Shown: piece after piece, positions 1 to 64,000 of the stretch
Layout: each line of letters starts with the position of its first letter
Numbering within the stretch: position 1 is the stretch's first letter
Source of the DNA: Callorhinchus milii
Lineage: Eukaryota
NCBI RefSeq assembly: GCF_018977255.1
Contig: NW_024704751.1
Span: forward strand, 16,554,001 to 16,618,000
Direction: 5' to 3'
DNA length: 64,000 bases
Translations under genes and position numbers: made by a program
The notes under the pieces: generated by a model
What the model saw: the letters and a program-made list of their open reading frames with translations, nothing else
What the model was told of the DNA's origin: nothing
Databases searched by the model: none

Positions 1-1539
1 AACAACTTAAAATTCCATACAACAGAGATGTAACAACTGCAATAGGAAACACCATTCTTCCCAATGCAATACACTCAACCCAACTAAAAGTTGGGTTTTG
101 CTCAAAGATAGCAATCAAATTATACACCAGCCGCTGCCCGGTCACAACTGTCACTGTAACTATCTAAATATTTTTCTTCTTCAGCCGGGTGTTCAACACA
201 CGTGGAAACCCATCACCATGCTTAAGAGTATCTTGCAGGATTAACAAGAATCCCTGGGGAGAAACCAGTCTGCCTTTCCATGTCCTGCGGATAAGCCAGG
301 CTGACCTGGGCTGTCGTTTGCAGTGCTCTGGGGATCTCCCTGGCTCAGGAACTGGACTGTTGAGATCACCACAGAAGATTCTGTTGCTAAACATGTCACC
401 CTGGAGACAGTTCTGTTCCAAGGAGACTCCGCTTACCTCCCCACCAAGGAGGATACTCACTAAATGGTCATTTGACATCGGGCAAACACTGGTTTGAGCC
501 CTAACTAGGTGGATGGGTACCACAAACTCTCTGCGAGCTTCCCGGTAGACAACACAGCTCACCATGAAATAATAATAATAATAATCCTTGCTTTTCATAC
601 AGCGCTTTTCACGGCTTCTCGACGTCCCGAAGCGCTTCACAGAATATACTGTAAAGTGAATTGACCGTATATTTGTGGGCAAAACGCGGCAGCCAATTGC
701 GCACAGCAGCGTCCCCACAAACAGTCGTGGATTGAAAATGACCAATTTATTATTGTTTTGTTTTGGAGGGATTATTATGAGGCTCTGTGTGGAGTAAGGA
801 AACTTGCCCAAGGTTTCGCCCTCTGCCTGGGATTGAACTCAGGTCTCTCGCTCGCAAAGCGAGAGCTCTAACCACTGAGCCACAGAGACTCCGTGTCACC
901 GTCTTCGTGACCACAGCTCAGGGACACAACCCTTTCAACAACAACAACAAGATTACTTTTTGTACAGAGCCTTTCACGTCGGGAGGACGTCCCGAGGCGC
1001 TTTCCCACTGAACGACGGCTCCCGGCCGCCAGCGGCGGGGGTACAGCTTGAGGGAGCAGCAGCGGTTCGCCCCTCTGCTGCCGCACAAGCAACAACAACA
1101 ACAACAACAAGATTCCATTTATAAAGCGCCTTTCACGTCAGGAGGACGTCCCGAGGCGCTGCACAGTTGGGTCAGCAGGGGGGGAAATGGTCAGGGTGAG
1201 GGGAGGGAAGGGAGGGGGCGAGGAGGGGGGAAATGGTGAGGGTAAGGGGAGGGAAGGGGCGAGGAGGGGGAAATGATCAGGGTGAGGGGAGGGAGGGAGC
1301 GAGGAGGGGGGAAATGGTCAGGGTGAGGGGAGGGAGGGAGGGAGCGAGGAGGGGGAAATGGTCAGGGTGAGGGGAGGGAAGGGAGGGGGCGAGGAGGGGG
1401 AAATGGTCAGGGGGAGGGGAGGGAAGGGAGGGGGCGAGGAGGGGGAAGAGAGTCGAGAGGGGAGCTGAAGGCTGAAGGTCAAAGAGAAAGGCTGAAGCGA
1501 TGAATTCCGCGGCTTTTTTTAAAAAAAAATCGACGTTAC

Positions 1540-1882
1540 CCGCCGCCTCTGCCGCTCTCACCCTCCGAACCAGGCAACGACTCCGCAGCCAGGACCCGGC
1601 CCGGTCCACCCACTGGCGGCCGCTGTACATGTCGATGAAGGCCGAGGCCCTGTGGGCGGGGAGGCTGACCACACAGCAGCAGCAGCAGGAGGAGGAGGCC
1701 GCCGCCGCCTGAGCCCGGGACCGGGTCCGCCCCGGGGCCTGGGGTTGCGGTCGGTGCCGATAGTGGAAACACGCGAAGCCGCCGCTCTCTGTGAACTGCG
1801 AGAAGTAATTCCTGAGGTCGGCGGAGCGCAGGGCGCGCGGGATGTCACAGACCGCCAGACAGACGCAGCCTCTCGCCGCCAT
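1540..1882 (-). CDS. GPATCH3: GPATCH3 coding exon 1, duplicate copy (remaining exons would lie left of the window)
   Basis: MAARGCVCLAVCDIPRALRSADLRNYFSQF...FACFHYRHRP, 343 nt with GTAACG donor; same length as 13235-13577. Confidence 0.85.
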
Positions 1883-3422
1883 CTTTGATCCTGGCGGAGC
1901 GCTGGCGGCACATGCGCACAGCTCGCCCGGCGGGGGCGGAAGGGGAGGGGTTGAACGGTACCATCTTTGATCCTGGCAAACAGGGCCGAATTGGCAACTT
2001 GTCTCTCGATCGCTGGGGGTGTACGTTAGTTTCTCTTTCCCGGCAGCGTCGTGAGACCCTTTGAACTCAAGGTCCGAAAACTTTGCACCTTGGAGTATTG
2101 GACAACATTTTTGAAAAAAAAAACTACACGATGTAAAATACTTGACATAAAATACCAGCGATGCCCGAGAGGGGAATTGCAGTGCTGGGGGAGCGGCTAT
2201 GCTGTCAGTGGTGCCAACCTTCAGATGAGACATGGGGGGGGTGGGGGTCGGGGTCGGAGAGGGTCGAGGGCAGCGGGGGATGAAGATGACCGAAGGCGCG
2301 GTCTTCAAGGAGGCACGGCGGGAGGGGAAGAGGCGGAGGGACTGCGGGATGAAGGTCCAGCGGGCAGGGGCGGAGTGGGCAGAATAATAATAATAATAAT
2401 AATAATCCTTGCATTTGATATAGCGCTTTTCACGTCGGGAGGACGTCCCAAAGCGCTTCACAGAACACACTGTAAAGTGAATTGACTGTATATTTGTGGG
2501 CAAACGCGGCAGCCAATTGCGCACAGCAATGTCCCACAAACAGTCGTAGATTGAAAATGACCAATTTATTATTGTTTTGGGTTTTGGAGGGATTATTATT
2601 AGGCTCTGTGTGGAGTAAAGAAACTTGCCCAAGGTTTCGCCCTGACCTGGAATTGAACTCAGGTCTCTCACTTGCAAAGCGAGTGCTCTAACCACTGAGC
2701 CACAGGACTCCAGAAGGCCCGCCCGTCAATGGTGGGGCGATCGAGGCGGGGGGATGGAGGCGGGGGATGTGTCGCAGGATGGAGCCCGCCGAGCAGAGGT
2801 TGGAAGTGGGTCAGGAGGTCGCGGTGGTAGGGGGAGCAAAGCCATGGAGGCTTGGAAGGCGAGGACCAGGATCTTGAGCTGTATCCTGTGTGTGGTGGGA
2901 AAGCCAGTGGAGTCGGGACTTGTACAAGGTTAGCTCTCATCCAGCGCTTTGGGATGTCTTCCCGACATGAAAGGCGCTCTATAAGGGTAATTTTGTTGTT
3001 GACGTCTGACTTACAAACACAGTCACTATGCTTTGTAGTAACTCCTGCAAAATCCCTTAAGGTATTTTGATAACTTCATAAGCTACTATATCTAATGCAA
3101 GTATTTTTTAATAAAAAAATAAAATGTGTAGTTTGATACAGCAATGTTGTATTTGGTTGCAGAATCATTGCTGCTTGGAGAGGGAGAGCGGCCGAGGTGG
3201 CCGGTGTTGATTTTTAAAGTCTCTGAATTCATTGCAATGGTTTATTTAAATTCCTTACTCAGTAATACCCAACATATGCAAAATACTTTTATTTATGATA
3301 AAAAATAAATTAATACAAAACAAATTGTTCACAAAATGGAGGAGGTAAAATCACAGAGGAAAAGGAGTAGATGAGAGAAGCAGCAGTACCCTAGCTGTTG
3401 ATCTCACTCCCACCCCCGTTCT

Positions 3423-5016
3423 TCATTGCTTGGTGTAAAACATCTGGATGAGCAGCTGGTTTATTTCAGTGCTCCCAATCACAGGCCTGAAAAAGAGCTC
3501 AGTGACAACACCAGCGCTGATGGTTCTCAGTGCAGATACAGTGAGTAAGATAGGGGCTAAGCGGCTTGTATCCTTAGGTTGGAGGGGTACTAGGACCTCA
3601 TGGAGCACTCGCTGGGCTTCCCTTTGCAGGCTCTGGACGTATAGAGTAGCTTGTAGTCCTGGCAGGTCTGGAAAGTACATTAATATAAGAATAATTATCC
3701 TGCATTTTAATAATAATAATCCTCGCATTTGATATAGCACCTTATCACAATCTTGAGACGTTTCACAGCACTTCACAGATTATACTAGAAAGTGAATTGA
3801 TTGTATATTTTGTGGGCGAAACATACTCTTTTACACAGTCTTTATATGTTGAAAGTGTCAAAGTGCTTCACAGGTAATTGCTTTCTACTGCATATTTGTA
3901 GGCAAATAGAGACTTTACCAATCAAAGATAATATACAATAATCCTTGCATTTGATAATGCACTTAAATAATAATAATAACAATTGTATTTGATATAGCAC
4001 CTTATGTCTTCGAGACGTCTCAAAGCGTTTCACAGAATATACTGTAAAGTGAATTGACTGGATATTTCGTGGGTGAAACGCGGCAGCCAATTGCGCACAG
4101 CAGTGGCCCAACATCATATCTTTGAAAAGTCTGTATAATTACTCTGTATTTTGTAGGTGAATACCACAGCAAATTTGCACACAGCGTGACTGGAGTGAAT
4201 GACCGATTGTATTTGAGGGCTTGTTGGCTAGGACACTGGAAGAAACTCACTTCCCCTTTTTTGAATAGAATCATGGATCTTTATTGCCCATCAAAAAACA
4301 GAGAAATGGGACTGAGGTTTAACATCTCATCCGAAAGATGGCTCCTCAATTTAAGTGGAGGAACAAGCACCAGCACCACAAGGGCCAGATGACCTCTTTC
4401 TGCAAGTTCTTTAAATCTGTATCAAGGTCTGCAGGCCCTGCATGCATAGGCAGCACCAGAATAAACACCAGTACTCACCAGCACTGAAGAGAACAGCTCC
4501 CTTCAGGTAAGCAAACTCCTTGGGTGTTAGGTCCAAATCCCAGAACTTGTTCAGGCACAGTTTTATTCTCTGCACATCAGCTATGGAAGGTTGTGTACTC
4601 TCAGCTCCCACCACACCAGGTAGCTCTTTTCCATTCAATAGGAGTCTTTTGAGCAAACTTTGCACTGGGATCTCAACTACCTCAAAATTCACTCCCTCCT
4701 GAGCCAATCCCAGCAGGAAGAGAGGGGCCCAGCATGACCCAGGAGCAACAGCTGGTCCTCTTTGGGTAGATGTGGAATGAAGGGAGATTCTGCATGAAAC
4801 TGACCGTCTTCACGAGTACCTCAATGACTGTGGGACAGGTGATGTGGGGAGTCTTCAGACACACCGTCCTCTTGATTTGACAGTACAGCTGTGATGAGAG
4901 AACTGGGAGTGTGGCTTGACAACAGCCTGCTGGCTGAGGATATTATAGAGGATTGCATTCCGTCCATACCTAGAGGCACAGTGGCACTTATCAAGCAACA
5001 TGTTGACACAAGCCAT
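3423..5016 (-). pseudogene. NR0B2: Second NR0B2 copy with three 1-nt deletions in exon 1 (probably sequencing errors near a contig end)
   Basis: Exon 2 (3423-3667) is intact. Exon 1 (4479-5016) is 538 nt versus 541 nt in the intact copy. Deletions lie near 4883, 4772 and 4740; the first gives ...[12 protein letters not shown]. Confidence 0.7.
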
Positions 5017-5214
5017 GATCCGACCCTTAACTTCTCAAAATCCAGAAGCTCATCAGTGGCCCGACGGATTACTTAAAATCTGATTTTTTTAAAACTTGAA
5101 ATAAAAACTACTAAGCACTTTGTTTCCAAGTCCAGGGTAATTGTATTGTACTGCACCCTACCATCCCTCAGCATAGAATCCTAACCACACACTGTTTCCA
5201 CAGTATTTTATACA

Positions 5215-5244
5215 NNNNNNNNNNNNNNNNNNNNNNNNNNNNNN
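5215..5244. other. Assembly gap (30 N)
   Basis: Run of N seen directly; another single N lies at 30150. Confidence 1.
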
Positions 5245-5360
5245 TTCAGTCATTACTCGTAGCTGCTGGGGAGCACTATCGTAGCCCATTAGTAAGTCGA
5301 AGCTGGAAACGTGGACATGACACAACAACGCTAGTAACTCATCGCCACACAAGCACTGAC
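5245..5360 (-). other. Candidate exon of an unidentified gene, truncated by the gap
   Basis: Minus-strand (CT)n tract followed by gcccctcag|GTCAGTG acceptor at 5361-5362. One frame stays open to the gap (QCLCGDELLALLCHVHVSSFDLLMGYDSAPQQLRVMTE). Confidence 0.45.
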
Positions 5361-5404
5361 CTGAGGGGCAGAGAGAGAGAGAGAGAGATCAGACGCGTAC
5401 TCCG

Positions 5405-6132
5405 GCTCACACTGAACCCCTGGCTACCGGGCCACACCCGGCCCGCGGGCCACACTGAGCCCCGGCCCCGGCCCCTGGCCACCTGACCCGGCCCCTGGGC
5501 CACACTGAGCCCCCCCCGGCCCCTGGGCCACACTGACCCCCCCCCCGGCCCCTGGCCACACTGACCCCCCCCCGGCCCCTGGGCCACACTGACCCCCCCC
5601 GGCCCCTGGGCCACACTGACCCCCCCCCCGGCCCCTGGGCCACACTGAACCCTCCCCCCCCGGCCCGCGGGCCACACTGAGCTCCCCCCCCGGCCCCTGG
5701 GCCACACTGACCCCCCCCCCCCCCCCTGGGCCACACTGAGCCCCCCCCCCGGCCCCTGGGCCACACTGACCCCCCCCCCCCCCGGCCCCCGGGCCACACT
5801 GACCCCCCCCCCCGGCCCTGGGCCACACTGACCCCCCCGGCCCTGGGCCACACTGACCCCCCCCCGGCCCCGGGCCACACTGACCCCCCCCCGGCCCTGG
5901 GCCACACTGACCCCCCCCCCGGCCCCTGGCCACACTGACCCTCCCCCCCGGCCCGCGGGCCACACTGAGCTCCCCCCCCGGCCCCTGGGGCCACACTGAC
6001 CCCCCCGGCCCCTGGGCCACACTGACCCCCCCCCCCCGGCCCCTGGGCCACACTGACCCCCCCCCCCCCGGCCCCTGGGCCACACTGACCCCCCCCCCCG
6101 GCCCCTGCGCCACACTGACCCCCCCCCACCCC
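5405..6132. repeat. GC-rich minisatellite, about 28-32 bp unit GGCCCCTGGGCCACACTGA(C)n, more than 20 copies
   Basis: Tandem units are directly visible; they generate the spurious Gly-rich ORFs at 5339-6210. Confidence 0.95.
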
Positions 6133-6139
6133 GGCTCCC

Positions 6140-6440
6140 GGATCACGCTGAGCCCTCGGGGCCGCCTGAACCACCACCACCACCACCACCACCAGCGGCA
6201 GCGGCGGCATCAGGAGCTCGAGCCCCCGACCGATCCCCCCTCCCGGACCCCCGGGGTAGAGAGAGAGAGAGAGGGAGAGCGCGCGCGTGTGTGTGTGTGT
6301 GTGTGTGTCTCCCTCTCTGCCGCTTCACGGGCGATCAACACCTACCGGACGGCGCGGCTCCGCCAACCCGCTGTAGGCCCGAGGCTGCCCGGGGGCGCAC
6401 TGAGCATGCGCGGCGCCGCCCCCTCAGCCCCCCCCCCGCC
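6140..6440 (-). promoter_or_regulatory. CpG island with probable promoter and short first exon of the unidentified minus-strand gene
   Basis: CpG-dense. NRF1-like GCGCATGCTC on the minus strand near 6403-6412, and donor-like ccg|GTAGGT at 6345. Confidence 0.45.
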
Positions 6441-8271
6441 TCCTCCTCCCCTTCTTGTTGTTGTTGTTGTTTGTTTGTTTGTTTGTTCTGTAAAAAGTTA
6501 ACTGTAATTTCTTCCTTTTTTTTTGTGTGGGTGGTGTGGTGGGGGGGGGAGTGGGGGTGGGTGGGGTGGGGGCTGGTGGGTGCGGGGAGTGGGGGTGGGC
6601 GGGGGGTGGTGGGGGGTGGGGGTGGGCGGGGTGGGGGGGTGGGTGGGGTGGGGGGGTGTCAGAGACTTGTGTCAAGACACGTGCGGGACCCGCCCGCCCA
6701 CCTCCGCCGTGGCTCAAGGCGTCCCCCACCCACACCGGGAAACTCCGGAGAGGTTCTCGGAGGGGAATGTGCGCTCTCTCTCTCCCCCCCCCCCCCGGGG
6801 GAGAGGCGTCCTGCTTAGTTAGTTCCGGAAAGTATGAGGCGCAAGGTTGGCAAGAGCCGAGAATCTTGGGGGTGGTGTGGTGGTTAGGGTGGGGGGGGGG
6901 GGGAGCGTCGGGAGCAACTTCTGGGAGTCTTAACCAACTCACACCGCGAGGCTTGTCGTCGATATCGCTGTCTGGCCAGCCTTCCCGCTGCTTGTCCAGC
7001 CAGGACCACCCGACCCGTTAAAGAGCTTTGGCCTCCAGTGACCGGTCTCTGCCCTTCCACGTCCTGTTGGAAGGGCTGTGCTGTTCATCTGCAGTGCCTT
7101 GGGGGTAATTAGTTCAGGCAGCCGCTCTCCCCTCCTCTTGGAGCATCAGGTCCGGGACAACAGACCTTGTGGAGTCCTGTAGCTCAGCTTTGCAAGCGAG
7201 ACACCTGAGTTCAATTCCAGGCAGAGGGCGAAACCTTGGGCAAGTTTCCTTACTCCACACAGAGCCTAATAATAATCCCTCCAAACCAAAAACAATAATA
7301 AAAATTGGTCATTTTCAATCTACGACCGTTTGTGGGACATTGCTGTGCGCAATTGGCCGCCGCGTTCACCCACAAATTAGGCAATTCACATTACAGTGCG
7401 TTTGTGAAGCGCTTTGGGACGTCCTCCCGACGTGAAAAGTGCTATATCAAATGCAAGGATTATTATTATTATTAACAGGTGATCACAGGCTGTCCTGTGC
7501 TCACAAATGCACTGGAACACTACCGTGTGACGCGGGGTGGGGGCCTATGGTCTGCTTTGGCTTCAGGTGAACACGCCTGAAGGCATCAGAATCAGTTGGG
7601 AGCTGTGCATTGACGCGAAGGATCCAGCTATCCCACGGTCCCCCGATAATTAAATAAATACACTATTCCGCAAGTTTATACAAATTGTTTTTTTCATGTA
7701 CAGCAAAAAATTACACGTCCTTAAACAATCAGTGTTGCTGCCAGTTTACTGTTCTCCAAATAGAAAGAGTGTCATTCAGTCTTAAATAGATATCAGCATT
7801 CCGATGAGTAGATGTGCAGTGTCTCCAGGTTGAGCACAAAGCCATCCCAGGGTCAAATTCTGGTCTGTGCAGAGGAACTGTTCTGAAACAGGGCAGGAGT
7901 TAGGCCGAGCTAGTGAGAGGTCAAATTAGCAAGGATTCCCACTCCTGATCACTGGACTCCCTCACTCCAGGTGCAGGTACACATCAGGTGGAGAACAGAA
8001 TCATCGGCATGATGCCCCCATGAACTAATAGAATTCAATCTTCATGGTCAAGACACAGACATGAAAATTTTTTCCAGGGTGCCAGAGGCACTGGTACCCA
8101 CAGAATGTACCTCCAGTGTATAAAAAAAATTAGAAACGTGTTTGGGGGGAGAAAGTTGTAACAGAACAATTCCAACAAAAAGAGAAGAATTAACAAATCA
8201 CAAGAATTAAGATTTTATTTTGAATGACGATTGATCTCTGGTGACGGTGCTGTAGGGCTGGCAGTTTCTCA

Positions 8272-11200
8272 CTACAATGCGACTGAGTGATGTGTGACAT
8301 GTGAACCCTTTACAAAGGCAACATCCTCTCTGTATTTCATGCTGGTCACCGGCTGCCTCCGAAGCAACGTGTCGCCCTGATCAATACTCTCAGGCTGGTC
8401 GTAAATAGTTGAAATTATGTGACTGGTTTCTCTGCGCAGCCTCTTTGCTGGTTGGTATCTCTGGAGTTTTTCTCCGTGGTACCTGTACAACAAACGCAAC
8501 ATTTTCAGTCAAGAATAAGTAAAAGCAGAGTTCTCAGTGAGACAGAATTGTGTGGTACAAGGCTTATCCATTGGGATGGACTCTTTTATTTCAGGAATCA
8601 GAGTAGAATAAGGTATATCGAAGAGGGCTAAGAATCCAGCGCCTATAGAGATGTAGCCTCTCCCAGGCACAACATTCAATACATTGACAGTTTGGAGCAT
8701 TCAAGAACTACTCACATTGTTACAAACATTCTGCCCCTAAATACTCATTCACTGTAATCACCTTGAGTCCCGCTCAGACATTACATACCCCAGTCCACGT
8801 TTACACTTTGGATGCTGTCCATCGTTTTCCAAAGCATCAGCCATCCCTGAGCTACTGGAGCCTAGGCCAAGACCCTCTGTCCATCCCTGTTTTTCCATTT
8901 CCTTCCTGCCAAAACCCTGGAAAAGAAGGACAGATACTGCAGTGTATGAGTGTCACCGACACAGCCAACTGGTATAAATACTCAGTGTGTGAGACACATT
9001 CAGGAACAGTGTACACCCTTACCTTTGTGTATTTTTCAAAGCTCCCAATACGCAAGGTCTGCACAGAGCCAGATTCCAGACCCTCTCTCAAACGCTGCTC
9101 CAGCCTCATCTGTACATAATCCCGGGAATCTTTATCCCCTCCACCTGTCAAGAGTTTAAAACATTAACTCAAGTATTTGTGTGAACTGACCACAAAATAT
9201 GGATGGTGTCCATTGGAATGGAATCTTTCTCAAAAATCAGAGTAGAATATATCATATCAATGAATCCTGCACATTTCCCAGTCTCAACATGTTGACAGTT
9301 CAGAAAATTCAAGAGCTACTCACATTGTCACAGAGCACACAGATGGTACTCTAATCTCCCTCCACACACTCTGCTTTTATATAGGGATTATATTGTAATC
9401 CCCCAATTCCCTTACAGTTCCGCCTACGTGATCCCTACATAACTGTCACACTCACTGCATCTCCGTTTTGCTAACACAAACTTCATTGATATACAATACA
9501 AAAGGATAATTGATGTACCAGTAGTGCATCAGTAACACTCAGCCACACAATGAACAAATCACCTTGAAATGCTGGCAAGGCCTAATATTATTGCATTTGA
9601 TACAGCGCCTTATCACGAAATTGAGATGCCTCAAAGCACTTCACAGAAATACTGTAAAGTGGATTGACTCGGTATTTTGTGGGCGAAATGCAGCAGCTAG
9701 TTTGCGCGCAGCAATCTCTCATATTCAGCTATGAGTAAGTGACCAATTTTATTTGGGGGATTTGTGGACAGGACACTGGGAGAAACTCCCTTCTCTTTTT
9801 GAATAGTGTCATGGAACCTTTAACATCCATCTAAACAGGTAGACGGGACCTTGTTTTAAAAGTCTAATCCAAAGGATGGCACCTTCCAAGAATGCAACAC
9901 TCCCACAGCTCTGCATTGGTGTATCATGTTAGATTAAGTGATTCCAAGTCCCGACGTGGGCTTGAACCCACATCCTTCTGACTCAGAGCGAGAGCACTAC
10001 CAATGCGCCAGCCTAATATACATGTGGCTAATTCACGCATAATGCTTTCACCGACCCTCACATAATCAGGCCATCTCTTGACATCCCATAACAAAGTGGG
10101 AAGGAAGGGTGGCTATTATTGAAAAACAGTCACTAATTCCACCCATTCATGCAGACTCAAATGCAACAGGGACTTCACATGCTCATACCTTTGTCATAGT
10201 AAACGCTCATATCCACATCCCAGTCATCCGCAGTTTCCTCATCGAAATCTGAAAGACAGTGACAGACCGTTAGCGTGACGTCACAGAATATAATAATAAT
10301 AAGGACCCATCACAGAATCCATCCCTCCCTTGAGGTCTGAAAAGCCCTACCTCCTTCTTCCTGCTGCCAATATTGTGCGTCAGTATAAAATACCAAGCCA
10401 GATCCTCCCTTCTCCCACTTGAGTTCAATCTCTTCTTCAAACAAGCGCTCCTTTGTGCGTTCTTGCGTTGTGACATCCTCGTGCAACGCCTCATGCCTCT
10501 CCCACTCCTCGCACGAATCTTCGTCCTGTTGCACCAGTGAACACAATACAAGAGAATCAAACAGCAAGTCAGTGGGATGAACAAAAGATTTTGGAAAGAC
10601 CTCCATCCCCTCTGTCTGAATATTATTCCAAATTCCAGAGCACAAAGGTTCCTTCACTCCAATGTCTAGATCAAGTCCCATGGTGTGTATGTAGAATCAT
10701 AGAATGTTCAAAGCACAAGACACAATTCAGCTTCTCATATCTGTGCTACTGCTCGTTCCCCAACTAGTGATATCTACTCTAATCTCTCACCAAACCCCCA
10801 TGTTCTACACCTCATTATATCTCTGATCCTCTCCTATCCCCCTCTGCTCAGCTGACAGGCTTGCTGCATGTCCCTGCCCCTTCACGCCACCACCGTTGGC
10901 CGAACTTTCAGCTTCTACGCCCCTATTCTATATGGAACTTGCACCCTCTCTTTCTGTTTTTAATTTCGCCTTGACACCTACCTCTTCGACAGTGCCTATG
11001 GCTACCTCCACCTTCCCCCTTGCTCAGCGTCCAACCCCATTTGCTCTCCCGAGACATTAATCTACTTGAAGGGCGCTGTTTAAATGCAAGTTATTGTTGT
11101 AGTCTGTTTGGTAACATTGCCAAAGTTGGTTTCCTCCCCTTTACTTGGTGTCATCCAGAGGTAGAGCGCTGCTCAATCACACTGTCAAAAGCTTACATTG

Positions 11201-13577
11201 TCCGAATGAGGTTCAGCTCCTTTTTCCTCTTCCTGCTCTATGCTATCTGGTAAATGGCCATTTTCCACCTCTTCCCGCTTGTCATTGTGCCAGAGTGGGA
11301 AAAATGATGTACTCCTCCCCGAGATCTCTTCTCCTGTAGCTGTGTAAATAGATTCCTCTTGTTCCAGCAGTTCTGAGGTCTCATACTGGAATGGTACATT
11401 ACCATAACGTCTGTTGGAGCTAGTTTTAGGGAATTTTAAGTCCAGTTTTGTGATGATGCGAGGTGGCAGCCTGCAGGCCTGGATCAGCTCTAGGAAAACT
11501 CTCACTGGTGTTCCCACATTCCCATTGGGCATCAGAGCAGGAGGATTCAACTCTGGCAGTCTGGACAAATCGTGTTGTGTGAAGATCTCGCTCTGAGCCT
11601 TCTTATTCTGCAACTCCAGTTTAGTTTTGTAGGGGAAGAGGTTCAAATCTATTTTGAATGAAAAATGTTTTTAGAAGTGTATTCAAAGAGAAACAACTTA
11701 AAATTCCATACAACAGAGATGTAACAACTGCAATAGGAAACACCATTCTTCCCAATGCAATACACTCAACCCAACTAAAAGTTGGGTTTTTGCTCAAAGA
11801 TAGCAATCAAATTATACACCAGCCGCTGCCCGGACACAACTGACACTGTGACTATCTAAATATTTTTCTTCTTCAGCCGGGTGTTCAACACACGTGGAAA
11901 CCCATCACCATGCTTAAGAGTATCTTGCAGGATTAACAAGAATCCCTGGGGAGAAACCAGTCTGCCTTTCCATGTCCTGCTGATAAGCCAGGCTGACCTG
12001 GGCTGTCGTTTGCAGTGTTCTGGGGATCTGCCTGACTCAGGAACTGGACTGTTGAGATCACCACAGAAGATTCTGTTGCTAAACATGTCACCCTGGAGAC
12101 AGTTCTGTTCCAAGGAGGCTCCGCTTACCTCCCCACCAAGGAGGATAATCACTAAATGGTCATTTGACATCGGGCAAACACTGGTTTGAGCCCTAACGAG
12201 GTGGATGGGTACCACAAACTCTCTGCGAGCTTCCCGGTAGGCAACACAGCTCACCATGAAATAATAATAATAACCCTTGCATTTCATATAGCGCTTTTCA
12301 CGGCTTCTCGACGTCCCGAAGCGCTTCACAGAATATACTGTAAAGTGAATTGACCGTATATTTGTGGGCGAACGCGGCAGCCAATTGCGCACAGCAATGT
12401 CCCACAAACAGTCGTGGATTGAAAATGACCAATTTATTATTGTTTTGTTTTGGAGGGATTATTATTAGGCTCTGTGTGGAGTAAGGAAACTTGCCCAAGG
12501 TTTCGCCCTCTGCCTGGGATTGAACCCCAGGTCTCTCGCTCGCAAAGCGAGAGCTCTAACCACTGAGCCACAGAGACTCCGTGTCACCGTCTTCGTGACC
12601 ACAGCTCAGGGACACCCTTTCAACAACAACAACAACAACGACAACAAGGTTACTTTTTGTACAGAGCCTTTCACGTCGGGAGGACGTCCCGAGGCGCTTT
12701 CCCACTGAACGACGGCTCCCGGCCGCCAGCGGCGGGGGTACAGCTTGAGGGAGCAGCAGCGGTTCGCCCCTCTGCTGCCGCACAAGCAACAACAACAACA
12801 ACAACAAGATTCCATTTATAAAGCGCCTTTCACGTCAGGAGGACGTCCCGAGGCGCTGCACAGTTGGGTCAGCAGGGGGGGAAATGGTCAGGGTGAGGGG
12901 AGGGAAGGGAGGGGGCGAGGAGGGGGGAAATGGTGAGGGTAAGGGGAGGGAAGGGGCGAGGAGGGGGGAAATGATCAGGGTGAGGGGAGGGAGGGAGCGA
13001 GGAGGGGGGAAATGGTCAGGGTGAGGGGAGGGAGGGAGCGAGGAGGGGGGAAATGGTCAGGGTGAGGGGAGGGAAGGGAGGGGGCGAGGAGGGGGAAATG
13101 GTCAGGGGGAGGGGAGGGAAGGGAGGGGGCGAGGAGGGGGAAGAGAGTCGAGAGGGGAGCTGAAGGCTGAAGGTCAAAGAGAAAGGCTGAAGCGATGAAT
13201 TCCGCGGCTTTTTTTAAAAAAAAATCGACGTTACCCGCCGCCTCTGCCGCTCTCACCCTCCGAACCAGGCAACGACTCCGCAGCCAGGACCCGGCCCGGT
13301 CCACCCACTGGCGGCCGCTGTACATGTCGATGAAGGCCGAGGCCCTGTGGGCGGGGAGGCTGACCACACAGCAGCAGCAGGAGGAGGAGGAGGAGGAGGC
13401 CGCCGCCGCCCGGGACCGGGTCCGCCCCGGGGCCTGGGGTTGCGGTCGGTGCCGATAGTGGAAACACGCGAAGCCGCCGCTCTCTGTGAACTGCGAGAAG
13501 TAATTCCTGAGGTCGGCGGAGCGCAGGGCGCGCGGGATGTCACAGACCGCCAGACAGACGCAGCCTCTCGCCGCCAT
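8272..13577 (-). CDS. GPATCH3: G-patch domain-containing protein 3, 7 coding exons, 496 aa
   Basis: Exons 13235-13577, 11197-11648, 10351-10525, 10189-10248, 9023-9144, 8789-8916, 8272-8482; all GT-AG, total 1491 nt in frame. Motifs LPELNPP..MP.GNVGTP, EEWERHEALHEDVT, LKWEKGGSGLVFYTDAQ and the G-patch GW.EG.GLG...KRGLGYHGEKLQ match recalled human GPATCH3. Confidence 0.96.
12787..13190 (-). mobile_element. Young L2 3' fragment with expanded purine-rich 3' UTR minisatellite (duplicate copy at about 1090-1495)
   Basis: Reverse complement is nearly identical to 60200-60430; about 39-bp unit gaggaggggggaaatggtcagggtgaggggagggaaggg repeated about 7 times. Confidence 0.9.
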
Positions 13578-15120
13578 CTTTGATCCTGGCGGAGCGCTGG
13601 CGGCACATGCGCACAGCTCGCCCGGCGGGGGCGGAAGGGGAGGGGTTGAACGGTACCATCTTTGATCCTGGCAAACAGGGCCGAATTGGCAACTTGTCTC
13701 TCGATCGCTGGGGGTGTACGTTAGTTTCTCTTTCCCGGCAGCGTCGTGAGACCCTTTGAACTCAAGGTCCGAAAACTTTGCACCTTGGAGTATTGGACAA
13801 CATTTTTGAAAAAAAAAACTACACGATGTAAAATACTTGACATAAAATACCAGCGATGCCCGAGAGGGGGAATTGCAGTGCTGGGGGAGCGGCTATGCTG
13901 TCAGTGGTGCCAACCTTCAGATGAGACATGGGGGTGGGGTGGGGTCGGGGTCGGAGAGGGTCGAGGGCAGCGGGGGATGAAGATGACCGAAGGCGCGGTC
14001 TTCAAGGAGGCACGGCGGGAGGGGAAGAGGCGGAGGGACTGCGGGATGAAGGTCCAGCGGGCAGGGGCGGAGTGGGCAGAATAATAATAATAATAATAAT
14101 AATCCTTGCATTTGATATAGCGCTTTTCACGTCGGGAGGACGTCCCAAAGCGCTTCACAGAACACACTGTAAAGTGAATTGACTGTATATTTGTGGGCAA
14201 ACGCGGCAGCCAATTGCGCACAGCAATGTCCCACAAACAGTCGTAGATTGAAAATGACCAATTTATTATTGTTTTGGGTTTTGGAGGGATTATTATTAGG
14301 CTCTGTGTGGAGTAAAGAAACTTGCCCAAGGTTTCGCCCTGACCTGGAATTGAACTCAGGTCTCTCACTTGCAAAGCGAGTGCTCTAACCACTGAGCCAC
14401 AGGACTCCAGAAGGCCCGCCCGTCAATGGTGGGGCGATCGAGGCGGGGGGATGGAGGCGGGGGATGTGTCGCAGGATGGAGCCCGCCGAGCAGAGGTTGG
14501 AAGTGGGTCAGGAGGTCGCGGTGGTAGGGGGAGCAAAGCCATGGAGAGCTTGGAAGGCGAGGACCAGGATCTTGAGCTGTATCCTGTGTGTGGTGGGAAA
14601 GCCAGTGGAGTCGGGACTTGTACAAGGTTAGCTCTCATCCAGCGCTTTGGGATGTCTTCCCGACATGAAAGGCGCTCTATAAGGGTAATTTTGTTGTTGA
14701 CGTCTGACTTACAAACACAGTCACTATGCTTTATAGTAACTCCTGCAAAATCCCTTAAGGTATTTTGATAACTTCATAAGCTACTATATCTAATGCAAGT
14801 ATTTTTTAATAAAAAAATAAAATGTGTAGTTTGATACAGCAATGTTGCATTTGGTTGCAGAATCATTGCTGCTTGGAGAGGGAGAGCGGCCGAGGTGGCC
14901 GGTGTTGATTTTTAAAGTCTCTGAATTCATTGCAATGGTGTATTTAAATTCCTTACTCAGTAATACCCAACATATGCAAAATACTTTTATTTATGATAAA
15001 AAATAAATTAATACAAAACAAATTGTTCACAAAATGGAGGAGGTAAAATCACAGAGGAAAAGGAGTAGATGAGAGAAGCAGCAGTACCCTAGCTGTTGAT
15101 CTCACTCCCACCCCCGTTCT

Positions 15121-16717
15121 TCATTGCTTGGTGTAAAACATCTGGATAAGCAGCTGGTTTATTTCAGTGCTCCCAATCACAGGCCTGAAAAAGAGCTCAG
15201 TGACAACACCAGCGCTGATGGTTCTCAGTGCAGATACAGTGAGTAAGATAGGGGCTAAGCGGCTTGTATCCTTAGGTTGGAGGGGTACTAGGACCTCATG
15301 GAGCACTCGCTGGGCTTCCCTTTGCAGGCTCTGGACGTATAGAGTAGCTTGTAGTCCTGGCAGGTCTGGAAAGTACATTAATATAAGAATAATTATCCTG
15401 CATTTTAATAATAATAATCCTCGCATTTGATATAGCACCTTATCACAATCTTGAGACGTTTCACAGCACTTCACAGATTATACTAGAAAGTGAATTGATT
15501 GTATATTTTGTGGGCGAAACATACTCTTTTACACAGTCTTTATATGTTGAAAGTGTCAAAGTGCTTCACAGGTAATTGCTTTCTACTGCATATTTGTAGG
15601 CAAATAGAGACTTTACCAATCAAAGATAATATACAATAATCCTTGCATTTGATAATGCACTTAAATAATAATAATAACAATTGTATTTGATATAGCACCT
15701 TATGTCTTCGAGACGTCTCAAAGCGTTTCACAGAATATACTGTAAAGTGAATTGACTGGATATTTTGTGGGTGAAACGCGGCAGCCAATTGCGCACAGCA
15801 GTAGCCCAACATCATATCTTTGAAAAGTCTGTATAATTACTCTGTATTTTGTAGGTGAATACCACAGCAAATTTGCACACAGCGTGACTGGAGTGAATGA
15901 CCGATTGTATTTGAGGGCTTGTTGGCTAGGACACTGGAAGAAACTCACTTCCCCTTTTTTGAATAGAATCATGGATCTTTATTGCCCATCAAAAAACAGA
16001 GAAATGGGACTGAGGTTTAACATCTCATCCGAAAGATGGCTCCTCAATTCAAGTGGAGGAACAAGCACCAGCACCACAAGGGCCAGATGACCTCTTTCTG
16101 CAAGTTCTTTAAATCTGTATCAAGGTCTGCAGGCCCTGCATGCATAGGCAGCACCAGAATAAACACCAGTACTCACCAGCACTGAAGAGAACAGCTCCCT
16201 TCAGGTAAGCAAACTCCTTGGGTGTTAGGTCCAAATCCCAGAACTTGTTCAGGCACAGTTTTATTCTCTGCACATCAGCTATGGAAGGTTGTGTACTCTC
16301 AGCTCCCACCACGCCAGGTAGCTCTTTTCCATTCAATAGGAGTCTTTTGAGCAAACTTTGCACTGGGATCTCAACTACCTCAAAATTCACTCCCTCCTGA
16401 GCCAATCCCAGCAGGAAGAGAGGGGCCCAGCATGACCCCAGCAGCAACAGCTGGTCCTCTTTGGGTAGATGGTGGAATGAAGGGAGATTCTGCATGAAAC
16501 TGACCGTCTTCACGAGTACCTCAATGACTGTGGGACAGGTGATGTGGGGAGTCTTCAGACACACCGTCCTCTTGATTTGACAGGTACAGCTGTGATGAGA
16601 GAACTGGGAGTGTGGCTTGACAACAGCCTGCTGGCTGAGGATATTATAGAGGATTGCATTCCGTCCATACCTAGAGGCACAGTGGCACTTATCAAGCAAC
16701 ATGTTGACACAAGCCAT
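15121..16717 (-). CDS. NR0B2: Small heterodimer partner (SHP), orphan nuclear receptor lacking a DNA-binding domain, 2 exons, 261 aa
   Basis: Exons 16177-16717 (GTGAGT donor) and 15121-15365. NR boxes ILYNIL and LLKRLL; LBD motifs [49 protein letters not shown]. Position between GPATCH3 and NUDC is as in human. Confidence 0.96.
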
Positions 16718-16905
16718 GATCCGACCCTTAACTTCTCAAAATCCAGAAGCTCATCAGTGGCCCGACGGATTACTTAAAATCTGATTTTTTTTAAAACTTG
16801 AAATAAAACTACTAAGCACTTTGTTTCCAAGTCCAGGGTAATTGTATTGTACTGCACCCTACCATCCCTCAGCATAGAATCCTAACCACACACTGGTTTC
16901 CACAG

Positions 16906-16947
16906 TATTTATACAGAGTTTTCATTCAGTAAGTCAGATGACCTTGG
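16906..16947 (-). promoter_or_regulatory. NR0B2 core promoter: TATAAATA (16906-16913) and NR5A/ERR site CCAAGGTCA (16939-16947)
   Basis: Both motifs read directly on the minus strand, about 190-230 nt upstream of the ATG. LRH-1 (NR5A2) is an established SHP activator in mammals. Confidence 0.6.
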
Positions 16948-18179
16948 CCTCAACCAACAGCCGCTTTCATTGAAAAACAAGCTGGCCATGACAAATTGGC
17001 TTGGAGATTGCCTCTACTCAGGCAGGCCACAGATAAGTTTCCTTCAATGAACCACAGCTCAGTGGGATTGAAGCACTCTTATCTAGATTATCTGATCTCA
17101 TGTAGACAGCCTGTAAACACAGCCTGTAAACCCAACCTGTACCAGGCTGTCAAGGACTAGAGGTAATTACACACTGAGAACTCGTGTGTCAGTTAGGTTC
17201 AGTGGTAGCACTCTCTCCTCTGCGTCAGAAGGTTGTGGGTTCAAATCTCAGATTGGTACTTGAAATCATATAGTCTAAACTGACACTGTAATGCAGTTCT
17301 GGGGGAGTGTTGCATTTTTGGGGATGCCATCCTTCGGATGAGACTTTAAACTGAGGTACTGTCTTGTCTGCCTGTTCAGGTGAATGTTAAAGGCACTATT
17401 CGAAAAAAGAAGGGTCCCAGTGTCCTGACCAACAACTCCCCCAGATAAAACAATCATCGTTTCATGGCTGTTTGTGGGATATTGCTGTACACAATTGTGC
17501 TGCTGTGTTTACCTACAAATTCACAATCACTCCATAGTAATCCCTGTGAAGTGCTTTGAGACATCCTTCCGACATATGTTGCTAAACCAAATGCAAGATT
17601 ATTATTAATATTAATAAAACCAGCAAACTACCGCCTGTCAGTTACAGAATGTAACTTCTGTCTATATTTAGATAAGATGTTTGCTGCCACACCTGAGGTA
17701 ATGTGCTTGTAAACCAGAGTGAACCCATCTTGTGATGCAAACTATTCATTTTGAATGAAATTACTTAACTTACCGTTCTCTCACTCAGACACTAACTTAT
17801 TTTCATTTTATTCATACCAGAAAGGCTCTACAGCTATTCCCCAAATGCTGGACCCTAACTGAGATTCATTATTGGTCTGGCCATTACTACATGTCTCCTC
17901 CCTGAATACGTTTGCTCAATCTCTTTGTAAGACTTTGCTTTGTATATTGTCTCAGAGGGTATAAAGGAAGAACCGGGTGTAGAATCTGCTCAGCTCATAA
18001 TCTCTCCACCACCAGCCAATCCAGGTCAGGCCTCCCTCAACGCCAAGGCTGCAAATCATCTGGATAGGCCTGTGTTTTAGTGCATATAACCTGTCAGTGG
18101 TAGTTCACTCTTGCAAATTGATGTTGTTGTTGAAACCATCGCTATTGTCCTTGTAACTGGCTCATGCTTGTGTCAAATC

Positions 18180-18540
18180 CCTTCACTCTCTGGCACCTCC
18201 CTACCTCTCCGACCTCCTCCTCGCTCCCCATTCCACCATTCGGCGCCTCCGCTCGACTGGCACCGGCCTCCTGCTCGTCCCTCACACCCCATCGGCCCCA
18301 CCATCGGAGGTCGCGCTTTCAGCCACTACACCCCAAAACTCTGGAACACTCTCCCTCAATCCCTCCCTCCCGCCTTGCCCCCCCCCCCCCCTTTCAAGTC
18401 CCGCCTAAAAACTTTCCTCTTCGACCGTGCTAACGGCCCCCCTCGCCCCCGGCTCGAGTCAGGCTCCAATACCGTTAAGCGCTCTGAGACGCTACCCTGC
18501 GTGGAGGGTGCCACATAAGTGCAAGTTGTTGTTGTTGGTG
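18180..18540 (+). mobile_element. Older L2 3' fragment (representative of many)
   Basis: Encodes [20 protein letters not shown]...[13 protein letters not shown] plus (GTT)n tail. Similar pieces at about 10790-11100, 19860-20030, 28620-28790, 31400-31680, 32040-32265, 33300-33545, 33980-34150, 34500-34830, 37290-37770, 44560-44780. Confidence 0.8.
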
Positions 18541-18899
18541 GTGTTTGGTTGTTGGGGCGCGATTGCTTGCTGCTATCTGAGGCGAGGTCGCTCAGGGCCT
18601 GATTGGTTTGCGGCCCTAGTTGATAGCTGGCACCCAGTTCAACACTGACTGATCGTACGTACATAACACTCCTCACCAGGATAACGTCTTGTGGGGTTGG
18701 TGGACGCGACACTGCATCGTTCCTGGGATGAGATGTTACTGTAATGTACATTGTGCCGAGGCAGCCTCATCAGGTGGGCGTTAACGATCCAGTGACACGA
18801 TTGGACCAACAGAAGGGCACTCCTCTCAATGTGCTGAACAGCAATCAATTTAACAGTCACTTCTTGGAATGAAGCTCTCCGCGCAGCCCGTGTTTATGG

Positions 18900-19127
18900 G
18901 CCCGGTTGCTAAGGGCCCGGTTCCCGCGGCCGCCACCTGAAGCGGAGGGAAACCCTGGTCCCGCCCACTTTCCTCTGATTGGCGCGGCGTCGGGCGTCCC
19001 GCGAGCGCCGGTTGCTGATTGGCTCCTCGGACTGCCCGTCAGATCGCTGACCCCCCGGAGTCAGTGTTTCCGGGTCAGCACCGGCCTGCAGCGTGGAAGC
19101 ATCCGAGCCGCACTCCGACAGACAGCC
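18900..19127 (+). promoter_or_regulatory. NUDC CpG-island promoter
   Basis: CpG-rich; GC box CCCGCCC near 18960, two reverse CCAAT (GATTGG) near 18977 and 19017, ETS-like TTCCGG near 19068. Confidence 0.6.
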
Positions 19128-24397
<5,270 letters not shown>

Positions 24398-27300
24398 AGG
24401 TGTCTTAACCTCTTTAGGGACAAGGGGAAAACAATAATTATTTAAGAGTTTCACAGATTTCTACTGAACACCCTCTGAGCTGAGCTTTGTCCCACTTGTG
24501 CATCTTGTCGTCCAGGTTACTCACTGAAGGTGCATGTTTCTCGTCTCGTCTGGGCAGCAGACTGATAGCTGCAGGGCAGTCCCCCAGCTTCTCCAAGCAG
24601 CTTGTGCGATCAGCTCCATCTATGTGTTTCCTGATGTATACAGGGCACTGAGTTTGACCCAAGCGGGTGATGCGGTTTCCCAGCTGTAAACACAACTGAA
24701 CCTTTCATTATCTTCTTCCTTACTGGAGATGAACCAGAGAGTACTGAGGGAGACTTGAGCCCTCAGTCCACTAAGCTTATTTATTCCAGTGTTTACCATT
24801 GTGCCTCTATAACTCTTTTCCAATAAATATATCTGTGTTTATGTGTGAGATCTACCCCGCTTAGCAAGGATTAGAATCCAGTGATCCCCTTCACCATTGA
24901 TAGTGAGGATGCTCTAGACCTTGGTCTTATACAGTTGTGCAGCTAGTAATGTACAACAGTAGCTTTCATTTCCCTTCACCCATTCTCTGGTTGCTTCTCA
25001 TTTTGAATTTGAACCTCCCTGGTGTGTTCGTACCAGTAAGAAATTCCTTCTACTCGTGTATTGAAATGATTCAGTGAGTTCTATGCAAATTCCATCGAGC
25101 TAACTGCCTGCTGGGTTGTTGTTGGCTGCCGTCTCCTGTTCGGTTCTATTGTTGGAAAACTGTTTCCTCCCTCTCATGTGTTGGTTGCTCCCTAGCTGCC
25201 CTGGCTGTGCTAAGAGGTTTTTCATCCTTTGTTGGCATCCTTTGAAGGTTAGTTTAAAGATTGAGGTCATTGCTCTCCATTTCTTTGTCCCAATGTTTCC
25301 CAGTCAATAACACTGACTGGCTAACGCAGTGGGCATTGGTAGGACATCCTTGTCCACTATTAACATTTTTTTAAAGTTTGTTTTCATTGATGAACTTCCA
25401 GAACATTCATCTCAATAAACCTGATCTGCAGTTCTTGTATTGATTGATTTTTTTCCCTCTCTATGTGTACTCTCATCATAGAACATTCTAGAACATCTCT
25501 CCTCCAATTGTCAAAACTATTTCGCGTTTCCTCTAGTTGCCGAATTAACAATAACATACTTGTCATTGACCCCCTTTTTAATTTCATGGAAATTTGACAC
25601 AAGGTTTAACTGAAGGTTATATCTCAATAAGAACATGAAGATTTTACTGTGGAGCAGAGGTCATCCATTGTTGCCTGGCAACATGTGGGTATTAGTGCTG
25701 AGGGTCCTAAGTCTACCTGGTGATGTTTTTTAAAATGAGAAGTGCTCGGGGAACCTGATATTTGTATGAAACACAAAAATCTAATCAAAGGACATCAGCT
25801 GGCAGCTTGTCTGTTTTCCACAAGCAATGGAAGGTCATAATACCTCTAGAATTGATTGAGGTAAAGGGGTGGGGGGGGGGGGGCGTGTGAACTGGTGGTG
25901 TATAGGCAGCTCCCTAACTGTTAAAGCTCACCCTGCATGCTCAGGCCTGGGCTTGACACAATTGACTGGGAGCCTGAGCTTGGGGGGAGGGGGTAAGAAG
26001 GAGCCCAACAAACATGGTGAAAGCAATCCATCTTAAATGAGGTTTTGAAGATGGGTGAAAGGATTCCTGCATGGCGTTCCAAAGAACAGCTTAGCCCACC
26101 TCAATAGCTGGTGTTGGGTGAGGGTCTCGGGCAGGGGCATGAAGCAGGCCAGGTGGGCAGCTGCCTAGTCTGCAATCAACTGGTGCAACCGTGGGGGCGG
26201 GGGGATGTAACACAAGGCTTCCCCCACCTCTGGAACGGCAGTCCACAACCAACAACAGCAGCATTTAAATAGCATCCTTCACATAGGATGTCTCGGAGTG
26301 CTGGAAGTCAGAAGAGAGCAGCTTGTGATAGATTGTTAATGGAAATCATTTCTGAGCACAGTCGGATTTTCCCAGGATCATTTGTGCTAACATCTTGGAG
26401 CTTGATGCTGACAGAGGAACCATTTGCTTCCCCAGCACGGCGTCAGCCTTTTTCCTAGGCCATATTCAGCTGGGAAACATCCCTTGTCCAACTCAGCCAT
26501 TCCTGAGGAAAGGAACCCAGGTTGAGCTCAAAGCACATTCAGATAATGGGTGTAATGAGGTTATTTATACTTCAGTGGAAGTTGGTGAATGACCCTTGGA
26601 CCAACAGTTGAACGATTGGAGCGCAGAGCCTGTCCTTGTGCTAATCAGCCACCTGAATACCGATGAACCGCAAACTGGGGAAAACAAGTTCGATTACTTC
26701 CTTTGCCAATCATTAAACAAACAGCTATGACTCCTGTGACTCCACTGAATGAGACGGAGCACAACCAACAGCTCCATTAGAACCTTAGATATTTTGCAGC
26801 ACAGAAGGAAGACGTGGTCCATTGTGTCTGTCTGGCTCAGAGTAATCCTCAAGGGCAATCATTTCAGTCCCACTCTCCCAACTCATACTCCAGTTGCTGA
26901 CTCTATTTAAGATACTTGTCTCATTCCCCCTTGAAAGTCAATATGGATTTTGCCTCAACCAATGCTCCTCAGTGGCACCGGCATTTTCTCAGAAACAGCC
27001 AGGAGGAAAGTCCAAGTTACATGGAGGATAATTGGTTAGGATACTAGATAAAAATCTCTTTTCCAATACCGTCATAAGATCTTTAACATGCAGACAGGTC
27101 CTCGGTTTAACAGCTCATCCAAGTACGGCACCTCCAACAATGCAGCGCTCCCATTGCACTTTACTGAAGCATCAGCCTAGACTGTTACATTACACAATCA
27201 AGAGATTTGAACCTACAACCTTCTGACCTGGAGGCCAGAGCATGATTGACTGAACTCGGATGGCACGGTGGGGAGAAGTGCATGTGAAGAATGAAAGTCC

Positions 27301-27947
27301 AACTCGGAATAAATGTGGGGCTGCAGCTGTATAGCAAACTGGTCTTATTCTGTGGTTATGCCTCGCTGGCATCCAACTTAAGAGGCTGCAGATGAAAGCT
27401 TAGCTTTTATTGAAGGTTTCAGTGGTACATTATTTTCCACATTCCAGGTGGAGTTAGAATTCCTGCTTTAAAATAAAAGGCACCAAATTAAAAACCTCCT
27501 AGCTTCTGGAGGTTAAAGAAACTGTACAATCTCAATGGACCCCAGCAGCCCCTCCCCCAGTACCAGACAGAAAATTTCATCAATTATTTACAACGCTTCT
27601 CTCCCTCCGCCCCCGGCTGTCCCACTCCCCTCTTGCAGTCCTCTCCTCCAGGCACTTCCTGGACACAGCCCTCTGGCTGGGTCACCAGAAGTAAGGCATC
27701 GTTCTTGTAACAGGCTCCAAGACACAACCGGCGTGACTGGGACCGGGTCTGCTCCGTGCAACAGCTCAGACACAGCATTTGCAGCCCCGCGGAACCAAGG
27801 TGCAGGGCTCCTCTATTCATAGAGATGTTCTCTCACACCCTGGGAAGCAGCGATGGAGTCTATTATATCTATTTTCAGTAGCTTGTGGATCCTCATCCCA
27901 TGGCTTTCAGATTCCTTTGTTCCCGGTGGTGGGTGTATGTGGTGGCT

Positions 27948-30075
27948 AATTACACATGGAGCAGTGGTGCTCCGGAGGAGTCCGTCTCCGTGTCCTGAAG
28001 AGACTCATCTTTAGGAGAGCGCGATCCTAGAAAACAACAGGACCAGCATCAAGTCAGATACCACACAACATGCCCCCGCCACAGCTCCTAGTCCTGTGAG
28101 AAGCTTCCCCCCACCTCACCTCCGCCCCCACCCTGTAGCAATTCTGTTATTACCTACCCTCTCTGCCCTCCACTCTCCCGGATCCTAAACCTCCTCCCAC
28201 CGCTCGGGTCCTAATTCCTAATCCTGACTGTTCAGTGCCTTGGGACATGAAAGGCGCTTTACAAATGTAATTTTGTATTGTACCTCTAAGAGTCTGTGGC
28301 ATGTTCCGCACTATAACGTCCAACGAGTCCTCCACCGAGATCTTCAGAGTCAGGTCTACCTCAAAGAGACAAACTGATTACAACAACACCCCACTCTCCC
28401 CTCCCCTTTCCCCCCCCTCCCCCATTGCATCAAGCATATCTCTATTCTGAGGCTGAGTCCAATCATTCATTTCTAAGGGAATTAGATGAATGTTACAAGG
28501 GTGTGAGGGAAGCGATCGGGGAGTGGGACTGGTCTCAGTAGCTCATATAGAGGAAAGGATATTCTGTGAAGCCCTTTGAGATGTCTCAACCGCACGATAA
28601 GGCGCTATATGGGGAGTATATGAGTCCCGCCTCAAAACCCTCCTCTTTGACCATGCCATCGGTCACCCCCTGCCCCTCCTCTCCCTTCTGCCCCCTGACC
28701 CCAGCTCAGGTCTGAAATGCTGTGCAGTGTCCAGCGCCTTGGGACATCCTCCCGACATGAAAGGCGTTATACAAATGTAATCTTGTTGTTGTAAGCAGAT
28801 CGGGGAGGTAGGGAGGTGAAAGGGCGTGAAGGCATATCTAATGTAAGGATTAGTATTATTTTTATAAAGCATTAGCACAGACGGGATTAACCAAATGGCC
28901 CAGTTATGTGCTGCAGCACTCTGAGGTTTAGTGACTACACCAGGAGTCAGCCCACTGACTGGTGAAATATTTAGTGCAGGAAGAAGGGACAGACTCACCA
29001 TCTGTGCTATTGTGGAACTCGCTGATCTGGGTTTTCAGGTCGGAGTGGTGGGAGCGGCTTTGACCTCGATCACTTCTGGTTCCAGGACCTTGGGTTTCTT
29101 CTTGGCTTTGCGTGTGCTGATGCGGACAATGCCAGTTACAATGCGGCACTCGGCCACTTTCTCGTCGATCTTGTAGTCCTTGGTGATGCTGTCGATCAGC
29201 TCGGTTATCTCGCTGCTCTTACTGATGAAGGTGGTGTCGGAGGTGCACTGAGCCAACATGTTTATCTGGTGCATACTGAAGAGCTCCAGCAGCTTCTTAT
29301 TAATGTAATCATCCAGCTCGGCGCTGGACATCGAGACGTTCAGAGTATTATTCTCTAGGTCCTCGTCGAAATAGGAGGGGAACTCGTCTGAGGCGAGCTT
29401 GTCACAGGAGGGGAGTGTGCTCACGGGGCTCTCCGACTTCCCAGAGATACACGTAGTCGCGTCCTTATGGCAGGAGTCTGTGGACCTGCTCCCCACACGC
29501 CACGGAATCTGTTGCCCCCGAAACTTCACGTCATAATAATTGAAGCTGCTGCCTCCCAGGTTGGGTTTGTTTTGGCTGGGTGCCGGGTTTAGGGGGATTC
29601 CACATGTGGGGTTCGTATACCTGGGTCCGTGGTTTTCAACGTGCTTCCCGTCAGTGGAAGATTCTGAGCTCTCGATGCAAGGAACATAATCCCCTCTGCA
29701 GACCCCACACGTCACCACGCAGCACACAGCAGCTCTCAGTGTCTGCCACATGGAGCAGACGCGGGACACACACCCGCCACAACCATCGAGGTGCTCCGAG
29801 CTGCCCGCCGTGCCCGGGATAAACCCAATGTTCTCCGAGTTATTCCCATTGGAATCTCTGGCATCTGCTTTGTAGCTGCGAGATTTCCCAATGGCTCCTC
29901 TGTCCGGTCGCCTGAAGGGTTTTTTCACTGCTCGGTGAATCTCTGGGGTTGTCCTATCGTAAGCTTCCAAACTCAGGGACTCGACGGAGCCGGGGGAAAG
30001 CGCTGAACGGCCCAAACCATCTGTCAAATGGTGTCCATATTGCCCTGGTGTGGCTCGCCTCCCAGTTCCAGCCAT
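27948..30075 (-). CDS. KDF1: Keratinocyte differentiation factor 1, 3 coding exons; as assembled, interrupted by TGA at 29035-29037
   Basis: Main exon 28999-30098 (ATG 30075) with INKKLLELFS.HQI..LAQCTSDT.F..KSSEITELI.SITKDY and V.GIVRISTRK. Exon 28284-28355 encodes DLTLKISVEDSLDVIVRN. Last exon of about 27948-28026 encodes TDSSGAPLLHV*, matching the recalled human C-terminus. Confidence 0.9.
28150..28281 (+). mobile_element. Short L2-type 3' tail fragment inserted at the KDF1 exon donor
   Basis: cagtgccttgggacatgaaaggcgctttacaaatgtaattttgt matches the 3' end of the L2 at 60350-60430. Confidence 0.75.
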
Positions 30076-33000
30076 GGCTCAGTCATTGAGTAAAGGGCCT
30101 GGTGGGAGAGAGCAAATATTCATAGTATCCACAATTATTAGTAGCCATCNAAAAAATCCCTCCCCTAAAAAATAATAATTATTTGTCTCTCAATCCATGA
30201 CTGTTTGCTGTGCACAATTGGCCGCCACGTTTCACTCACAAAATATAGTCACTTCATTTTACAATATATTCTGTGAAGCGCTTTGAGATGCCTCAACAAC
30301 GGCACTGTATAAAAAAGAGGGTTATTATGGAAGTTGATATTCATCCCAATGGTCACTATCTCTCCCCACCCGCTGCCCCCAACTGCTCTGGCTTCACCAG
30401 CACCCAGGTAGATAAGTTACCGGGGACAGGATTTGTCCCACCCGGTCACTATACAAGACAACCAACAGGAAGGTTGCAGAAAGCTAACCAGCATCTTGCA
30501 CTTTGGGTTCCTAATACTTTGGCTTCTACCAATGCTGCACCTGTGGATGTTGAAGCCCAGGCAAGCAGGGCGTGTGTTACTGCATGCACGCGTGTGTGTA
30601 TACACACATGAAATTTCCTAACTCCATGCGACCAGAACAGAATTGTACACTCCAGAACTGAAGCACAGATGCTCCACACTCTCTGCAGGTGGAACAGGCG
30701 AGAGTGGGTCCCACATCTCACCCCCTGGCAGGGTTAGGCTGGGCTCTGCCTTGAGATACCAACACAGTAGCCTCTCTGACTGTCACAAGAAAACAGGAAG
30801 TCACAGGGTGCTTATAAAATACATGAACACAGTCATTTATTGTTTGTGTATTCTATAACTGGAAGCTGACAGAGAGAGGGCTCACTGTACATTGTTCCAT
30901 TAGCTAGAACATGGACAAGATTTCCACACAACACTGACACATCAAACTCCATATCCTCCTTTCTCCTTCCTTAAACGTAATGCCTTCACAGAGCAGTTCA
31001 GTGCTGCTGGGTGGCACAGAACGACTACTCACTACTACTGATAAACACCCTGAGGTCAGTAACAATTTAGGGAGTTTCTGAATCAAGAAAGCAAACTTAG
31101 TTTGGAGTCAAAGGAATGAGTAACACACACACACACACTCACACAGTGACAGTAAAACACACTTAAATGATGCCGAACCAATGACTAGGTTTGTACTCAG
31201 ACCCCATAGCTGGGGGCCCTGTTATCGGCCCCTGTTCCCTGCCACCCTAGCCCCAGCCCTGGGAGGCTGAGAGATGCCAAGTTCTATTGCTCAAAAAATA
31301 AATGGCCACAACGACAGTGCTGTGTACAAAGGGAGTGTGAGGCATGAATCACATGTTGGATTTTATCTGGTCCCAATGCAGTGCTCCACTACTCTACCAA
31401 CAACAACAAATTGCTTTTATGCAGCGCCTTTCACATCAGGAGGACATCTCAAGACACTGGACAGTGAAGGCTTTGCACCTGAATTGGGGTTGGAATCAAG
31501 GGGAGTGGAGGGCAATGGGGATGGGGGTGGAAAGAAGGCACGAGGGAAGATGGTCGAAGAGGAAGATCTTGAGACGGGCCTTGAAGGAGGCAACAAAGAG
31601 GGCAAAAATGGTGGTGGCAAAAAGGCCAATGGTGGAGTGAGCAGGGCAGGAACATGGAGCAGGCCAATACCTGTCAAGCCAATGGGGACGGGCAAGGATG
31701 GGATGATTGGCTCACTGAGGTTAGTGTGGGAGATGACACGAGCTGCAGATTTCTGAAATAATCTGCGGCGGGAAGAGTTGGGAAGTTCGGCAAGCAGGTA
31801 GTTTGCAAGACCTGCATGACGGCCTCAGTAGCCTGAGGGGCGAGGTAGTGGCGGAGACGAGTGATAAAGCTGATGCCTCTTGAATCGGAGCCGATCTGAT
31901 ACACGCAGGAGAAACAAAGAAATAGAAACAAAGAAACCTACATCGCAGAAGGAGGCCATTTGGTCCATCAAATCTGCACTGGATCACAGAACCAAGATTG
32001 TTTTAGTCCCACTGCTCTGCCTTATCCCCATTACTGCCACTCTGCTCCCACCCTCTGGAACTCGATCCCTCAGTCGCTCCATCTCGCCCCCTCCTTCGCC
32101 ACCTTCAAGACCCATCTCAAGACCCTCCTCTTCGACTGTGTTTTTGATCTCTCTGCTTCCCCCCCGCCCACCCCAACCCTTAGCTCAGGTCCGCAACTCT
32201 GTCCAGCGCCTTGGGACGTACTCCTGACGTGAAAGGTGCTATATAAATATAATTTTGTTGTTGTTGAAACCCCTCTCTATCATAAGTCTGTCTACTGCCC
32301 TCTTGAAAACTACAATGGTCTCCGCCTTCACTCTCTCACCCAACTCGGGGGTATGTTCCACTCCCCAACTACTCTCCAGGTGAAAACATTCCTCCTAAAT
32401 TCTCCTTTCACTATTCTTGTGACTATGTTGTGACTGTGTCTCCTAGTCACTGACTCCCCTATCAATGGAAATAACTCTCCCTATTTACCCTAGCAAAACC
32501 CATCATATTTGTGCCCACCTCTATCAGGTATCCCCTCCCCACTCAACTTTCTCTTCTTTAATAAAAAGTTGTGTGCATCCTCTCCGTGTGCTTTGTGATT
32601 CAAACCCAAATCTGAGAGCATTATTGCACCCCCTCCCAATGGGAGAAAATATTTCCACTGATCAGTGAGTCAGTAACTGACCCTAGATAACATGCAAAGG
32701 AAAGTTACTAGGATGATACAGAGAAAAGTGGTTTAACCTCAACCTGTCTAATCTATGAGCAGAGACTGGAGGAAGTGGGTCTATCTTCACTGGAACAGAG
32801 TTTAAGTTAATTAACAAAGAAGCAAAGAGGGGGATTTGGAGGTTTTTTTTTACAACAGGATGTGGGTGCAGTGGTCAAGGCAGGAACCATAATAATAATC
32901 CTTGTATTTGATATAGTGCCTTATCACATCTTTGAGATGTTTGCTTCATAGAATATACTGTAAAGTGAATTGACTGTATATTTTGTGGGCGAAACGTGGC

Positions 33001-35603
33001 GGCCAATTGTGCATGGCAGAATCTCACAAACAGTCGTGGACTGAGTGACAAAATTATTATTTTTTTTAAATTTGAAGCAGGATTATTACCCCCAATCGAC
33101 TAACCACCGGGTTCCTACTTACCGCTAGATAAACAGAGGCTTGTGGAGTAAGGAAACTCGCCTAATGTTTCGCCCTACCTGGGATTCGAAACCCAGGTCC
33201 TCTTGCTTGCGAGCCAAGTGTTCTAACCAATATACCACAGGACTCCACAAATAACAAGCTTTCGAGGAGGAACAAAAACGGACTTTTACACATTCCTCGT
33301 CCCCTCTGCTCCACTATCAGTGGTCGTAATTTCACCCACTACAGCCTAAACTCTGGAACTCTGCCTCAATCTCTCTGCATTCCCCCTCCTTGCCCGTCTT
33401 CAAATCGCACCTGAAGACTTTCCTTTTCGTCCGTGCTGACTGTCACCTCCCCATTCTCCCCGGCCCAGCTTCAGGCTCCGCCACTCTGAATCACTTTGAG
33501 ATCCCATCTGTCTAAAGAGTGCTATATAAATGCAAGTTGTTGTTGTGGTAGAAATATATCCAAAAAGAAGTAATTTGTAAGGATTTCGGGAAAAGGCAAA
33601 TTAAATGGGCCGAATTATTTCCTCTTTCAAACAGCAACAGACACAGTAGACCGAATGCCTTCTGTGCTCTGAATTTGTATGGTTCTCTGAATCTATAGCT
33701 CTGGATGTAAATATTTTAGAATTCCAGTCGAACACCCACCTGCACAGAGACTGAGCGAAGAAAATCCCAAAGTTCTGCCAGACAGGAAAACAATTTCACA
33801 GAGAGAGAGAGAGAGAGAGAGTGGAGTTTCTAGTCAATGCTACTTCAGCTCCATTTCCAGCTACAAAAATCAAGCTAACCCCTTTCTCACAGAACCGGTT
33901 TTTAATGACTAAGATATTTCTGCAGCTTGTGCACAGCCCGGAGCAGAGAAAAACTGCCCAGCATTGCTTCACCAACATATTGGGGGTTGGGATCAGGAGG
34001 GATGGAGAGCAGGGAGCGTGGAGGCACAGGAGGGTGAAGAGGACCATCTTGAGACGGGCCTTGAAGGAGCCCACGCAGGGAGAGAGGCGAAGGAACTGTG
34101 GAAGGAGCCCCAAAGACCTGACTCACCCTGTCCTGGTTCGCCCGATAATGTCCAGCACAGACCCACCTCCCAGTCTGACCCAAAGTATTAAACTTGTTAA
34201 TATGGGTTCGTTTTGAAGAGGGCAAAATTCTAGATGGTGTAGGTTCCAGGTCCAATGGTTAAAACAAGAATGATCTGTACCAAAACCCACAAACTTGAAG
34301 CAATTGGTGATCAGCAACACAAACAACTTGCACTCGCCCTCCACGCGGGGTAGTGTCTCAGAGCACTTGTTGATATGGCTTCTCTGGTGCTGACAGTATC
34401 AGTACCAGTATGATACCAGTGCCACCTTGAAGGAGAGCACAAGCCTGGGCAGGTGACCAAAAAAGCACTTGAACTGGGTCAGAGACATGCAGTTGGAACA
34501 CAACACCACCACCACATTACATTTGTATCGGGCCTTTCACATCGGGAGGTCGTCCCAAGGCACTGGACAGTCAGGAATTTGGACCTGAGCTGGGGGTTGG
34601 GATCACAAGAGTTGAAGGGCGGGGTGGTTAAGGGTGGGAGGGTGACCGAAAGGAACGGCCAAAGAGGAGGGCCTTGAGACAGGCCTTGAAGGAGGCAAGA
34701 GAGGGAGCGAGGCGAAGAGACATTGGGATGGAGCTCCAAAGAGAGAAGTTGCCGATTTTGGAGTGGGACGGGCGGGGTGGGGGGGGGGTTGAGAGGTCGT
34801 GGAGCAGGCCCGAGCCCACTCAGCGGAGGGAGAACACAAATATACAGTCAATTTACTTTACAGCATATTCTGTGAAGCTCCTGGAGGCGTCCAGAAGATG
34901 TGAAAAAGCGCTCTATCAAATGCAAGGATTATTATTATTATTATTACTATTGACACCCGGTGAAAAGGGGAGCAGAGGTTTGTAAATTGCTGCGACTGTC
35001 TGGCGGTTTGATCGTTCCAGCGGGTACTATCGCCAGTCGGACTCTCTCGCGTGCTCTCACATCATCCTCATGATTTCAAGGTCTGAAAGTCAACCAGCCT
35101 CTGATTTTTTTTTCCCCTCCACCGCAACAAGGGAACGGAGCGAGCCTGGAATACCGGGCCCACCCCCCCCACCCCAACCCCCCCCCCCCCCCGATTGGGG
35201 ACCGGATACGTTCCGCAGATTGAAAACGGATTGCGCGGAAAGGGACTTAAGCTTTGGTGGTCTGAGCGGTCAACTGACGACTGACAGGACAAAGCTTCCC
35301 GGCTGAGAGGTGCCACAGGTGAGATGTCAAACAGATTAGACTGAGCAGATACAGGAAGCAGCAAAGCGCCCGTATTACTGGGGCCACAGAGAAAAGGAAA
35401 GGGGGTTAAACTCTGGAGATAAACGCACATACCCCTGGGGGGTGGTATGGGGGGGGGGGAGAGACACAGTCAGGGGACAACACTGACCCCCCCCCACCCC
35501 AAAGGCGAGTTAATGGTTTGATTGATTAGAAGAGGATGTTCTGAGCTTTCCCAACAATATCACAAGGTGACTAACCGCTGATTAACAACAACTGGCATTA
35601 GCC

Positions 35604-36730
35604 GGACACACTGCCCCCCACACACTGCCCCACGCGCACACACACCCCCCCACACACTGCCCCACACACACACCCCCACACACCGCCCCACACACACACA
35701 CTGCCCCACACACACACCCCCCCACACACACACTGCCCCCCACACACACCCCCACACACACTGCCCCCCACACACACACTGCCCCCCACACACACACTGC
35801 CCCCCCACACACTGCCCCCCACACACACACTGCCCCACACACACCCAGACACCACCCACACACACACACACCCCCACACACACACTGCCCCACACACACA
35901 CACGCCCCCACACACTGCCCCTCACACACACACTGCCCCCCCACACACTGCCCCCCACACACACCCCCACACACACTGCCCCCACACACACACCCCCCCA
36001 CACACACACCCCCACACACACCCAGACACCACCCCCTCCCACACACACCCCCACACACACTGCCCCCCACACACACACCCTCACACACACACTGCCCCCC
36101 ACACACACACCCAGACACCACCCCCTCACACACACACTGCCCCCACACACACCCAGACACCACCCCTCACACACACACTGCCCCACACACACACCCCCAC
36201 ACACACACACACCCACACACACCCTCACACACACTGCCCCACACACACACACCCCCACACACCCAGACACCACCCCCTCACACACACCCCCTCCCACACA
36301 CACACACACTCCCCCACACACCCACTCCCACATCCTCCCACACACAGACTCCCCCCCACACACACACACCCTCCCCCTCCTACACACTCCCCCAAACACC
36401 CACTCCCACACACACACACACTCCCCACACACCACCCCTCCCACACTCCCCCACCACACACCCCCACACACCACCCCCCACACACACCACCCCACACACA
36501 CCCCCACACACTGCCCCCACACATCCTCCCACACACACTCCCACACACACACACTCCCCCTCCCACACACTCCCCCACACACACACTCCTCCCACACACA
36601 CACTCCCCCACACACACACACACACTCCCCCACACACACACACCCCACACACCACCCCCCGCCCACACACACCCCCCACACACCCCCTCCCACACACACA
36701 CACACACAGACCCCCCCCCCCCCCCCCCCC
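35604..36730. repeat. Degenerate (CA)n/C-run satellite (CACACACTGCCCC-like units)
   Basis: Low-complexity tandem sequence; source of the spurious Val/Cys/Gly ORFs. Confidence 0.95.
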
Positions 36731-36929
36731 CGGCCACCGAGAAAACTACTCTTTGTCAAAAACTTTCCCCCTTATAACTCATATAACGAATTGAAATAAA
36801 AAAAGTTGAGGGTGTGGGGGAGAGGTTCAAACAACAGCCGGTGACCCCCCCACACCCCCCCCCCCTCCCCCCCCACACCACACCCCCCCCTCCCCCCCCC
36901 CCCCCCCCCCCACACACACCCCCCCACAG

Positions 36930-37250
36930 TGACTGAGCCGCGGGAGGCGCCGGGACTGAGGCCGAGACTTACGGTCCTGACGGTCTGAGCGGCGTCTGGA
37001 CCCCGGGGGTGACCCCCCCCACAGCCTCCGGGGGCGGGTGGGGGGGTGGGGGGGTGTGGGGGGTGTGTGCGGCTCCGCTCCGCGGCCGCTTTACCTGCGC
37101 CAGGTGAGCGCTGACGTCACGCGGGAGCGAAAGGAGAGCGAATCGCGGAGACTCGCGATCCCCCCCTTTGGGCTAAACAGCGCCCACTCACCTGTCTCTG
37201 TCAACTGGGGGCGGGGGGGGGGGTGACATCTTCCAACCCACACCTGACCC
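36930..37250. promoter_or_regulatory. CpG island between divergent KDF1 and TRNP1; probable KDF1 promoter and non-coding first exon
   Basis: CpG-dense. Full CRE TGACGTCA at 37112-37119; E-boxes at 37101, 37189, 37241; minus-strand donor-like GTAAGT (36972), GTAAAG (37094), GTGAGT (37191). Confidence 0.55.
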
Positions 37251-38213
37251 CCCCCCACTCCCCCCCCCACACACACACACACACACAGACACAACAACAA
37301 CAACAACAACAAATTAGAGGGCGCCTTTCATGTCCGGAGGGCGTCCCGAGGCGCTGGACGCTCAGCGGCGGTTTGGCCCCCGACCCGGCGGCTTGGGAAT
37401 CAGGAGGGGGTGGCGGGCGAGGGAGGGTGAAGGATGGGGGGCAAAGGGGGTGAAGGGGGCAAAGGGGGAGGGCGATCGGAGGGGCAGTCGACAGGAGGGT
37501 CTTGAGACGTACCCGAAGGGAGGCAAGGGAGGGGGTGGGGGAGCGGTGGGGGGTGGGGGAGGCGGTGGGGGTGGAGGGGGTTGGGGAGGCGGTGGTGGGG
37601 GGGGGGGTGGGGGAGGGGAGGGGGTGGGGGAGGCGGTGGGGGGGGGAGGGGGTGGGGGAGGCGGTGGGGGGGGGAGGTGGTGGGGGGTGGGGGCGAGACG
37701 GAGGGACTGCGGGATGGAGTTCCAAAGGGTGGGGGGTCGGGGCCGCGGAGAGGCTGAAGGCCATAAAACAACGACGGCACCAGCTCCCAGGTCCCGCCAT
37801 GGCTCGGCCGTGAGTAAATTATTATTATTATTATTATTATAAAGGACCTGGAGAGAGAGCGAGAGAGAGAGAGAGCAAACACCCACAGCGGCCGCAATTA
37901 TTAGTAGCTACAAAAAAATCCCTCCTCCCCCCCCCCACCTCATAAATAATAATAATTATAATAATAACGATAATAATTTGGTCGCTCACTGCATGAATGT
38001 TCGTGGGACGCTGCTGTGCGCGATCGGCTGTCGTTATTTGCGCACCAAATATGCACAGTCACTTCACTTTACAGCATATTCCGCGAAGCGCTTTGACATG
38101 TCTCCAGGACGTGATAAGGCGCGATATCCGGTGCAAGGATTAGTATTATTATTATTATTATTATTATTCACAACAACAATAATAATCTTTATTCTGGATA
38201 CAGCGCTGAGCAT

Positions 38214-38246
<33 letters not shown>

Positions 38247-39930
38247 CGAGTACGTTTGTATAGCGCCTGAATAATACGAACCTTAACAATAATAATAATA
38301 ATAAAATTCCTTGCATTTGATATAGCACCTTATCACCTTCGAGACGTCTCAAAGCGCTTCACAGAATATCCTGTAAAGCGTAGTAGACTGTTTTATTATT
38401 TTGAAACAGTTTCGTCGGTGGGAAAGTTGCCATTGTCGGGGCTCTGCGGATGATGATGATGATTATTATAATGATAATAATTATTATTATCTCCACAGGC
38501 CATTCCCGCAGTGAGCATGACCGCTGGGGGTGGGTTTGCGGCCTCTCGCTTTCCATGCTCCAATGTCAGCCTTCCCACTGGTGCCCGCCTCCCCCTCCCA
38601 CCCCCACCCCCCCCCCCACACACACACACACACACTGCCCATATCCTATGCTCTAATCGTCCCTGAGTTCTGCTGTTATGTTACCCACTAAAATCGGGGG
38701 CGAGAGGGAATCTGATGTCCAGCAGCAGACAGTCAGCCCCCGTTTTATCGGGAACGAAATTGCCACTCTCAAGGCTCGGAAGATGTGGTTTTGAGATCTA
38801 AAGTAAAGACAACACAAGTTTCACCCCATGTGCCCACCCGCACACTCGCCCTTCAGGGTTACGTACTTGGTTCAGATAATCTCAGTCTCCTTTAGGTTCA
38901 TGATCCCCCAGCTGCTTTATTTTGGTCAGCTGGACGTCTGACACCCGCAGTATCCAAACCAAGCTGAGATTTCCAGGCATCCCACCTACACATGGAAATT
39001 CCAGAGATAGATTGTTCAAGTAAAATGCGCACTCTCTCTCTGGAGGGACGCATACCGCTTACCTAATTCCAGAAAGTATTAGGCGCAGTTGCATCTTCAA
39101 AAAGACATGCGAGTCTTTCTCCCGGTAAATTAATATTTAGGTTTTATATGCCCAATCTCAGCCGAATGAATTTACTCCCCAGTTCTATTTAAATGTTTAC
39201 TCATCTCTGTCACGGTCACCGACATAGATGAACTGCTGCATTTGCCAACCTAACAGTCACTTCATTTTTAATCAACCGTATTTTGTGAAGTGCTTTGTAT
39301 TATTTGGCGTGAACTGTGCTGAATCAATTTCAATTGTTGTTTTCTTTGTGAAGAGCATTGAAAGGCGCTGTACGGTTATGAATGTCGGTTGTTATTGTTA
39401 TTGTTGTACAATCTGGCTGGCAGTGGCCCAGATTGCTTCGAATCTCTCCTACAGTAATGACCCACCACATAACTCGCTGCCTGCAAACAACACTGGAATA
39501 TTAAGTATCTCTGCAGCTTAAACAGCCTCTGCCTGCACAGTCCACACACAAACCCAGTGAAGCTCACCATTTGCTAAGTGGGTTTGGAATTTTGGTTGTT
39601 AATTCTAACAGTAATAATAATCCTTGCATGTGATAATAGCGCCTTATCATATTTTTGAGACTTCTCAAAGCGTTTCACAGAATATACTGTAAAGCGAACT
39701 GACTTGTATATTTTGAGGGTGAAATTAATTTTCATTAATTCCATTACACAAGTCAAAACCTTGATGATTTCTGTGAACAAAGTGCAGTTTTTGTCATTGC
39801 GGTGGTGCCTGAAGGTTAAAATGTATGTGAGGATGGAGCTGGGATGAAGGTGACTGATGGGGACCTGGGAATTGGTGAGCTCAGAGTTGCTATTGGCAAC
39901 GGAGAACTTGAGCCAGGAATAAACCAGGCG

Positions 39931-39962
<32 letters not shown>

Positions 39963-40188
39963 GTATGTGGGGTGGGGGCGGATGGGAGCTTTAGGAACTT
40001 ACAGCCACAGCTGTACGACCCAGGGGAAGGAGGGGCTTGTGCAAAAAGCAGCACATCTGACAGGTCTGAAGCCAATCGTAGGAAATGCGGTGTGGATGAT
40101 GATGATGATGATGATGGGTGTATAACGCTGGCCCGATGCTTCCAGAAGAAGCAGCAGCTGGGCAGCACCAAGCACACGGCACAGAGAG

Positions 40189-40662
40189 ATGGGGAGGTTC
40201 AGGGAGAAGCAGCTCAAGGGCAAGACCGAGGCCCCAACAACAATAACGTCAACAGCAGCAGCAGCAACAGTAACAGAGGCCGACAGCTTTACAAAGGAGA
40301 CTGGGCTGCTGAAGGGCTCGGTCAGTGCCCCCGAGTCGCGGGCTATGACTCCCAGCAGCAGCATGGAGTTTGTGCAGGCCAGGAAGCGGCTCCTGGAGAT
40401 GGAGCAGCGGCAGAGACACATCCTGGAGATGGAGCGGCGTCTACAGCAGCTGCACGATGGCTTTGTGCAGGCCGAGCAGGAGGTGGTGGAGCACGGCGAG
40501 ATGGTGAGCAGAATCCGGACCGGGACGGTTCAGGGAGAGGTCTACCTCTCGGCCTTCAGGCAGCAGATGAAGAGCCTGAAATATAACACAAAGCACCGAG
40601 CTCCTCTGATCTTCGCCTCCGTCTTCGGGCTCAGCAGCTGTGTGCCGTGGACGGGGAAATGA
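40189..40662 (+). CDS. TRNP1: TMF1-regulated nuclear protein 1 orthologue, single coding exon, 157 aa
   Basis: ARKRLLEMEQRQRHILEMERRLQQLH..F..AE and P.IFASVFGLSSCVPW align with recalled human ARRRLLEVEGRRRLVSELESRVLQLHRVFLAAE and PALLASALGLGGCVPW. Lies next to KDF1 as in human. In-frame TAA upstream at 40123; AATAAA at 41041. Confidence 0.9.
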   Translation: MGRFREKQLKGKTEAPTTITSTAAAATVTEADSFTKETGLLKGSVSAPESRAMTPSSSMEFVQARKRLLEMEQRQRHILEMERRLQQLHDGFVQAEQEVVEHGEMVSRIRTGTVQGEVYLSAFRQQMKSLKYNTKHRAPLIFASVFGLSSCVPWTGK

Positions 40663-40699
40663 AACCCAAGGGACAGAGTCACAGCAGCTGCAGCTGTCA

Positions 40700-40860
40700 C
40701 GCTCCTCACCGTCACCCTGGCAACCTCACTGGTACCCTGACATCCTCACCGTCACCCTGGCAACCTCACCGGTACCCTGACATCCTCACCGTCACCCTGG
40801 CAACCTCACCGGTACCCTGTCATCCTCACCATTACCCTGGCAACCGCACTGGTACCCCTA
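40700..40860 (+). repeat. 40-bp tandem repeat, about 4 copies, in the TRNP1 3' UTR
   Basis: Unit catcctcaccgtcaccctggcaacctcaccggtaccctga is repeated directly. Confidence 0.9.
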
Positions 40861-43800
40861 ACCCCTTTCCCTGATGCTCTTCTCTATGTGTTTGCACTGT
40901 TCTGGGGTCAGACAGCAGCAGGTCTGTTATGTAACCATCAGCTTCGCTTCCAGCAGTTCCCAGCGCTGCTGATCCACAGCCACTGAATGTACCGATTAGC
41001 TTAAGAATGTCGATCAATCGTATGTAAAATGTGTCAATCTAATAAAAAGTATATTTCAACGAACAAGTGTCGCTCTACAACTCCTGATCAAAATAATAAT
41101 AATAATTCTTGCATTTGAGACGCCTCAAAACACTTCACAAAATATACTGTAAAGCGAATTAACTGTTTTGTTTTGTGGGTGAAACCTGGCAGCCAATTGT
41201 GTACAGCGGTGCCCCACAAATAGTCATAGATTGAGTGAGCCAATTTTTTTTTTTAGAAGTGATTATTATCCCCGGAAAAGCGATCTGCCAATCGACCGGG
41301 TTCCGGCAAGTTCCTACTTACTGCTAGGTAAACAGAGGCATGTGGAGTAATGAAACTTGGCTGAGGCTTCACCAGCCCGGGAATCGAACCTGGGTTCTCC
41401 TGCTTGCAAGGCGAGCACTCTAACCACTGAGCTACAGGGTTCCATATTAGCATTCAGAGCACTTGTCACGAGATGGAATCACAGGCTGGTTTTCCCACTC
41501 TGCTATTATGCTGCTGTGCTGAGTACTTAACCCTTGGCTTTCTGAAATGCTCCCACCTGAAGAGCACCATATAAACGCAAGTTGTTGAAGGGACAGGATG
41601 GTGTAATATCCAGGTTCGGGTGGAAGCCGGCCAATTCAGCGCCCATATTTTGGGGTGTTTGACACATGCAGAAACTCATCACTATGCTTAACAATATCCA
41701 CAGTTCCCAGCCCCGCTGATTCACAGCCTCTGAATGTACTGATGAGCTTAAGAATGTCAATCGATTATGTGTAAAATGTGTCAATCTAATAAAAAGTATA
41801 TTTCAATGAACATGTGTCATTCTACAACTCCTGATCATAATAATAATCCTTGCATTTGAGACGTCTCAAAGCACTTCACAGAGTATACCGTGTTCCGTGC
41901 ATCCCACCTATTCATGGAAATTCTCAAGGTATATATTGGAATGGAACCCACACTCTCTCCCTGGAGGGACACATCCTACTTACCTAATTCCATAGAGTAT
42001 TAAGCGCAGGTTGGCAAGAGCCAAGGCTTGGGAACTCCAGAGTGAGCAATGAGAGTCTAACCAGCAAAAACTGCACAGCTTGCCATTGAGAGCACTGTCT
42101 GGCAAGCTCTCCTACTGCTTGTCCACCCCGCCCGTTAGGGCTTTAGCTTGTGGGGTTAGCAGTAGCTGAGTGGGAGGATTCCCTGCCCCCAGTGAATGGA
42201 TTGTCCTCCATCCCTGTCAATGCGCCAGGCTGGCTGAGCTGCATCAGCAGCCCTGGAGTACTGTGGACCCGCCTGGCTCAGGAATTGGACTGCCAAGACC
42301 ATCAGAGGATTGGTCCGATTCTGACATGCTGTTACCAAAAAACAGATCACCTTGGAGACAGTTCAGCTCCACTTACCGCCTCCCTCAAGAGGATAGTCTT
42401 GTTTGTACTTTACATTCTATTAGTTATTCACATTAAGCAATGCACATATGAAGATTTACAAACGGGGGAGTGTTGAAGGATTGGACAGTGTAGGGCAGTG
42501 GTGGCCAACAAAATATGTTTTAAAATTGATTGAATACTTCTTGATATATGGAAAAAAAATCCAAAAATATTCAATCAAAGAAAAATGATGGAAACACTAT
42601 TGATTGATCACGCTTACCTAGATTAGTGCGAATGTTCAAAGGGCCACTTCTGACCCACACTGGCAAAGAGGGAACTGAATAAATATTTTTTTTGTCAGCT
42701 GGGTGTCTGACATGATGAAAAGCCCCATTGTGCCTCATTTTATATGGGACAGACACATTTTTTGTGGTTTTATGCCCCCTTCTGAAATTGTAATTTCTGT
42801 TAATCTGCAGATATCTTTGGTCCAGACGTTCAAGTTTGTTCAGTGAAGTTTAAAGGGACACTTTTTTTCAGGCACCGGCAGTTTGAATAAAAAAAATACA
42901 ATATTAGGTGAATGTAGCATCTGATTTACCAGCAAACTGTAGCCGACACATGAGAGTTTAGCGAGTTTGACGCCATCTGTTCTCTGTTTGCTTGGAGGCA
43001 ACATGTTAGGAATGACATCTGGTTTCGCAGAAAGTATCAAAATATTTAAGGGAAAACAATATATAGATGATGGCGAAGGCAATAGAGGGGGATTAGGAGG
43101 GATGGAGGCTCATACGGACTAGTTGGACCAAATGGCCTGTTTCTATGCTGTAACTATACAACGGATCGCAGTGATGAGACGTACAATTTGCACAGATTAA
43201 CTGTTCTGGTTCCAACCTGCAGCATCATGTCACAGCTATAAAAAAAAATGCAGCCTGTACAAATCATATTATTGCCAAAGAGAAATTTTTATTTATAAAA
43301 ATAATAATCCTTGCACTTGATGTAGCACCGGATCGCATCACTTCACAGAATATATTGTAAAGTGGATTGACTATTTTGTAGTCAATTACACATAGCAGTG
43401 TTCCACAAACAGTCATGGATTGAGTGACCATTTATTGGGGGGGGGGGGGGGGGGGGGGAGAGAATTATTATTCCCGGAAAGTAATCCACCATTCGACTAA
43501 TAACTGGGTTCCTACTTACTGGTAAACATAGGTGTGTGGAGTAAGCAGACTTGCTTAAGATTGTGCTCTGCCTGGGAATCTAATCCAGGTCCACTCGCTT
43601 GCGAGGCAAGAGCGTTAACCACAAAGCTACGGGACTCTAAAATATTTAGAGTGTTCCCAAGTCGTATCTTGTCCTTTGGACTTTACATCAAGCCCACAAG
43701 CCTCCAGAGCAAATTTGCACCTAATAATATGAGACCAAGAAGCTCTGGAGATTTCCCATCAACTCAGTATAAGAGCAGCAATTGTGTGAGCTGATATTTC

Positions 43801-46800
43801 TATTTGCAGAGCGACCCCAGCTGCAGCCTGACAGACAGAGGGAACTTCATCCCAACTGTCTCCCTTCTGCTCTTACATAAAACAACTATTTATAAAGAAA
43901 GGCATCGATGTGAAAAAAAATTATATTTTTAATAAAGGCATTATTTTCCATTTATAAATACACTGGGATAAATGTGCTACGATTATCAAATGGAGCAAAT
44001 TAGCGTTCAGGCAACAAACACAGGCCTCTTTCATTGCTCTACAGATTTGGGGTTCTTGCCAATAAAACTTATTATTTTCGGTAATGGAGGTTGAGTGCCC
44101 TCTGCCGGAGATTCAGAATATAAAACAGCTAACTCCGTGATAAACTCTTTTCAAATAGTGCACAGGGCGTTTAATGTTTGTTTGTGACCTTGGTTTAAAG
44201 TCTCATCCCAAGTGGGTGCCTTTGTCGATGCAGCATTCTCCCAGTTTTGCAATAGGCTCAATGTCTCAACCTTCGGACTCACGAGACGAGAGTACTACCA
44301 ATCGAGCCGACTAACATCCAAACTTGGTCAGAATAGTTTTCAGGTCAGAATTGACTGACTAATGTGATGACAGTAGCTTTTAATCTCAATTGTATCCTGA
44401 AGACTTATTTCAGCCAGTGTACAGGAGTAACTATTCATCGTTTCCCCAGGAAGAGAGTGCTGAGCGTAATTGTCAGAACAGGTTTCATGTTGATGGTGGA
44501 AAGAGTGAACTTGGTGTTTGTCCCAGAAAACCTCAATTTTCAAATTTTTATCCAAAGCACAATTTGCCCTCCGCCCATTGGTGACTGTGCCTTCAGCCAT
44601 TATGTCTCCACAGCCTCTGGAACTCCTTGCCTCAATCCCTCCTCCTCACTCACTTCGTCTTTAACATTTACCTCTTTTGATTGTGCCTATGGTCAAATCC
44701 CCTTCCCCCTACTCAGTATCCAACCCCTTCACTGTGCACCGATCCGAGACACTTTGCTAGTGAAGGACGGACATAAATGCAATCGTTCCTGGAATACCTA
44801 TACTGCAATGAAAACTGTTGAACTCCTGCGATGGCACTCCAACTCTGTTTACCAGCTGGCAAGTTCACTTATTGTTCGTGTGCCAGAAAGAGCATCTTTT
44901 CAATTTATAAAATGTATATGAAAATGTAATTAAAGGTATGAAAATGCAACATTTCAAGACAGATTCAATGTTATCGAATCAGTTGTTAAATGTCATGTTC
45001 ACTGTCACATGAGGTGAACTAGTCTCACTGGTTTAAAAACAAATAATGGAGTTGACCTGCTCCTCAGCACAGGGAGTAAAAGACTTATTCTGTCTGATGG
45101 GAGATTGTTTTTTAAAGGATTTTCTTTTATTCAAATGTAAACTGAAAGAATGCAAGAATTTCTGTTTGTTTTTATTGCACCCATATACAACTGAAATAAC
45201 TACAGGCTTGTTCAAAGCCAACAACAGCACTAGCCCTATACAAGTAGGAATTAATTATTAGCAATGAAACCAAACTATACAGCACTCTGCTAAACCCGAG
45301 CATTTCAACGCTGGCTTGAAACTCAAATATCACCACCATGTAGTAACTAGTTCAATTTACAGTTAGCAGCTTTCACAGACATTCCTTATCAAGAAATTGA
45401 TTTTTTTTAATTATAGATGGCAAATGTAGCAACAAATTAGTTGAAGAAGCTTTAAATACAGAATTGACATTGACCTCAACCCTGGGCCAACCTGCCCCCA
45501 CTGGGCGTGCAACGTACCCACAGCAGCACACAGCGAGTGTGTGAGCGTGAACAAGGGGTGTCTGTAATGCGTGTACAAGGCGTGGTTGGGGGGGGGGGGG
45601 GATGAGAGGGCCGGGAGAAAAGTTTGCAGGAAACTTAAAGGTAACAGAGAACGGATTCCTCTCAGTGTCTGGATAGTGGGAAGGAAAAGAGGACAATTTG
45701 GAACATGAGAGTCACTCTTAGCTCACAATCTGTCTGAAAGAAAAACAGGAAATGCACGATGTACAAAGGTCAGATTCTATATTATACAACATTCCCCCAG
45801 TACCTCGCTGGTCTATGGACTCAAAGCTGATGGCATTGATGTTCTAATCTGGAACAAACTTTTCCTGTTAAGTTTTCAGGGCCTGCCTTACGGCAATTTT
45901 AATTTGAAAACTAACAAATTATTTCACTTCCCACTGGGACACCAGGAAAACACACACTCGTGAGGAATGGAACAAACAGTCAGTGAGATGAAGTCACACC
46001 AGCTTTATAAGAAAACTGATGGGGCAGCTGCCAATCATTTACTAATAACAGTCAATAGCTTTCAGAGGAAAGTCCAGCTGCAGTGAATTGATTCACCACC
46101 ATCTGACAGCCACAACCCAGCGTGTGTACCCACGATCGGAATACAGTCAGCCTGCTTGACGGGTCAGGATTAATTTCATGTTCAGCTTCACAGTGTAGTC
46201 GTTCAAAAGCTCCTGTAATGCCACCATTAGTCGCTGAAGCCACTGCACCAACCCCACACGCACACAAGGCGCAGTTGAACACACAAGCTGCGGACAAACT
46301 GCGAGCAATCTCTCCAGAGACGGCAATGCAGAGACAAGTGGCATGACTGGTTCAGGATAAATGTAAAATAAAACTAATGGGGGTGAAGAGGAGAGAGGAA
46401 GAGACGCGAACACACTCTCTCACACAAACAGATGCACGTAGGGGCACACATATACAGCCTCAGAGGTTGGTTTTCCTGATCCGACTCAGCTCTGCAGTTA
46501 GAGGAGTACACACAAAAACACACACACGCTTGTGGAAGGTTTCCGTCCTCTCTACACACAGAACTGGACTCCATCTCTCACACCTCTCTGCAGGCTGTAC
46601 GTGCTGGTGCATTGCAGTGCTTTGTTCGTTATAGTTGAGAATCTAGGGCAGGACAGGGCAGCTATTCCCAGATATACCTCAGGCAGCCGACGACAGAAGG
46701 TTGCAGGCTACGGAGGCTAACTCAGGGACTTAAACCTGGTGAAGCTAGGCCCTTTAACACCCCCATTTGCTGGCTGCTTATTGGCTAACGACTGCACACA

Positions 46801-47223
46801 GCTGGTTAATAGATACAAAAGAGGCGTGTGCGACACTATCAAGGAGGAAGAGCTATTTAAACAAACTTTTGAAAGCAGCATCTATAGAATTAAAAACATT
46901 TCTGCTTATCAAACGAGTCTTTCCCAAAACAACCACCAGAAACAATTTCAAGTCTATTGTACTCATCCCAGCCCCGGTTCAGGTTCAGTCGCTGCTCCCG
47001 AGGGCAGCGAGAGTCAAACATCAGAGGCTCCGTTGGCGGATCTGGTTGGCATTGGGAGCTGTGGGCAGAGGCTGGTGGGAAGGATATGAATGCTGCCTGT
47101 ATTACTGCTACATAAGGGGTTGTGGGGTGGGGGGGGTAGTGGGGTGGGGGTGGGGAAACAGTGCAGTGTTTCAACCAGATGCATGACTGGAGAAAGCTGT
47201 CTCCAGCCCAGCCCAGAGGGTGC

Positions 47224-50200
47224 TTAGCTTGGTCTGCACTGCACTTGCCCCTCTGACGTTTCCTCATCATCCGACGCCACCCCACTGTTGCTCAGCCCGG
47301 TAATCCTGTAGCCCATGTTCAGGAGCATGACCTCCAGCGGGTCTGCGTTCATCCGGCGCTGATTGGCCTGAGAAGCTCCCTCCATGTCTTCAATTACTCG
47401 TTCATTCTGATCTTCACTCTGAAAAGGAACATCAGTCAGAGACCAGCCACTGCTCTCCTTTGCCCAACTTCAACCGCGCACGGAGCCCCCTCACCGAGGA
47501 AGCTCTGCTCACACAAAGCCACAGACAATCAGGCTCAGTCCAGTCTGGGCTGCGCTCGGTGGCTGTTGCAGAGTTGCATTGCTAAAGGGCTGAAAGCAGA
47601 TTACCTGCACACCGTCTCAGCCACAGTATTTACCTGGGATGTTCTTTCTGACGTGAAGGGCGCTATACAAGTGTAATTTGTTCTTGTTGTTTACAGGCAA
47701 AGAAACAATTTCAGGTCAAATGCAAAAGAACCAGTTGCACTGAAACTTACCAACAATATTGGTATTCTTGGTGCCTTTATCAATGACCCTTTCTGCCTGG
47801 TTTCTGAACTTGTTCTATAGCTCAACGATTGGGAAAAATCCTCCCCCCAACGCTGCCGTGGCTCTTGTCATCAAATTTTGTATCTCCATTTTGTGAGATT
47901 ATCATATTGAGCAGTGGCACAAATTCCTGCTATAGAGTAACCTACTGTGTAGTGCCACTGAAGTGTATATCTAGTATTACTGGGTACTGCTAACTCCCAC
48001 AGCTCCTTGGGATGTCCTCCCGACGTGAAAGGCGCTATACAAATGTAATTTTGTTGTTGTTGTATGAAATCATCCTGTGCATCAGCCCGACTCAGTGGTA
48101 GAACTCTCGCCTCTGAGTCAGAAGGTTGTGGGTTCAAGTCCCACGTTGGGACTTGAAATCACATAGTCCAAGCTGATCCAATACAGCGCTGGGGAGGGGG
48201 GTGGTGCTGTATTGTCAGAGGTGTCGTCCTTCGGATGAGATGTTAAACCGAGGACCCCGCCTGTTCAGGTGGACGGTAAAGATCCCACGGCTCTATTTGA
48301 AAAGGAAAGGGAGTGTCTGTCTTCCGGTGTCCTGGCCAACAATCCCAAAAAACTGATCAGTACTCCATGGCTATTTGTGGTACGTTGCTGTGTGCAACCG
48401 GCTGCTGCCTTTCGCCCACAAAATACGCAGTCAATCCATTTTACAGTATATCCCATGAAGCGCTTTGAGACGTCTCGACACGCTAAGGCTCTAAATCAAA
48501 ATGCAAGGATCATTATTGTGGTGAACACTGCGCTGGGTGTTTGAGACATACCTCTGGCCTCGGGCTCCACAAGCGAATCACAGGATCAATGCCGCTGGTT
48601 GCGAGAAAGCAGTGCCTTGGATGTGGCTGTAGACAGTTCACGATCGACTCGTCGCCCTGCAAAACACGCACAAGATTTGTCGTCGCTTTCTCCCAGATGA
48701 AAAAGGAGCCGTCGTCTGACCCACTGACGATGTACTGACCATTACTGGAAAGGAAGAGAAATTCAACCTGTAGTAATTCCATGCAAAATGGAACAATATT
48801 GAAAAAAACTTAACTAAATTCAGCAAATGATCTTGTGACTAAAGAGGCAAATGCCTCCCTGTGGAAGTAATAATAATAATAATAATCCTTGCATTTGATA
48901 TAGCGACTGACCATGTCTTCGAGACGTCTCAAAGCGCTTCACAGATTATACCATAAAGTAGATCGACTGTGTATTTTGTGGGCGAAACGCGGCAGCCAAT
49001 TGCGCACAATGGCATCCCACAAACAGTCGTGGATTGAGTGACTTTTTTTTACATTTATTTTTTTGAAGGGATTATTACCCCGGGAAAAACGATCTGCCAA
49101 TCGACTAACAACCGTATTCCTACTTACGGCTAGGTAAGCAGAGGTGTGTGTAGTAACCTAATGTTTTGTCCTGTCCGGGAATTGAAACCAGGTCCTCTCA
49201 CATGCGAGACGAATGGGTTAACCAATATGCTAGAGGACTTTGTCCATATGGCTTAGAGAGGTTCTGATCTCCTCACCTGGCTTAGTTGGGTAAGCCACAA
49301 ATTAGAGCCTAAAGTGCCCAGCTTGCACAGTCCAATTATTTTTAATGTCAGTATTGTAGTGGACATTTGGAATCCGCAGGAATTTTCACGTGTAGATGGG
49401 AAGCATGGAATGTTTGGCTTGCCTATCATTAGGCTTGTCACCTTGGAGCCAACTCAGCCCCAAGGAAACCTTACCAATTCTAGCTCCCAGGAGGACTACA
49501 GTCATTAGTTGGTCATTGGATATCTGACCAATAAGTTTGAGCTCTTCTAGGTGGGAGCAGGAACTCCTTACAAACCACTTGGTGAGCAATGCAACTCGGA
49601 ACTAAATGTGTGACAACATTGTCACTATCCCTCTGCCCACAGCAAGGAATGACAGTTCTACTATCTCCACATAGCAATCACAGGAGACATCAAGCCCCGG
49701 GTAGGAGTGTGTGTTCATGAACCCAGATTTCAGGTAACAATGGTGCCATATAATCACACCTCCACACCAGCTACCTCTCTGTACAGAAGCAAAACCTTGC
49801 CGGATAGATCAGCTGCACGTTAATGAACTTTCTGCTTCCTATTCAGGTATATTAAACAGTGTTAATCACCTCTGATCTTGGCAGTGCAGCTCACAGCCCA
49901 ACAAGAATCCACCCCAATACCAGAGCGAGGACATTAAAGTAAGTTTGTCACCCCAGAAGATATAAATTCCACAATTCTTTTGGACTCTTTTCTGTCAAAA
50001 CTGTTTAGACTCAAAAACAGACCCAAACTAAGGAGATCAATAACAGGATATTTTCCCCCGAAAACTATTACTACGGTTGAATGGTGAAGCTCAGAGATAG
50101 GTTGAAGAGTGCAAATCCTGAAGGACTGAGACTCAGAGGATCGTGTGACCTGCCTGAATCATACTCAGCTCAATTTGTCTCTCACCATCTCTCCTTAGAT

Positions 50201-53200
50201 TATTCAATTACCTTCCAAAAAAGTTGGCCTCTTTGATGTCAGTGGTCGTGTTGCAGTGGCCGCAGAACCGAGATTTATAGTCATAGCCTCGCTCTCTCAG
50301 CACAACTTCATCGTCTGAGATGGAATCCTTTCGCCCGCTGGACCGGATACGGATTGGGGCATTACCACCACTCTTCTTATCATCAGCTACAAGAATAGGA
50401 ACACTTTTCAGCTCAACTCACAAGAAATAATAATAATAATCGTTGCATTTGTTATAGTGCCTTAACACGTCTTTGAGACGTCTCAAAGAGCTTCACAAAA
50501 TATACTGTAAGGTGTGGTGACTGTATATTTTGTGGGCGAAACGAGTAAGAGCCATAAACTGCAGCTTGTGTCCTCATCAACAGAAAGCATTGCATGCATA
50601 CAGGGAGCAGGGCTGCAGTGCCAAGGGAACTGGAGGTTAGTGTATGAGGTGAGGAATATATTGGGGGATATACATCAGGACAGCACAGTGACTGAGCACA
50701 ATGACCAGGGCAACACAGCGACTGAATATCGTTGTGACTCACAGCTTTCACTCTTAGAGAAGAGCATAGCTTTAATGTCTCTCTCGAGGGCATCGCAGGC
50801 ACTGCTCTGTGCCTGTTCAGGAAAGCGTCCTTTGAAGTCTTCCAGACACTCCAGTGCTTCTGTGACGTACTTCAACTCGAACAGGCAGCGGGCGAGGCGG
50901 AAATGGGCCTTCAGGTGCAAAGGGTTCAGAGAAATGGCTTTCAGACAGTCTCTCAGAGCATCATAATGGTCTCCGTCCCTGGAAAACAAGAGGAACAGAT
51001 CTCAACATCGCTCACATCACTGATCAGGAAGCCGTAATGTATTACTGTACAATACAATGCAATTAACATTAGAAGCTTATGTCGTTGTGAATGTAACACT
51101 ACAATTCAGCATCAATTCTCATGGTACCTGGTGAAATGTGTCTCACTGCAATTTCATCCCCATGCAGGGCACCGTTTAGATTGTAAATAGGGCAGAAGGG
51201 GAGGATCCAGACAGTGAATATTTTAGTTTAATTGTAATCATGACGGCTACCGTGTGTTGCTGATTCATACACAGAGCAATGCAGACATAGCAAAGCAGCT
51301 GAACCCATGTGGCATTGTCCTGTGCTAAAAACAGAAGTTGATTCCATTTCACAACCAAAGCAAGTTCTGTCCTGAATGTGCAACATGACGGTCAGCACAA
51401 CCTGCGTTTCACTACAATCAGAAATAGGCTTCTTTAAATAAAATTTCATCCAGTGCTGTTTATGAGTAACTCAAGCCTCAGGCGCAGTGACCTCACTGAC
51501 CGGTAACCTCACTGACCGGTCTGGATCTGAAGCATGAATTATTCTTACCACTTGCGTTTCATGAAGGCCGCTGCTCTATTGCCATACAGCATGGCATTCC
51601 TGGGCACCTGGTACACAGCCTTGCTGTACAGCTGAATGGCTTGTGTCCACTGCTGTCGGGAGAATGCGTCATTTGCCTGCTGTTTGAGCCTCTCTAAGTA
51701 TGCTGGAAGTTCACAGGCAGTACTGCAAAGGAACAACAAACAATAGTTCATGTGACTAATGAGCCACACATGAATGGTGAATCATACACTACAGTAGAAG
51801 CAAATTATAAGGCACTTCTTTACAACTCTGGCTAGTTACAAGATGAATGCTCATAGGGGGGAAATTGGCAGCGCCTTGAAAGTTGGCTTTTTTTTAAGCC
51901 CAGGAAACTGTCGGCTTTCCCCCACCCACACCCACCCAACCACCCACCCACACAGAGTGAGTGCCCCTGTGCTCCAGCCCAGCTCTGTATGTGTCCTGTG
52001 GTACCTGCTCTGTGATCGGGTGTCTGCCAGCCGAAATCCATTACTGTGGAGATGAATCCCATTTGTAACTCCATTTGTTGTGGACTTTCCATTCTGCAAA
52101 TCTGTGGAACAGGAAAGAGATCAGTGAGAACAGAATGTGTCATTCCCAAGCTGCAGATAAGGAGGTAAGAGTGCTACACATGCTGAAACACTCACCACTG
52201 GATGAAGGACACTTCTTTGGCAGGAGGAATGTATATGGTTTCTGTTTATTTGTGAGATCAAACAAATAAACCTGAAATGATAAGAACATTTATTTTACTT
52301 TCTTGAAATGACTGCAGTTTAAGCATCTGACTCCAAAACAGAAACTGTTTTGTGGAACATTAATAATAATAATAATCTTTGCATTTGATATAGCGCTTTT
52401 CACGTCTTCTCGACATCTCAAAGCGCTTCACAGAATAGACTGTAAAGTGAATTGATCGTATATTTGTGGTCGAAAAGCGGCAGCCAATTGCGCACAGCAG
52501 TGTCCTACAAACAGTCTTGGATTGAAAATGACCAATTTATTATTTTTTGTTTTGGAGGGATTATTATTAGGCTGTGTGGAGAAAGGAAACTTGCCCAAGG
52601 TTTTGCCCTGCCTGGAATTGAACCCAGGTGTCTTGCTTGCAAGGCGAGTGCTCTAACCACTGCGCTACAGTGCCTTATCATGTTGCTGAGATGTCTCAAA
52701 GCGCTTCACAGAACAAATAAAAATGGTCATTCAATCCACAACTGTTTTTGGGACATTGCTGTGCGCAATTGGCTGCTGTGTTTCGCCGACATAATGTACA
52801 ATCAATTCACTTGATAGTATATCCTGTGAAGTGGTTTGAGATGTTTCAATGACATGATAAGGCACTATATCAAATACAGGGATTATTATTATTAGTAGTA
52901 AATGGGAATTGATTAACAAACACTGCACCCTCACCTGTTCTCCTCCCATGTTGACTAGGAGCTCTGTGCCATCGGGACTGAAGGCCACATATGTGGCCAC
53001 AAGCACTCGAAGCCTGTTGTTATAATCGGGCTGTTTTACTGGAAGATGCCCTGAAAAGGAGGAGTATTATCAGGTGTAAGTGTGACAGTGACCCCAATGC
53101 ATCTCGGTCTTGGAATCCAGAACAAAGGGGCATAATCTTAAAATTAGATCCAGGCCATTTAGCAGTGGAAAGCTGGCATTCTCTCTCTCCCACAAAAGGC

Positions 53201-56200
53201 TGTGGATGCTGGATCCATTCAAAGTTTCAAGACTGAGGTGGATAGATTTTTGTTAGGTAAGTGTATCAAGGGATATGGGGCAAAGGCGAGTATTTGGAGT
53301 TGAGGTACAGATCAGCCATGATCTAATAGAATGGTGGAACAGGCTCTAGGAGCTAAATGGCCTATTCCTGTTCCTAGGTCTTGGAGTGCAACCACCAGCC
53401 AAGGTCTCTTGCTCATGTTCAATGACAAACAACATTCCTGTGAAGCTCTGACAGAGAATCAATGCGTTTAAAAAGAACAATTAACCTTTCTATTAAGTGT
53501 CACAAACTATTGCTTATCGTGTAAGTAGCTGAGCCGTACAATAGCCTAGGTTCAGTTCCCTGTCTGTGCTGAGTGACACATCTCAGCCAGAGATACAGTG
53601 GAGTTCAGTACCTCTGGGTTAGAAAAGAGAAGAAAATTAGCAAGGAATTCTGCTCCCAATTACAATACAGAGACCCCCTGCTGGAAGTTTTAATTTGGCG
53701 AACTGTTGTTTTCCCACTTAATTCTACTTGAGAGCCCCCCCCGCCCCTTTTTCCACTGGACACATGAAGACGCAAAGGTACCTGCCACGTAGTACTGGAC
53801 AGCTCCGTCTGGCACAGACTTATACCGGTCACAAAATGTGTGGACTCCTGCTGTAGAGCTCGGCTTCACTGCCTTCCTACAGAACACAAAGCAGGGAAGA
53901 TTGTAGAGACTGTAGAGAAAAACACAGTCAGGACCGGAACACAGTGGGGAAGGGGTAAAAGGGAAACCTCGAGGAGGAGAGTCTCTGCTCTGTTCCAACT
54001 TCACTTCACAAAATTAATCCCAAATTGTAGTTTACGTGAGGCCTTCACTTTTAAATCTCATTGTAATAATAATAATCCTTGCATTTGGTATAGTGCTTTA
54101 TCACATCTTCGAGACGTTTCAAAGCGCTTCACATAATATATTGTAAAGTGAATTGACTGTATATTTTGTGGGCGAAACGCGGCAGCCAATTGCGCACAGC
54201 AGCGTCCCACAAACAGTCATGGATTGAGTGACCAATTTTTTTTAAAAAAGGAAATATTACCCCTGGCAAAGCGATACCCCAGTCAACTGACAACTGGGTT
54301 CCTGCTTATTGCTAGGTAAACAGAGGTGTGCGGAGAAACTCGAAACCATTCTGCACTCAGCGTTCTTGCTGTAGCTGCCACTCTGCATTATCTTACAACA
54401 TACAGTCGTGGCTGAAATGACAAAGCTCTAACAGGACATGAAAGTGTCATTGTCATACTCTACTAGTGAATGCTCTGCGAAAATTACCAAATTGTGCGAA
54501 TGCAATATCCCCCTCGAGCCTCAACTCTTCTCATGAAAACATTTAGCCTCTATTGTAGGCATGATATTTTAAACCTTGGGTGGGGGGAACGTTGTCCCCT
54601 GATTTCCAGTTTGCTTTGTGACCAACGTAAAAGTTGCAACTTACTCCAGCCACACCTTACCTGTGATTGTGGATCATGCGAACATCATAGACACGGACAA
54701 AAGGCCCACTGGCTCCCACAGCCAGGTAATTATTGTCCTGAGGATTGACAGCCAAACACTTGGCTTCCACGTGCTGTCCACAGTACTCGGTCAGGTCCAC
54801 CAGCACCTCCGAGCGCTTACTGCTTTCTCTCAGGTCATACTGTCTGCAACAGCAAAGCACATGCAGCAGGTTAACAGACAAGGAGTTGCATCTTTATTAT
54901 CCCTCTGCATTTGTCCGCCTGCTCTCGTCCATTGGAAACTATTCCTTAGCTTTGCACCACTCGTGGTAAATGCTTTACGCCAGACCAGGGTATTCCGAGA
55001 TTAATCTTATACAGAATAATAATAATTCTTGCATTAATATCACAACTTTCACAATGGGAGGGCCTCTTACACATAGCAAATTTACTGTAAAGTGTAGTGC
55101 TGAACCACCTGTACACAACTGTTCCAAGCTCTGCCTGTCAGAAACGAGAATCTTTGATCCAGAGCATTCACTGGCACAATTTGGTAGACAGTTGTTAATA
55201 GAGACGAGGAGTAACCAAACTGCATTCCTGAATGCAGAGTGACCGATGCTGAGGAGAAGCAGGAAGTTGTGACCCTGAAAAGCCACCACCTGAGTCTGAC
55301 TCACAAGTTCACTGCTACCCCCTCCCTCTCTCTCTCTCCAATACACACACACACACACGAAAGGCACTAAAGTAGTACAAGATGTTGTACTGTCTAAACT
55401 GGCAGAAACTGTGCAAACAGAAACCAATTAATTCAACTCTCTAGAATTGTTCAAAGTTGATGAATTAAAATCTTTAATTTGTAATTTTCAAACTAGTAGT
55501 GTATCCTCCTTATTACCTATCTGCAGCTATGAGCTCCACAGTACGTATAGCTTCGAGATTATCTCTCCATAATACAATTGATATTGACATGCAACATCTT
55601 GCACGTCAAAGAAACACCTCAAAACTTCAAAGAATGAGATTCATTAGAAATGAAGTGAACAAAGATGGAAAATCAATACCGAGGTTGGATCCCAGGCCAG
55701 TAGACCATTTTATAATTTGTGACATTTCTTATTGGGGTTTCATAAGAAATTCCAGAAAACATAAACTTTGCTCCGGACGTTAATCCTGAGTTTCCGCTAG
55801 TTGGTGTGACATACTTCCAGTTACTTCCAATTCCCATTCATGCAACATTGATTTATTTTGAAGCAATCCCATTAAGAAATGCTGCAGTGATACGGACTGA
55901 GACTGATCCCCACAGCAACAGGAAGCAGCACCAAGAACCTCGCTCTCGTGCTCTGTCGGGATTTGAACCTTCCTCGGTAAGAATTGGGAGATTCTGGGGC
56001 TGTGCCCCATCCCATACCTGACTGTCCCGTCCTCTGCAGCGCTCCAGAAGGTGTTGGGCCACATGGGTGCCGCTGCAATGCGTTTTACTCGATTGGTGTG
56101 TTCCCCAAACATGTGAATGGTTTCTTTCACCGTCAGGTCATGGACGTGCACTTTGGAGTCAGCGGCTCCGGTAATGAGGGTGCGATCGCCAGAATGTGGC

Positions 56201-59200
56201 AGAAACTAGCGGAAAAGCAAAAGCAATTTAGGTGAGAAGAGAGAATAAGTGCAGTAACACGATCAACCCTGACAGCTAGACACTAACTACACTAACCCAC
56301 AGAGACAGAGCCCCACCCTCAGACAAACACGTATTATTAATTGGCCAAAATGTGGTTCCAATTAGTTTTTATTTCATCACATTCAGGACAGGGTCATTTC
56401 AAATTACAGTGGAATTCTAGAATTTAGTCAAACTGATGGTTTAGGGCAAGTGGTTTAGCAATTTGCATTTATAGAGCTCCCTTCACATAGAGTAATGGCG
56501 CCATAGCACTTTACACAAACGGTGGCAGCGTTCAAACTCAAGTATTATTATTAAATGAGATGGTGTTTCCACACCGTATCCTCTGCCCCTGGAAATGAAA
56601 CAGCTATTCCACAATGAACCTCCTTGCACTGAATTTAACAATAATGACCAAAATGACCATGGAGGTACAGAGTTAATGTGAGATCAGTGGTGGTACCTTG
56701 ACTGAGAAGATGTTAGCTGTGTGTCCAGTGTGCATGGTGAGTAGTTTCTTACAGCTAAAAGGATCCCAAAGAATTGCGTGCTGATCGTCCGAACCAGAGG
56801 CCAGCAACCTAACACCAAAGGAAGAAAGAATGAGTGTCTAAATTAAACGGAAATAAAGTGCAGAGCTGAGGCTTTCTGTGCAAACTCTTTGCACCAGAAA
56901 TAGCACTATGCTGTTTGGTGAAAATCACTGTAATGTTGTACTCGTCTCCGGTCCGTACCAGGTTCTCCCCTGCCTGAGGCTTGTGTCCTGCATTGGGCCC
57001 ATCCACTGATCTGAGCCACTCTGATCCTGAGTGGCTGTATCCAGAAACCTCTGAATTCTATTACGTTCAGCATCAGTGAATGTACAACACCCTGGGATAC
57101 CTGGTATTCTTGGGATTACTTCTAAACCCAACCCCAGACACTGTGGAGTTCTGTAGGTCAGTGGTTAGAGCACTTGCCTCACAAGCGAGAGACCTGGGTT
57201 TGATTCCCGGCAGGACGAAACCTTGGGCAAGGTTCTTTCCTCCACACGCCTGATAATAATCCCTCAAGAAAGAAAACCCACAATAATAAATTGGTCACTT
57301 CATTCCATGACTGTTTGTGGGACACTGCTGTGCTCGATTGGCTGCCGTGTTTTGCCCACAAATATATAGTTAATTCACTTTACAGTATATTCTGTGAAGA
57401 GCCTTGAAGACGTGATATATCAAATGTCATATATCAAATGATTGTTGTTATTATTATAGGTATAGTTAGCTTATTAAAACACTAACTGTTTTCTATTTCT
57501 TTGGTACTTTACTGCCTTTAAAGTAACAGTCCAGGAGCCGAGTGTAAGACCAATACTTACTGGCCCGTCTCATTCCATTCAAGGCAGTTCACACACCCAG
57601 AATGACCCTGTGGCACAGAAAGAGACAGAACGATTCTCATTTAATAAAATTTAAAAGGATTGCAAAGGTTTGTTGAATACAGATTGCCCTGCATTACAAT
57701 GTCAAATGTGATAAGGGCTATATCAAATACAAGTATTATTATTATGTTGAAATAATAAACACATCAGAAAAAAAGATTTTCTCCACACTAGAGGCCATTC
57801 AGCCTATTATGTCTGGCCTACCGGTCTGAAGAAGCTATTCATCGCACACCCTTGCCCTTTGTATTTTTATTCTTAAATATTTATCCAAACCCTTTTGAAA
57901 GCCATTACTGATTCTGCTTCAATAAACAATACATTTTCTGTAAATATACAGCAGACCGTGGATTACTTGCTGCTAAATTTGTGTTAATTTACTTTTGGAT
58001 AAAGCTCCGGTCATTTTACCAGTATGTTAGTGCAATGTGAGCGAGCAGCTGTCATGGGTGTGTAATGCAGGATTTAAACTTACAACCTTCAGAACCAGAG
58101 TAAAAGTTCTACCAACTGAGCTAAGCTGATTCTTTGCAATTTAACCTGCAGATTGCAGGGAGTAATAGCAAACAAACAGCTGATATCTCTTCATATCACC
58201 AGATATATACAGCAGTGTTTGAATTAGATACCTGATCAGTGCTGCCACAGGAGCAAAGCTACTCTTGAAGATAAAGTTAAAAAATGCTCAAGAATCTCAC
58301 CTCTAACTCGGACTCCAGGCCAAGACGCTTTATAAACGGATCCATCACATGATAGCGGCGCTCAAACCACAAGGCACTCTTCTCCTGCAAACACAGTCAC
58401 ACAGTCACAAAACCCAGTTAGCCATCAGTCTCTCCGTACATGGATTTTCATTATAAAATTAGCCTCCTGATGTCTGCCAGTGCGTGTTGGTCTGGAAGGG
58501 AAAGCGCCACCCTTCAGATGAGATGTTACACCAAGGTCCCGTCTAATCCCATCCTAATCCCTGACTGTTCAGCGCCTTGGGACGTTCCCCCGACATGAAA
58601 GGCACTTTTACAAATGTAATTTTGTATGTATTTATCTGCCTGTTCAAATGGACGTTAAAGATCCTATGGCATTTGAAAAGAGGAGTGTTTCTCCCCATGA
58701 TTATCATTATTGTTGTTGTGATTCTTTGCAACAATAGTGAAAAACAGAACAGGGAAAAGTAATCAAACTCCATTCAACACAGACCAGCTGTGTACAGTGT
58801 GTGTCCCTAATTCATGTCTCTGAAACTTACTTTACTGGAACATTCAAATGGGCATCTTAGCCACACATATCTGACTTGTTTCCAATTTTCTTCAGCAGAT
58901 TAGTCACTAAATGGCACGCAAATCTATGGCAGATGAGGCAACGTCAAGCAGTCCAGTTATCAGGAACCCTACAAGTAGCACAACCACTCTGCATGCTAAT
59001 AGACTCCTAGTGAAAGCATCTCGAGCAAGTAAGCCCAACACAGATAGGCAGTGTTACAAAGGCAGGGTCAGCGCTTAGACTGGGAGTGTTACTTGGGTAG
59101 GAGAGGTAAGCTAGGGCCTATCCCAATTATCCCAACTTCATTCCCAATTTGAACAAACTAGCAGATCAAAGGCTGGTGTCCTGTTTTATTTAAACACATT

Positions 59201-61083
59201 TATATAGTAAGCTTCACACAAAAAAAATCTTGAAGCCTTAAACAGAATAAGGTTGTAACAGAAGCATTTTTAGGCAAATCTTAGAATGTTGATTGACTTA
59301 GAAGGTCGGTGCCCTGTGGATCCCATTGGGTTATATGCTCCCCCTTGGTGACATCATCCGCAGACATGGAGTTAACTTCCACATGTATGCGGATGACACC
59401 CAACTCTACCTTTCCTCCTCTACTCTCAACTCCACAACCACCGATGTCCTGACAGCCTGCCTGTCCGACATCGAGTCCTGGACGAGAGACAACTTTCTTC
59501 AGCTCAACGTGCGAAAAACCGAGGCCCTCCTGATTGGCTCACGTCAGCGCCTCCGCACCTCAGGCGCTGACACCATCAGCATCCAAGGCTGCACTCTCCA
59601 CCTCTCAAAGCCAGTCAGGAACCTCGGCGTTTTGTTCGACCCTGAGCTGTCCTTTCTCCCTCACATCCGCACTACAACTGGCACCGCCTTCCATCACCTT
59701 CGGAACATCGCCAGACTACGGCACTACCTCACCCCTCACGCTGCTGAAACCCTGGTCCACGCCTTTGTCACCTCAAGGCTGGACTATGGGAACTCTCTCC
59801 TCGCCGGCCTTCCCGGCCCTCCCTCCACAGTGCAGGTCATTCAGAACTCTGCAGCTCGTGTACTGTCCCGCACCAGGCTTCGGGACCACATCACTCCCAC
59901 CCTCGCTCGCCTCCACTGGCTCCCCATCCCCCAGAGGATTGATTTCAAGATCCTCATCCTCACCTACAAGGCCATTCACGGCCTCGCTCCCTCCTACCTC
60001 TCCAACCTACTATCCCCCTACCTACCTGCCCGTACCCTCCGTTCCTCTGGCTCTGGTCTGCTCCACGTCCCCCGCCCCAACCGCCCTACCATCGGTGGTC
60101 GGGCCTTCAGCCTCTCAGCCCCCAGGCTCTGGAACTCCATCCCCCAGTGCCTTCGCCTTGCTTCCTCCCTTTCCTCCTTCAAGGCCGGTCTCAAAACCTT
60201 TCTCTTTGACCGTGCCTTCAGCTCCCCTCTCGACTCTCTTCCCCCTCCTCGCTCCCTCCCTTCCCTCCCCTCACCCTGACCATTTCCCCCTCCTTGCTCC
60301 TTCCCTCCCCTCACCCTGACCATTTCCCCCCTGCTCGGGTCATGACCCAACTGTGCAGCGCCTTGGGACGTCCTCCTGACGTGAAAGGCGCTTTATAAAT
60401 GGAATCTTGTTGTTGTTGTTGTTGTTGTTGTTGTTTTGGTGTCCAGACCGGTTTCGCAGAAGCTAAAAATGGCTGATTTTGGGGGGATAATTGGGCTTCC
60501 ACCAACATCACTTACTGTGCACTTAACAGCAAACATTGGCATTCCGGTCATATTTACAGGAAACAAAGAAACTGTCCAAATTGAAGAGGGAAGAATGAAG
60601 GAAAAAGGGTTTGAAGCAGCAGTCAATGTGTGCCTCGATCAGATACAGTCCATCATAACTTGACCACTCTTTGTCTCATCTTAATTTTTTCTATACTTTT
60701 AAGGTGGTGTAGATTCGCTCTCGAGTTTCGTAGAATCTCGCCGCGCAGAACGAGGCCATTCGGACCATCGCGCGCCCGCGCCGGCTCTTTGAGAGAGCAG
60801 CTAGCCCAGCTCGTCTCGCTTCCCCCGTCCGGAACCCGGCGGCCCTGCAAAAACGTCTCCTTTTCGAGTACCTGTCCCAATTCCCTTTCGAAAGCGGCAT
60901 CGAAATTCTTTCCCAGCCCGCGCGCGGGGGGGGGGGGGGGGGGAGGAAATAAAAAAAAAATCGGGGAAAGAAAAAACCCCAAAACAAAACCAAAAAAAAA
61001 CCCCCGATTTATTTTTACGAGAGTTTCCTGGGCACCTTTATCTGTCGCTTGATGATGTCCTTTGTGATGTTGAGAGCCTCCAT
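47224..61083 (-). CDS. WDTC1: WD and tetratricopeptide repeats protein 1 (DCAF9/adipose), 15 coding exons, 672 aa
   Basis: Exons 61036-61083, 58301-58384, 57561-57607, 56697-56808, 56018-56205, 54661-54843, 53782-53876, 52935-53050, 52196-52271, 52005-52101, 51549-51722, 50743-50978, 50212-50386, 48552-48744, 47224-47418; total 2019 nt in frame. Motifs [25 protein letters not shown] block [40 protein letters not shown]. Confidence 0.96.
48085..48515 (+). mobile_element. tRNA-derived Deu-domain SINE (family representative)
   Basis: tRNA-like head (ctcagtggtaga...ggttcaagtcc) followed by gtccttcggatgagatgttaaaccgagg...aaagatcccacggc...ggtgtcctggccaa, resembling the recalled Deu domain of AmnSINE1/SINE3. 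Other copies at about 9585-10010(-), 15670-16045(-), 17185-17610(+), 27030-27260(-), 44120-44310(-), 58500-58700. Confidence 0.8.
53100..53376 (+). mobile_element. CR1-type LINE 3' fragment
   Basis: ttcaagactgaggtggatagatttttg...cagatcagccatgatct...aatggcctattcctgttcct is typical of fish/shark CR1 3' ends. Related pieces at about 24080-24190(-) and 43050-43140(+). Confidence 0.65.
59326..60434 (+). mobile_element. 5'-truncated L2-clade LINE (reverse transcriptase C-terminal half, 3' UTR, (GTT)n tail), antisense in a WDTC1 intron
   Basis: 317-aa ORF with [46 protein letters not shown]...RIDFKI and [11 protein letters not shown], all typical of L2 ORF2. Confidence 0.95.
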
Positions 61084-61379
61084 GTTGGCCGCACAGATGC
61101 TGAACTGCTGGACGGCTCAGGAGGGCATGTCACCACGTTCCCCCTCTGCGCTGAAGCCGCGACGACAGGTCTCCTCCCGGGCGCCGCGTGAGACAGAACG
61201 GCTCCGGGAACGCACATCCAATGTCCTGCAAACAATAGCACAGCACAGAGGAAGAATAAAGGCGATGAGGAAGAATCCGGTGCCCGCACCACTTGCTGCG
61301 TCCCCCCCCCTCCCCCCCCACACCGGTGAGAGAAATACGTACAGAACAGCCTAGAAACCGCACTGATTCCCCCTCAGAG

Positions 61380-61735
61380 CAGAGACCGGCCCGCGGGCCG
61401 GAGAGCCAGTCACCGGACCCGAGAGGGAGGGGGGGGATGGGGAAGCGGCGAGACCCGGGGGTCAGACTCTCCCTGCGGCCGCCGCCTCCGCAGCTGAACA
61501 CCGTACCGTACCGTGCGGCGCTGTGCCGAGCCCTGGCAGGGCGGGTGGGCGGGGTGGGCGGGATCGGGCCTGTGTCCGCCGCTCCGCTCCCGGCGAGTCC
61601 CCGGCTCTGTCGCAGCCTCTGTTCCGGCGCGCGGCGCACACTGATCGCGTCATCACCCCCACCCAATCACAATGAGAACCTCGCGACCAATGGGAGCGGC
61701 GCGGGGGGCGGGGCCTCGCTCTCACTCGCGGCTAC
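61380..61735 (-). promoter_or_regulatory. WDTC1 CpG-island promoter and non-coding first exon region
   Basis: CpG-dense; CCAAT at 61663 and 61687, GC box near 61705. The acceptor of the ATG-containing exon is at 61226-61227. Confidence 0.6.
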
Positions 61736-61744
61736 ATTGTGTTC

Positions 61745-62260
61745 ATGTGTGAGTGTGTCTGAGAGTCTGTGTCTGTCTGTGTGAGTCTGTCTGAGAGTCT
61801 GTGTCTGTCTGTCTGAGAGACTGTCTGTCTGTGAGTCTGTCTGTGTGAGTGTGTCTGTGTATCTGTCGTCTGTGTGAGTGTATGTCTGTCTGTCTGTGTG
61901 AGTCTGTGTCTGTCTGTGTGAGTGTATCTGTCTGTCTGTGAGTCGTCTGTGTGAGTCTGTCTGTGTGTCTGTCTGTGTGTGTCTGTGTGAGTGTATCTGT
62001 GTCTGTCTGTGTGTCTGTGTGAGTGTATCTGTGTCTGTCTGTCTGTGTGAATGTGTCTGTCTGCGTGAGTGTATCTGTGTCTATCTGTGTGTCTATCTTT
62101 GTGTCTGTGTGAATGTGTCTGTGTGAATGTGTCTGTCTGTGTGAGTGTATCTGTGGCTGTCTGTGTGAATGTGTGTGTCTGTCTGTCTGTGTGAGTGTGT
62201 CTGTGAATGTATCTGTCTCTGTATTTGTCTGTCTATGTGAGTGTATCCATGTGTGTCTGT
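61745..62260. repeat. Compound (TG)n/(TCTG)n microsatellite
   Basis: Directly visible. Confidence 0.95.
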
Positions 62261-64000
62261 AGGTGTGCCTGGGTCTGTATGCTGTGTCTCTTCTGTACGC
62301 TATCCAGAGAATGCATTTCTGACCCATTGCTTGTCCAGCTGGACCACCTTACCCATTAAGGCTTTGGTTTGCAGGGTTAATAGGAGCCAAGGGAGAAGAA
62401 TCCCTGTCCCCAGCGACTGGTCTGCTCCTGCAAGTCCTGCTCGCCAGGGTCAGATTTATCATGAGCAGTGGCCTGGAGTACTGTGGACCTGGAATTGGAT
62501 TACCAAGGCCACCAAAGAGGGCTGCGTTGATTTCAGCATTTCATTACTAAGTAGGTCACCTTGGAGTCAGCTCAGCCTCAAAAAGATCCCGCTTACCGAC
62601 CCCATCCCAAAAATGGTCATCACTAGCATTTGACACCTGACAATTCAAGGTTTTTATGCTTTGGGAGACAACTGTCTGATTGAACATTGATCATCAGCAT
62701 CAGTTGATGTCTCAGAATTTTGACACAACTTATAAAATATGTGGAGCTTACTCTTAAAAGAAATAAAAAAGAGAGTTCATGGTTTTATTATATTTTGTAG
62801 TGTCTTCTTATATACACAGTATTAAAAATAAGGATTTGCAATAAGGGACACAGTAACTATTTACAATGATTGCAGTGGGAAAACCAGGTGCAATAATCCT
62901 AATTCATGGGCAGGCTGATTTGCTGGTAATAAAGGCACAAGAAAAAGACATTTACAAGGTTTCTCAGAATTGACAGGCAACCAAAGGAAGCCCAAGCACA
63001 ATTAACAGAAACATTTACAAACAAAATCGTAATGAACTCCCAAGAAGATAGAAAGTATAGGATGATTACTCATTGCGTAAACTGTACAAAGTCGCTTTTT
63101 ATTGCGTGCGTACATGTGTGCGTGTGAGGGAGGGATCACGCTTCACATATTCAGTGTGGCGGTGGGACCACTGCACATTTTATTTATGGTCAGCCGGGCG
63201 TCTGACACCTATGGAAACCCATCACCATGCTTATGAGTATCCAAACCAAGAATTCCATTAATTCCACCTATACAAAATGATGATAATAATCCTTGCATTT
63301 GATAGCGCTTTATCACATCATTGGGACATCTCATAGCGCTTCACAGAATGTAAAGTGTATTGACTATATTTTGTGGGCAAAACACAAATCAATAAAAAGA
63401 ATATTACATATTACTCTCAGAACGTAATATGGGAATTGAAATTCCAGAGATAGATTGTTGGGAAGAAATGCGCACTCTCTCCCTGGAGAGACACATCCTG
63501 CTTATCTAATTCTGGAAAGTATTAGGGGCATGTTGGTAAGAGCCAAGGCTGAGAGACTCCGGAGGGTGTGTTGAGGTAACTGCTGAAGTCTAATCAGCTA
63601 AAAACGCATAGCTTGCCATTAATATTGCTGCCTGGCAAGCTCTCCTGCTGGTTGTCTAGCTACAATCTGTTAAAACTTTGGCTTGCAGAGTTTAACAGGA
63701 GTTGAGTGGGATGATTCCCTGCCCCCAGTGATTGGTTTGTCTTTCCAGGTCCTGCCGATGAGCCATGCTGGCTGCGTTATGATAATTCTCAGTATTTGAC
63801 TACGTTACAAAAATCATTTGGTGAAAGATTGCAGCACTGACAACTATGTTGAGTATTACAGCACACATACCTCTGCCTAAAGTTCTCAAAATACAAGTTT
63901 TGGTTCTGCTGAACTGGATAAATTAACATGGTATTATGAAAATAAATACCTTTTACTGAAACTTTGAGATTAACAAAAATGACAAGATCTAAACAAAATG

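Follow-up and report, generated by a model that had tools for sequence, protein, structure and literature searches.

Within a 64,000-nucleotide stretch of elephant-shark (Callorhinchus milii) DNA, hereafter the window, the forward strand carries a single-exon ORF of 157 amino acids (40189..40662, +). An initial annotation had taken it for an orthologue of TRNP1, a regulator of cortical folding, descended from an intronless syntaxin. TRNP1 has so far been regarded as a low-complexity nuclear protein of mammals whose coil is generic. The locus raises two questions: does this coil come from a syntaxin, and what might a fish protein built around it do?

The residue numbers and coordinates given for the ORF all proved right, including those of H102 (CAC, 40492-40494) and C151: positions 40378-40662 run from A64 to the TGA stop, i.e. 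the last 94 codons plus stop, and the protein does end 3 residues past W154. The start codon has a good Kozak context, the N-terminus resembles that of the Mustelus protein (P0125), and an in-frame stop lies upstream, before 40126. Contigs from sequencing runs cover the gene unspliced on the + strand (39981..41290), at 39981-40760 in run X1, 40032-40760 in X2 and 40248-40760 plus 40790-41290 in X3, and contigs of three runs (two studies) span the ORF without a splice, stop included. As RNA control we used a spliced gene at 19072..23366 (+), which from its translation we take to be NUDC; since seven of its joints are spliced in X1-X3 and none in X8, the former are RNA runs and the latter is a DNA run. 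The coding region is therefore intronless, as claimed, and a search of the RNA contigs, which show presence, not level, and drop rare isoforms, found no longer spliced C-terminus. Among the substitutions listed over TRNP1, all fall in the 3' UTR. The contigs break near 40760-40790, at a 3' UTR tandem repeat, and AATAAA occurs downstream of the ORF at 41041 and 41788.

This repeat has a unit of about 39 bases and occupies positions 40700-40870 of the window. In the RNA-covered 5' region we also observed an (ATG)n repeat (40096-40125) that gives rise to a 9-codon upstream ORF, and a 36-codon out-of-frame ORF (40136-40246) that overlaps the TRNP1 start; these upstream ORFs might possibly damp translation. 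Elsewhere in the window, at an exon end (21609-21610), the X1-X3 contigs have C where the assembly has T, and the DNA run X8 also has C at 21610, which suggests an allele or an assembly difference at a splice donor.

A search of 1.84 billion representatives with a profile yielded 40 matches, headed by TRNP1-type proteins, with syntaxins next and a small number of partial or low-complexity rows. All syntaxins rank below TRNP1 of coelacanth, shark, bichir, amphibians, squamates, birds and mammals, and 18 of the 20 matches looked up have jawed-vertebrate names, mostly TRNP1 or TRNP1-like. Jawless or invertebrate TRNP1 was not seen among the 40 matches, whose 50% clusters could hide one. In a tree of 40 rows and 75 columns, TRNP1 forms one clade that includes the tetrapods (18 rows, support 100/99), with the elephant-shark protein as sister to that of Mustelus (92/93). 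When the genome was searched with lizard TRNP1, only this locus was found (E 2e-11; next best 3.2), and thus no second copy.

Gene order agrees with these matches. The upstream neighbour is a coding exon at 29035..30078 (-) with a DUF4656 domain (E 1e-76), from which we presume it to be KDF1. At 15121..16735 (-) lies a nuclear receptor gene (Hormone_recep), presumably NR0B2, which has paralogues on chromosomes C3 and C15 and served as paralogon marker, and downstream of TRNP1 lies a WD40 gene, which we take to be WDTC1 (50675..56205, -; WD40 families and exons seen, extent approximate). Altogether, PIG-V, GPN, NR0B, KDF1, WD40, Na/H exchanger and C2 proteins are encoded around TRNP1; in gene names that are partly our assumption, KDF1, NUDC and NR0B2 lie beside it and SLC9A1, WDTC1 and SYTL1 nearby. 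TENT5B was not found on the chromosome that carries TRNP1. The cattle gene list around TRNP1, in the accessible part of PMC12075139, agrees with the elephant-shark neighbours. Family matches, gene order and tree thus bear out the proposed orthology: the gene is the expressed TRNP1 orthologue of the elephant shark.

The left part of the window contains a tandem duplication with a period of about 11.7 kb (1-5214 and 11692-16915, 98.6% identity over 5.2 kb), which includes the NR0B2-like gene and exons resembling GPATCH3. In the first NR0B2 copy two TGA codons interrupt the exon, and an N gap lies at 5215-5244; either the block was duplicated recently and one copy broke, or the assembly is at fault here.

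To what is the TRNP1 helix related? A phmmer search of 177,635 PDB sequences gave 26 matches at E<=10. Syntaxin-1 chains and designed t-SNAREs take the first 24 places, the best with E 7e-7 over aa 58-137, and gp41 (0.49) and syntaxin-7 (2) come next. Syntaxin-1 also came first with a fish profile (E 1e-7), coelacanth TRNP1 (3e-6) and whale TRNP1 (0.005). TRNP1 queries place syntaxin-1 far above syntaxin-7 and Sso1, no Qb, Qc or R chain is listed, and the 33 PDB matches of the fish profile at E<=10 include neither SNAP-25 nor VAMP chains. Past the TRNP1 rows, the significant full-motif matches of the profile are syntaxins as well. The core of the elephant-shark protein scores 43.7 bits on an STX1-type profile (10 rows) and 33.5 on an STX11 profile. 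None of 500 plain shuffles (maximum 14.7) or 500 heptad-preserving shuffles (maximum 14.5) reached 43.7 bits, and the reversed sequence scored 0.0 and 1.5 on the syntaxin profiles; the likeness is therefore not due to chance, and goes beyond generic coiled-coil similarity.

Pfam gave a different picture. The Pfam SNARE family, on which the annotation had proposed to check its claim, was matched neither by elephant-shark TRNP1 nor by any of the 11 relatives scanned, the protein remaining below the cut-offs of both PF05739 (SNARE) and PF00804 (Syntaxin); STX11 of the same genome, at 24.3 bits, also falls short of the 26.8 bits that PF05739 requires. A Foldseek comparison of the model with the PDB, for which a single helix is uninformative, found 0 matches. 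As leads only, the ESM Atlas placed the protein in a TRNP1 cluster by features (0.93), with SNARE-type clusters below 0.9, and by structure put Syntaxin-1B on top, at a TM of 0.84; this value is below the threshold of the tool, and an unrelated bacterial helix comes near it (0.81). That the helix is a convergent coiled coil without syntaxin ancestry, for which the Pfam and Foldseek results and a long TRNP1 branch (1.0-1.9 changes per column) could be invoked, is largely refuted and very improbable, given the heptad-preserving shuffles, the four different queries that put syntaxins on top of the PDB list, and the 14 of 75 columns, many outside the layers, in which TRNP1, STX11 and STX1-type sets have the same consensus residue. 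Judged by sequence, the TRNP1 helix and the Qa SNARE motif of syntaxin-1-type proteins are homologous, and the claim of a Qa syntaxin source is borne out by PDB matches and profile scores. Since it matches the syntaxin fusion helix, the family likely goes back to a syntaxin that shed both its membrane anchor and its regulatory domain. TRNP1 is a family descended from a Qa syntaxin and not a member of the syntaxin family, as it fails the tests of layer 0, Habc and anchor.

An AlphaFold2 model (27 rows) shows one continuous helix over aa 55-137 (40351..40599, +; pLDDT 92-98 for blocks 61-130) that, with the PDB matches, comprises a pre-H3 linker helix, the Qa SNARE motif and a basic linker. We numbered the layers as we take them to run in syntaxin-1A. 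In ungapped register, layers -7 to +8 (40420..40578, +) read I M L L F A V H V I T G L F M L. Layers -7 to -1 (I78, M81, L85, L88, F92, A95, V99) are all hydrophobic, and the plus layers include V106 (+1), I109 (+2), Gly at +4, L120 (+5), F123 (+6), M127 (+7) and L130 (+8). The ungapped alignment proposed for the core holds up to Y119; beyond it phmmer opens a 1-residue gap and pairs K131-Y132 with the KY of syntaxin, so layers +6 to +8 depend on the register. F92 (40462..40464, +), the Qa-typical Phe of layer -3 in the row alignment, is kept in 116 of 117 fish rows and 17 of 23 tetrapod rows, the other 6, all from birds, having Leu; the Mustelus protein also has Leu here. At layer 0, H102 (40492..40494, +) replaces the Gln of all 22 syntaxin rows: His is found in 116 of the 117 fish rows, and the 23 tetrapod rows have Arg (17, hamster and pilot whale among them), Gln (5, frogs) or Ser (1), so that only these frog rows, 5 of 140, have Gln. 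Layer +6, Ala in 21 of 22 syntaxin rows, is bulky or polar in TRNP1. F123 and L130 are peculiar to the elephant-shark copy, the family having N, H or K at +6 and G, T, S or A at +8. The MAxL stretch that follows the -3 Phe in syntaxin has become A/S-E-Q-E. In syntaxin itself, the +6 residue lies opposite a Phe of VAMP2, and the MAxL stretch forms the side that contacts Habc. Several surface residues are kept too: E72, E82 and R108 never vary, R74 and E104 hardly do, and each of the five is the residue found in syntaxin.

No Habc domain had been seen by the initial annotation, and we likewise found no trace of one in 432 six-frame pieces of the window or 153 family rows (best E 2.2). Indeed, the N-terminal region (aa 1-54; 40189..40350, +) is predicted to be disordered, with a pLDDT of about 50 and no secondary structure. 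The Pro-rich N-terminus and Arg-rich C-terminal extension of mammalian TRNP1 are absent here, as had also been stated: residues 1-57 contain 3 Pro, against 18 in residues 1-100 of the whale protein, and there is nothing comparable to the 26-46 residues that follow CxPW in 9 of 9 tetrapod rows examined. The fish rows examined likewise lack the N-terminal 16-residue motif and the Arg-rich C-terminal region of mammals. The net charge is +5 to +13 in 7 of 7 rows.

The elephant-shark protein begins M-G-x-F-R. Teleost and bichir TRNP1 carry, about 40 residues before the helix, a conserved R-R-S-I-S-x-G-D-F motif, absent here, that is possibly a basophilic kinase site. We also weighed whether the N-terminus might be related to the syntaxin N-peptide, but the likeness is too weak and we abandoned the idea.

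Behind the linker, Pro139 opens a moderately hydrophobic tail helix that runs to CVPW (40603..40650, +; residues 139-151, pLDDT 50-65). Its best 19-residue Kyte-Doolittle average is 1.27, against 2.2-3.6 for six syntaxin anchors, and its insertion score +6.4, against -1.0 to -6.6, on Hessa values that we presume to be correct and summed without positional terms. A retained membrane anchor, which had been suggested for this tail, is not supported by these values, and we conclude that the TRNP1 tail is, by its predicted hydropathy, no transmembrane anchor. Nor is it a fish relic, since the hamster and whale tails are equally hydrophobic (1.15 and 1.17). The tail contains a single Cys, not the several of a multi-Cys acylated tail. 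This residue, C151 (40639..40641, +), is a candidate S-acylation site: with P153 it is invariant in 27 of 27 aligned rows, and CxP is kept in 135 of 140 TRNP1 rows.

Which syntaxin was the parent? We found two intronless syntaxins in the genome, STX11 on C3, identical to the record syntaxin-11a of Callorhinchus milii, and a gene on C4, presumably STX19, antisense within an ARL13-like gene; in the spliced syntaxins found (C8, C10), one intron falls at layer 0 and another behind the linker. STX11 and STX19 resemble TRNP1 in being intronless, in lacking a transmembrane helix and in their in-register Pro and terminal CxP, and their chromosomes, C3 and C4, are putative paralogues of C10, which carries TRNP1 and would be a fourth of the set; unlike TRNP1, they retain Habc, Gln at layer 0 and 5-6 tail Cys. 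The post-motif Pro is in register in 114 of 117 fish TRNP1 and 102 of 113 STX11/19 rows, and in 0 of 7 STX1-type rows. R84 and Q94 match STX11 and no STX1-type row. On the other side, R108, lost in 10 of 10 STX11/19 rows, and M59-E60 match STX1-type rows and not STX11/19, the diagnostic columns split 6 for STX11 and 7 for the STX1 type, and fish TRNP1 rows score higher on the STX1-type profile. With syntaxin-1A and other plasma-membrane Qa proteins (PDB 1l4a_B, 2m8r_A, 2xhe_B) TRNP1 shares the stretch from the pre-H3 helix to the juxtamembrane basic residues, and with syntaxin-1A also the -3 Phe and the words L-H-x-x-F and G-E-x-x-x-R-I; it differs in lacking N-peptide, Habc, transmembrane helix and introns, and in the change of layer 0 from Q to H.

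Genome and tree data do not favour one parent strongly. Chromosomes C10, C3, C4 and C15 share gene families, and 7 of the 10 searched have members on both C10 and C3, a count that is not blind because the families were picked from presumed human paralogues. The C3 partners are scattered over 3 to 90 Mb, no member of the dystrophin and ARL13 families, neighbours of STX11 and STX19, was found on C10, and 200 kb around each NR0B paralogue (C3, C15) yielded no TRNP1 or syntaxin remnant (best E 6.8). A clade of TRNP1, STX11 and STX19 received an AU p of 0.26 with 40 rows and 0.43 when 14 long or redundant rows were dropped, and alternative placements 0.09-0.26; free trees put TRNP1 by the outgroup or in a polytomy. 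These trees have one STX19 row and were built without vertebrate STX1A, 1B, 3 and 4. Tail profiles compared by hhalign gave nothing significant against STX11/19 or the STX1 type, and pairwise tail scores are weak for both (8.1 for STX11/19, segment shuffles mean 4.2, maximum 8.7; 2.8 for the STX1 type, mean 1.1, maximum 4.8). From such comparisons, an origin as STX11/19 ohnologue and one as independent retrocopy would stand at about even odds.

NR0B-type genes also lie at C3:41486538 and C15:8833138, each beside SH3BGR and TENT5; as they add to the NR0B2-like locus, three NR0B loci are kept in one paralogon. We also observed a strongly diverged, spliced, transmembrane-anchored syntaxin at C10:10820500-10823300, which is 5.7 Mb away from TRNP1. 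It has Ile at layer -3 and a Pro ahead of layer -1; its nearest row is the C8 syntaxin, and its upstream exons were not found within 50 kb.

The initial annotation had regarded this copy as specially ancestral. This is not supported: His at layer 0 is found in nearly all fish rows, 98 of 113 of which stop 5 residues after CxPW, and scores on the STX1-type profile are similar for coelacanth (43.7) and carp (43.4) and higher for reedfish (49.5), with the caveat that the rows are 90% clusters, teleost-dominated and not independent. The ray-finned (si:ch211-160f23.7 / TRNP1-like), coelacanth (XP_014341065.1) and Mustelus (XP_078064049.1) proteins, 45-53% identical to the elephant-shark one, share His at layer 0 and the short C-terminus; the elephant-shark copy differs in its F at +6 and L at +8, which leave its class unchanged, and shares an Ala-Pro linker with Mustelus. 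With mammalian TRNP1 it has helix, basic linker, CxPW tail and gene neighbourhood in common, at 30-32% identity to the whale and hamster rows; it has His, not Arg, at layer 0, lacks the Pro-rich N-terminus and the motif of the first 16 residues, and stops 3 residues after CVPW. The accessible part of PMC10647097 describes the dog TRNP1 coding region as lying in one exon. Since His and a short tail are so widespread in fish rows, the syntaxin-like state is common to all fish and the change came with the tetrapods. The series would lead from sharks and ray-finned fish (His, short tail) over amphibians (Gln, Ser or Arg, extensions added) to amniotes (Arg), and shows how part of the membrane-fusion machinery may have been rebuilt in steps into a brain-development regulator.

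In frogs (P0140, P0143, P0149, P0153, P0162), which have Gln at layer 0, the TRNP1 tail is shortened to the Pro-to-CxP spacing of STX11/19; because salamanders and fish differ, both traits are probably secondary. Rows P0140, P0143, P0149 and P0153 had been considered as a second, tetrapod-like fish paralogue, which we rejected, as they are frog TRNP1.

What might the fish protein do? The reading that we prefer, at a probability of about 0.5, is that of a non-fusogenic pseudo-SNARE, a soluble or loosely membrane-bound coiled-coil adaptor; it would be non-fusogenic because of the layer changes, the tail hydropathy and the lack of Habc. An intronless syntaxin copy would have lost its N-peptide/Habc half early in jawed vertebrates, after which the hydrophobic MAxL face turned towards Habc could have become EQE or ELR. 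Layers -7 to -1 would have stayed hydrophobic with the -3 Phe while 0, +4, +6 and +8 drifted to H, G, bulky or polar, and variable residues; full zippering with an R-SNARE would therefore be blocked, and the N-terminal half of the motif is predicted to grip other coiled-coil proteins, a contrast between halves that follows from the layer geometry as we presume it to be. Tetrapods would then have added the extensions and turned it into a nuclear condensate organiser; without the Arg-rich extension and the first 16 residues, fish TRNP1 would be less nuclear than the mouse protein.

In the accessible parts of the mouse study (PMC7429739), the Trnp1 coil determines turnover, binds other coiled-coil proteins and assembles in vitro into complexes of 0.5-2 MDa. 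Condensates, proliferation and most of the interactions depend on the first 16 residues, as does the shortening of M-phase by Trnp1 (PMC7429739). The coil is dispensable for the proliferation effect (PMC7429739). C-terminal deletions of mouse Trnp1 (95-223, 140-223) are cytoplasmic (PMC7429739), but they fail to isolate the Arg-rich extension, since they also take away the basic linker, the hydrophobic tail and a portion of the helix, all of them retained in fish. Against the adaptor reading, the basic linker of the fish protein could act as a nuclear signal. A 157-aa protein can, moreover, enter nuclei passively, and the invariant Cys and the co-purification of SNAP29 described below fit a dedicated decoy as well as a generic adaptor.

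Such a decoy would imitate a Qa helix, engage a Qbc SNARE (SNAP29 or SNAP23/25) via layers -7 to -1 and block fusion or set its timing; S-acylated C151 and the basic linker would keep it at membranes, and mammals would retain the SNAP29 contact. We regard it as possible, though clearly on the doubtful side. The -3 Phe and the N-half core are kept across jawed vertebrates, although the Mustelus protein has Leu at -3, and the conserved surface residues (E72, E82, R108; R74 and E104 nearly so) match those of syntaxin. C151 is invariant, and STX11 is membrane-bound via S-acylated C-terminal cysteines (PMC4049605, in its accessible part), but one Cys is a weak anchor next to the 5-6 of STX11/19. 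In addition, in the mouse FLAG-Trnp1 pull-down Snap29 is significant (log p 2.73, difference 4.64, higher in 3 of 3 replicates) and, by 11 name stems, is the only SNARE found among the 351 interactors in the accessible Dataset EV1 of PMC7429739. However, it rests there on 2 peptides and 2 spectra, as one of 351 interactors recovered from nuclear extract after overexpression, and the sheet for the 1-16 deletion, a construct that retains the coil, does not list it. No syntaxin, VAMP, alpha-SNAP or NSF accompanies it: Stx, Vamp, Napa, Nsf, Tmf1, Sec22, Ykt6, Vti1, Gosr and Bet1 are absent from the same dataset, and Snap29 has no mention in the main text of PMC7429739. Moreover, SNAP29 is termed promiscuous in a title cited by PMC5069552, the accessible part of which reports a kinetochore role. 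By analogy, SNAP29 would be the type of partner that a Qa helix binds; we treat it as a lead and not as evidence for any mechanism.

Tomosyn and amisyn, soluble R-SNARE decoys, resemble TRNP1 in having a SNARE motif without membrane anchor in a regulatory protein; they mimic an R-SNARE, whereas TRNP1 derives from a Qa helix and its decoy activity is putative. An extended form of the decoy idea, which we consider a long shot, would make TRNP1 the third genome-duplication sibling of STX11 and STX19 and the first Qa-type decoy, acylated and anchorless, capturing SNAP29; tetrapods would then have given it disordered arms and shifted it to the nucleus. If the sibling/decoy reading were true, the cortical-folding regulator may still act on mitosis through SNAP29.

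Somewhat less probable than the simple decoy is that fish TRNP1 is already a nuclear, short-lived proliferation regulator as in mammals, imported by its basic linker, its ancestry being only history. Helix, basic linker and CxPW tail occur in all members, the nuclear mammalian ones included, the net charge is positive in all 7 rows, and the 5' region has several upstream ATGs, a hint that translation is tightly controlled, but the first 16 residues of the mouse protein are absent, as is the tetrapod extension after CxPW. A working, tail-anchored Qa SNARE that drives fusion, which the full-length motif, -3 Phe, basic linker and terminal hydrophobic stretch might recall, is hardly credible with His at layer 0, Gly at +4, a bulky or polar +6, a tail far under anchor values, and neither Habc nor N-peptide for Munc18. 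With a syntaxin origin, the TRNP1 coil gains a residue-level register and a candidate partner in SNAP29, and zebrafish si:ch211-160f23.7 offers a model for the older TRNP1 function.

Part of this was on record. The initial annotation had expected that a SNARE-like helix might already have been remarked on and that the new part would be how ancestral this copy looks; indeed, the SNARE label stands in UniProt names and in the dog paper (PMC10647097), while Qa assignment and origin scenario were not found in print, within the accessible text of the sources searched. Teleost orthologues are automatically named 't-SNARE coiled-coil homology domain-containing protein' or 'syntaxin-4-like' (UniProt, NCBI). 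The dog paper, in its accessible part, predicts a SNARE domain at 110-171 for the coil, names no class, parent or function, and finds poor identity with non-mammalian sequences (PMC10647097). The TRNP1 gene and its SNARE-domain label are thus already known. The word SNARE occurs 0 times in the main text of PMC7429739 and PMC10032658, and the searchable zebrafish-orthologue literature, including PMC7429739 and two reviews in their accessible parts, holds nothing on TRNP1 origin. The Qa assignment, the fish-to-tetrapod series, the STX11/19 sibling idea and the SNAP29 lead are likewise not in the searchable literature; subscription papers (Volpe 2006, Stahl 2013, Kloepper et al. 2007, 2008) may mention the likeness.

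Our searches of the elephant-shark genome did not find a SNAP29 gene. One copy was found of the next SNAP-25 exon on C3, and the SNAP-25 exon before it is present as two near-identical inverted copies 10 kb apart, at C3:92148555 (-) and 92158123 (+).
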